Shown piece by piece: positions 1 through 64,000 of a stretch of 64,000 nt of DNA. The stretch is taken from contig NIVC01000102.1 of the NCBI GenBank assembly GCA_002269645.1, positions 825,950 through 889,949 on the forward strand. The letters run 5' to 3'. Position 1 is the first letter of the stretch, and every line of letters starts with the position of its first letter. A program made the translations under genes and the position numbers. The notes under the pieces are model-generated. The model saw only the letters and a program-made list of their open reading frames with translations. It ran no database searches and had not been told where the DNA came from. Source of the stretch: Macrostomum lignano. Lineage: Eukaryota.

Positions 1-2
1 GG

Positions 3-3000
3 CTCTCGAGTCAGCGGCTGAACACCACGGAAACAGATATGGCAGAAAAGCTTCGTCTTGCAGAGCAGGAGGTCTGCCAGCTCAGAGCCGCTCTGGAAAC
101 TGAGTCCCAGCGAAGACCCGCAGCCGCTGCGGTGTCACCGGAGCTGTGGACTCTGCTGCAGCTGACCTGGGAGAGTGAGCTCAGGTACTGCCGGCAGAAC
201 TGGCAGCAGGCTGAGCTGAGACTGGCCAAAGCATCTGAAGGGGTGAGAGCTGCTGTCTTGTTCAGGATTTTCTGCTCTGCGGCTTCCAACTGCTCATTTG
301 CTATCCTCTTTCAGCTGGAGCGGCTGAGACGGAAGCAGAACTCAGCGATTGGCGTACTCAGGGGCGCCTTCAATTCTGCCGAGATGGTTGGCACCTTTGA
401 GATGAGCATTGCTGAGGCCAAGTGAGTTTCTGTACTGATTGATGCCCCAGCTTAGCACCCCTGAAAAGAGTGATTGCAATCAACTCACTAGTGACTTTAT
501 CGACTCTTGTGAATTTGTATCACGTGAGCTCCAGAATCTTAAGAGTCTTTGTGTTAGCGCTTAACTTTCTACTAACTCAAGTAGACTGAATCGAGTTATA
601 AATTGTTATAAATGCAAAATGTGATTCTAATTTATAAAGTGACGCAAACTCAGTGATTTTACGACTCCAGCACGCCTCAAAAATACGATTCTACGGCCTC
701 AGTGTCATTATATAAGCGCCCCAGAGTCGCTTCAGAGTCGCAGATTGATACTTAGGCGACTATCTGAGGTACCGTGACATCTCGTCGTCTGGAGTCACTT
801 CTTTCCTGTTTTACCTGTGTTACCTGCAGCCACTCTGAAACGACTCTGGGGCCACGCAAGTGACTCTGGAGCGCTTCTTAGCCTGGGTACCGTTTTCATC
901 GGGTCCAATAATCGCCCCAGTTCAGCCCCAGTTCAGCCCCAGCTCAGCCCCAATGACCCCAGCTCAGCCCCAATGACCCCATCTCAGCCCCAATGACCTC
1001 AGCTCAGCCTCAATGACCCCAGCTCAGCCCCAGTTCAGCCCCGATGACCCCATCTCAGCCCCAATGACCCCATCTCAGCCCCAATGACCTCAGCTCAGCC
1101 CCAATGACCCCAGCTCAGCCCCAATGACCCCATCTCAGCCCCAATGACCTCAGCTCAGCCTCAATGACCCCAGCTCAGCCCCAATGACCCCAGCTCAGCC
1201 CCAATGACCCCAGCTCAGCCCCAATGACACCAGATCAGCCCCAATGACACCAGCTCAGCCCCAATGACCCCATCTCAGCCCCAATGACACCAGCTCAGCC
1301 CCAATGACCCCATCTCAGCTCCAATGACCTCAGCTCAGCCTCAATGACCCCAGCTCAGCCCCAATGACCCCAGCTCAGCCCCAATGACCCCAGCTCAGCC
1401 CCAATGACACCAGCTCAGCCCCAATGGCCCCAGCTCAGCCCCAATGACCCCAGCTCAGCCCCAATGACCCCATCTCAGCCCCAATGACCTCAGCTCAGCC
1501 TCAATGACCCCAGCTCAGCCCCAGTTCAGCCCCGATGACCCCATCTCAGCCCCAATGACCCCATCTCAGCCCCAATGACCTCAGCTCAGCCCCAATGACC
1601 CCAGCTCAGCCCCAATGACCCCATCTCAGCCCCAATGACCTCAGCTCAGCCTCAATGACCCCAGCTCAGCCCCAATGACCCCAGCTCAGCCCCAATGACC
1701 CCAGCTCAGCCCCAATGACACCAGATCAGCCCCAATGACACCAGCTCAGCCCCAATGACCCCTAAGCCGGCTCCGCACTCCGCAGGGAATTCGCCGACAA
1801 AGTCAAGCTTGACGTCTCCGAGCGGATGCAGCGCTGGGCCCGCATCGAGGAGCTGCTGGGCGTCGAGATGCAGCAGCCATCGCGAGGCGTCGCGGTGACG
1901 CAGCGAGCCGCCGAGGCGCCGCAGTCGGCGGTCAGCGCTGCCGCCACGGCTGTTGGCGGCGCCGTTCTGAGGCACAGAGGTGCGGAGTTGCTGGGTATTT
2001 TTGAGTCTGGGTAAACAGCGGAAGTAACTATGACAATCTTAGACAAATAGAATGCCTCGCCACCTTGTCAGTCCAATCCAATAGCAAATCCTGTTTGTTT
2101 CCCGGCACCTATCAGGAAGCCAGTTGCACATAAGAAATCTATCGCAGGATGGTGAGCTGGTTGCAGACGCGAAATTATTCGAAAATTATTCCTAATTTTT
2201 ATTTTTTGACAATCGGACCGGAATTTTTCTTGCTTCTTTGTTTTTTCAGTCAGCTACTTTCAGTAGAAAAGTTGAAAAAGAGCAACTATTTTTAATTAAA
2301 TTTCTCCCAAAAAACCGCCTCTTACAGCCACAGTGCCGGCCCACCTAGCCCGCCCGATCAGCTCTGCAGCTCTTCGGCTGCTGGACAGCGACATCGACAT
2401 GCAGCAGCCGCGGCAGGCAGCTGGGCGCAGGAGATCTTCAGCCAGGCCCGGTGAGCAGCTTTTTGTAGTGTATAAAGTTTTATACGATACATATCGGCAA
2501 TTGATTATCTAAGCTTTCCGGGTACTGCTAAGTACCGAGTCCACAGATTTATTGAACTCTATGGTCAGAACTGGTTATTTATTATTTTTTCGATACATAT
2601 CGGTGGTTGATTATCTAAGCTTTCCGGTGCTGCTAAGTGCTGAGTTCACAGATTTATTGGACTAAATGGTTAAAACTGGTTAGTTATAATCATTTCGATA
2701 CGTATCGGCATTTGATTATCTAAGCTTTCCGGGTACTGCTTAAGTGTCAAGTTCACAACTTTTTGGACTCAATGGTTAAAACTGGTTATTTATAATTATT
2801 TCGATACATATCGGCTATTCAGCTTTATAAAAATCCGGCCGCTTCTTTTCAGCGGACGCTCTCCCTGCAGCCTGCGGCAGCGGCCTCACTTGGCCGAAGA
2901 CCTCCGCTGCCGCTCTCGCCGCCGCTGCGGGCTCGGAGGCCACCGCGGATGCCAGCGGCAGCCCGCAGCTGCAGCCTTCAGGGGCGGCCTCGGCTCAGTC

Positions 3001-5643
3001 ATTTGAGACCGGCTCCGACCTGCTGCTGCACAGCTGCGGTCAGCGGCCTGAGCAGCTGCTGGCTGTGGCTCAGTTTCACGTGCCTGACGGGTGAGGCTGC
3101 GGCTGCTGTGTGTGTGTTCTGTTGTCTGCTGTGTGTGTGTTCTGTTGTCTGCTGTGTGTGTGTTCTGTTGTCTGCTGTGTGTCTGCTGTCTGTGCTGTTT
3201 CTGCTGTGTCTGCTGTGTGTGTGTTCTGTTGTCTGCTGTGTGTCTGCTGTCTGTGCTGTTTCTGCTGTGTCTGCTGTGTGTGTCTGTTGTCTGCTGTGTG
3301 TCTGCTGTCTGTGCTGTGTCTGCTATGTGTGTGTCTGTTGTCTGCTGTGTCTGCTATGTGTGTCTGTTGTCTGTGCTGTGTGTGCTGTCTGTGCTGTGTC
3401 TGCTGTGTGTGTCTGTTGTCTGCTGTGTGTGTCTGTTGTCTGCTGTGTGTGTCTGTTGTCTGCTGTGTGTCTGCTGTCTGTGCTGTGTCTGCTATGTGTG
3501 TGTCTGTTGTCTGCTGTGTCTGCTATGTGTGTCTGTTGTCTGTGCTGTGTGTGCTGTCTGTGCTGTGACTGTGCTGTCTGCTGTGTCTGTGCTGTGTCTG
3601 CTTTGTCTGTGCTGTGTCTGTGCTGTCTGCTGTGACTGTGCTGTGTCTGCTGTGTCTGCTCTCTGTGCTGTGACTGTGCTGTGTCTGCTGTGTCTTTTCT
3701 GTGTCCGCTGTGACTGTGCTGTGTCTGCTGTGTCTTTGCTGTGTCTGCTGTGACTGTGCTGTGTCTGCTGTCTTTGCTGTGTCCGCTGTGACTGTGCTGT
3801 GTCTGCTGTGTCTTTGCTGTGTCTGCTGTGTCTTTGCTGTGTCTGCTGTGTCTGCTGTGTCTGTGCTGTGTCCGTGCTGTCTGCTGTGTCTTTGCTGTGT
3901 CTGCTGTGTCTTTGCTGTGTCTGCTGTGTCTGCTGTGTCTGCTGTGTCTTTGCTGTGTCTGCTGTGTCTGTGCTGTGTCTGCTGTGTCTTTGCTGTGTCT
4001 GCTGTGTCTGTGCTGTGTCCGTGCTGTCTGCTGTGACTGTGCTGTCTGCTGTGTCCGTGCTGTGTCTGTGCTGTGTCCGTCTTGTGTCTATGATCTGTCT
4101 GTCTGTCTGTCCGTTCATCTCCCCTTCCAACTCCCGATATCGATCCCCCCCCCCCAGTTACGCAGACGTGGACTCTCCTCGGGTGTCCCCGGAGCGCCAG
4201 CAGTCGCAGCCCGTCGGTCCCGAAGCTGTCAGCAGCCGCGCGGCCTCGCTGATCTCCGCTGCCCCGTCGAGTCCATCGGACGCTGGCGACGCCTCCGTCG
4301 GCGCCAGGAAGTCGAAGGCGGCCGCAGGCAGCAAACTGGCAAAACTTCGGGCGCTGTCGATTTTTGCCGGGCGTTCGGCAAGGCGGCGAAGTAAAAATAA
4401 ATAGCTAGCAACCGGATGGCAACCGGATAGCAACAGGGTAGCAACCAGATAGATAGCAACAGGGTAGCAACCACATAGATAACAACAGGGTTAGCAACCA
4501 GATAGCAACAGGGTTAGCAACCAAATAGCAACAGGGTAGTAACCACATGGCAACAGGGTAGTAACCAGATAGCAACAGTAGCAACCAGATAGCAACAGCG
4601 TAGCAACCGGATAGCAACAGGGTAGCAACCAGATAGCAACAGGGTAGCTACCAGATAGCAGCAGGGTAGCAACCGGATAGCAACAGGGTAGCAACCAGAT
4701 AGCAACAGGGTAGCTACCAGATAGCAGCAGGGTAGCAACCGGATAGCAACAGGGTAGCTACCAGATAGCAACAGGGTAGCAACCAGATAGCAGCAGGGTA
4801 GCTACCAGATAGCTACAGGGTAGCAACCAGATAGCAACAGGGTAGCTACCAGATAGCAACAGGGTGAATCAGAGGACAGCCGAGGCATTGTCTTTTTTGC
4901 CATTGATGTCTCTTTTTGTTTTAAATAAAGTGCAACCACATTCCCGCCAACTACTGACTGAGTAGTGCCTTAGTGCATTGTATTCGAAATTGTTTTGCTT
5001 GCAATGTTAAGCTCACTGCACCGAGCTTCACATTTCTGCTTTCGTGTACAGAATCAGTTATGTTAATGTAGCACTGCTAAAATCAAAGCTGTATGTGACC
5101 GCACTTACTTTAAGTAGTAACATTAGCTCACTTCATTTTTATGCCCCAGATATTCGGTTCTAGTAGAAATTTTCAATGTCCGCAAGTGCAAATGCAAAAT
5201 AAAAGTACTTGAGGAACTTTAAAACTCGTTTAGAAAGTTCTGATGCCTACGAAAATTATTAGAAGTCCAAATTGCTGACTTGACTTTTTGAATTTCTGCA
5301 CATTATTTCTAACCCATGACCTACTTTATTTCTGTACTTCCTGCCTTAATCTACCTGTCTGCTGAAACGCACGCACATCTCCATCAAGTGAATTTTATGA
5401 GGCAAATCTGCAAAGCAATGGCTGGCATTTCAAGCCACCCTTGCAGAGCATCAGAGCTGGCACTGAGAGCGAGTGGCAGGTCGCATCATTCTATATTTAG
5501 AATTTGGTTTATGGCACAGAGCAGGCATCAAATATGGACGGCAATATTGAAATGGCCGCAGTTTTGAGTTCATCATCAGCGTGCAGAGCTCTTGGATCGG
5601 ACAGAAAAATGAATGGCGACTGGGGCCGCGACCTGCCTGTCCG
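3..5643 (+). CDS. Multi-exon host gene, unknown product with coiled-coil-like N-terminal part (5' open to window edge; 3' end not located)
   Basis: Exons <3-242, 315-421, 1786-1979, 2328-2450, 2853-3090 and (weaker acceptor) 5562-5643. Introns are GT..AG and junction phases 0,2,1,1,2 match, giving one open spliced frame (…LAKASEG|LERLRRKQ…IAEAK|EFADKVKLD…LRHR|ATVPAHL…SARP|ADALPAA…QFHVPD|GFEFIISVQ…). No family recognised. Confidence 0.7.
718..852. repeat. 21-bp inverted repeat (1 mismatch), probable MITE remnant in intron
   Basis: gccccagagtcgcttcagagt (718-738) versus actctgaaacgactctggggc (832-852). Confidence 0.5.
916..1762. repeat. 20-bp minisatellite (CAGCCCCAATGACCCCAGCT)n, about 40 units, intronic
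   Basis: Directly visible tandem units with recurring variants and occasional 11-nt units. The variant order at about 1005-1270 recurs at about 1495-1762. Confidence 0.95.
2486..2817. repeat. About 106-bp tandem repeat, 3 copies plus a partial, intronic
   Basis: cgatac(a/g)tatcgg…gattatctaagctttccgg… recurs at about 2486, 2591, 2697 and 2803. Confidence 0.9.
3108..4113. repeat. About 1-kb complex TG/CTG/TGTC simple repeat, intronic
   Basis: Short T/G/C units (ctgctgtgtctg…), almost no A on the + strand. It starts just after the donor at 3091. Confidence 0.95.
4144..5210. mobile_element. Dispersed non-coding repeat, copy 1, with internal 22-bp minisatellite
   Basis: Colinear similarity to 46356-46985 (…ccccagtta(c/t)gcaga…ggcaaaacttcgg…ctactgactgagtagtgccttagtgcattgtattc…). 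Boundaries approximate; class unknown. Confidence 0.7.
4413..4866. repeat. 22-bp minisatellite (GATAGCAACAGGGTAGCAACCA)n, about 20 units
   Basis: Directly visible; each unit is two related 11-mers. Confidence 0.95.
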
Positions 5644-5653
5644 GTCAGTGACT

Positions 5654-5794
5654 GTTCATGAGGGAGCTGTCAGGCTGTCAGTCACTGAATGTTCATGAGG
5701 GAGCTGTCAGGCTGTCAGTCACTGAATGCTCATGAGGGAGCTGTCAGGCTGTCAGTCACTGAATGTTCATGAGGGAGCTGTCAGGCTGTCAGTC
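5654..5794. repeat. 37-bp tandem repeat, about 3.8 copies
   Basis: gttcatgagggagctgtcaggctgtcagtcactgaat at 5654, 5691, 5728 and 5765. Confidence 0.95.
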
Positions 5795-6201
5795 AAGGCA
5801 GAACTGGAGAGGGTGCTCAAAGGTATTCATGCACACGACATCAGCTGCTTCAACAAGAAAATTCGCCACATCTAGTCAGTTGATATATTCGAATAGTCCA
5901 CGAGATCTGAATATTTCCATTAGCGCTAATTTGTTACGAAAAGCACATTCAGCATTCATTTACGCATATTTACACTGTCGTTCGTTGCCAAGCCTTGCTA
6001 TTTTTCATCAGTTCTTCGACCACATGTGTCTGCATAATCTCTGACTTCGGTCGTCTCTGGCCTTCATTTAGGCTGCAAAAATATATCATTCCACTGAACA
6101 AGCCCTATATAACGAGCGTATTCGTAGTCCACCTGCAAAGCTGCATCCTAAAACTTCCGCAAAGCATACAAACTCACAATTAAACCACGACAGGAATCAG
6201 C

Positions 6202-6456
6202 TACATCGGCTGTTTCCGAAACTCCGGAGTTCGCGACCTGCGCACGGTGGCGACTGAGCTCAGACACAACTGTCCGCGTGTGCACTCGGATGTGCTCAAG
6301 GTTTCTGTAATTTTGCACGCAGTGGTGATTGGCGCACTACTTCTGTGGAAATTCCTACGGTCGGCATGGCCGGGGTGGCCGAGTCCCAATGCAACAACCG
6401 GTTCAGGGCGAATCCAGCCGACATGTGCGGCTCCTGGTTCAAGAAAAAACATCTTC
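6202..6456 (+). pseudogene. WSC domain remnant of the PKD1-like gene
   Basis: YIGCFRNSGVRDL, then across frameshifts TVRVCTRMC…YFCGNSYGRHG and ESQCNNRFRANPADMCGSWFKKNIF, matching the WSC cysteine pattern. In-frame stops present. Confidence 0.75.
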
Positions 6457-7904
6457 AGCTCTCGTCGTTCTAGTGTGTGTGCATGGAGAAGGCCCTGTTT
6501 AAGCAACAAAATCTCATTTATTTTTAGAGCCCAAGCCCAGCACTTTAGTTCTCCTAAAGTTAAAAAAAATTCAATCAGACACCATTGACCTATTTCACCT
6601 GTGCAAGAGTTAATAACGACCCATTTGCCGTTCCGACGCCCCAGCGTCTCAGAGCTCTTAGTGTGTTTAGCCTTGTCTAAGAAACAATTTTTTATTACGG
6701 ATCCTTATGAAACTTTGGAGCGCGAACAATCTGACTGTGAAGATCCAGCAATGATTCACGACGCTTTCAAGAGAACTGGACAGAATGCGTCACGCTCAGC
6801 TACTCGAAGTCGAGCTCCGACTCGCTGCCTCAGCTGCTTTGCCCCGGTCGACCAGTTGGGAGATCCGCGGCTTTCCTGCAGAATGTCTGGGTCGATAGGC
6901 ACAGCTGGAAACGTCTCAGGCTGATGGGAAATAAAGGAAGGTAGCGATGCTCTCTATGATTTCTACAATACGATTACAAGTTGGCAAGGAAAAAAGCTAG
7001 CAGAGCGCAGTGCTGCGACTGTCGGGAATCGCTTTCAGTGGCTGCATGAGGGTTGGACGCTGTTTGCTAACCCGACCAACCCTGCTTAACTTGCAGGTGC
7101 TGACGAGTATGGTGGCAGCATCAGCATTTCTTAATGAAAATACAGAAAACGAATGCTTTAAATTACCTGAATTAAGTCATCGATTTTTACCGCCGATGTA
7201 ACAGGAATTTAAACGCTTAATATTACTGTTAAAAGTATAAAGAACTTTCGGAGGAAAAATTTATCCAACAAGTAAAAATCATGAATCGTTTTCACATTTC
7301 AATCTGGCACTGCACCATTCAGTAAAGTCGCACCATCACCAGCCACTGCAGAGGTCTCTAAGGCGATTTCCCGAGCCGCTGACGCACAGGGTGTAACTGG
7401 AGGCTCATTTTGGGCAGAGCAACATTCTACTGAATGTGAGCCTCATGCTGCAGTTGTTTAGATACTAAAGTTAAAATACCCCCATACGCTGATCTGATGC
7501 TGCCCACTGCTCGTCATTCCAGGACGGTAGGAGCTGCTCATGTCAGCCAATGGGTCTCACCTGTCCCTAACCTGGCACGATCTGTCTCACTGTAACGCCA
7601 GACTTACTCGGCCCGCCAGTATTAACTGAGTTGAGCAGCCAGACAATCAGACTTTCTGGACTGCGCCAGGATGGTTTAGCGAAGATTATATACATCGAGG
7701 TAAAACAGAGATATTATTATTCAATTTATTAACCAAAATATCGGCAGTTGGCCAACGTTTAATTCATTGTTCAATCATAGGCCATTTATAGAGCAAAATT
7801 CTTGAGAAGCAAATATTCAGAGTGAAGCGATGACTGTCAATTTGGCTTTCAGACTATTGCATGCTCTACCCAGTAACTGTGACGAGCCTGTTCGTCTCGA
7901 CTCG

Positions 7905-8385
7905 AGTTCCTACCCACATTGTCCACCAAGTCAAAGTCACTACTTCCGATTTGATGGAGGCCATAGAGGTGAGTTGAATTTCTGTTGCGTTTGCAGTGTA
8001 AGTGTAAGTATTAAGAAAAACTTCAAATTTCCACCTCAGCCTCCACTGCATGCCGGAATCGTAGCTCAATGGAATGCAACAACTTTGTCATATGCGTTTC
8101 TACGAGTTTTTGAAATCGATGTTAATAGAAATCCATCCGGTGAATACTATTGCTCGTTATGCTTAGTTATGCTGTAAATGTAGGCCTCCATAAACAGTTC
8201 TGCAAGTCGGTGCGCAGTGCAACCTCACAGCAGGTGCCTGCGAATGGCTGGACGGCTCCAGCATTCACCCTGGCAATTGGAGATTCGGTGAGGCAGCTCA
8301 CTTTGCGGTAGGATGGGGACACCGAGAATGGCGATCTGATTGGAGCAAAGCATAATGAGAAGCTCATGTTCGCATGCCAAGTTGG
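7905..8385 (+). pseudogene. C-type lectin domain remnant of the PKD1-like gene
   Basis: CEWLDGSSIHPGNWRFGE (W-x-DGS…NW..GE motif), then WRSDW and, in a shifted frame, KLMFACQ. Confidence 0.6.
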
Positions 8386-8699
8386 CCAGGTGCCAAGGAA
8401 GTCGCTGTCTCGGACTAAAGTTTCGTACTAAAATTTTGATTGCTGCGATTTACAAAGCTTGGAGTGAAAAAAATTAGCGCTCCTGTCGCACACAGCCATC
8501 AGCGATGACAACATTGCTTACGAACAAGTTGATGCCACCGCAAGTCAGCAAAGATGGATTTTCTCCTTGACGACAGACTGGACCGGACTGGCGGCAGCGT
8601 TCTGAGTGTGGGATCTACGAGTATTTTGTACGTTCGAACAGCTGGAACAGACCTCATGCCGTCCTCAGCCATTCTGTCCGTCTGTTGAGGCTGACTGAG

Positions 8700-9230
8700 A
8701 TCCGCTGACTGAGGGCACAGACATCGATCAAGTGCTCAAGAGCATCAAGTGCCGGATCCATAAAAATGTCTGGTCCAACTGCTCGGCTGTGGAGCGCCCA
8801 TTCAAGCTTGTCCGTCATCAGTTGACGATTGAAAATGGCGTCATATGCTGCGGAGACCTGCTGGTTCCGCCTGCGGTTGTCCGTAGTAAAATTCTACAGC
8901 AGCTCAGGGTCACTGCGAGGATGTCGAAAGGTTTGTGAAGCAGTGCGCAACATGTACGAGGATTCGACAACTGCCTACTCGCACGATGCACACTTGACCT
9001 ACTGAGGTGACGCCTTGAAAGCGGGTGCACATGTACCATGCTCATGTGTCAGGAGTCGGCCTGATCCTGGTGCTGGTTGACGCTTTAGTAGTGCTACAAG
9101 TCGCACTACATAGCAATTTGTCGTCCGACCTAGTTTAACGGACAGCAGCTGTCTGCAAGCATTCAGAGTGAATGTCAGATCAGCTTTGCATTGTCGATCA
9201 GCATTACGCCTTTAAGCAACCTGTATCATT
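8700..9230 (+). mobile_element. Highly degraded Gypsy pol/integrase fragment
   Basis: LTIENGVICCGDLLVPPAVVRSKILQQL resembles the segment before the integrase HHCC region. Many lesions. Confidence 0.5.
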
Positions 9231-9999
9231 TAATGGTTGACTGGCAGCTGCTGCACAAAATCGCTGGCCTTGACGCCAGAGGAGGTGATTAGAGATTTAG
9301 CTAAATTATCATAGGTTGCGAACCAATGACATCTTAGCTAACCAATGCCGTCAGTTCCGGCTTTACGGAGTCGAGAACCGAGGCCGCCTGGCAGAAAAGC
9401 TTGAACTCACCGGCTACCTAGCAACCGATGACCCCCTCAAGTGTGTCCAGTGTTCTCGAGTTCTTGCCATTGATGCAGATCGATATCCTGGGCTTTCCTA
9501 TTGGTAATAGTTTGAAAAAAGAAGCACGATATCCCGAACCTGAGCTTACGGAATGCCCTGAGATCCCTAGTGACGATCAAAGTGTGTAAACTTTGCAGTC
9601 AAGTCGATAGACCATTGAATTCAAGAAGCATTTTCATCTGACTAACATGGCGGTTGAAGCTGAAAACTGCTCGAGTTCCGAATTTTTTTCTGTTTCGTGG
9701 GGCTGGGATCTCACAAAGGTCTCACAAATCAATATATACTTTGAAATTGCATGTCGACTATTGTTGTAGTCGACTAACACACAAATAAGTGGTAGGGGAG
9801 TACTCTTGCTCCTATAGGCTCTTCTCTGTACTCGTACTTGCTAGAGTCATCTGCCCTCACTTCATACCGAGGACTTTAACTGTTGATATAAGTCAAGAAA
9901 GTTATTATAGTACCCATTAATATAAACTGAGATTAGGTATCTTCTTTACTAAACTGCAGAATTTAAGCATCAGGACGGAGAGACCAAACCTGTGGCTCA

Positions 10000-12900
10000 A
10001 CTGTGATTTCGATGCACTGTAGAATGCCAAGATTCCAGAGGAGGAAATGCTTCGTCTAAGCTCTCATTGCGGGAATGAGCTTCGCTCAGACCCAGCAACG
10101 TGTAGTCGAGTCCATGAAACCCAAGGACCTCAATTACCAAAATACTCAATCTTGTCGACCAGGTCAATGAGTTCGTATCAACCCGATCGAGCAAAAACTC
10201 TGCCCAATACGCGTATCAAAATTAAGTTGGAGAAGAGCCTCGAGAAATGCATCATAACGATCATCGTGAAGCAACCGCACGCACCAGAAGACCGCGCATG
10301 TCGATAATGTGAACGTCAGCAGGCTCCAGGAAAATATGGAAAAAAAACTTGTGCTGAATGCTACAAGCCGAATCATTTGCCGCCATCTGCCAGTCATCTT
10401 TGGCTATTCATGAATTTCAGGTTGAGAACCTCACTGCACTTACACAGGAGCAGTCTAGCGGCGAAATGCTTCACATTGAACCCACCGACTCGAACCATAC
10501 CATGGAAGAAGCCAAAGAGCAAATCGTCATTAATGAAATATCGATTGCAATACAACTGGACACGGGCGTGGCAAACAGCTGTGCACTTCGCTGCCAGCGC
10601 CGTCTGCAAGCCTATGACGGGCATGAGATGCGAGTACTGGGACAGTTGTCAACCGCTATCGAATATCGCGGGCGGTTGCACCCCATGAATCTGACTGTGG
10701 TTCATGCCTCAAAGCCTTTTGGCTTGCTCGGACGGGACGTTATTCATGCTGACCAAGTGTTCAGCGCCTCTGCAGCGTGTCAGCACTGCCAATACCGGCA
10801 CGTCTACCTACAAACAAAAGTGTGAAGCCAACGATGCAATTATGACGCTCAGCTCAGATTCTGCCGGGCCCGCATAGTTCCCATTGCTAAGGAGGCTGCA
10901 GTAAATTCCGAGCCTGAAAGATTGCAAGCTCTAGGCGTCATCGAACCTATTGATGGCCCTGTGAGTACTGTGTAGTGTGAGCGTCTTGTGTTAATTTCTG
11001 AGTTCTATTAGCTAGTTGATTGTATTGTTGTTGATAATTATTTTGCTTCTTTTAGTCACGCGTTTTCAATGTACTTTTTGTTAGTTAGGAATTATTTTAG
11101 TGTAAACAGGTCAGAAAGCTAGACGCAAATTTCCAGCCAAGAGTGACTCAGCGGAGTGTCGACAGTTCCAGTGTACCCCGGCTTTGCTCGGCCAGCCAAT
11201 CACGATCGGCCTGGACCCCTGGCACGCGGCAAAACAAGTCTACCCGGCCTGAGAGAGCGCCCCGGGTCCAATGCGAGTCGGCTTTACGAGCGGCCGGCCA
11301 GGCACTCACCACCCGGCTTGAGGAGGGGTTTGAAGGGTTTGGAAGTGACTATATATGAAAGTGTGTTTTTGGCGGTCGGATCTCATTCTCGTTTCTCTTC
11401 TCGTTTTTCCTCTGTTTTCCGGCCTTGGATTTGTCCCGTTCCCGGCCGTTCTACCTTTGTCGCGCTTTGAGGCGCTCGATTTGAATCGAACCCCGGTCTT
11501 TGCTTTGTTCCCCCGCCCAACCGCAAAAGCCTTGCTGGCGTAACGCTCGCGATAACCTTGTCCAGAGAGCGTCGTTGGCAAGCGCGGTTAGATAGGAACT
11601 GATGGTTTTGACATAGTACGTGGCCTCGACCCCGAGGGCCTCAGTGTTGCACTGAAGGGCAGAGCTGGTAGGACTTAGCCAGAGCTCCGCTGAACTGTCA
11701 ATCCGTCAGGGTCCTCGCCTGAGAGTAGGTTCTGGGAACTAGGCGAGTGGTTAGGGATCTTTCTCCGTGGTCCTGTGTCGGTTCTCTCTTCTTCCGAGCT
11801 GAGATCCGCTCACCAATCTGCGTTAGCTAATTATATCGTTATATAAGTTCTCAAATATTAATTGCGTTGCGAGTTGCGTTATTAAGGATTGTCTAATTTG
11901 AATCAACTAATTAAAGCGTCAAGTCTTATCAGTCACTATCAATTAGGAGTATCACTCTCTAAATCTGCCAGGAACCGCTTTCAATCGCGTTCGTTATTTA
12001 CTTGTACCGTACCTGCGACTATTGGAGAAAGTCTGGTAAGACTCGCCGACCGGCGATAGGCAAATAGGGCCAATAGTTTTAAAATCTTTACATGCTTAAA
12101 TATAGGTTTGTCTAGGGCCTAATCTATTCGCCGTATCGCATTCAATTCATCACAACTGCATCGCCTGTTGTGGCGGATAAAAAAGGATGGTTCGCTCAGA
12201 ATGTGCACTGACTACAACGTCCACGTTAATGCCCAAATAAAATCCGATGCGTACCCGATCCCAAATATTGAGTGTCTATTTACAAAGCTGAAAAATGCAA
12301 AGAAATTTGCCTTCGTCGATTTGCGATCCGCTTACTGGCAAATCGAACTCGACGAGAATGCTCAGAACCTGTCAACCATCAACACGTCAAATGGCTTATT
12401 TCGAGTCAACCGCGTCCAAATGGACATGAAGAATTCATCCTTTATTTCTCAACGAGCCATGGAAAACACCTTAAGGGCGTACTCGTTTGACAGGATAACT
12501 GACGATAGCTCATCCTCCCTCAGAAAAGTGCTACAGGCCGTAAAGACCAGACTGCGAGAAAATAATGTCACTATCAATAATGATAAACGCACTGCGGAGT
12601 GTGGCGAAATATCTTTTCTGGGTTTTCGAGTCTCTGCTTCTGGAATTCCACCGGAAGACAAACTCGACATTAACGAGTACTCGGCGCATAGAAAGCAACA
12701 TTGACTCTATGCGCCAGTGAGCAATTTCTGCGTGAAAAATGCTTGAAGGCTAGCTTTAATCTGTCCAACCCTCACACACCGCTCCCCCACTTCATTCCTC
12801 AGCCCAAGTCTGCCGCGTGGCGTAGATAAGTTGCGTCATTTGCAAGATTGAGTGAATTTACCCGCACTCTCAAAAGTGACGACCACAGAGGGAATCTTGA

Positions 12901-14600
12901 GGCATGGCGACTTTTCAATGCTGCTGAGGATAGCTGCGCCTTAAAACCGCAAGGAACTGAAGCAGTTTCTCCGTCTAGCTGATTTCTTCGGCCGGCTGAT
13001 TCCACACTTTGCTGGTAAAATTAAATGCCTGCATAACCTCCGACGCAATGACTCCACATTCGTTTGGTCAGCCGAGTGCGATAGAGCGTTTGTAGCGCTA
13101 AAACAGAAAGTCTCCTTTGAACCCGTGGTCCAACCATATTCGCTGGAAAATGAGTTATCACTCACAACCTATGTCTCCCAAGGTGCACTTGCCGGCGTCG
13201 TCACACAAGACTGTCACCCAGTGATATTCATATCTCGTTGCTTATCAAGCGCAGAAAATAATTATTCAGGCATCGAACGGGAAGCACTGGCCATATTTTG
13301 GGCTGTCAATCGCCTCAAGCATTATCTCGTAGCCGAAAATTCGCCATAAAAACAGATCATCAACCTTTGATTCGTTTGTTTGGCGAGTCGCGTGGCGTGC
13401 CCACCAACACATCTGTTCCCATACCGAGATGGGCACTTGTGATGATGCACTCTGACTACGAAATTAAATACACACCAGGATCCAAAATACCTCACGCGGA
13501 AGCTTTCTTGTCTACGCTTTACGCTTTATAGTGTTAAAACTGGAAAGTGGACGGGCTGCTATCAGGCGGAAAGACCCCTCGATCAGGTTTCCGACAGCCT
13601 TACCATTGAAGGCAGTCTGCTTGTACATGGACGTCGCATCTTTATTCACTCTCGCCTGAAAGATAAGGCATTCCGCACTGCACACACCACCTTACATCTT
13701 AGCCTACAATTACATGGCCCTGTCCTGCTGGTGGCCCGGAACGTTACGTCCGTGACTGCTCGACATGCAATCAATTGAGACCAAGACCATGACAAGAACG
13801 AAACGCATGGCCATCTGCCGAGTACGCTTTCCAAAACCGTATATGGATTAGACCTTTGTACAACGCGCGGAAAAATATTATTGATCGTCGATACTTTCTC
13901 TGGATGGATTGAATCGTTTCCATGCAAAGACCGCTCGTCAAACTCTTTAATTTCATCGCTTCAAACTGTATTCACTCATTTCGGAATCCCTGAACTTCTG
14001 ATCTCCGACAACGCTCCAGACTTCATAGGCGACCAAGTGCGTCTCTGGCTGCAGGCAAACGGGATTTGCAAACTCGAATCGCCAACGTACTACCCCCAGG
14101 CTAATGAAGCTGCCGAATGGGCCGTGCAAACTGTCAAGCGTGGCTGCGTGCCTGGGGTGATCGCAGAACTCACACAGGAGTTCACCCCATTTTTGCAGAG
14201 AGTTCTGCTGCACCACCGAGTTTCGTCGCACACTCGGGGAAAGAGTCTGGCCAAGTTGGTTTTCGGACGGCCAATTTGAGTCCTTGTGGTCTCGCCGTTT
14301 CCACAAGGAAAAAGCGTGCTGTATCAGCTAACCAAAAATGAGCTTGCCTAAACGTGTAGAGTACGTAATGTACCAAGGCCGAAGATTCCCTACGTCTCGA
14401 CAGTACCAAACCAGCCAGCGACCAGGATCCGGAGGAGATGCCGCTGGTAGCTCTGGAAATGCGACAGACGCAGACCCAAAAAACGCAGCTCGAAAGCACA
14501 ACCGGCCGTCAAGATGACCCGGTGGCCCTGCTGAGCCTTCAGGCGCATCGCCACGTCAAACCAATCGCCGGCGGCGGCCCCCGATCGCTTCGTTTTGTGA
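10000..14600 (+). mobile_element. Degenerate Gypsy/Ty3 element (gag-protease-RT-RNaseH-integrase remnants), interrupted at 10971-12140
   Basis: Protease QLDTG and LGRD. RT KKDGSLRMCTDY…PIP…DLRSAYWQI. RNase H YSGIEREALAIFWAV and TDHQPL. Integrase IVDTFSGWIESF and SDNAP. Confidence 0.85.
10971..12140 (+). mobile_element. About 1.17-kb LTR-like repeat (TG…CA), putative solo LTR, inserted in Gypsy pol
   Basis: Colinear with 60025-61121 (shared …gatcggcctgg(a/g)cccctggcacgcggcaa… and …gcgactattggagaaagtctggta(a/g)gactcgccgaccggcgatagg…). Gypsy pol reads GVIEPID before it and resumes as …IKKDG after it. No TSD seen. Confidence 0.7.
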
Positions 14601-15639
14601 GCGGCCATCAAGTGTCATTATTTGAAATATTCCTACGTAATTGTTGGAAACATGAGTACGACATGTTAACGCCATAGCTTATGCCGCTCTGGCTTTTTCT
14701 TCTTTTACTGCTATGCAAGGTTATTTTTGAATCCTGAGCAACGCAACGAAATATACTCAGTTTGACAGTTTTGCCAATAAAGAAATCTATTCAGTGTTCC
14801 GGTCATCACAGACTAACCGTTGATTTAAGTCCAGAAAGTACCTTTTAGCACTCAAAAATATAAACTGAGGTTAGATTTCTTTTTCATTAAACTGCAGGAC
14901 TTCAGCATTAGCAACGGAGGGACAAAACCTGTGGCTCAACTACAGCCTCCAGCAACAAAAGGCTTTGATTGCGGCTTCAGAGGCTGCTTGCAACATCGTA
15001 AAGCTGCGCAAAGCTGGCTGTCAAGCGGAAGGTATGCGAGCTAAACACAAACTAAGCGCATCTTAAGCACTCGGTCAAATTGTATTCGCCACTACACAAG
15101 CGCACACTTGCGGAGTGCACAGAGAACTACACATACTTCAAAGTTTGCTGCATCCTGGTTCACTCCGACTCCGCCAAGCTGCTTTTAAGGCGATTCGCGA
15201 AAGCTCTCTGCTCGGATGTGGCTTGGCTCAGCGAAGCTGGACTCTTTCTGACAAGTGACAGCTGTCATTAAACCAGCGTTTGTATAGTGGGCTCGGTAAG
15301 GTGGAGTTAAAACTCATCTAAAATATCAATATATATTAAAATATCAATTTGGCATTGCCTATGCCAGAAAGCACCGGCCTGGTGCACTCACTGCCTGAGC
15401 AGTTCAGAGTTCATCTTAGCGATCGCCAGAGCAACTCAACCCGCTCAAAGTAGACTGACGAGCTGACTAGATCGGAACTCTCCTGTCAACAAGCTGATGA
15501 ATTTTAATGCGAATGTTTTATTTCTATTTTATGGCTGAGAAAGCCATAATACTGGCTCTGCTCTTAGTTGATTTTTATAAGAGCTTGATGCCATGTTTAT
15601 CTAATGGCACCTGATAAGCCCCATAGCAAGCTATTCGAA

Positions 15640-16790
15640 GAATTGAAGACGGCAATTGAAAATCATGTTACGCCAAAGAATAAACTAAAAACCTCATACC
15701 ATACCATACTCGCCACACCTAGCGCGAGCCTCGAAGGAGGGTCACTAGGGTCACCAAGATACTTGTAAAACAGGATCACAAAGAGCAAAGCGGAACCAAC
15801 CAGATCTTAGAGGCGATGTCTGAGAAGTTTTGGTTGATCGATCGGAGGGAAGCGATTCCAGAGTGGAAGGGCGGGAATATCGCATTGTGTCAGCGACAGC
15901 GGCTCGACCAGAGTTTCAGCAAATGGCACGGTTACCAGCGATTCGGTTGAAAGGATCTTTAAGAGCATTCAGTTATACGGCTGTCAATTTTGGAGGCTCA
16001 TTAGAGACTGTACAAGAACGAGGAAGGAAGCGCCAAAAAGATACTTAGCCCTCTTTACCTGTCTGGAGACCCGGGCGGTGCACCTGGAAACGGCTTACAG
16101 TCTGGATGCGAACGCATTCTTAAATGATTTCTATCGCCTGAAGAATAGGCAAAGAGTACCGAGAGAGGTCTTTTCGGACAACGGCGGTAACTTCGTTTAA
16201 ACCCCAAAAGACTAACGCAGAGTAAAAGCAAGTGGCACAAAAGACCGGCAGACGCGGCCCAGAAAGGGAAAACGAACCCCTTAAGCGACGAAATATATTG
16301 ATTTTGTAATTTAAAAGAGAAAAAAATATTTTGCCAAAATTACGCCGACTCAGCGGCCGCGACGCGTGACTAAATAGCACAGAGCGGGGGGGAGGCTGCC
16401 CTAAGCCCTGCACGCACGCAGAGCACCAGCACCCCACCAACCCACCAAAGCGAGGCCGGGCCGGCGCGGGGGGGTTTAAAACCAGTTAGAGTCAGATACC
16501 TGCCTCAAACTGACGTATTTAGGGATACAAGATCTGGAAGCATTCTCCGCAATACCAAATGACAAGATCCAAAAAGCAGCTACGGAGCGTCGAACCATTT
16601 GGGACTCACAGCCGCCAGCTGCTTCACATTTTGTGGGTGGACATGAAGTGATGATCCGTGCTGCAAAACGAGCAGTGAATGCAATCTTAGGCGATGCTGA
16701 CAATCAACGACGAGGAATTGCATTCGGCCTTAACGTGAGCCGAAGGGCTGATCAACTCACGGCCGCTGACCTACCAGACGGTGAATTCGA
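15640..16790 (+). mobile_element. Bel/Pao integrase remnant
   Basis: MARLPAIRL…[33 protein letters not shown]; after a gap of about 350 bp, PPAASHFVGGHEVMIRAAKRA and EGLINSRPLT. Confidence 0.8.
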
Positions 16791-19700
16791 AAAACAGCTT
16801 GCCCTTGACGTCAAATTATTTTTTGCACCAAAAGTGGACATGGAAATTCCTTGTGTGCTTACTCGTACTTTAAGTTCAAGTGCTATAGCCAAATGCGCCC
16901 AACAGTACAGTAGTTATGTTTATTATTTCATATGAGGAGCGATATGTTGAGCAAGATGCCAGTGTCCAGACCAGAGTCTTAAGTACGCGCATCAGAAGAA
17001 CAGCCAAAGAAAAATAAACTTTGATATTCGAAATATTGATGCCTCTGGACAGTGTAAAAGACAGCTTGGCTGATTTCACGGAGCTAATAGTAAACATCGA
17101 AGACAGGAAATTTACAGGAAATTTTAAAGTGGAAAGCGGAGGTCTTAACAGCTTGCCATGTTTACTCGTTGCGTTCCAGTGTATGGTGAGTATATGGTTC
17201 ATTTCTTAGCATTTCACTCGCCCAGGCTTATCTACAATTTTAGCTGGATGCTCAGGGTCAGTCTTACGAGCTAAAGTTTTCTCGAACCATTGTCACTCGT
17301 CACGACAGAGCATTTCCACAACCTCATACGGCCTTTAAGGTTGCACCCTGGATCTGTGGGCGTTCAGTTGCGTAAACAAAACCAGCCTCAGCATTCGCTA
17401 CTTTGGGAGCTGGCCTGTCGGGTACGGGAATTTTGACACAGATTTTCAAATCAACCTATCAATTTTGAGATACTCTGACGGCTTCTGGAGCAGCAAAGCA
17501 AGCCCAGTCAAGACTGGACTCAGCGCTATTTCGCCTGTGTCTCTGATGTACTCGTATCACGTATCAGTGGCGTCTCAGAATCGACGCTTAGTTTAAGAAC
17601 AGTTCACAAATGATTGAGCTTCAGAGTGGGTCAGAAAGTTGATAGCTTCATGTTAAGCGTTTCTGACTGTAACGGAGGCGACTTCAATGGCTCTGAATTT
17701 TTCGGCGCTGAATGGCGCTTTAGCGACAGAGCGGACGCAGCAATCGCTGCTGGCAGCGGATAGTGGTTAGCGAGCGATTCCGAAAATATCCGGATCTGGA
17801 ACGACTGGAGCTGCTGATAGCTCGGTCGAGCTATCGTGCAATGGACTAGTGGATAAGATATATCTCTAACTGAGATTTTTACAACTAACAGAAATTGAAA
17901 CGGATGACCGTCAAATCCTATTTACTGAAAGTAAGCCCGTCAGACCAATCAATCGCGATCTCTATTATTGATTCAGCTGCTGCATACAACTCTGACTGTT
18001 TCTCTGGTGCCAGCTGCACTCTCTCGAATCACACAGTCTGCAAAGCATGGCAGGGCGACCGAACTACGGCTCGCCTCTGCTGATTCATACAGACGGCACA
18101 GAGGTCGCTGCAAGCCCGGTTAGAACATCTAGCTAAATTTCGATTCAACCCAGAGAGCTTGGGTAAATATTTTAAGTAGTTTAAACCAACCTTTATTTTG
18201 AAAAGGTTAGCATGACAATTAAAAGCTCTTCAACACAAGCTCCGTATCTTTTCAAGCATGATGGCAGCTACCTCTCAAGCCCAATATGGAGTCAGTGGCT
18301 TTCCATGAACGACTCAACCAAATCTAATTTTTTCGTCAGTGCAGAGGCTTCAAATGCGACGCAGTTCAAAATTCACATCGTAGAATCATACCCTGCCCAT
18401 CTGGAAGCCGATGCCTCAATATCAGCCAGCTTTGCCTCACAGTCTTGGATGGCCTCGACACAGCCTTTGTGGAGGCAGACGAGACGGAAAACTCTGTGAG
18501 CTTGTGGCGCCATTTGCCAGCCTGAAATAGACGTTGCTGGTTGCTGAAACCATGACCAGAGGCGTCGCTGGCCAGTTCTCTCTCACTGCACAGGTAACTG
18601 CCACTAACGCTGCTCCTCACAATATCTGCACTTAGGTACAGGATACCGGCCCAACCTGTACGCTCAAGTCAGTGCTATCAAAGAGCAAATGTTCATCTCA
18701 AAATTCTGACTGTTTTGCAGCAGACACCACTGTGATGGGAGTAACTTTTGGCTCGAGCTAGCTCGTACAATGGCTTTGTCCTTAAATAAACTTGCAATGT
18801 ACTCCAATTTGCTCTGACTGTGCGTCTTGTGTGGATGTGAGCATGGACAATTATCTAAGCCTTCTTGGCCAATGGCAGTTGTCTCTCATAATAATTGGCT
18901 TTGCTTGTAGTCAACCACTCAACCACCAAGCAGTTTGGAGTTCCAGTAGAGCTGGGGCAACTGCAGATTATGACGGAGCTGAGCAGCGACAGAGACTCAC
19001 CTAAAGCGCGACTGTGACTTGGTCAACGTGTTCAATACTGAGTCTGCTGTACTCCGAACTGGTAACTGGCTCAGGTGCTTCTTGCACCGAGTACCAGCAA
19101 ACGGTACCAGCAAACAATACTCATTGCTATTCTCGAGCAGACGAATTTCTTGCCGCGACTCTTCAGTAACCAACATTTCCTGCCCATCTTTGACACTACG
19201 GATTCTAGAATTTAACTCAACAGTTCAACTTCAGCTTTTTTGGTCATCTGGCTCTGCAATTCATACCGATGTCACATTCGAAAGAGTTTGTTCATTCTGT
19301 TTGGAACTGGAATACAGCAGGTCACATGCACAGCTTTGCGTCATACATACACTCTATTTCATTTGACTTTACATATCATGTTGGACTCTTCAATGTTTCT
19401 TGCAATGCTTGGAACGACGCTGGGTTCGTCTCAAAGCAGCTGGAGCTGGAGGTTGTTCCAGATTTGAGTACCATTCTCAGCGTAACTTTTCTGGCAGTAA
19501 AAAGCCTGCATCAGTCAAAAAAACCTTTAAGTGCTTTCATGGTAGCGATATTTCTTCCACAAAATACTCCTATCTGCTTTATACAAAATATTCACAAAGA
19601 AATCCCACGGATAAAACTCTGAAGAGGAATCAACCACTTCTTTCCTTTAGAGTTTCTGACCGATGTTCTGTTCTTGTTCCTAAATGTCCCCTGTTGAAAC

Positions 19701-20542
19701 GAAACGGAACGCCCAAAGCAGGAAATGGGACGTGGAATCCTTCACGATCGACTTTCACTTCACCTGCGAGCCTGCAGTTACAGCGAGACCTTAATTGGAA
19801 CTTTACCTTCAGCTGCCAAAACCTGGTGAGCTGTAGAGAGGCTATCTAGCTACTGTACTCTGTCAGCAAAGCATTCAAGAAGCAAGAGTCCACAGAGCAA
19901 GGACCAGTGACTCATCCGGCTGGCAGTGAGCCTCAGCCTAGCACTCAGCTTTGATCGTGGCTCAGAATATCCTTGTCTCGACACATCCTGCCGACTTCGA
20001 TATGAATAATATAGCCTCTGTTTGCTAGTACACAATTTACCAATCACATATATGCATATGCGCAGACGCAAAGACTACACCATAAAATTACTGCTCTACA
20101 ATCAGGTCAGCATAGTAGAGCGCGTGTTCGGACCAATATTTGTTACGGATATTGTGAATTTTGAAGTTAAATACCCGCACACGGTGCTGTACACTCCAGT
20201 AATTGTAAATTTCAGTTAAAGCAGGACAGCATGCATAGATGTTCACTGTCAGTTCAGTTTAGCAAAGCTTGGCTCAAGCTATCTCTGTATTGCTCAGCTG
20301 AATTAATCTGCTTTGCTTGAACGCAGCTTCCATTGCGACGCGCTTGAAAATTTTCCTTGAACTGCTCCAGTATGGTTTCGTCGTGGCTATCCTGGCAGTC
20401 ATTGGAAATTTACAGCCAAACGTAACTGCGTTCTACACCAAGGATCTTATCTGACCTCAAATATAGCTGGGTTTGGCTCCCACGGCTTTGTTGTCAACTT
20501 TGGTGACAACTCTTCTGAATAATCTTTCTTTGCTGCGGATCT

Positions 20543-20759
20543 GTGCGCCGTACAGTATGCGAGTTGGTGCCAACTTCACTCATTTACCATACGAGTATAG
20601 CTAACAACCGAATGGTGCACCTTCCGCTGGATTGTCCGGCAATTGGTGAATATTTAATCACTGTCATGGCATTTAACCATGTTAGCAATGACACGGCTCA
20701 GTGCTCCGTTATTGTCAACGATTGGTACTTCGAGCGTTCGCTGATCAACTTTACTGTCA
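20543..20759 (+). pseudogene. PKD-repeat coding segment of the PKD1-like gene, continuing after the LINE at 28586
   Basis: GEYLITVMAFNHVSNDTAQCSVIV fits the PKD motif G-x-Y-x-V/I-x-V-x-A-x-N-x-VS. Removing the LINE gives in-frame …SLINFTV|NGILVNLTDPTEPLPDIMR. Confidence 0.7.
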
Positions 20760-20971
20760 GCATTCCAATGCAAACCGCTTTCGTCCGGCTTGCCGGCAAG
20801 TTGGAGCGACCCTGTTGTGCCCTCGGGCGCACTTGGCAAATGGCACTTTGCGACTCCCTACACCAGGGTACCTCCTCGTCGGGAGACCCGAGTCCAGCAG
20901 ACGTGGACGTCTCGATCTCTTTCCAGGTCACCTTTTTCTGTGGCGGATTAGCCTGGCCAGCTTGGCTGGCC

Positions 20972-21016
20972 CGCCTTATTCTCCTCGCCGGCGACGTCGA
21001 GCGCAACCCAGGCCCA
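20972..21016 (+). other. 2A-like (StopGo/ribosome-skipping) peptide RLILLAGDVERNPG|P
   Basis: Exact match to the D-V/I-E-x-N-P-G-P consensus, with a hydrophobic upstream helix, immediately before the PHD finger. Confidence 0.8.
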
Positions 21017-23154
21017 CAGACATGGTTTTGTTCCGTCTGCGGGATGGCCATTGCTAAAAACTGCAGCTCCGTCCGGTGCACCGCCTGCAGCGGCTGGTTG
21101 CACTGTCGTGTCAGAGGATCTAACTGCGCGGACACCACGATCTCAAACTGGAACGCCAACTTCATCGGCCCGTGCTGCGGAAGTGGTAGCAGCATGGCCA
21201 AGGCTTTGGAGGCTCAGCCACAAAAAGCCGGAAAGGCCGGCTCAACCAGGCGTCACTCAACCAAGGACGCCATCGATACGGGTAGCTCCCACAGCCGACC
21301 TCATCGCAAAGTCAAGTCCTCAGCGCCGAAATCCCAAGACTATCTCATCATCCTCCAATGGAACGCCAGCGGCATCTCCGGCAAGATTAAAGAATTAGAA
21401 CACCTCCGTAGCAGCATCAACCTGCACGTCATCGCTATCCTAGAATCTAAACTGTCTAAGTACGCGAAATCCCCTACTCTTCCTGGTTACGCTTGCATAC
21501 GTGCTGACCACCCTAACTCCAAAGGCGGGGTCTCGTCCTCTTCGTCCGAGACATCATACGCTTCTCGCCGGTTGACACGTCAGATCTCACTGACCGCCAC
21601 AGCGAACTACAAGGCATTGACATTTTCATTAACTCGACCTCGCCCATCCGCCTGTTTAACTGCCGCCGGTTAGCAGCTGTGACGCCGGCTATTCTCCGGA
21701 TTTGACCGGCTTGCTCACCGACTCCCCGTCTATTATCTGCGGAGACTGGAATGTTCATCATCCTGCCTGGGAATCTGAGCTCGAGCCTACCGCGCGCGCG
21801 GGGACTTGCTTGCTCTCCAGGTTGAACAAGCTCCGTTCGACTTCCTCTCCTCGCCAGCCCAATCCAGACGGCCTAGCAATGGACCGCCCTCGACACCTGA
21901 CGTTACGGCTGCCCACCAATCCTTACTCCTGAAGGCCGACTACGACATTCTTCACACGCTATCTAGTGATCATCTGCCTATCCTCATCTCGCTGGGTGTG
22001 TCCAGTATGGCGACTACCGCGGCTCGTAGATGCTTCATCAACTTTAGGAGGGCGGACTGGGAGCTATTCACCAATACCCTTGAGAGCTCTCTTTACAACT
22101 TCACCGGCCTTGGTTCTGCTCATACTCAAGAAGCTGCCTTCCGTAAGCTGATCCTGTCGGCCATGAAGACTGCGATCCCGGAGGGTCGCTTCAAACAGCA
22201 GAGCCCTGATCCTTGCTCCCCGGAAATTCGTCAACTATTATCCGCACGCGATGCTCTCCGCACCAATAACCCGTCGGATCCCAGAATTGCGGACCTACAA
22301 GCACAAATCAACTCGAGCCTAGAAGCGGAGAGACGGGACCGCTGGAACGAATTCCTCCTGGAGAACGGCAACCAGCCGGCCCCGTCCTCCAGAATCTGGT
22401 CCACCCTTAAAAAGCTAGCCGGTCGCCCAAACGCGGAGAAGAATGTTATATTAAAGTTCAACGGAAAACCGGCTCTTTCCGGTGCCGAAATTGCGGACCG
22501 GCTCAATTGTCAGTTCACGAGACCGCGCCTTCACTGCTCCAACCCGCAGATGCGCGCTGTCCGTCGACGTCTTAAGGCTCTTCTCTTCCTCGTGCCGTTG
22601 GAGACGCTCCTGTCTTTTCGACCGACGACATCGAGCATGCCATCAAGCGGTCCAAAGCCTCCAAAGCCATCGGCCCGGATGGAATCTGCCCTCTTGTTAT
22701 TAGGCACTTCGGTCCGAAAGCGAGAGCTGTGCTCCGTAACCTCTTCAATCGCTCGATCGCCTACAATGAGATCCCGGCGGTTTGGAAGAACTCCTTAATC
22801 TGTCCCTTTCTGAAAGATGGCAAACCGCAGGACGATGGTGCGTCGTACCGCATCGGATGGCGTTTGACTGCGTTGACCACTACGAATTACTCTCCGATCT
22901 CGCCGAATCAGATCTTCCAAACTCTGGTAAGGCCTGGCTCGCCAACTATATTGTTGGACGTCAAGCCCGGACCGTCATGCGAGACGTTAAGTCGAAGTGG
23001 CGGCAGGTTCGCATGGGAGTTCCGCAGGGCAACGCCATCAGTCCGCTTTTTTGCCTTTTACTTGGCTAAGGCTCCTGTGCCCTCCAATCCGGCCACTAAA
23101 TTAATTGGATACGCTGATGATCTTACCGTTGCCGCCTCGTCCCCAAGCTGTAAT

Positions 23155-23313
23155 TGTTGTGGGTTGATGGCTTTGCCATAGACATTTTTGTTACGCGACT
23201 GCGTTGATAAATTGAACCATGCTATTGAGTTATGAAATAAATAATAGACGCGTCAGAGGTCAGCAGACCGCTAGACTGACAATTGCTAAAGGCTAAAAGC
23301 CAAAAGCACAACA
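23155..23313 (+). repeat. 5' LTR (159 bp)
   Basis: Direct repeat of 27343-27501. Confidence 0.95.
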
Positions 23314-26300
23314 GTGGCGTCGCAAGCACAGGCTACGAAAATGCCTGGAAGTACGCCAGCATCGCCAACTAAAGGAGTTGGTAAAACGGTTTCGAGCGAC
23401 AAAGCACCACCGCTTGCGATCTCGTCGAAATCAGTCCAAGCGACAAAGTCGGCAACAGCGGCAGCGCAGAACCCAAGCGCACAAGTATCGAGAGGACAGC
23501 AAGTTGACATCGAAAACTCGATGAAAGCTCGAACTTCCAGAGGTGGTTGGACCGATTCACACTGTGCAGCGAACTCAACGGCTGGCAGGACGACACGAAA
23601 AACAAGCTGCTGCTGATGAAGCTCAGCACCAAGCCGTACGACGCATTGGCAGATCGAGCCGCTCCCAAGAAGCCGGGAGAAAAGAGCTTCGATGAACTGA
23701 CCAAACTACTGGCCAGCATCCTGGAACCAAAGACGTTCGTCATGGCTGAGAGATTCAATTTCCAGCATATCACTCGCACGGCATCAATGAGCATTCGTGA
23801 GTATGCACAGCAACTCTGCATGCAGGCAGACAAGTGTCAGTTTGGCCTATCCAGAGATGAGAGACTGAGAGATCAGCTCGTATTCGGTTTGAATGACAAG
23901 GTGGCCATCAGCAAGTTATTGGAACAGGACTTCAGCACTTTCACGTTTGAGACAGCTATCAACATCGCTGAGGCGCACCAGAACCTATCACAAACGCAAA
24001 TACTAAAGGGTTGCACCAGTCAGCCGCAGTCTTCTAAATAATGAAAATTTCAGCATCGGTGGCCAGAGGCTCCCACTCTACAAGCTCCAAGTGTGGCAGA
24101 TGTGGCACAATGCATGGCTCCAATGAAGGGTGTCCTGCGAAAGGAAAAACGTGCAACAAATGTGGCATGCAAAACCACTTCGCAACAGTTTGCAAAACGA
24201 AATCAACTGGTTTTGGCAAAGGCCGAAAATCGTTCAAAAGCCCGTCAGCATCTGGTCAATTTAGGCGAGCTGCAGTGTGGCCAAGGACCACAAGCTTTGT
24301 AGATTCAAGCGAAGCTGAACAGGAGGATTGTTTTCACATTCGACATCCTGTTGATAGTTACACCGTGCCTGTTAGGCTCAGAAACACGAGCGGGTCGATG
24401 CTTAGCGTGAACGCACAAATTGATACTGGGGCAGGAGTTTCGGTAATGTCAAAAACAATCTGGAAACGATTGGGTTGTCCAAAGCTGACACCTACAGACA
24501 CTGTTCTGACAACATACGCTGATACGCAGATGAAGGTCTTTGGAACACACGACACTGAGTTGCAGTACAATGACGAGTTCATTCCAATCACATTCTTCAT
24601 TGTGGAATCGCAGAGGAACTTTGTTCTGGTTGGCCAAGACAAGCTCAATTTCACGCTAAACGCTGTAGACAACAGCTGCACATCGGCAACCCAGTCATGC
24701 AAATTTCCACCAGTAACTCTTAAGATCAAGGAAGGAACCACTCCAATTCATTGCAAACCCAGGCCGCTACCCTTCGCAATCAGATAGGGAGTCAAGGATG
24801 AAATCGATCGGTTGCTTGAAGAAGACACCATCAAGCCCGTCAAGTTCAGTGAATGGGCCTCACCAATTGTCGTGGTCAAGAAACCTTCTGGAAAGCTCAG
24901 ACTTTGCGTCGACTACAAGGTGACAATCAATTCTCATCTTATCAACGATTCACATCCGATGCCTGCACCTGACGAAGTGATTGCAACTGCTGCTGGCAGC
25001 CGGATATACACTCGTCTGGACCTAGAGAAAGCTTATCACCAGATCCCACTAAATGAAGCTTCCAAAGAGCTGACAGTAATGTCAACACCATTTGGGATGT
25101 TCGCTTTCAACAAGCTTCCGTTCGGAGTGAAAGCAGCACCTGCGATCTTCCAGCGGTACATTAGCCAAGTCCTACAAGGAATTCCTGGCGTCATTGCCTA
25201 CGTAGACGACATATTGATATGCGGCAAAGGCGTAGAACAATTGGCAGTTCGTGAGACGGAAGTATTGCATCGACTAAACCAGCAAGGATTGAAGATCAAC
25301 ACGGCGAAAAGTGAATTCCGCAAGACTTCGATCAAGTTTCTAGGCTATTTATTGGAAGGAGATCAGCTCAAGCCGGACCCAGCCAAAGTGAAGGCAATCC
25401 AGGACATGACACCACCGCAGAACGTTGGCGAGCTTGAATCCTTCCTGGGTCTCGTAAATTTTAGCGGCAAGTTCATCAGAAACCTAGCTGCACTGACCAA
25501 GCCTCTCAATCGACTAAGAAAGAAAAATGAGGACTTCGTGTGGACGAAGGAGTGTCAAATAGCATTTGACGAAATCAAGGTCACTCTCTCTGATCAATCG
25601 AGTCTTCAAATATTTGATCCGGAGAAGCCCATTGAACTGGAATGCGACAGTTCTCAGCGAGCTCTGGGCGGAGTGTTGACACAAAGCGGTCAAGTCGTGC
25701 TGTACATGAGCAAGACTCTGTCTGACGCCGAAACAAAATATTCGCAAATAGAGCGTGAAGGCCTGGCACTGGTTTGGTGCATTCAAAGATGCCATCGGTT
25801 CTTGTATGGCCGGAGGTTCACACTGATAACTGATCACCGGCCCCTCACATACATATTCGCGCCAGATAAACAGCTGCCCACCAGAGTTTCAGCTCGACTA
25901 CAACGATGGGCAATCATGCTAGCTGCTTATGACTATGTCATACAGTATCGACCATCAAAGCTAATGCTGTCGGATGCGCTATCTCGACTGGTGCCCGCTA
26001 AGCCTCCTGGCCGAATGCACAGACAGCATCGATCGGACTCCTCGAAGCTGACAACCCGGGAGTAATTCAGCTGGATCGCATTGCACACGCAACAAGAGAG
26101 GACCCGGAGTTCAGATGCCTGGGCGCAGCCATAATTAACAATAAACTATTTGACGACCCACACCTACTCAGCTACTCAAAGGTTCAAGATGAGCTAGCTG
26201 TCAATGATGGAATTATTTACAGAATGAACAGAATTGCATTGCCTCGTGTCCTGAGAGAAACTGCCCTGGCAGCTGTACACTCAACGCACCTTGGGGTGGA

Positions 26301-27342
26301 AAAGTCAAAGTCGATTTTGAGGGAACAGTTCTGGTGGCCACAGATGGACAGTGACATCGCTGACTACATTGGACGATGCAACGTGTGCAACGCGTACAAG
26401 TCCAGAAATAAGAACTTTCGGCACTCGTGACCAGAACCTGACAACCCCTGGGAGCGAGTGCACATTGATTTTGCCGGTCCGATAGAGGGCAAGTACCTAC
26501 TCATCATTGTGGATGCGCACTCGAGCTACCCGGAAGGCTTCATCACGAGCGACATGAAGGCCGACACAGTCATTTCCAGACTTAGAAGATTGTTCTCACA
26601 ACAGGGGGTGCCCAAGTGTCTCGTGTCAGACAACGGCCCTAGTTTTGTGAGCGAAGCGGTGACCGGCTGGCTCACCCAGATTGGCTGTTCGCACATCACA
26701 ACGCCCGCCTACCATCCACAGAGCAACGGCATTGCAGAGCGAATGGTGCAAACAGTCAAAGAGACAATCAAGACCAATGGTTTATCCCAAAGAAGTATTG
26801 ACAGATTTCTACTGTTCTACAGAGCTGCCAAAGGGAAGCAGCAAGCATCACCGTCCGAGTTGTTGAACGGCAGACAAATAAGACTCCCCATCTCGGAGAG
26901 CAGCACTCAGTCCAAGTGGATCCCAGGAGAATCACTCATCTACCGTGCATCGAGTTCTCATGAGCCACGAACTGTGAGATTCGTAAAAATGCTTGGCAGC
27001 AACACAGCAGTCGTCACCACAGAGACTGGACGAAATCTAAAGACCCACCTTGATCAACTACGAATCGGTGAGGTACCTGAGGCTCACGGAACTACGGAAA
27101 TGGGGGATTCCAAGCCCGGTGGCAACGGTCCAAGTGACGACGGCCAACAGACGCGTCCGTCATCGACAGACACTGAGATACTACCGGGAACAGAACAAGC
27201 TGAGAGAGCACGATAGCAACAGACTGAGGCCGGAGTTCAATCCAAGCCGTCACCCAGGCAAAGCGAACGCTTGGCCAAGAAAACTAGAATTTTTTATCGC
27301 ACCTGAGTGATAATTGTACACCTACCTATAGAAGAGGGAGGG

Positions 27343-27501
27343 TGTTGTGGGTTGATGGCTTTGCCATAGACATTTTTGTTACGCGACTGCGTTGATGAAT
27401 TGAACCATGCTATTGAGTTATTAAATAAATAATAGATGCGTCAGAGGTCAACAGACCGCTAGACTGACAATTGCTAAAGGCTAAAACCAAAAAGCACAAC
27501 A
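27343..27501 (+). repeat. 3' LTR (159 bp)
   Basis: Follows the PPT; followed by TSD GTAAT, then the LINE frame resumes (AASSPSCN|SIEQQLNSYL). Confidence 0.95.
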
Positions 27502-29149
27502 GTAATTCCATTGAACAACAACTGAATAGCTATCTCGCTGACCTCGCTCCGTTCCTTGAGTTGCGCAAGCTCCAAATTTCTAGATCAAAGTGCACGGCCA
27601 CTCTGTTCAGTCCTGACCAGCTTGAGTACTCTCGCCAGCTAAACGTTTCCATCAACGGCTCCCTACTACCGCAGGCCCTCCATCCAAAAATTCTGGGCGT
27701 GACCCTCGATCCAAAACTCTCCTTCGCGAGACACATCTCCATCCTTGCGGAGAAAGCCCGGAAAAGAAACTGCCTGCTACGTTGTCTTGCCTGCTCATTC
27801 CGGGGCTGCTGCAAGGAACTTTTGCTGACCACCTATAAAGCGCTAGGCAGAAGTCTGCTCGACCATGCTGCGCCGGTCTGGGGCCCATCATCTCCAACTC
27901 GTCCTGGACTCGGCTTCAATCGGTCCAGAATGCAGCGATTCGCGGCATCACCGGCTGCACTGCCCTTACCTCTGAAGCGGACCTACATAGTGAAGTCCAG
28001 CTGCTCACCGTCCGCCAACACAACCGGCTTCTTTCGCTTCAGTTCAAGCTCCGCGCCAGACGCCCTGAACACCCGTGTCACCACCTTTCCAGCCTTCCTC
28101 CGCCGCGCAGATTCATGAAAGCCTCCATCTTCACGGCTCAACATTTCAACGCCGATTGGACGCCGGTTCCGGCCCCGGACGTCCTCGACGCTGCTGCCTG
28201 GGATCGCGCCAGGCGGGCCCAGCACACGCAGGCAGTACAGGCCATGCTGGACAGCCTGCCACTGAACCGTGTCATTCAAGCGCAACGGCCCGCGATCCAC
28301 CGTTCCGAAGTTCGCCTCCCCCGCCGCATGCGGTGCACAATGGCGCAGCTTCGCTCCGGTTTCTGCCCGCTTCTCTGCGACTTTTAGTCGAGGATCAACC
28401 AAGGCGTCGCCGCGGTTTGTCCAGATTGCGGCCTTGAGCCCCAAACGGTGGTTCATCTATTAAATAGCCCTACCTATCCGACGTAGCTTTGTCCGAGTGA
28501 CTTACGGACCAACCCGATCGAGACATGCACCTTCCTGGAGTCGGCAACCCTTGGCGGGCTGGGACCCCGTTTGAGGTTAATACACACTGTCAACGGAATC
28601 CTGGTGAATCTCACCGATCCCACTGAACCACTGCCAGATATCATGAGGTCATCCGATGCAATCGTCGATGTCCTTCGGTTTTTAAATGTCTCAAAAACAT
28701 CCATCACAATTTGTTACTGGTCAAAAAAGATTTGACTGGAAACGAGAAGAACCATTTGCTTTATCATGATTTATTTACTTACAGCATCTCGAGGCTTAGT
28801 CTATGGTACGGAAAGTACACCGTGTCGCTCAGTGTATCTATGGCCGGCGTTCAGCCTCCAGTGTGGTCAACCTCATAGCTGACTATCAGCATTTTTAAGA
28901 CGCCGATCAGGACCAGAAGTTTCGGTTTAAAACACCACGTTAAGCCTGAGTGTTGAAAAATTTACTCACGACTTTTATGTCAGCGAAGTAAATCTTACTG
29001 GCTTCAAATTTTACTGCTGACCAACATCACGGAACCATTAAGTTTCCATTTCCGAGTCTTCACACACTGGTTGCTATGGAAATTATATTGGCCTCTTCTA
29101 TAGTGGAGGGCAGCTGCCATAGAAATATGAACCTATCATACGCTTCCAA

Positions 29150-29650
29150 ACCACTCTTATGCTGTTCGCGTCACAGCTCAGAAAGACAGTCGCCAAGATG
29201 CCGCACTTTTGAGCTTGCTGATTTGGCTACAGCCTGCGACAATTTTAAGCGCAAGGTCGAACATATCGTGTCAGAATTACCGCTCATAATCGAAACTTAA
29301 CATGAATTTTTTGTGCATTATATCTGATTAAATTAATTCGATTTTAGTCAAGATCTGCTGACGACCGTATTCGCCAACCAGCCGAATGTGATGCTTGCGC
29401 GCCACAGATTCCGGGAATGTTATCAGCTACCTGGAGAGGACGCAGCAACCTTTCTGTCAGCCACCTGCTAGTACGGTGTTCTGGCGGACGAAATGATTCG
29501 TGACCAGCTGGCCCAGAGGACGAGCAGCACCCGGATACGCAAGTCTCTTCTGACGGAGGAAGCGGCTACGCTGACTCAACTGTACCGTCACTATTGCCAC
29601 GACATACGTGCGACGATCAGAGCCGAGTTACAGCTAGGTGGCAGCCGTAA
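29150..29650 (+). mobile_element. Gypsy gag fragment
   Basis: ADEMIRDQLAQRTSSTRIRKSLLTEE resembles the gag RDQL motif seen in the other elements here. Confidence 0.45.
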
Positions 29651-30279
29651 GATTGTCAGCCTTGTGGTGGCCAGAGACAGGTGCATCATTTGTCTATCCT
29701 TTTCGCGCCGGAGCTAGAAATACAAAAGCTCCGCTCCTGCCGACATGCCGACCATAGACCATAGCTAGAATCTTATTGCGCCCCTGTGCAAAGCCTTTCT
29801 AGCCGAGAAGGCAGCATTTTATACTTAGCTTGGACAAACCTAGGGTTGAAAAAAGCAGTTTCAAAGTGCATTTTACTTAATGCTCTCTAATTAGATTATG
29901 CAGTGTGTACACTCGATGTCTAGCTATAGACACTACAGTTCACTTTAAAATCTCCAAACACGCCTTTTTGAAAGAGAAAGCACTACACCTCCTTAATACG
30001 AGCAGTGCATCATTTTATTGAAAAGTAAATCAGCTACAAGCATGGAAATTTTGCGTACATCGGATTCTAAGACTGATGATGTCATCACAGAGAATGCTGA
30101 AACTGAATCGCTGCATTCCATTGCAGATAAGTAGGACTTTTTTCATCCATTTTTCGTATGATTTCGCTGGCCATGCTCGGCAGGAACGGCTACTGTGCAG
30201 CACATAACTTTTCTTTTACCATAGATTCCAAACAATTAATAGCAGTAAAGGCTGTTGGGTCAGCTCTGCTGACCATTGG

Positions 30280-32942
30280 GCAGCTTAAAGCTATAGCCAG
30301 TACTCATTTGTACGCGTCTCTTTACAGTTAAGAAGCCCACAGGCTGAAAGAAATAAACGAGCGCACTTTTCCTTTTCTCACTGGCTTCGCGATCGCGAGT
30401 CACTTCATTCGTGAGCCCGACTATTTAAACTGCAAGTTTGAGCATGCCTGAGCACGCAGAAGACGCAGCGCCTCAGAAATTCAACCACCAAGGCTGTAGC
30501 GGTCAAGTTGCCGACATTTTGGCCTGCTCAGGCATGGGCTTGGTTCATCCAGGCCGAGGCACATTTGAGCCTCCAAGGAATAACACGAGACAAAACTACA
30601 TACCAGCATTTGGACGCATCTCTGGATCAGCATTCGGTCAGCGACTTCTGGACGTACTGGAGAAGCAGTGACACACCTCGCCGACAAGCTTTGGGCCAGC
30701 CGAGCCCAGTCGTTGGTGGCCGAAGTTCAGCAGCTCGACAAGCTAGTAGTTGCGGCCGCCCGCAAGAGCAGTAGAAGCCGTTTCTCCCGCGACCGGCCAT
30801 CACTGCGTCCCTCCGAGGAAGCCACTGATCTGTGCTACGTTCATAAGAAGTTCGGCACAAAGGCCAGACGTTGTGAAGCGCTTTGTCAATTTCAGGGAAA
30901 CGGGCGGGTGTCAGTGAACAGCTCTGCGGCCGGCAGCAGCAGCAGCCTGCTCCTCATCCCGGATTTACAGACAGACCGGCGTTTCCTAATAAGCACGGAC
31001 GCTGAAGTCAGCATATTTCCAGTGGCAGGGGCAGACATATGATTTTCTCCAAAGCCCACCGCTCTACGCAGCCAAGAGCAGTCGGATCAGGACCTCCGGT
31101 ACCTGCCAGCTAACTCTGGATCTCGGCTACTTGTCGTTCCTTGGCGGCCCTGTGGTAACTCCAGGAGGCTCAACGACGCCACGATGCCCGACCGCTATCC
31201 AGTGTCGTCACTGCCAGTGCGCCGAAAAGTCACATTCAGGACTTTTCGGCACACCTGGAGGGTAGCTCGGTTTTCGCCAAAATTGACCTAGTGCGAGACT
31301 ACCACCAGATGCCCGTCGCGCTGCCGACGTTTTCAAGACCGCTGTCATCACACCGTTTGGCCTCTTCGAGTTCCTGCGAATGCCGTTTGGGCTCAAGAAC
31401 GTCGCCCAAGCTTTCCAGCGTCCCGTCGATTCAATCTGCCAGGACCTTGATTTTGTCTTCGCCTACATCGATGATATCCTGGTGGCCAGCCGCGGCTCGC
31501 AGCAGCACCGGGAGCACATAGCTGAAAACGGCCTTACCATCAACCCGGACAAGTGCGATCAAACTTCCTGGGCCACTAGATCAACGCTCAAAAAGCCATG
31601 CTGCTGCCCGGCAGCACCATTGCTCTGGCGGATACCAACCTCCAGCTCAAGCCACTGCAGCTCGGCTCTGGAACCGCCCCGCTCTGCGATATCTCCACCG
31701 GCCTGCTGCGTCCTTTGGCACCTCCGGATTTCTGTCGCGCAGTTTTCGACGCCATCCACGGCCTCGCTCACCCATCGGTCCGCAGATCAAGTCGCCTTAT
31801 GACTGTAAAGTTCGTCTCGGCCGGCAGGAACAATGACATTAGCCAGTGGGCCCGCAACTGCGTCGCTTGCAAGACGGCCAAGGCTCATCGGCATGTTATC
31901 GCACCTGTAGGTAGAACAGGTCCCCAACCAGCGTTTCGCCCCCACATCCATGTCAATCTGGTGGGGCCACTGCCACAATCCCAGGGTTTCACGCAGCTGT
32001 TTACAATAGTAGACCGTTTCACCCGGTGGCTAGAGGCGAGTCTATTGCCGACACGTCAGCAGCTGCATGTGCATCCGCTCTAATTGCTCACTGGATCGCC
32101 ATGTCCAGTGTACCAATAAATATCACCTCGGACTGGGGCGCACCGTTCACTTCGTAGTTGTGGACCAACCAACATCACCCGCCTACTTGGCATGCAGTTG
32201 CATGCGACAACGGCTTTCCATCCGGTGAAAAGATTTCACCGGCAGCTCAAGGCTTCATTGATGGCGCGCTTGTCAGGATCAGCCTGGGTCAGCGAGTTGC
32301 CCTGGGTGTTGCTAGAGGTCTGCACAGCTCTCAAGGAGGACCTGCCGGCATCATCGGCAGAGCTGGTGTACGGGGCGCCGCTCAGTGTCTCTGGAGAGTG
32401 CCTGATGCGCAGCATCACCGATGCTGGCGGCCACGACCAGTTCCTGGTTCAGTTGTGCACAGCCCTGCAGACTTTTCGGCCGGTGCCGACGTCGCACTAT
32501 GGCAGACGACCATCCGCCTGGCCCGCAGCTTTCAACACCTGCAAATTTGTTATTATGTGCCTGGACGGCTCTCCACTCCAGAAGCCATACGCCGGGCCAT
32601 TCAGAGTCATCGAGAGGGAAGCCAAGACATTTTTGTTAGACCTGGGCACGCGGTGGCGCGATTGGCTGAGCGTTGACAGTTTAAAGCCGGCCATTCTCGA
32701 TATCATCGACCCTGTCCTACAGCCGGCTCTTCGCCCACGGGGTCGCCCCGGCGCGTGCCGGTCAAAGCAGTGCTGACCGGCGCATTTCGGCAGGTAGCTC
32801 AACGCTGGGTGGGGGGAGCTGTGTGGCGGCCAGAGACAGCCGCATCATTTGTATATGACCACTTCTGATTTTTATTCGTCTCGTTTCAGTCAAGGAGCCC
32901 ACAGGCTAAGATAAATGAACGAGCGCACATTTCATTTTCTCA
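30280..32942 (+). mobile_element. Degenerate, internally deleted Gypsy element with LTR remnants
   Basis: Gag KLPTFWPAQAWAWFIQAEA and LCYVHKKFGTKARRC. RT PFGLKN…AYIDDILVAS. Integrase HVNLVGPLP…IVDRFTRWLEA. PPT ggggggag before the LTR at 32820; similar LTR sequence at about 30290-30380 and about 29663. Confidence 0.85.
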
Positions 32943-33185
32943 CTGGCAAAGCGATCACGAGAAACTTCAGCCTGATGGTCGACTGCTGGGCTGAAGTGTC
33001 ACTGATGAGCGAAGCCATAGCAAGGACCTGGGGAGAATAGCAGCTAAGACCTTCTGCAATGCAGCTAAAAGCTTGCGGCGGAAAACAGATTGCGACCGTT
33101 AAACACAAGAGTCGTTAGCTGCAGCACGATTTCTACATCATGAGGTCGGGCAAAAAGATCATTGGCCGCGACCTAATGGATAAGA

Positions 33186-34673
33186 TTGAATTCCGGGTAC
33201 AACTGCAGCCACTTGAGGTCGAGAATAGTATCGTCAGTGAAGAGGAATCTGCAAAGGGGCGGTGAACAAGCCGAGAGTAAATGCAGTTGTGCCTCCAGTG
33301 CCTTTCATTCAAAAATAACAGAAGGTAGGCAGCGCTGCCGCCGTCACCATCGTGGTGACTTTGTGGGGCTTATCTTCATTCCCATCAATACCATTTTGAG
33401 ATGGGCTGACAAGCGAAATAGCATACTGGTTAGCTGTTCAGTTATTTTTAATACTCTTCTTGCAAAAACAAAATCTTAAATGCGAAAATGCTTTCAGTTT
33501 ACCTACAACCACTGATAGATGGCAGAAGTCTGGCGCAAGTCTACCTCATCAACGCATTCAACGGAAAACTTGACTGCTGTGTACAAAAAATCTGCATGAC
33601 TGTTGTTGGAACATCTTGTAGTATAGAATATTCCAGAATACTTGACGATGGAATCCGACAGGTGAAACGCCGTTTAAAAGCGATAAAATCCGTTGCACTA
33701 GATTCACATATAATGGCACGAAATTTCAGAGCTTCAATAGCAATACCATTGATCGATTCCACATGACGACAGGCAGTAATTTAGGAGATATTCTCAAAAT
33801 TCAACTGCAAATGACTGCCGCGCATGAGGAATTGGAGCTCTGGATGCTGAGAAAGATTGTTGTCACGGACAGTCACTAAAGACATGCATGAGTGGTCGCT
33901 AAATCCTGATAGATGAATCTCTCTGATTATATCTATAAAACTTTGCGTACAACTTCTTCATACCGCACACCCCACTGAGCGATGACGGACAGCCTGTATC
34001 AACTTATCTGTCTTCCCACGGCGACACGAGCCGTTCACCGGCTATCCTCCGCAACAACTTTGGTTGCAAGCTCACAGACGAGCACTTGTGGGTAACCGTG
34101 ATGAAGCGATCTACTGAGACAAATTTCTCTAGACTGCAGCGCTTCACCACCTGCTTCAGTGCACTTCATCACTATGGTGACGAATGCAATGTTCTGTGCA
34201 GTGGGCGATGCGATATCGGCAGGTCAGCCGGACCCCAAGCTTTGACGGCTGATCATGTCCTTGGGCTTCCTGATTGTGTCCATGATGAGTGCACTCATTG
34301 TGGTGCCAGTCACTACTACCATCACGGTGATATTCCTAACGTCAAGGCAATCTCAAGAGCCGAACTCTGATAATGGTGAATGGCAGCCTCCTCACCAACG
34401 TTCGGACAGACAAAATATCTGTCTTGTAAATCGTATAATGTTTAACAAGATATGCATCTGACTTCGCTTATTTTAGAGCGAACCTGATATATAAGCAGTC
34501 GAGTGCGACAACCTGCAATGCACCTCCATTCAGCCTCTAAAAGAGACAAGGAAGCCAGTTTAGCTTCCAATTACAGGTGTCAGTTTTAGTGGGTGGTTTA
34601 TAGCGCTCAGCACATCGTTGAATCTGAATTCATTATCGTCTTCTATGTAAAGGATTGGGGCAGGTGAAGTCAC
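33186..34673 (+). pseudogene. GPS-TM1-PLAT-TM2/3-TM4 region of the PKD1-like gene
   Basis: YNCSHLRS (GPS); LIFIPINTILRWADKR (TM1 end); WMLRKIVVTD (PLAT); ILRNNFGCKLTDEHLWVTVMKRSTETNFSRLQRFTTCFSAL, then shifted ITMVTNAMF and SMMSALIVVPVTTTITVIF; GWFIALSTSL…FIIVFYVKDWG. Confidence 0.85.
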
Positions 34674-37600
34674 TGTTGGATTAACGCATACTCACAGTTA
34701 TGTTCTTCTATGGCCCAAAGTATGCACTAGTATAAGTGCTCGGCTATCCCGCGACAATAAATAAAATATAATAACCTACTGTCAGAATCAAGGCTGCATT
34801 ACTTGGGCGCACCAGCCCCAAAACAGAACATGGCGTCGCAAGCAGTTATCTGACCTGCTGCTAGCATCAATCTGATCAGCAAGAATGAGCAAAAGCCCGA
34901 ATCCAGCGATGGGATAAAAAACCCCGCGATCGATATCGCCTACGAGACCAGTGACAAGCCAAGGAGCAGGAGCCGCTGCTGTGACTGCAAGTACCAGTCG
35001 GTTCAGCCTTCCTGGGCTACAGATCCCGCGTCTCGATCTTGCAACAGATACTATAGACGAGTTTGACGCATGGCAAGCGACCATCGAGGCCTATTTCGAG
35101 GCAATGGGCGTCAAGCTGAGCGAAGCGGACAGCCCCGAAGTGAAGGCGCAGCAATCCGCCCACCCAGAACAAGTGATCAATACCATTCGTACGCTTGAAA
35201 AATATTTCATCACAGAGGACGACCTAATAAATGAATTTCCAAGGGTATTCGATGGCATCGTAAGGCCTATGAAAGGCGAAACGTTCAAAATTAAGCTGCG
35301 TGACGACGCTCAACCATTTTCAGTGAAGACACCCAGAAGAATTCCATTCCCTATGTACAATAGATTGAAAATGGAGCTGGACGCACTTGAGTAACAGTGC
35401 ATAATCTGCAAACTGACAACCCCGACTCACTGGTGCGTACCTATTGTGGTCGCGCCGAAAAAAAGTTAGTGGAATCCGCTTGTGATTGGACTTCAGACAG
35501 CTTAATAAATACGTCATCAGACCCAGATATCAGTCTCAAACTACTCTTGAAATAATAGACAGCACTGATGCTTCTAGAGCCAAGTCTTTCACCGGCGTTG
35601 ATGCACTTAAGTCTTAAGGGATATCACCAGATACCACTAGATGAAGAAAGCATGCATGCACCTATGGACTTTCATCACACCTCTGGGAAGATATATGTAT
35701 AAGATGGCTCCATTCGGCATAAGTTCGATTGCCAAATTCTACAATCAACGGTTGGATGACACGTTTGAAGACCTGAACTACGTTCGTCATGTCTGCTTGA
35801 TTTCGAGTAATGACCGAGAATCGCCCGTGCAAGCAGTTCGGAAATTTCTTTAACGCTGTCAGGATAACGGAATCTCCTTAAATAAAAAAAATTGCATTTT
35901 GCAGAACGCAAGTAAGCTTTGCGGGATTTCGCGTATCGGCAGATTGCTACTGTATCGAACCAGAGCTCGTGAAAGCTATCAGCAAATTTCCAGCGCCTAA
36001 AAATATTACTGATCTTCGAGCATTCTTTGGTCTCGTGAACCAAGTTGGAAAATTCACTCCAGAATTTGCAGAGGTAACTGGCCTGCTGAGACCGCTGCTA
36101 TCAGAGAAGAATTGTTTGAGTGGGGACAAGAGCAGCAAGACGCTTTTCGAAAAGGCCCGCAGCAACCTCGCAAACACGCCTTACCCTTGCCTAGTATGAC
36201 CAGCGCAAACTCATGGCCTTGCACACAGATGCATCCCGCTTAAGGGAATCGGATTCTTGCTCAAGCAGAGACAAGCCGATGGAAGCTGGCGAGTAGTCCA
36301 GGCGGGATCCAGATTCATCTCTGATACCGAATTTAGATACGCAATGATTGAGCTAGAACTGTTGGCTGTGGTCTGGGCGACTCAGAAATGTAGACTTTTC
36401 CTAGAAGGTGTGCCTGAATTCGACATCGTTACTTACCACAAGCCCCTAGTTCCGATTCTGAACAGCTACCAGCTGGACCAGATCGAGAATCCCAGAATCC
36501 AGCGCCTGAGAGCTAAACTGGATCTCTATGCGTACAAAGCAAGATGGGTTAAATGCAAAGAATAATGCCGACGCTGACGCTCTATCGAGAGCACCTGTAG
36601 ATTATCCGACTCAACAAGACGAGTTAGTGGAATCAGCAGACCTTCACCTGTCACAACTGCTCATCATGATTCTACAAAGTGCAGAACTGGACCCTAGCTT
36701 GCGCAGAGTGCAAGAGAGCGCGACTGTTGATCAGAATCTGCAGGACCTAAAGAATTTCCAAACGACAAGGCCAATATGCCCAACAATGTGCGACCATTCT
36801 GGAATGTGCGCGAAAAGCCTATCGTCGAAGACGGGATCATCCTCTGCGGAAGTCGATGCATCGTGCCAGGAGCTTTGAGAAAGCAGGTTCTTACACAGCT
36901 GCACTCAAGCCACCAAGGACTTACCAAGACAAAACAGAGGGCTAGAATGGCCGTGTACTGGCCAGGCATCGACCGAGACATTGAGAGCACTATAAGAAAA
37001 TGTAAGTCGTGCTAGGAACACCTCCCGTCACAAGTTAGAGAGCCCATGAGCACATTAAATCCACCAGAACGATGTTTTCAGCACGTTTACACAGATTTCT
37101 GTGAACACGCCAACAAAAAGTTCCTGGTAATCGTGGACGCCCATTCCGGTTGGCCATCCCTATGGAACTTTGGTGTTCGAGCACCAACTTAAAAACTCAT
37201 TAACGCGTGTCGAGAACTTTTCTTTCATACATCAGTGCCTGAAAAACTTTGCTGAGACTCCGGTCCTCAATTTAAAGCAACACATTTTGTTAATTTTTTT
37301 GAGTCGCTGGGGAGTGCAGATTCAAAACTCATCTCCTTATCATCATCAAAGTTACGGCAAATCTTAGGCTGCTGTCAAGAGCGTAAAGAAAATTTTGCGT
37401 GGAGCACGGAACGACCATGCAAATGACGTTCACAAAGATAAATTAGCGCAAGGCTTGCTGCAACTGCGTAATACTCCGCTGTATGATGGTAGAGTGCCTT
37501 CTATCATGGTATTTGGACACCCAGTACACGGGATACTTCACTAGTTCACCGAAAGAGTTTTGCCAAGGTTTGAAAGGATAAGATCTACGATTCTACGAGA

Positions 37601-38260
37601 TGGAGAGGACTGCAGCGAGATTTCAGGCGCGCGTTCAAGAGCACTACGATGCGACAAAACGATGTTGCGACAAAACTATGCCACCCCTCCACATTGGAGC
37701 TCATGTTGTTCTTCAGAGTCCAGTAACAAAGCATTGGGAAGCTAAAGGGATAATTGTAGAAGTTGGCAAGCACCGAGACTACTACGTCAAGCTGGCCAGT
37801 AGCCGGATCCTGCGTCGAAACCGCGTATTTATCCGGAAGAGTCTGCCGCAGGAGCAGCTAATTAGCCTCAATTCGCCTGTCAAGAATGTTACCAGCCCGC
37901 CAGCCAGAGTTGTACACGCACCGGTGCCCAAGCCGACAACTACAAATAATGTCCCATGGCGAAGTCAACGATTGAACAAAGGGGTTCCAAAACGCAGGTT
38001 TCGATACAAGAAGTTCGGAGAACCCGAGATCTCTTGACGAGAAGGAGAGGGGAAGAGAATATTACTTGAATGCGATAAACCGTTACGCTCGTAAAAGGGG
38101 AGATTTTGGATTAACGCATACTCACCATTATGTTCTTCTATGTCCCAAAGTATGCACTAGTATAAGTGCTCAACTATCCCGCGATAATAAAGAAAATATA
38201 ATAACCTACTGCCAGAATTATGGCAGCATTACTTGGGCGCACCAGCCCCAAAACAGAACA
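34674..38260 (+). mobile_element. Gypsy LTR retrotransposon, internally deleted and degenerate, inserted in PKD1-like coding sequence
   Basis: 157-bp LTRs at 34674-34830 and 38104-38260. TSD GTCAC (34669-73 and 38261-65). PBS TGGCGTCGCAAGCA at 34831; PPT aaaaggggaga. Gag start joins RT directly; RNase H YAMIELELLAVVWA; integrase HSSHQG…YWPGID. Confidence 0.95.
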
Positions 38261-38699
38261 GTCACAAAGGTGGCTGTTGTGCTTTACTCTTTCTGGAAAC
38301 CGTCTTCCTCATCCAATTCATGAAGGTACTCCTCATCGGATAAATTTTTGTAATTATGATACGCAAAGACAGTGACTTAAAAAACTCGGGCGTGCGTCAG
38401 GGTGATGGACATCGACAGCCAGCTTTGCGAAGGCAATGCCTCGTTGTCTACCTGAGTCTGTCGTGCCAGCGCTTTTCTCTGCAGAAAGTCCGGCTCGGTC
38501 TAAGTTTATTGCTGATAATGCGGTATACGGCTTTCTGCTGGCATCACCTTGCCTGAGCCGAATTGAAACTGTCAACTTGATGCAGTCGGCAGGCTTCGCA
38601 ATTCGCATCGCAAATCGATGTCAGCAATGCCACAGATTCTATTGATCTTTCAACTGGCTTCAATGCGACCATCAAAATGCCGCAGTCACTCTATGAATT

Positions 38700-39600
38700 C
38701 AATTGAGTGAATGCCCACCACACAAAAAAATCAAGCTGGAACTCAGTTTATTCTATCCAGATGCCTCAATGTTCCCTTACACTGTCTTCGCCATCAACTG
38801 CGAGTCTTTTGGAGGCTGCGAGTTCGCTTGGAACATTTACTCTGCGCCACTCAGGTTGGAGTCTTGGGTACACCACTGTGACTTTCGGATACAAGGTGTT
38901 TACTACGTCTGGCTGGAACCTCCTGGTCTCTGCGACCTTTTTGTAACCAGCGATAGCCTGGATCTGCCCGCTTCTCAGGTGCCTGGCGTCTACTGGCGTC
39001 TCAAATCTACAGGCTGTGATGCAGTTGAATCAGGATTTCTGCAACTGCCTTGCTGACGACACATTCTTGCTTCAGCTTTAGCTGTTTCAGCTCGCTAGGC
39101 TCACCCGAAATCTAAGGCACTTTGTCGCCACAGTAAGCTGCTGTGTGACTCGATTGGTTGCCTACCTTGCTTCACTGTCTCTGGTGTTTTCTGCCTTTGC
39201 CTGCGTGTTGTACCTTTCCATGGGCTCTCAACTCCGTCAGTTCAGCCCGATGCCCGCCACTCTGTCGCTCTGCAACGCTGCCCTTGGATCAGATATCACA
39301 TTTTCGCAACTTCATGGAGCGGAGCTTCTTTAAACAGGTCTACATTCTGGCTTTGTGTGCTTTTTTATTCTGGTGTTGATAAGCATACTTGTGGCAGTGA
39401 TCAAACAGCATCGGTTTGGGCAAGTCAAGGACAGGCAACGAGGATCCAAATCAGCAGCTGCGAGCTACTCTGTTGAAGATCTTCGCAATATTTTAGCACC
39501 CAGATAGCATCAAACTAAACGGCTGAGAACTATTCGTGGGTTGTCGGCTTTGTCGGTTAAGGTTACGGTAAAGGTTTTGGTTCAGGCTATGGATGCTTTG
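38700..39600 (+). pseudogene. Possible adhesion-GPCR-like (GPS + 7TM) remnant
   Basis: VYWRLKSTGC…/FCNCL (GPS-like); VAYLASLSLVFSAFACVLYLSMGSQLR…LSLCNAAL (TM1-2-like); YILALCAFLFW (TM3-like). Stops and frameshifts; the motif match is loose. Confidence 0.35.
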
Positions 39601-39619
39601 ATAGCGCCTATTTCCACTC

Positions 39620-42600
39620 CAATTCCACTGACCCGAGCAAGCAGTTGTCAGCATCCGTCAGTTGCCTGAAAGCAACTTTAACGAATCATGCTGGGCCATT
39701 ATTTTTTACCACTGAGCACGCCATTAGACAGGTCAAAACAAACTAAATAACCAGGAATCAGACAGGTTGAATGGCGCCGAGCTGTGACGTGAAATAACTT
39801 GCTACAACTACAAAACCCCTCGACATCAGCAATCAAGGACAAATCAAATGTTGGGGAATCCAAAAAAGACTCTCGATCAGAGAACGTGGTTGCAGTCACA
39901 GAGGAAAAGAGCACCTCAGCAGACTGAGACGTGGAATATTCGGCCACTGCTAAGAAAACGATTCAAAGACGATCCAAAATCGTCAAAATGGTGTTCAACC
40001 GCAGATTTTCTGGTCGACAGCCTCTAGATGGAATGTCGACACGATTCTGAACGAACACCTTGCGAAGCTTCTCTATGTTAATGATCCAGCAGAGTGCTGT
40101 TAAACTGTTAGTCCAGAAAAAGCGATCAGCGCCTGGGAATTTTTGAGAGACCCGGTACATAAGGCGCGATAGGATCAAGGCACCTAGCAACTCCACGCGA
40201 GCAATTGACAGATTCAATAACGGTGTAACGCGAGACTTTGCCATAATGGGCACCATGTCGACGGCACCGTCGTCAGATTCAGCACGTGCGTAGATGCAAG
40301 CAGCAAAGGCCAACTCGATAGCATCACAGAAGCCGTGCAGTTGAATTTTTGTTGGCTTGGCGCTAAGCTTGCGGAAGTAAATATCGAAAAAAACTGAAAT
40401 ATGCAGCCATACCAAGACTGCTGCAAGGATTGCCAAGCCTGGGATATGTCAGGTGGAAGAGGCTCATTCCAGTCGACTGTTTGACACACAGCTCCTGAAG
40501 CAATATTCTGAAAGAAATAAATGCATGACAAACTAGTCCAAGAGAATCGTACACTGAGGACAGCTTACTCAGTATTGAACAATGCTCGCTGTGAACACAA
40601 GCCAATTCACGGCAGTCCATACGAAAGACATCACTACCCCAGCAACAGATGAGCCCCAGGACCTTTAGACGTGACCCATATCTTGTTACGTAAGATTTTC
40701 GTTGAATAAAGCAGAATTCAACATCCACTGACGCATATTCATACCAACCAGCAAGATCAAACAATTTTTCGTATATTTGTACAGAGCCATAGCTTCTGCT
40801 TCAGAACTAACAACTGGTCACGAAATTATCGACGTAAAGGTCTTTCTAAACGATGATACTGGCACATTCCGGAAAAGCAGACTCAATTGTGTCTGGATGG
40901 TAGATCGGAGCACACCTGGCGAACATGTCAAACCTAATGGCAGATGACAGATTTGCTTATTGTCTGCCAAATTGGGCCACAGAAAACGCAACATATTGCG
41001 ATCGCTAGCATGAATCGAAATTTTGAGAAATGCTTTCTCAATGTCACAAAGGATAGCAACGGAAATTGCAACAGGGTTACGACGGAAGCGCAAGAGAATA
41101 TCGGAAATTTAAGGAAAATCTGTCGGCCCGACTTGTAAATGGTCGCTGATTGATTAATCTTTCCTGAAAGCTCGTGCAGAACCGTCAAAGACAATACACA
41201 GTTTCGTGTGCTCATGACACAGCTATGAGGAAGATAATGACAGTCATTATCCTGCTGTAGGTCGGCGTCACCCACTTTCTCAATGAAGCCTCTGGCTTCC
41301 TGCTCACGGGTGATCTCAAATGCTTTCTCGACTGTATCTGGTTGGCGTGAGAGAGCGCGCATAGTCGAGTCCAAACACACTTGTACGCGAGATCAAAGTG
41401 ATTGCGTAGCATGAGTGAGCCATCTGGATGCTTCCAAGGAATCTTGACTTCTTAGCGTCCATTGATTAGTTGCGGGTCGCAAGCAAAGTCATCGATCAAA
41501 GACTGATATTGAATTTCTAAGATACTTACATGTAGCTTCTAGCTTCTAAGCGCTAGAATCGGGACCAAGTCACAGAAGGTCCGCAACAGTACAGCAAAGA
41601 ACTTAAGAAGCTTCGCTGAGCTCGTTCGCTGCTGAATTGCTCAAAGGAATGTCGGAGCCCTCAGGCAGCTTAACCGGCCCCGCAAAGGACGAAACCTAAT
41701 TTTATGGATACAGCTGACGGTCCAGATGATCCGCACGTCACGTCACCGCCTACAATATCGTAATATAATCAGCTCCAATCAACACAAGTTGGCGTTCTTT
41801 CATCGCATGGGACGTGCGGATCTGCTAAGTCTAAATTGCAAAGATGAGGAAACTGGTTCACTAAGACTGAGCGCTGAGGCTGACAGATATCATTGACCAT
41901 ATTAGCGCGGATGTTCAGAACGTGACGTGGTTCTATCTTCTTGACTGATGTAATTGTTGCATTGATACCGGTGAAGGTCGACACATTCAATGGCTCACTT
42001 CTGATTTCCATGATACCTATAAGATCACATATATTCTTTCTGATGTAGGATATGTTGCTAGGTGTATCGAGTAGCATTATAATCACTCGCTGACTGCCAG
42101 CACTAAGCAGTATAGCTTTGACAACAAAAAGGGCTAATGAAGGATTGCTGCTAATGGAAATGTTCGAAAAAATGATCAGAGACGTGATTCGGTGAACCAA
42201 CTGGTGCTGGCTTGTCAGGAGTGGCGGTGACTGAGCTCCCAGCATCAAACTGAGTTTGAATTATCAGGTTGGGGACGAGCAGAGGGCTCGAGAATCGAAG
42301 ACTCAGTGGAAACTTCATTTGTTGGTAAGCACTGATTATTTGACCTTGACTGCCCTCAGAGTTGCTTTGCTGCGGACTTAGCCGCGTGTAAATCCTGGTG
42401 ATGATAGTTTTAGCTGGAGCTTTGTTGCAAATGCTCATGTGATAATCAGCTCCCCCTACAGGCTCTGCACTGCCAAGGATCACAGCACACGCGAGCACCA
42501 TGACCTGTGCGCAAGCATCGAAAGCAAGGGCTTTCCTTGTGCTTTCCTGGTGCAGCAAGGGCTTTCCTTGTGTCCTGAATTGCAGTAGGTACAAAATACT

Positions 42601-44299
42601 TTTCCAGGTTTATTTGATGTGCTCTTCGAGCTAGATTGAACTGTCGAGTTGAAAGTGAAGGCTTCGGTGAGCCTCCGGACCAGTTGAGATCATGTCCAGT
42701 CTTCTTGCCAACCAAAACAGCCTTCTCACGAACCTCATTTTTTGGCTTAAAAGATATGTAAAAGAGTCCCTAACTGAATTGCATTGCGATTCTATATAAG
42801 CGGCTGGTATTAGCATGTCCAACCTTAACTTATCTGGACACCGCTCGAGTAGGTTTGGCAGCAACAATGTCTCATACGAGGCAGGTTGCACATTCTGAGC
42901 TTTAAGTCTGCGCTCGCCAGCGGAAACATCGTCATGAAATTGTTGCAGGCTTGAAAGCGAGGTGTCAGCTAGCCTAAACTCTGACAGCTGATGCATGGAG
43001 TCTCTGACTATCAGATCTGGCTTGCAGAACCGATTTCGCAGAATGGTGACCGCAGCTGCGTAGTTCGCGCCAGTCACTGCCAGACTTGGCCAAGTCGGAG
43101 AGAGAAGCGAGCAAATAACTGAATTTGTGAATATCACCGAGCGATGAATTTGAATCCACTGATGACAAAAACTGATCCCAGGGGGTCTTCTAACATGCAA
43201 CTGTCCCATTAAAGGTCGGTAGCTGACACTTAGGTAGCTTCACCTGAGGTTGAGCACAGCTTCAGGGCTGCTGTTGCGTCACATTTGAACTGAGGGAATT
43301 ATCTGGCAATTTAATACACTTGCGGCAGCGAAACGAACATTCATGGCTCTCAGCCAACTCCGATTTCATCTTATCTTTGGATAGATCTACCTGAATCTCC
43401 CCATCTGCATCTTTTAAAGCCTTCAGATTCTTCTTCAGAACCTCGGTCTACGCACGCATCTGCATCAGCGTTGGATTCGGCATTCCACCAAGTTAGCGAC
43501 AAGAGCATGTTGACCTTCGCGCGAGTCCGAGTGACCTCTGCTCTAATCAGAGCAGTTAGAGCAGCTTAACTGCATGAGGAATCCGCAAGCAAAATGACAA
43601 AGTAAAATTTACGCGGGTTTAAGTAAGACAGTGAAAAAGATATAACGTGTAATGAGTAGTGAGGGAACAGTATGAATATATGAGTTTTAATTTAAAAAGC
43701 AAATAAAAACAGCCCAAATGAAAACTTGGCTTGCAGACGAATCGATGTCTTCTTCAGGCTGCTGTCCAGTCCGTCCATCCTGAGTCCTGAATCCTGAGTG
43801 AGCACTGAGTCAGAAGCTTCGACCACGAAGAGACCAGAGGCCGTCGAGCGCGAATTCCAGCGAAACGAGACAAACGAAGAGACCAAGTCCGTGAAGACGG
43901 AAATCCTGCTGAGACGTATAAAAATAGACGACCAGAGCTGACAATAATTCAATTACGAGCTCGTACGAGCGTAGCAATAAACACAGTTTATTTAACTGGA
44001 GTTGTTACAAACAAGCTAATTAAATAAGTAGCAGTCAGACAGGTTGGGCAGCGCCGGGCCCAAATCAGTACATTTAAGCCTTAATTACAGAAAATTACGG
44101 TGGGGTGGTTGAGTGCAATATAAGACAAGGAGGGTGGGGTACGCGACGAAAGAAAGAGGCGAGATTGAGCAGCCAATCAGAAGGCAACGTGGGGGAGAGA
44201 TAAAAATAACAAGACTGAAGTGGACAGAGAGGGACAGAAAACAGAGTAAACAGAGGCAAGTGCAAGGTGAACTAAGAAATAAGGAAGAAAGTCGCTACA
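39620..44299 (-). mobile_element. Bel/Pao LTR retrotransposon, degenerate and 3'-truncated
   Basis: Gag YLLASL…ANYAAAVTILRNRF. RT RFRRNPVA…CDIEKAFLKI…DRNMLRFLW. SSVYDSLGL. RNase H/A17 LHGFCDA…AKSRVTP…SIARVELLGA. Probable 5' LTR starts TGTAGCGAC at 44299. Confidence 0.9.
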
Positions 44300-44962
44300 A
44301 ACTGTAAATGCGCTCGTTTATGGCTTTTAAAAGTTTTGTACCTGCCTGTATCATATTACATATCCGTATATCGAAAGAGTTACAAAAAGCACAGTCGGAA
44401 AGAATTCTAAACTTTAAAAATCATTTACGTGTTGTTGATGCGCTTAGGCAAGTAATATAGTAATAGTGGGATTATTTATCGAAGTTTGGCTTCGGTTTTA
44501 ATTGGGGCACTTGATGTTAGCTCGGTACTCTTTGGCTTTAAACCTGGCTTCTTGCTCTACTTTACCCAATGAATGCTTATTAGACCTGACTAAATGCTAC
44601 AGTGACAGGCCTAGTGACCATAGACAAGTGAAATTCAGCTTTGTCCCTTTGGCACATCTTGCTTGGAATCAATTCAGCCCAAGTAGGCTGCGAAAGCTCT
44701 GATGAGCGAACGCATCAAAATGGAAAGAAAAGCCATAGACTATGGTAGCCGCTTCAAATTACTGAACCGACTACTCCTCTACAGGGCCCATGCACGTACT
44801 GGTTAAATGATTCTGCAGCTGCTTATGGTCTGGATAGAAGCAGAAAGAATAGTAAAAAAGATTTTTGTTGTCTATCGTTAGATCGTAATAACAGTACACG
44901 ATAGGATTTTTATTTCCTTAAGAAACACCAATTTTGGACTTCATAAAAAGCTTTTATCCTAG

Positions 44963-45235
44963 CAGGGGTTGGCAAACGTTTTACCGAATAGGCCAGATAA
45001 AAAATCTAACGAATGACTCCGGGTCAGAGAGCGAAAGAGATAATATGGAATAGAGGAGAATAGAGGAGAATAGTTAGAGAGAGAAGGGAGAGGAGATTAA
45101 AGAGGAGAGAGCTGAGAAGAGACAAACCTTGAGCGGGGCCGGATTGCTATTGTGAAGTTTCAAAGAACCCGAGGGCCGGATAGAGAGGCTTCGCAAGCCG
45201 CATGTGGCCCTCAGGCCAGAGTTTGCCGACCCCTG
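44963..45235. mobile_element. hAT-like MITE (273 bp)
   Basis: 15-bp TIRs CAGGGGTTGGCAAAC / GTTTGCCGACCCCTG (1 mismatch), flanked on both sides by TCCTAG. Confidence 0.8.
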
Positions 45236-46046
45236 TCCTAGATCATTCAATTCAAAAGGTACAGTTGCATGAATGACACAGCCTACCATTCGAAATGATT
45301 TAACAGTGCACTACTGCACAATCCTCTTATTAACTAAGAGCCAATGCTTCTGCAGTTCAGTTGTGGTTTGCTACCCCTTTACCAGAAAAAACTTCTATAA
45401 AGCACTTTTAAGTCCCGATATTCAGGTTTCACTCTAAAATAGCTGTCACGTACCTATAATGGATCAGGTGTCGATCCTTCGTCAGTTGGTAACAATGACG
45501 TTTCTCCTGTGTTTGCGACCGGTTTGGTTGATTGACTGATGGAACATTTTGCTGCGTGCAGCTCAATCTATGTTGCAGCTTTAGAAAAGCCAGCTCTTGT
45601 ATTTCAAGATGCAGATCAGAGATGGTAAACGTATTTAAGCTCAGGCTTGATATTCCAGCTAGCGCTCGTCTCTATAGAGGCATAGCTCGATACAGGATCG
45701 ACTGAGTGACCATAGAGAGAGTGGAAAGAACTCGCAGTTGAATAAGAGATCAACTGTCTGTGGCCCTACTCTTTTATCTGTAGAACTCTTTAAGCTGAGA
45801 ATTCCGAAGGAAATGCACTGACTGGTCTGTTATGTCTATGGCTCCAGCTCACAAGCCCATAAAGAAAGCTTGATCGATAAGCGACGGTGTACTGCAGACC
45901 AAACTCTAAAGCTGATTTGTAGAAGTTGAGTTTCTCTTTTACGCATCTTTTTTAAGTTCTATTGCTCGTAGTGCACATGTTTAAGCTCATATTCATGGAT
46001 GTAGGAATACTATGCCCTTAGGAAACTATAAATCAATAAAAGTTAA

Positions 46047-46140
46047 AATAATCCCCCGTAGGATTTGATTTGCTGTTGAATCAGTCTGTCAGTCTGGATT
46101 CCCAGCAGCTCAACAGCGAATCGAATCCAGGGGGATTATT
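46047..46140. mobile_element. 94-bp palindromic MITE-like element
   Basis: aataatccccc…ggatttgatttgctgttga pairs with the reverse complement of the right arm (about 30 bp, imperfect). Confidence 0.6.
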
Positions 46141-46292
46141 TTACCATCAGCTAAATTGACCATAAATTATTTCAGGTGAGCAACCCATATTACTCGTATT
46201 CCTTCATTTATGTCATAGCCCAACTCACTTTAGGTATCTACTTCTCGTATTGGCTGTCAATGGTAGCGATAAGAGGATCGTTCGTCGGATGT

Positions 46293-46293
<1 letters not shown>

Positions 46294-46341
<48 letters not shown>
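46294..46341. repeat. (CAGA)12 microsatellite
   Basis: Directly visible. Confidence 0.97.
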
Positions 46342-46342
<1 letters not shown>

Positions 46343-46355
46343 CCGCTGTCCCATC

Positions 46356-46985
46356 CGCCCCCCAGTTATGCAGATGTCGACTCCCCTCGGGTGTCCCCAG
46401 CAGTCGCAACCCGTCGGTCACTGGCGACGCCTCGGTCGGCGCCAGGAAGTCAAAGGCGGCCGCTGGAGGCAAACTGGCAAAACTTCGGTTGCTGTCGATT
46501 TTTGCCGGACGGTCAGAAAGGCTGTGAATAAAAAAAATATACGGCCAGAAACCGGTTGGCAACGGGATGGCATCCAGATAGCAACAGGGTAGCAACCGGA
46601 TAGCAACAGGGTAGCAACCAGGTAGCAACAGGGTAGCGATCTGAGGACAGCCAAGACATTGTTCTCTTTTTTGCTATCAATGTCTTCTTGCTTTAAATAA
46701 GGTGCAACCGCATTCCCACTACTACTGACTGAGTAGTGCCTTAGTGCATTGTATTCAAAATTGTTTTGTCTGCAATGTCTCGCTCACTGCACCGAGCTTC
46801 ACATCTCTCTGCTTTCCTGTATAGAGTCAATTTATATTCATGTGGCACTACAAAACTGCATTTGGCTGCACTCCGCAGAACAAAATCGCCGAGAAAACCT
46901 CACTTCATTGCTATATACCGAATATTCATTCCTCCGGGAATTGTCGATGTCCGCAGGTGAAAATGCAAAATAGAAGTACATAGAA
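46356..46985. mobile_element. Dispersed non-coding repeat, copy 2 (about 3 minisatellite units)
   Basis: Homologous to 4144-5210. Confidence 0.7.
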
Positions 46986-47080
46986 AATTAGAAAACCTTT
47001 GGAAACTTTCTCATGTCTATGAAAATTCTAAAAAGGGAACGAAAGAAGCAAATTCTGCATGCACTGGATATATAAATGTA

Positions 47081-48264
47081 TATCGGCTGTCCGGAAAGTC
47101 GTGAGAATGTGTCAGTCAAGCAAGAAAGCAGCAAGCTGTTGACATGATATGCATAAAATTTCAATAATAGACTCATATATGTCTATAGTGTAAATTCTTG
47201 TTATTCTAGTAGCAAAATTGGGGGCAGGGGCGAGCTCAGTATAAAGTGCTCAATAGCAAATGCAACGCAGTGATCAAGCTTGAAAATTTTGACAGCGAGT
47301 TCTTCAAAATGGAAGACTTCCAGGGTTATGCCTACGCTAGATACCGTCTTGGAATCTCCGCTATTAGATGTCATGACGAGCTGCTCAAAGTTTATGGAGA
47401 TGCCACACCAGGTCAGTCAACGGTTTACAGATGGTACTCAAAGTTCCGTGATGAAGCATTTCCCCTGGCTTCAGCTCCTCGGACTGATCGGCCACGGTCA
47501 ACAAGGACAGCGGAACTGATCGAAACCTACCGAGCTCTCGTTGAAGAGGACTCAAAAGTTAGTGTCCGAGACCTCGCCGACTTTTTGGAAGTTGGAAAAA
47601 CAACAGTGCACGAAATTTTGACCGAGGATTTGCACCTTCGAAACGTTTCTGCTGTCTGGGTTCCACATGCTCCCTCCGAGGAGAACAAGACTGCATGCTC
47701 GCATCAATTGTGCCACGCCAATTCGCAGGCTTTTTTACAACGAGGGCGTGGAAAAATTTTGCGACAAGTATGTGGTGGAGGATGAGACGTGGGTGTACCT
47801 GAACAACACTGGCACAAAGCAAAACAACAGGTGCTGGCTTGGCCAAGGGGATCATCGGCCCCAGGTTGTCAGGCACTCGGTCGGCAATGTAAAGACAATG
47901 CTTCTGGTTGCTTTCACTCCAAGCAAACACTTCTCCATTAATTCCACAGCCCCAAAGCAAACTGTTGATGCAGATGGCATAGTTGAATTCATTCGGCACA
48001 CGGGAGACCTATGGCGTACTCTCAGGTCAAAGTCAGTTCACCTGTCGGATGTTATTTGGCAGTGGGACAACGTGCGACCTCACGCAGCCCGTTCTGTGCT
48101 TGCTAAGATTGCTTAAAAAGAGAGGTTCAGCGACTCGTTGACCATTGCCAAGCTGTAATCAACGCAAGGCGAGATTGGATTACCAACTAGTACAGTTATC
48201 GTGTTTTCTGATAGTTCTGACTGGTTTTTTAAATACATTCTCACGACTTTCTGGACAGCCGAGG
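47081..48264 (+). mobile_element. Mariner (Tc1/mariner) DNA transposon with defective transposase
   Basis: 30-bp TIRs at 47081-47110 and 48235-48264, flanked by TA. Transposase from ATG 47309: HTH, WVPH, DETWVY, WQWDNVRPH. Frameshift at about 47700, stop at 48114; the third catalytic D region (YSPDL..D) is missing. Confidence 0.93.
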
Positions 48265-48590
48265 TAGCATCACAAATGTAAAAAACTGCAATTCATAGCA
48301 GGAGGGCTACTCGTACTCAATGGTTCTCGATGTGCTCATTTCCTAAAAAGCACATAAAAGCAGAAACAAAGGAAAATTTGCAGACAAACGCAATCATAGT
48401 TACAGCATAATTTAATATTAAATCAATTTTATACATTAAACAAAAGTTAATACAATAAAATTTACCAAGCTTACGGACTCAACTGAATTCAATAAAAAAA
48501 GTCTGTAAACCTAGCAAAAAAGTACACAGTTATTGGAGCTGAAATTCAAGTCCAGCACAACTTGGAAATCTGAGCAACGAAGTCCTCAGG

Positions 48591-50241
48591 TCACTGCAGT
48601 CTCATCCGACTGAGCTTGGCATGAGTCCAGCTGTCTCTCTGCTCCGCTGCAGTCTCCATGGCAACCAGGCGACCCAAGTCGACCCAGTCTTGCTGCAGTC
48701 TCGCCCTTGCCCAAAGCCTCCGCTCCTCATCTTCCCTGATGCGGTGAGCGCCGCTGTCGCTGCCGCTGCGGTTCGAAACTCGCCACCGCTTCTGCCTGAC
48801 CCAGCCGATCTTCTCCTCGTCCTGCGTCTCCATGGCGACGCATCTCTCTTTCTCGATCATCTCCATCTGCTGCAGGCTGAGCTCCACGTGCTCGCGGCAG
48901 TCGCTGTAGTGAGCCAGAGTGAGCAGCTCCTCCAAGTCCGGGTCTCCAAGCAGCTGTTCAATCCAATGATCGAATGCGATTGCAGGTGCGCGATTGCGGA
49001 GCAGCTCAGCTTGGAGACTCCAGCTCAGGCAGCGGAAGTTCACGTACAGGTGGGAGGAGAGAGGCTGCAACAGTCTGGCTGTGAACAGAGTCTGCGTGAA
49101 CTCGGGAAGGAATGGGAAGCGAGGCGGAGAGTCGCAGGGGAGGCAGAACCTCCACGCCCAGTCTGAGTCTTCTGGCAATTCAGTTGGGCCATGTTCAGAC
49201 CCTCGGTGACGAATATCCTGTGGCTTCAACCCTGACTCAACCTGATGTCTCTGCAGCTCCATCGCGAGTCTCTCAGCCTCCTCAGATTCTCCGAACTTCA
49301 AATGCGCCATGGCGGTCATGCACAGGGCGGCGCACTTGCACCACTGCAGCTCATGCAGGAGACTGAGCTGCCTCATCAGGGTGTCTCTGTCGCTCGATTC
49401 CGACTGCAGCTCGCTCACACACTGGTGCACCACACTGTACACGTCTGCAAACTTGTAGTACATTTCTTCTCGATGCTGACTTCCTTCCCTGATCTCTCTG
49501 ACAGCGGGCGGCGCTGTCAGAGGCAGCAGAGTGAACGGGTGAAAGTAGAACTTCTCTGACTGCAGAGGTCTCACGAGTCTCCTCAGCTGCTCGACCACTC
49601 CGCCGATGTCGCTTCTCAGCTCACAAAGTCGATCTCGAACCCTCGACTTTGTGTTGTCGAAGTCGCCGCCGATTCCAGCGTTCTTGAAGTAGAGCGGAGC
49701 GTCGGGCATGAAGAAGTGCGGCATGCACTCATCGGGCGACCTCCTTGACTTCATAAATTTCAGCATCACGTCAAGAGACTCCTTGAGCAGAGCGATCAGA
49801 TTGTGGGACAGCCAAGCCTCAGTACGCCAACTATTTGAGTCATGCTTCTCCAGAATTGCGAAGAGCAGAGTCTTTGCATGGTAGGTTTGAGTCCAGGTGT
49901 GTCCAGAGTGAGCGGCAAGTGTCTCTTGAAGATGAACTTGATGAGTGTGAACAACTGGCCCTTGACTGTGCTCAGGCGTCTCATGATGTCTTTCTCTTGG
50001 AAGCTGAAGCTCACTCTGAGCTCGTTGGTCGAGCTCGGTCTGGTCGCCCGAACGAGGTGAACTCCGTCATCAGTATACCAAAGCCGTTTTCTAACTCCAT
50101 GATAACTGTGTCTGTGAAAATTCTGATTTAGGATTTTTTCAGTTCTGTACTCGTAGAATCTGCTGCAGCACTGGATCGCATGGCACGTATCGTGTGCAGG
50201 CCGCACACCGCACGCCGTGGCTGTCACTGCAGGTTGGCTGC
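48591..50241 (-). CDS. Mab-21/cGAS-like nucleotidyltransferase (cGLR-type), last exon, with a 1-nt frameshift at 49886-49888
   Basis: Acceptor ctctgcAG at 50243-50242. HDTCHAIQC, ELRVSFSFQEK, LIKFIFKRHL; adding one A restores GLKTYHAKTLLF and joins the 392-aa ORF (…ECMPHFF…). Stop TGA at 48593-48591. Confidence 0.85.
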
Positions 50242-50744
50242 CTGCAGAGCGCAGTGAGCGGAGATTCGCTTGTGTGGAGTGAAAAAATGGGTTGGTTTAA
50301 AAGTTGAAATATGTACGCCTGCGCTTAATTACACATGCGCTAATGTCATGCACGCTTATTCGGCCCTGTGGTGACAGGAGGGATCCCAGTCTTTTCTCTC
50401 AGAGTTGGGGCTAGTGCTCGGACTCTCAATGTGGTCCTCAAACCACTCGCGTACGACGCGAGGTCAGAGGGGGGGGGCGGCAGTCAGTTAAGCAGCTCGA
50501 CCTGCCTCCAGCACGCGTACGACGCGGTGCCGGTCGGGAGTAGTTTCGGGACAGGCGTGCAACGCTCCAATTCCACCTAGGCCCTATACAGCTGACCCCA
50601 AAGAACAACCGGCAGAAAGGTCTCACGATTTTGGGTGATGCGCAGTTTACTTTTCGCGTGACGCAGTCGCAATGGAAACGCAGCGCAGAATAACAGTGAA
50701 CAAGAAAAAAAAGTGAACAGGAAAATTATGCGGGTGAAATAAAT

Positions 50745-53700
50745 GTTCCCCATAGACATTTAGTTACGTGATTGTTCAGTTATGTTAATATGAAGAGGTC
50801 GAACGGACCAAACTAGAAATAAAACAAATAAAATGGACTGAGAGCTGCATCAGCTGTCAAGCTCAAATTGAGGCTTTAGCAATGCACAACAGGGGCATAT
50901 TGCAAGCAGCAGCTACCGAAATGCCTGGAAGTCCGACAAAGTCGCCATCCAAAAGAGTTGGTAAGACAGCCGCTGGCGAGAAATCAGCGCCAGCGATTTC
51001 CACGAAATCTGTACAAGTGGCCGAGTCGGCTGTTGCGACAGTGGAGCAATCAAACGCACAAGGTGCGACACCAAACGCGCTCTCAAGAGGCCAGCAATTT
51101 GAAATCGAAAAATTAGATGAAACTGCGAACTTTCAGAGGTAATAGATTCTCGCAGTGCAGTGAACTCAACGGCTGGCAGGAGGACACGAAAAACAAACTG
51201 CTTCTCATTAAGCTCAGCAACAAGTTATATGACGCCTTGGCAGACCGAGCTGCTCCAAAGAAGCAGGGAAAAATATTTTTGAAGAAAACAGTTTTGTCAA
51301 GCAATATTTTGTCTCCAAGAATTTTGTTCTCGGAGGTCCGAGAAGAGGCGAAAGTGGCCACCCTGGTGACAGCAATCGGGGAAGAAGCCTAAAAAGTGCT
51401 CCGCAACTTGTGCCAGCCCGATACTGTGGTCTCCAAGAATTTCACACAGCTGTCGAAAATTCTGAGGGAGCACTACGCTGCGAGAACTTCCATGCTATCG
51501 GCCAGATTTCCCTTTCAGCAGCGTGTCCAAAGGCCGAGCGAGAGCTTCGCTAACTTCGTAGCCGGTCTCAAGGCAGCTTCCGAGCACATCGAATTCGGGG
51601 AAAACCTATGCGAGAGGCTGCGGGATCAGCTCATTTTCGGCCTTCGCAACGCTTCTTACCGCGCCAAGCTCTTGGAAATCGACAAACCCGACTTCAAAGC
51701 TGTGGTTGTTAAGGTCGACTCTTTGGAGACTGCGGAGAAATCCTCATCGGAGATGACGCACAAGGCTGAACCAGAGGATCACCTGCAGTTTCATAACAGG
51801 CCGCCACCGCAGAAGCAGGGTTCTCGCCAAGCACCCCCAAGCTCAGCCAGCGCCTCACAGTCGCTGTGTGCCAGCTGTGGTGGCGCTCACAATCGCAAGG
51901 AGTGCAAGCTTCGCGATGCTAAGTGCCACAACTGTGGCAAGGTCGGCCACATCCGAAAAGTTTGCAGATCTTCCAAGCTGCACAAGGTGAATCCCGAGCC
52001 GACCGAGCTGCAGGAGCCACTCTTTAGCCTCCGGCAGAGCGGATCGAGCAAAGGACTGGCGGTTGAGCTGCAACTGCAAGGCAAGCCGTGTCGCTTCGAG
52101 GTGGACACCGGGTCCGCCCTCACCGTCATCCCGAAGAGCCTCCAGGAGGATGTTCTGCCGGGTCTCCGTTTGTCGCCGACATCCACGGTGCTGCGAACTT
52201 ACACGGACGAGAGCTTTCGACCCATCGGACAGGCAGAGCTCGCGGTTCAGCACAACGGCCAAGATCGGCGGTTGACGCTGCTTGTAGTCGAGCAAAGCGA
52301 TGTTGCAGTACTGGGTCGCGACTGGCTGAAAGAGCTGAGACTGGACTGGCCGACGATCCTTGGTCAAGTCAACGCGGTGACCGGACAAGTTGCTGAACCT
52401 TGGGCGAGGCTGCACCTCGACTTCGCCAGGCCCGTTAACGGTCGCACGTACCTGGTCATCGTGGACGCCTTCAGCAAGTGGCCGGAGTTTCATAAGACAG
52501 CGTAACGTCTGCTGCCACTATTGTTGTGCTACAGGCCGGATCGCGACTCTGATTATCACAGTGAACGAGCCGAAGATGGCGTCAGTCAACTGGACTCAGA
52601 CTTCGGACTCTGAGCGAGGGATCGCGTCAGGAGACTTAATCAGCCCGTCCCTATTGCAGGATTAGGGACGGGCCTCCCTAGAGCGGCAGGTCGAGCAGCA
52701 GCCGCATGCGCGCGAGTTTCAAGTCGGCGATCAAGTTCTGCTGCGCGACTTCAGCTCCGGTGCGAAGGCCGGAGACACCCGCTGGACGGAGGGAACCGTC
52801 GTGTCTGCCGGAACCCGCAATTGCGCCGTTGACGTCGGCGGCGCTATCCACCAGCGGCACGCCGACCAGCTGCTAGCGAGCTCGCTGCCGGATGCGGGAC
52901 CCGCACCACCACTGGAAACTTTCGGCGAAGCAGCGCTGCCACTTGCTGAGCACAGCGAAGCGGCCGCAGACTGCCCGGGCGCAGACGGCCACGACAGCCC
53001 GGCGCTACCCACAGCGTCGGAGGCAGCCACCTGAGCGTCTGCAGTTTGACTAAGGGACTATTCGAACTGACTGACGCGCTTCGAACTTTAGGGGGGAGAT
53101 GTCGGATTGTTACTGTAACTTGTTTTATTCACTTTCTTAGTCAACGTGCAAGCCCTGTGACCCCGCCCCCACTCTTATGCGTGCCTAGCCAATCATATTT
53201 ATTCTAGTACCCACCACCCCATCTCACTCCTGCGTGCGACTCAATAAATGTACTGCACTAAACAATATAAATATATGGACGCTGTCGCAAGCCAAAGGGC
53301 TTCACTTTTCACGCTTCTCACAACAAGCACTTTGCCTCGCAGAACCCATAACTCCACAGGTAGCAATCAGCAAGCTGTTGGAACAGGATTTCAGCACTGT
53401 CACATTTGACATGGCTATCAATATCGCTGAAGCGCCCAAGACACAAGAAAAGTCCGCCTACTCATAGTCGGTTCAGGAGAACTTCAACGCGACCAAAGAC
53501 TACCGGTTTTGTAGAGACGGAAGGTACTGGAAGTGAGAATTGCTTTCACATTAGACATTCAGCAGAAAGTTACACCATACCTGTGAAGTTAAAGCAGACT
53601 AGTGGATCGATGTCGACAGTAAATGCGCAGATCGCTGCTGGCGCAGGAGTCTCCGTCATGTCTAAAACAATCTGGAAACGGTTGTGGGCCACCCAAGACT

Positions 53701-56120
53701 AAAGCCTACCGACACGGTACTGATGGCGTATGCCGATACCCGGGTGAAGGTTTTTGGAAATCTTGAAACGAATTGGAGTACAGTGGCGAGTCAATCCCAA
53801 GCATATTCTACATCGTAGAATCTCAGAGAAACTTTGTTCTTGTTCGTCAGGACAAGCTAAACTTGACACTCAATGCTGTTGATCAGAAAGCATCTACAGC
53901 ACGTCAGGTGAATTTCGACCAGTGACTCTGAAGATCAAGGAGGGGGCCATTCTGATTCACTGCAAACTAAGACAACTGCCGTTTGCACTAAGACGGAGTA
54001 AAGGAAGAGATTGATCAAAACTGCTCAAAGAAGGCATAATCAGACAAATCAAGTTCAGTGAATGGGTTTCACCAATCGTCAGAGTCAGTCCTTCTGGAAA
54101 GCTGAGAATTTGCGTGCACTACAAGGTGACCTCTTGTCAATGATTCCTATCCGATGCCCGCTCCTGATGAAGTACTCGTAATTGCAACTGCGTTCGGCAG
54201 CCAGATTTACACTCGTCTGGACTTAGAGAAGGCTTATCACCAGATTCTATTGGATGACACTTCTAAAGAGCTCACAGTCATGTCAGCAAAATTCGGAATG
54301 TTTACGTATCTCGAATGTTGCTGACATTCGCTCCCGTTTGGAGTGAGGACAGTGCCCGCGATCTTCCAGCGGTACATTAGCCAAGTCCTACAAGAAATAC
54401 CAGGTGTCATTGCCGATGTGGAGAACATCTTGAAGCTTAGCGGCAAAAGCTTAGATCAGTTGGCGGGTCGAGAGAAGGAAGTGTTGCACAGAATGAACCA
54501 TCAAGGATTAAAGATCAAATCAACAGGGCGAAAAGTGAATTTCGTGAAAGGTCAATCGAATTTCTGGGGTATTTACTGGAAGGAGATCAACTGAAACCAG
54601 ATCCAGCCAAAGTGAAGGACATGAATCCACCGCAGAATTTCGGTGAACTTGAGTCCTTTCTGGGTCTCCATAACTTCAGCGGAAAGTTCATCAGAACCTT
54701 AGCTGCACTGAGCAAGCCACTCAACCGGCTAAGGAAGAAAAACGAAGATTTTGTGGACAATGGAGTGCCAGGAAGCATTCGACAAAATCAAGGCTGCACT
54801 TTACAATCAATCAAGTCTCCAAATATTCAACCCAAGAAGCCAATTGAATTGGAATGGGACAGTTCTCAGCGAGCTCTGGGTGGAGTGTTGAAAGCGGTCA
54901 AGTCGTGGTTTACATGAGCGAGACATTGAAGCTGAGAAAAAATATTCACAAATAGAATGGGAAGTCCTTGCATTGGTTTGGTGCATTCAAGGATGTCATT
55001 GGTTCTTGTACGGCCGGATGTTCACTCTGATAACTGACCACCGACCCCTCACATTCATATTCGCAACAGACAAGGAGCTGTCAACCAGAGTTTCAGCTCA
55101 ATTGCAGCGATGGGCAATCATCCTGGCTATTTCTATGACTATGAAATACAATACCGACCGTCTAAGGTAATGAAATCCCACTTATGCCCGACAACCCGAA
55201 TGCTCAGACAACATCAATCGGACTAATGGAAGCTGACAGTCCTGGACTTATTCAGCTGGATCGCATTGCGCAAGCAACCTAGCTGGACCATGTGTCGAGG
55301 CGACTAAACGCTGCCATAGCCAACAATAGCCTCATTGAGGATCAAATGCTGATTAACTGATGCAGGATGAGCTGTCCGTCAATGATGGAATTATCTACAG
55401 AAAGGACAAAATTTTACTACCAGATGGCTTGAGAGAAACTGCCTTAGCAGCTGTGCATTCGACAAACAATGGAGTTAAAAAGTCAAAGTACGAGTAGATA
55501 TTAGAAGAGCAGTTCTGGTGGCCACAAATGAATCGTGACATCGCTGAGTATATCGAACGATGCAATGTGTGCAACGCTTACAAGTCTAGAAATAACATCT
55601 TTAGACACTCGTGGCACACACATCGATTTCGCCAGCCTAATAGAATACCTACTCGTTGTGGATGCGTACTTGTGCTACCCCTAAGTGCTCGTTCATAACA
55701 AACGACATGAAGGCCGAAACAGGTCTAACAAAACTATTTAAAGGCTTTTCTCACAGTTGAGTGTGCCCCAGTGTCTCTTATCTGATGATGGCCCCAGCAT
55801 CGTTAGTGAAGCCGTAACGAGCTGGCTTGCCAAGATTGGCTGTGCGCATACGTGTATCACAGCGCCCTCTTACCATCCCCAGAGCAAAGGGATTGCAGAG
55901 CGGATGGTGAGGACTGCCAAGGAATTAATCAAGACAAAAGTTTTTTCACAAAGAGCAATGACAGATTTCTATTGTACTACAGAGCAGCCAAAGGGAAGCA
56001 TCATGCATCACCTTAAGAGCTACTTAACGGCAGGAAAATCCGACTCCCGAGCCACGAACTGTGCATTTGCCAAGACGCTTGGCAGCAACACAACAATTGT
56101 GAGTACAGATGAGGGATGAT
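50745..56120 (+). mobile_element. Degenerate Gypsy of the same family as 23155-27501, interrupted by a nested Gypsy
   Basis: Colinear nucleotide and protein similarity (atgcctggaagt…, ELNGWQEDTKNKLLL, ISKLLEQDFS, PAIFQRYISQVLQ, LTDHRPLTFIFA) with many lesions. Confidence 0.85.
51330..53322 (+). mobile_element. Nested Gypsy derivative: gag-protease joined to integrase (RT/RNase H deleted), 3' LTR from 53100
   Basis: RLRDQLIFGL, two zinc knuckles, VDTGS, LGRDWL, then directly EPWARLHLDF…IVDAFSKWPE. PPT ggggggaga at 53091-53099. Confidence 0.85.
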
Positions 56121-56231
56121 TAAAAAAGAGGACCCAACGATCACCGCTCCTCATTTCTTGGTGCGAGCGCTTACTGATCGGCCCGATTCCGGAAATTTCG
56201 GCGACTCGAACCGGTGGACGCAGTGTCACCT

Positions 56232-56614
56232 TTACTGGCTCATTTTCTGTAGGAATCCCTCGATAAGTTCGGCACATCCTCCGCACACTTTTTCTTTTAC
56301 CCAGCTACTGTCCAGAACGCGAAGCTGGCCCACTGCAGACGAAACTCTCTTCCCTCTTCCGTTTCGCGCACTGCCAACACATTCAAAACTTTAAACTCCT
56401 CTCCCTGACCACGCTCCGCTACCTTTTTCTCGTCCGTCACTGCGTAATCGATTTCAGTATTCTCCGTTTCGGTTTCGCTCGCTGGCTCCCATTGCCGCTG
56501 AAACGTTTCTTCGGCAAATCTATCTCTTTCCTGCTTGCGCATCATTTCATCCCGTAGAGAAAAGCAACAGAAAGTAGGCGATGAACTTGACCGCATGGAA
56601 GCAGCGGGAATCAT
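56232..56614 (-). pseudogene. Orphan chromodomain-encoding fragment (probably TE-derived) with one frameshift
   Basis: EEFKVLNVLAVRETEEGREFRLQWASF, then in a shifted frame DSSWVKEKVCGGCAELIEGFLQK*. This fits the chromodomain pattern (V..I/V…R…F/Y…W…SW…C.ELI..F); preceded by an acidic linker. Confidence 0.65.
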
Positions 56615-59116
56615 TTAACGAGTAACCCCAGCCCATGGATATCCATCCTGGTTGTCGCAAAAAAGAAAATCGGTAAAATTCGAATCTGCATCGACGTGCG
56701 AGAGCCGAATAAGTCGTTCGTAATCGATCGACATCCGATGCCTCAGCTGGACGAGATTTCAATAAAGATCAAGGCAGCAAATGGCCGCGTATTTTCAAAG
56801 ATTGTTCTTAAAGCTGGCTATATGCAGATGCAGTTGCATGAGGCATCGCGTGACTTGACGGCATTCATCACGCACCGGGGTTTATATCGGTATTGCAGAG
56901 TGCCGTTCGGCTTAGCGTCAGCGCCAGCGGCCTTCCAAAGGATGTTGGACGACATAGTAGCCGAACTTGACGGGGTCTAACATATTCTGGGCGATTTCTT
57001 TGTTTTCGGGGCAAACATGACTGAACACGATTCAAGACTGCGAGAGCCACGACGGTGTGTGAACGACGCTGGCGCGGCCTAACGGCCAAAAGGAGGACAA
57101 ATGCCTGCTGCGCAATACGGAGGTCGAATTTTTCGTCTTCATCTTCACAGCCGACAGTATGCGACCTTCAGAGTCTCAGACCAAGGCATTCAGCCAGTTG
57201 CGCTCGCCGTCGAACCGAAAGGATCTGCAGGCGTTCCTAGGATCTGCAAACTACCTAATGCGCTTTTTGCCCAATTTTGCTAAAGACAGCTCTGAGGGCC
57301 CTACTGAAAGGGGATGCAGAGTTCGAGTGGTCGACGCACTGCGAAAGAGCGTTCCAAGAGCTAAAATCAGCGAGCTGCAATCCACCAATCCTGGCGCACT
57401 TTGACCCAGAGGCCGAGATGATTGTCACCACCGACGCCAGTGCAGAGTCTCTTGGTGCACAGCTGTTCTAGGTCCAAGACGGCGTCGACCGCCTAATCGC
57501 CTCTGTCTCCCGAGCTTTGACTGACACCGAGAAGCGATACGCTGCAAATAAGCGGGAGGCATTGGCCAGTCTTTTGGCCATGTAGAAGTGGCACTACTAT
57601 CTGTATGGGTGCCAGTTTGAGCTACGAACAGACCATCAAGCGCTACGTCAACTACTGTTGGGACCTACCCGTAGCGGCACGGGACATCGGCCGCTGCGCA
57701 TCCACCACTGGTGCGACAGGTTTCAACAGTACGATTTCCACGTACAATATCTGCCAGGCACTCGGAACTTCGTTGCCGACATTGTGTTAAGGTAGAGCTG
57801 TGGGTCGGACATGAACATCGTACAGCTAGCGGACACTGCGACGCCACAAGTCCAAGTAGTTAAACCTACCCAGCTAGCGACAGCCACGGCCGAGGACATG
57901 GTTTTGCGACAGTTGATTGAGCGAGTGACTAACGGCAACTGGGGCTCAACGAAGGACACGGGTTGCACCCGTTTGTCAAAGTCCGAGAGCCCTTAGCGTT
58001 TGACAGGATGGCACGTGCCTGGCTTTTCAAGAGCGAGCAGTCATTACACATCGGCTGCGGCGTAAGCTACTGGAATCGGCGCACACCGTTCATTCGAGTG
58101 TGGTTCACACTAAGCAGCAGTGAGTTCACCTGTTGGCCAATGATAAACTGCGACGTGGAGACGTTTGTCATAGGCCGCAGAAAAGAATTTCAAATTGCGA
58201 CCGGTTCCTCTGCAGCCTCTGCGGTGACCAGATAAGCCGTGGACACAGATCGCCATCGATATCGTGGGTGAGCTACAGGCAGCACCATCATCGTCACGAT
58301 TCCTTCTGGTCATTACGGATCTGCATAGTAAATGTCCGGAAGTATTCGCAACGTCAAACATCACCAATGAGACGACCTGCAAAGTGTTACGCAGCCTTTT
58401 CGCACGCTGGGGCCTCTGCGAGATGCTGCTCACGGACATCGGACCGCAGCTAGGCGGTGAGCTCACAGGGTTCCTCCGGGAGCGCGGCATCCAGCATCAG
58501 AAGACCATCCCCTACCGTCCGAGCACTAACGGTCAGACGGGGAGGCTTAACTGGACTCTGGTAGACAGCATACGAGTGGCCTGGGCAGAGAATGTCCCCA
58601 TGCAAGACGCGCTGCTGCAATTCCTTAAGACCTATCGCAGTACGCCGCATGGTCTGACTGGCAAGAGTCCAGCGGAGCTGATGCTAGGAAGACGTTCGCA
58701 CACCGCACTGACTGTACTGGCTCTATCTAAGTACACCACGGAAGCACGGCCAGATATCGTTCAGCTAATTAGGGAGAACAGCAGCGAACGGCGGCTTATA
58801 CCGACCAGCGGCAGGAAGGGGCGACCACCAACATACCAAGACCAGCCTCAGGACGAGCGATTATACCGCTCACTTCAAATCGAACCGCAGCAGCCACCGG
58901 TGCAACGCTACGGCTGGTAAACCTTTTAGAGAGGGGGAAGACACTGTGTCGTGATTTAATGTTTTAAGTATTTTTGTTGCTTGGACAATATATGAGCTAA
59001 TGTATATAGACCGAATCTTTTCGAAATAATTTCGCAATAAAGACAGACAAAGACAGGGTCTCGGCGTTAGACCACTCAAGACGCGGCTGAGCTGAGCTAC
59101 GCTCGCAAATAAAACA
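56615..59116 (+). mobile_element. 5'-truncated degenerate Gypsy (RT-RNase H-integrase, 3' LTR from about 58945)
   Basis: RICIDVREPNK…HPMP…PFGLASAPAAFQR, TTDASAESLGA, ITDLHSKCPE, TDIGPQL. PPT gagggggaaga. Confidence 0.85.
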
Positions 59117-59207
59117 ATATTGAATCCACGAGATATAGCACAAAGTTATTGAGCTTCCAGTTGCATGCGGATCTCAGCATTCTGATGATGAACCCAGCCT
59201 CACTCAC

Positions 59208-59572
59208 CTGCTCCCACTGCCACCTGTGCGTGGCCCTCCGTGACCTGCAGCCGAGTGGCGTCTCTGCAGAAACCATATTGTCCACTGCAGCCACCTTCCA
59301 GATGGAACCATTGCCCAGCAACCAGCACAGTCCAGTCAATGTCCGAGTCTGCAGCTGTCCTGCCGTTCACTTGCACCAGACTGTTGGCCCAGCCCTCTGC
59401 GTAGCTGCCCGTCATCCGCCTGCCATCCTGTGTGAGGACTCGAGCGACTTCTTCCAGCCAGTCAGCCAGTCTCTGCTGACACTTTGCTCTCTGCTCGGTG
59501 AATCCCGCATCGCTGAGCAGTCGATGCAGCTCCTCGCTCAGGCGCCTGTCTTGCTGGGAGTCGTCTGAGAGC
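59208..59572 (-). CDS. Mab-21/cGAS-like gene, internal exon carrying the NTase catalytic motif
   Basis: TGSYAEGWANSLVQVNGRTAADSDIDWTVLV (GS…DxD at 59409-59335). Acceptor cattccAG at 59574-59573. Donor AG|GTGAGT at 59207, phase-matched to 50241 (…VAVGA-G-SQPAVTA…). Confidence 0.85.
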
Positions 59573-59626
59573 CTGGAATGATCCGAGATGCGTGTGGGTG
59601 ATTTGCTCAGAGTTGGATGGACAGAA

Positions 59627-59966
59627 CAAGCAGGAGAGCTGAGAGTGCAGCTGCTGCAGCACTCAGACTGGCATCTCAAGCAGGAGAGCTGAGAGTGCAG
59701 CTGCTGCAGCACTCAGACTGGCATCTCAAGCAGGAGAGCTGAGAGTGCAGCTGCTGCAGCACTCAGACTGGCATCTCAAGCAGGAGAGCTGAGAGTGCAG
59801 CTGCTGCAGCACTCAGACTGGCATCTCAAGCAGGAGAGCTGAGAGTGCAGCTGCTGCAGCACTCAGACTGGCATCTCAAGCAGGAGAGCTGAGAGTGCAG
59901 CTGCTGCAGCATTCAGACTGGCATCTCAAGCAGGAGAGCTGAGAGTGCAGCTCCTGCAGCACTCAG
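59627..59966. repeat. 50-bp tandem repeat, about 6.8 near-identical copies, intronic
   Basis: gagagtgcagctgctgcagcactcagactggcatctcaagcaggagagct period 50; only 2 variant bases seen. Confidence 0.97.
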
Positions 59967-60024
59967 TCCAACCCAATCTTAACTTAACTGCCCTGAGTTT
60001 CGCTGCCAGCCTGTTGGAAGACGC

Positions 60025-61121
60025 TGTAATGTGAGCATCTAATGTAAATTACTGTTAGTCTTCGAATTACTAATTGTTGATTTGTTCAATTTTTAGTCAT
60101 GTTTATTAAATTTCTTTTTGTTAGTTAGAGTTTATTTTTGTAAAATAATTCAAAACAGTTCGACACGTTTCCAGAACCAGTCCGGCTCAGGCTCAGCGGA
60201 GGGTCGAAAACTTAGCAATGTAGCCGGCTTTGCGCGGTCAGCAAATCAGGATCGGCCTGGGCCCCTGGCACGCGGCAAGCCAGATCTACCCGGCCTGAGA
60301 GCGCGCCGCGGGTTAAATGCAAGTGGAATTATTGATCGGCCAGCCAAAAACCCACCACCGGCCTGAGGGGGTTTTGGAGTAACTGTATATGAAACTATGT
60401 TTTTGGCAGTCGGATCTCGAGTGCTGGTTTTTCTTTCCGGCCTCTGTTCTCATCTGCTGGCCGTTTTGCCACCTGCCGCGCTTTGAGGCGCCTATCGAGT
60501 CGAGCCCAGGCCCATATTTTATTCCGTTGCCCGACCGCAGTAGCCTTGCCGGCGTAACATTCGCGACGACCTCGTTCAGAGTTTGTCGTCGGCAAGCACG
60601 GTCTAGACAGGAGCTTCCGGTTTGACACAGTACGCGACCTCGATCCCGAGGGCCCCAGTGTTTCACTGAAAGGCATATCTGGTAGGATTTGGCCAGGGAT
60701 TCACTGAACTACCAGGCCCTGAGTGTCCTCTTCTGAGAGTAGGATCAGGCCAGGTTTGTAGGAAAGCTTCTCCGTTAGCCAAGATCCGCTGGCCAAAGTG
60801 CGTTATTATTTTATCGAGTGTTAAATTGCAAATTGCGTTATCTAATCCGTGTAACTCCGTGTTAATCAATTATAAACATTCAACTCTCAGCCATTATTCT
60901 CTCAGATAAGGACTATCACTCAATCTAAATCTATCTGGATTAGTCTTAATTCTGTGTTATTCAATTTCTCGTACCGTATCTGCGACTATTGGAGAAAGTC
61001 TGGTAGGACTCGCCGACCGGCGATAGGCAAATTAGCTAGGAGCTAAGAATTAAAAGTTTTAAAATCTCCGATCGCTCCAGTATAGGTTTGTCTAGGGCCT
61101 AAACTATTTGCCGATATCACA
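60025..61121 (+). mobile_element. About 1.1-kb LTR-like repeat (TG…CA), second copy, putative solo LTR
   Basis: Colinear with 10971-12140. No TSD seen. Confidence 0.7.
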
Positions 61122-61178
61122 ATATTATAAATGTCACTGCGCAAATGAGGTAAGGAAAGCTGAACCGGTCAGACTCAC

Positions 61179-61232
61179 CGATGGAGGCCCGAATCCCAGC
61201 GGTGAGCGGCTGCCTGCTGGGTCTCTGTGATT
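61179..61232 (-). CDS. Mab-21/cGAS-like gene, upstream 54-nt exon (gene start further upstream, not located)
   Basis: Strong polypyrimidine acceptor ctcttgctttccttccaacattgcAG and donor G|GTGAGT. Reads ITETQQAAAHRWDSGLH-R-LSDDSQQ in phase with the 59572 exon. Confidence 0.65.
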
Positions 61233-62210
61233 CTGCAATGTTGGAAGGAAAGCAAGAGTTCTCACAGCTGTTGAGTCAGATTCTCAGGCGGCACAAATCA
61301 CTTCAGTGAGTCGCAAAGTCCTATTGTATTTGAAGTTAAATTCTCAGTCAGTGCTTTATCAAAATTGCAACGCTTTTCAAGTAAAAAAAACAAAAAGTGG
61401 AGGGAGAGACAGGCTGAAGCAAAAGACCACGAGAAAGCACACACAAAGAAATACCACGAATAGGTGATTTAAAGAATTTCTAACTGGCTATGGATCCTAT
61501 GCTTACTGGACATATTTTAGGGTAACTTTAGGCTCTTAATAAAATAATTGCAACACAAGCTCAACGTGGCTGCACCTTAAATGCTTAGTATGAATTGGAA
61601 AACTTAATGAAGCCTAATGAAAGATCTATAAAGTAGGAAGTTAAGGAAAATGAGGCTTGATAATTCAACTTCCTTCGTAATTTCTTTGCGGATCTTTCTA
61701 AAACGTGCAGGCTTTATCTTTTTGTAAAAAGAGGCAAAATATGCCTTTTGCCATTAATTTATTTTTGAAATCAAGTCGACTATTGCATTAGACTTGCTTA
61801 CTTAGTCGAGTATACTTATTCGAGTATTAAGGTCATTAGCTAATTTTGTGTACGAGTACTTCATTAAGTTCTTGGTCCTTGTATTTTTGTTGCAAAGTGA
61901 AGTATCTAAGACAAATAAAATAGACTAGAGATAGTTTCTGTTAAGCGAGTGAGAGAATTCAAGATGACCAAATAAGTTTGGATGCTGAAAAGTATTTGGC
62001 AAAATACGTTGTCGTCTTTAATCATTCAGCCGAATAAAACAACGCAGGTATATTTTGCATTGCTCTATAGCAGTTGAGTTAAGTTAGAAACCTTTTTAGT
62101 CTTCAGTTCATAACAAACATTTTAGATGACGACAATTTGAACTTTTGCAACAATTGTTTAAATTAATAGCCTAAAATTACTCTTAAAATGTTAGAAATTC
62201 TTTAAATGAC

Positions 62211-62710
62211 CTATTCCTGGTATTTCTTCAGGTGGCGGCCATTGCATGATCTCTGTACAGTTCCCTCAAGTCCGTACAGGTTATTGCTTATGACATGTTC
62301 GACCATGTAAATCTTGGTACACCACGGTGTCTTCAGTTTGCCACCCTTCCGATCGTCACGGTCGAAGTTCCGCAGAAACACCTTGTCACCGACTTTGAAG
62401 CTGAGGATGCTGACAGACAGCGCACTTTTGAACGCAATCTTAAATAGATTTTTCATGCCGTCCCAGTGATAGGTCAGCTTCGATAGCTTATACCAGTGGC
62501 AGATGCCCGATTTTCATGGATCAATCAACACCACTCTTCTTGATGTTCTACCTCCAGGCGACGCACCGTTGACCGATAGCGCTTCTCCTGACTATCATTC
62601 CTGAGATCTGATGGAACAGCTGCTGGCCATCTTGCTTTTTTTCAACTTGCTTTTTAAGTTGTTCTTCTCCTTTGTTATTGTCAAAGACGCAGGGATGTTT
62701 TTTGCGCCGC
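62211..62710 (-). mobile_element. Ginger/Gypsy-integrase-like remnant (N- and C-terminal parts, core deleted)
   Basis: RRKKHPCVF…KLTYHWDGMK, then FKVGDKVFLRNF…RKGGKLKTPW (GPY/F-like C-terminus). Confidence 0.45.
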
Positions 62711-63441
62711 TATGCAAGTAAAGTTTTGTATCGGAATACGCGACACACATATTTATGATATTAGTGTCTTAAAATAAAAAGCCAAGTGCACGAAGTCCAG
62801 TGTACTAGTAGTGGATATACATGCCAACGTGTTGCGTAACAAAATGTACAATGATACATATCATACTGTATAGATTTAGATGTACTGAAAGTCAGAGGAC
62901 TTAAAAAAATTTCAAAAGACTTTTGGACGAGAATGCGCGGCTATAAAAAATTCGGCAATATCCATTGAGGTAATACGAATACGAATCACCACCTCGTATC
63001 AGATCATTCTCTGCGATTATTGACAAGTTTTTTATTTCGTAATCCTCAGAGAGAAATCACTCTAGAAGTGCGCTTGACATGACTTATGTCGTGCCGTATT
63101 CCATCTGGGCTCGAATAAAATAACGCATCCAAAGTTACCCAGTGTTGTGTCTTCTGTTTTTTAATGACAAATCAAATGAGCAAGTCTTGAACTTAAAATG
63201 TTAAATTAACCAGCCGATCTTCGACTCTTGTCTTTTTATTTATGTAATCCCCGCTTTAGCCCGGCCAGCTGCCTATCTCCTCCGTGTATTTTCATTTCTT
63301 GGACTCCAAGAAATAATTGTCTATGGCTAAAAAACATTCTTTCAAATGAGTTGAGACTCCCATCAGGCGTTTCTTGGAGGCCAAGAAATAATTGTCTCTG
63401 GTAGTCTCATTTCCTCCCGCTGGCTGCGGCAATTAAATATT

Positions 63442-63567
63442 ATAACCCCCACTTGATTCGGCTGTCTATGACCTAGAACGACTTCGGACTGCGCTTCTAG
63501 GCCTCGGCCTAGAAACGCAGTCCTCAGCCGTTCCTAGGCCAAAGAAACGAAATCAAGTGGGGATTAT
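63442..63567. mobile_element. 126-bp palindromic MITE-like element
   Basis: 17-bp terminal IR ataa(c/t)ccccacttgatt (1 mismatch) plus a central hairpin ggactgcg-c-ttctaggcc-tc-ggcctagaa-a-cgcagtcc. Confidence 0.6.
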
Positions 63568-63811
63568 CTTATACTTCTGCAAGCCTAGCTTGCTCTTGTT
63601 ACGCGTAGATCGCTAAAGCGTACGGTGCGTTGGCAAGCAAATTATTTTGTTTATGGTTCGGCTTGGCTTATAGCCACAGCGTCTCCCCTTTTTATAAAAA
63701 TAACTTGAACAGTTTAAGTCCATGGATGAATGAATAGAATGGATTGCTATTCTGGCTCTGGCTATTTTCGTTTTTGACTCTTTTGCATCCGGTTCCCCCC
63801 GTGCCTTTTCA

Positions 63812-64000
63812 TTGGTTGATGATTGCCATAGACAATTTTCGGCCTTCGCCCCTTTCTTTCGATGCACAAGCGCAAAGAACTGAGAATTTCAACAAAGTTC
63901 AATTTCAACACAAGTAACTTCTATTTACTAACAAGAAAGCGCTTGTGCATCGAAAGAAAGGGGCAAAGGCCGAAAATTGTCTATGGAAATCATCAACCAA
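63812..64000. repeat. 62-bp inverted repeat (2 mismatches, 65-nt spacer), may extend past the window edge
   Basis: 63812-63873 versus 63939-64000. Confidence 0.9.

Follow-up and report, generated by a model that had tools for sequence, protein, structure and literature searches.

The question raised by this locus is whether the minus strand of a 64,000-nucleotide stretch of Macrostomum lignano DNA, called the window here, carries a hidden gene for a cGAS-like receptor (cGLR) of the Mab-21 type, as a sequence-only reading had proposed. The region very probably holds the three 3' exons of a paralogue, so far unannotated, in a Macrostomum family that combines ankyrin repeats, a cGLR core and a C-terminal module. 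The three phase-matched exons of the earlier proposal (61232-61179, 59572-59208 and 50241-48591) were confirmed, as they are bounded by canonical AG/GT splice dinucleotides, all six of which are intact, and their phases match. The exons and introns are the following.

61179-61232, minus strand: mini-exon of 54 nt (AG 61234-61233, GT 61178-61177)
59573-61178, minus strand: intron 1, about 1.6 kb (counterpart in paralogue P0006, 227 nt)
59208-59572, minus strand: exon 2 (AG 59574-59573, GT 59207-59206; splice sites and codons verified)
50242-59207, minus strand: intron 2, about 9 kb (counterparts of about 560 nt in P0006, about 490 nt in P0003 and about 17 kb in P0001)
48591-50241, minus strand: last exon (AG 50243-50242; stop codon TGA at 48593-48591)

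The mini-exon encodes (x)ITETQQAAAHRWDSGLH followed by the CG of an Arg codon and is the linker joining the ankyrin region to the cGLR core. By tblastn it matches residues EARQAAAHRLDFGLHR of P0006, P0002 and P0010, and the same 54-nt exon is present at 12283-12336 of the paralogue locus L001. Exon 2 encodes the N-terminal spine helices, the activation-loop M-T-G-S and D-I-D-W, and is 86% identical to P0001, P0002 and P0006. The last exon, 68-90% identical to the paralogues in tblastn, encodes the putative third catalytic Asp, SFSFQEK, the Mab-21_C lobe beginning at TYHAKT (49886-49869), the C-terminal module and a charged tail. All motifs named in the earlier proposal (GS...DID, HDTCHAIQC, SFSFQEK and TYHAKT) are present. 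The two codons split by introns, CG|G for Arg and G|GC for Gly, are divided as in the paralogue proteins (...GLHR|LSDD... and ...GAG|SQPA...), and exon layout and splice phases are identical to those of P0006 in L001. Window positions 59141-59699 are 94% identical to L001 12439-12997, intron flanks included. A processed pseudogene was rejected because the introns are retained.

Homology searching yielded 45 homologues of the window copy, all from M. lignano, the best at 83-87% identity; among the strong matches sampled in a representative search, eight of eight were from this species. Family members bear Ank and Mab-21_C Pfam domains, and the family, with its ankyrin repeats, cGLR core and C-terminal module, is greatly expanded in M. 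lignano. The window copy has no annotation in public protein sets. However, the candidate can hardly be called hidden or uncharacterised, as the family has annotation in M. lignano, and Li et al. (2023; PMC9980059, Table S3 rows 89-93) list five members, including the nearest relative, as cGLRs and cloned them.

This nearest relative is PAA68676.1 (BOX15_Mlig016402g1; P0001; cGLR no. 93 in Table S3 of PMC9980059), which is 83-87% identical in amino acids over cGLR core and C-terminal module. Both share the motifs MTGS...DSDIDW...DTCHAI...SFSFQEK...TYHAKT and the GAG/SQPA intron position, where the intron of PAA68676.1 is also very large (17 kb). The window copy differs by a one-base deletion in the last exon, by a 16-residue loop insertion (HRHSYHGVRKRLWYTD) of low pLDDT, by H-D-T instead of Q-D-T around the third Asp, by the absence of ankyrin exons within the window and by its missing annotation.

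At the 5' side the three exons contain no start codon and the mini-exon opens at an acceptor. A loose tblastn over 61300-64000, within the 2.8 kb of window upstream of 61232, found neither ankyrin-repeat exons nor a start codon. In the paralogues the ankyrin exon sits 0 to 1.8 kb upstream; the introns of the window copy are expanded, and one annotated paralogue, P0003, is without any ankyrin repeats. The ankyrin exons and the promoter of the window copy either lie beyond the window or have been lost.

The earlier count of more than 680 codons in phase did not hold, as the last exon would need one more coding base to reach a multiple of three. Two features define the lesion.

49886-49888, minus strand: frameshift site, one-base deletion turning AAGACC into AAACC (DNA alignment against four paralogue DNAs)
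49796-49798, minus strand: premature TGA in the uncorrected frame of exon 2 (list of open reading frames)

Here the window reads GGACTCAA-ACCTAC, whereas the four paralogue DNAs read GGACTCAAGACCTAC; the frames carrying the Lys and the Thr overlap at base 49886. This puts SFSFQEK and TYHAKT out of frame with each other. The frame coming from exon 2 terminates 30 codons past the deletion, ahead of the Mab-21_C lobe, and the uncorrected product would lose this whole lobe together with the C-terminal module. As assembled, the copy is unable to make the full protein: it has no uninterrupted frame from start to stop, and the word gene was too generous for a copy that is frameshifted and 5'-incomplete in the window. 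A tiny intron or an alternative splice skipping the frameshift was rejected, as no GT...AG pair keeps the conserved GLKTYHAKT.

Past the frameshift 431 codons are open and no other stop occurs. Since these codons, the splice sites and the catalytic residues are all intact, the lesion is either very recent or an assembly error. We give an even chance to a very recent lesion, which would make the copy a just-dead paralogue, and a somewhat smaller one to an assembly error. The dN/dS values, 0.63-0.87 between the window copy and the paralogues and 0.53-0.64 among the paralogues, are pairwise figures that do not discriminate between a pseudogene and a live gene; together with the absence of other stops they give no indication of long-term decay.

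The window copy might instead be an intact and expressed cGLR gene, with the missing base an error of assembly or consensus and the ankyrin exons just past the window end. We consider this a serious possibility that nevertheless falls short of an even chance. It agrees with the six sound splice dinucleotides, the open frame after the shift, the preserved catalytic residues and a paralogue-like dN/dS of 0.50-0.65 in the Mab-21_C lobe, and the annotated paralogues are also 17-30 kb genes with transposon-filled introns. However, AAGACC is found in all four paralogue DNAs and the site has no long homopolymer, the public collection holds no gene call for such a product, and the neighbourhood is nearly all transposon sequence. 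The lineage-specific ratio of non-synonymous to synonymous changes, 20.5/8.5 in the window copy, is somewhat higher than in three paralogues (about 1.6-1.8 to 1), a measure that likewise does not tell a pseudogene from a live gene. We slightly prefer a just-dead paralogue as the reading for the copy as assembled.

In cGAS-like receptors the three acids of the GS-loop enzyme bind two metal ions for nucleotidyl transfer. As read from the DNA, the window polypeptide carries the Gly-Ser activation-loop motif and three candidate acids, D77, D79 and D139. M-T-G-S (G55 at 59409-59407, S56 at 59406-59404) is followed by a 20-residue spacer, D-I-D-W (D77 at 59343-59341, D79 at 59337-59335) by a 57-residue spacer, and the third Asp, D139 at 50191-50189, lies inside HDTCHAIQC (50194-50168); SFSFQEK is found at 50011-49991. 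In terms of the published cGLR active-site motif, h[QT]GS X8-20 [DE]h[DE]h X50-90 h[DE]h (Li et al., 2023), the copy reads M-T-G-S, X20, D-I-D-W, X57, H-D-T, in agreement for catalytic residues and spacings. The GS-to-DxD spacer had rightly been described as longer than usual, as its 20 residues are the upper limit of this motif compared to about 12 in the canonical set. Where the motif asks for hydrophobic neighbours on both sides of the third acid, the window copy has H and T and its close paralogues Q and T; farther family members have V-D-I, M-D-L and similar. A strict regex match at Y-E-Y, residues 151-153, was dismissed as coincidental. Across the 46 family members GS is conserved in all, the first Asp in 43, the second in 42 and the third in 39, with a Glu in one more. 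The losses are concentrated together in the same few proteins, one of which is fused to a kinase.

The AlphaFold2 (AF2) model of the window protein (pLDDT 81.5, pTM 0.83) predicts the bilobed cGAS/Mab-21 nucleotidyltransferase (NTase) fold, in which GS comes right after strand 50-54 and D77/D79 open strand 77-91. With Foldseek the top PDB matches were cGAS, MAB21L1, Sp-cGLR1, MB21D2 and MiD51 at E 8e-7 to 1e-2, led by human cGAS (E 8e-7, target-normalised TM 0.50-0.55) and including Sp-cGLR1 at 1.4e-5 and MB21D2 at 1.4e-4. The proposed structural comparison returned a predicted homology to cGAS/cGLR. The proposed HMM search gave a divided answer: Pfam Mab-21_C scored E 6e-4 and 20.3 bits, below its gathering cut-off of 24.1, and Mab-21 (PF03281) did not match the window copy, whereas hhalign aligned the family with 24 canonical Mab-21 plus Mab-21_C proteins at a probability of 99.6% (E 4e-24). 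The 268 aligned columns begin at the spine helix, reach the Mab-21_C lobe and thus extend homology over the NTase core and the C-terminal bundle. This alignment places GS on GS and the candidate third Asp on the invariant Asp of canonical Mab-21/cGLR proteins; the placement of DxD is ambiguous. The E values of the canonical set itself are 6.5e-36 against Sp-cGLR1 and about 3e-17 against cGAS. When PDB sequences were searched with the family profile minus ankyrin, nothing was found, and with the ankyrin region included the search was swamped by ankyrin proteins.

The remaining part of the last exon holds one further feature.

48735-49493, minus strand: family-specific C-terminal module, 253 aa (AF2 pLDDT 88.5, pTM 0.87)

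The model of this module shows four helical hairpin helices, a small three-stranded sheet and more helices. Searched alone against the PDB with Foldseek, it had no match better than E 0.5, and that match was of TPR type and non-significant; the proposed novelty of the module thus held against solved structures, whereas its described TPR-like character came down to a weak resemblance. Profile comparison with the C-terminal parts of canonical Mab-21 proteins of 650-730 aa revealed no similarity, and in terms of sequence the module is confined to the Macrostomum family.

The bilobed Mab-21 fold is also that of human cGAS, Sp-cGLR1 (8gjy), a second 'cGAS-like receptor 1' (8gjw) and MB21D2 (7lt1), with Foldseek E values of 8e-7 to 1e-4. 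The solved cGLRs and the window protein have in common the GS loop, the DxD where the second strand begins, a third Asp placed on a strand further along and the C-terminal lobe landmarks SFS..E and YH.K. Identity to the solved receptors is only 11-18%, with no direct sequence-profile match in the PDB, and in comparison to them the window protein adds the conserved module of about 250 residues and the charged C-terminal tail, the paralogues in addition N-terminal ankyrin repeats. Appended domains, ankyrin and TPR fusions among them, are carried by 13% of cGLRs (Li et al., 2023; PMC9980059). The Macrostomum family likewise joins a cGLR core to protein-interaction repeats, but unlike in the TPR-linked cGLRs its C-terminal module is not a recognisable TPR.

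With regard to function, intact family members could be ligand-activated synthases of nucleotide second messengers, in which the ankyrin repeats and the conserved C-terminal module may sense the ligand, regulate the enzyme or bind partners; an immune or conflict role would be suggested by the rapid evolution and by the extent of the family's expansion. STING signalling by the family would be pure inference. Apart from Mab21-like proteins, cGLRs are not predicted in most platyhelminths (Li et al., 2023; PMC9980059), cGAS and STING were both not found in a planarian study (PMC13563047), and Macrostomum is absent from the species table of the Li et al. preprint (supplementary file 5). In the 140-protein screen PAA68676.1 was cloned and its 'active cGLR' column is empty (PMC9980059).

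The whole family, including the window copy, might alternatively be catalytically silent Mab-21-fold scaffolds like MAB21L1 or MiD51, with working ankyrin and C-terminal modules and acids kept only for nucleotide binding or stability. The non-catalytic MAB21L1 (5eom) and MiD51 (4nxt) have the same fold and rank high among the structural matches, the spacer from GS to DxD is unusually long, the third-Asp flanks are non-canonical, several members are without the acids, and the cloned M. lignano proteins are outside the 15 named active enzymes (Li et al., 2023; PMC9980059). However, unlike these scaffolds the family retains GS in every member and the three acids in about 39-43 of 46, at identities between members of only 20-30%, and the correlated losses within the same proteins are the pattern expected of an active site kept whole or abandoned. 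Moreover, Li et al. (2023; PMC9980059) curated the active sites of the family as complete. We regard silent scaffolds as rather unlikely. More doubtful still is the full proposal that the family consists of active sensors in a phylum where cGAS-STING signalling is otherwise considered lost, with the C-terminal module as a new ligand-sensing or output domain and the window copy as a live or very recently dead member; if true, the family could signal through a receptor other than STING.

The preferred reading, a paralogue that may only just have died, gives the window alone little weight, as it adds one unannotated, possibly dead member to a family already listed as cGLRs. The locus does document the turnover of this family by birth and death within transposon-rich DNA and the block-wise keeping or loss of catalytic residues across it. 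Other flatworms are without cGAS and STING. As M. lignano is a tractable laboratory model, an intact paralogue could merit directed study.

That the exons are chance open reading frames or part of a transposable element instead of a host gene is practically refuted: gypsy, LINE-like and mariner remnants dominate the window, but the exons have counterparts in dozens of host genes that consist of several exons and share the intron positions, the transposon reading frames run on the other strand and lie only within the intron, the predicted fold is that of a cellular nucleotidyltransferase, and a chance reading is ruled out by the 45 homologues (E down to 0) and the 431 open codons past the frameshift. 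Intron 2 is packed with decayed Ty3/gypsy fragments on the plus strand (51396-58920), whose open reading frames have Pfam matches to aspartyl protease, RVT_1, RT_RNaseH, RT_RNaseH_2 and rve; a search for an LTR pair around them found none. Together with the similarly swollen introns of the annotated paralogues, the locus documents a tolerance of retrotransposon-driven intron swelling. Intron 1 contains a 50-bp tandem repeat of 6.8 copies at 59627-59966 (Tandem Repeats Finder and repeat search).

Three coding pieces were recognized on the minus strand from the six-frame translation and the ORF listing, and tblastn with paralogue proteins of Macrostomum lignano placed them at 61225-61178, 59574-59206 and 50275-48594. 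Base-level inspection of their edges gave the following exons:

61232..61179, minus strand: mini-exon of 54 nt, with AG and GT at its edges
59572..59208, minus strand: exon 2, with AG and GT at its edges
50241..48591, minus strand: last exon, with AG before it and TGA at its end

The end coordinate 61232 of the sequence-only reading is the exact first base of the mini-exon. The split codons, CG/G for Arg and G/GC for Gly, reproduce the junctions ...GLHR/LSDD... and ...GAG/SQPA... of the paralogues. All motifs quoted previously were found, in the order MTGS, a 20-residue spacer, DIDW, a 57-residue spacer, HDTCHAIQC, SFSFQEK and TYHAKT. A start codon is absent from the window copy, as the mini-exon opens at an acceptor, and the ankyrin repeats that occupy 150-560 residues upstream in the paralogues had no tblastn match in 61300-64000. 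An in-frame insertion of 16 residues, HRHSYHGVRKRLWYTD (50140-50093, minus strand, about residues 156-171 of the composite product), is unique to the window copy; the loop holding it varies in length among paralogues and has a pLDDT below 50 in the structural model.

The three exons had been described as phase-matched. This holds for the splice phases, which match the paralogues, but the last exon has a coding length one base below a multiple of three, and SFSFQEK and TYHAKT lie in different frames. In the DNA alignment all four paralogue copies carry GGACTCAAGACCTAC, whereas the window has GGACTCAA-ACCTAC. The uncorrected frame from exon 2 stops at TGA 49798-49796, so that the Mab-21_C lobe and everything beyond it would be lost. 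Past the shift 431 codons are open up to the usual stop of the family.

When the conceptual product was searched against 5.8 billion proteins, 45 matches were obtained, all 45 from M. lignano, with 83-87% identity for the best. These proteins are 650-1185 aa long and their precomputed Pfam domains are ankyrin repeats and Mab-21_C. When 1.84 billion representatives were searched in full with an HMM, 261 proteins came back at E <1e-3 and 76 at <1e-30; the strong matches that were looked up came from M. lignano (8 of 8), and the weak tail is made up of canonical proteins with Mab-21 plus Mab-21_C, 650-730 aa long and derived from other assemblies. The gene of one paralogue, P0006 (locus L001), shares this layout in its four exons, which include the 54-nt mini-exon, with introns of 227 and about 560 nt, and exon 2 of the window copy together with its intron flanks is 94% identical to this locus, which points to M. 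lignano or a very close relative as the source. No protein on record is identical to that of the window copy (exact-sequence look-up).

The family has been treated before. Li et al. 2023 ('cGLRs are a diverse family of pattern recognition receptors', preprint PMC9980059) defined cGLRs by three criteria: the motif h[QT]GS X8-20 [DE]h[DE]h X50-90 h[DE]h, homology in both lobes and AF2 similarity to cGAS. Compared with the X8-20 and X50-90 spacers of these cGLRs, the window copy has 20 and 57 residues. Of the 140 cloned proteins in their Table S3, five are from M. lignano (rows 89-93). The last of them, PAA68676.1 / BOX15_Mlig016402g1 in row 93, is P0001, the best match of the window copy, and the protein of row 92 falls into that subfamily as well. 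The family, a set of putative enzymes, has therefore already been listed as cGLRs. The column naming the 15 active enzymes is empty for rows 89-93. According to the same preprint, ankyrin and TPR fusions occur in a minority of cGLRs, and most platyhelminths have no cGLRs apart from Mab21-like ones; in the planarian Schmidtea, a study of 2026 detected no cGAS and no STING (PMC13563047). The window copy adds a further paralogue to a cGLR family that is known and published; as assembled it is frameshifted, and within the window its 5' part is incomplete. The earlier observation was largely right, including fold and triad, but the proposal of a hidden new sensor does not hold.

An AlphaFold2 model of the 671-residue conceptual product, built from an alignment of 41 paralogues, reached a pLDDT of 81.5 and a pTM of 0.83. 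Foldseek against the PDB matched it to human cGAS (E 8e-7, target-normalised TM 0.50-0.55), Sp-cGLR1 (E 1.4e-5) and MB21D2 (E 1.4e-4), and also to MAB21L1 and MiD51, which bears out the cGAS-like fold. In the model GS (G55, S56) follows strand 50-54, D77 and D79 begin strand 77-91 and D139 lies within strand 137-146; this predicted placement is the arrangement of cGAS. Sequence profiles on their own gave no PDB match. When the family profile was aligned by hhalign with that of 24 canonical Mab-21 proteins, the probability was 99.6% (E 4e-24, 268 columns), with GS paired with GS, SQPA with HGPA and D139 with the invariant Asp of the canonical set. The DxD was not cleanly placed, because its spacer exceeds that of the canonical set by about 8 residues. 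The canonical set itself matches Sp-cGLR1 at 6.5e-36 and cGAS at about 3e-17 via the ...vDlvpa... strand.

The putative catalytic triad D77, D79 and D139 is present as claimed. Among 46 diverse family members GS is conserved without exception; of the acidic residues, the first Asp is present in 43 members, the second in 42 and the third in 39, with Glu in its place in one more. Losses coincide in a few proteins (P0010, P0031, P0041, P0051 and P0052), and the pattern is that of a putative active site either kept whole or given up. In the family alignment A5 the minority lacking two or three of the residues together comprises P0010, P0031, P0033, P0041, P0051, P0052 and P0091. These members have the look of pseudoenzymes that branched off within the family; one of them, P0010, carries a protein kinase domain fused at the C-terminus. 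Close to the third catalytic Asp, C95, C141, C146, C147 and H114/H142 (HLEGGC..., EGH, DTCHAIxCC) are conserved family-wide and might form a putative metal site, loosely recalling the zinc thumb of cGAS.

For the C-terminal extension, residues about 375-627 were modelled alone (pLDDT 88.5, pTM 0.87), and the module is predicted to consist of four hairpin helices, a small sheet and further helices. The best PDB matches are of TPR type (IFIT1, Acl4, KLC), but only with E >=0.5 and TM <=0.4, so that 'TPR-like' stands for a faint resemblance. At the profile level, no similarity to the C-terminal parts of the canonical Mab-21 proteins was found. The module is family-specific, and no solved structure matches it. 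AlphaFold2 gives the charged tail as a long helix of low confidence.

Apart from the frameshift, no other stops are present and every splice site is intact, so the lesion is either very recent or an assembly error. We consider the chances of a real, recent pseudogene to be about even, and an error of the assembly at the missing base to be a serious but more tentative possibility. Pairwise dN/dS was 0.63-0.87 between the window copy and three paralogues and 0.53-0.64 among those three, with dS about 0.11-0.14 in all these pairs. Lineage-specific changes number 20.5 non-synonymous and 8.5 synonymous in the window copy, and the corresponding ratios in the other copies are 1.6-1.8; by these small counts the window copy is slightly more relaxed than its paralogues. 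Its swollen introns alone are no sign of gene death, since the P0001 gene has a 17-kb intron at the position of intron 2 and the P0003 gene spans 30 kb. Directly 3' of the latter the last exon is present once more as a partial copy (36278-37783 of locus L003; 83% protein identity to P0003), indicating that local tandem duplication also enlarges the family; this copy is the closest DNA relative found for the last exon of the window (92% over 1.55 kb).

Intron 1 of the window copy is about 1.6 kb long and intron 2 about 9 kb, the latter holding degraded remains of Ty3/gypsy, with protease, RT, RNase H and integrase encoded on the opposite strand, for which no LTR pair was found. Transposons dominate the entire window, and the repeats and transposon-like features are:

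59627-59966, intron 1: tandem repeat, 50-bp unit x 6.8, 98% identity
24041-27216, plus strand: Ty3/gypsy element, much better preserved (gag-protease 24041-24787, RT-RNase H 24812-26065, integrase 26458-27216)
47246-48116, plus strand: Mariner/Mos1-type transposase remnant (HTH_48 and HTH_32 matches), about 0.5 kb 3' of the stop codon
12168-12704, plus strand: transposon-like ORF, RVT_1 match
42631-43209, minus strand: transposon-like ORF, DUF1759 (Pao/BEL gag-like) match
20543-22798, plus strand: transposon-like ORF, no Pfam match, by eye resembling a LINE ORF
2949-4404, both strands: low-complexity long ORFs, Cys/Leu/Val-rich on one strand and Thr/Gln/Asp/Ser-rich on the other

The tandem repeat ends some 50 nt upstream of the acceptor of exon 2, and part of it lies within the intron sequence shared with L001 at 94% identity. 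The stretch 2949-4404 has the look of a satellite-like repeat and not of a gene; AT skew is strong (-0.47) in 2001-4000. Within intron 2, the RT ORF at 54343-54594 resembles, by eye, a decayed copy of the RT of the 24041-27216 element (AIFQRYISQVLQEIPGVIADVENIL versus AIFQRYISQVLQGIPGVIAYVDDIL).
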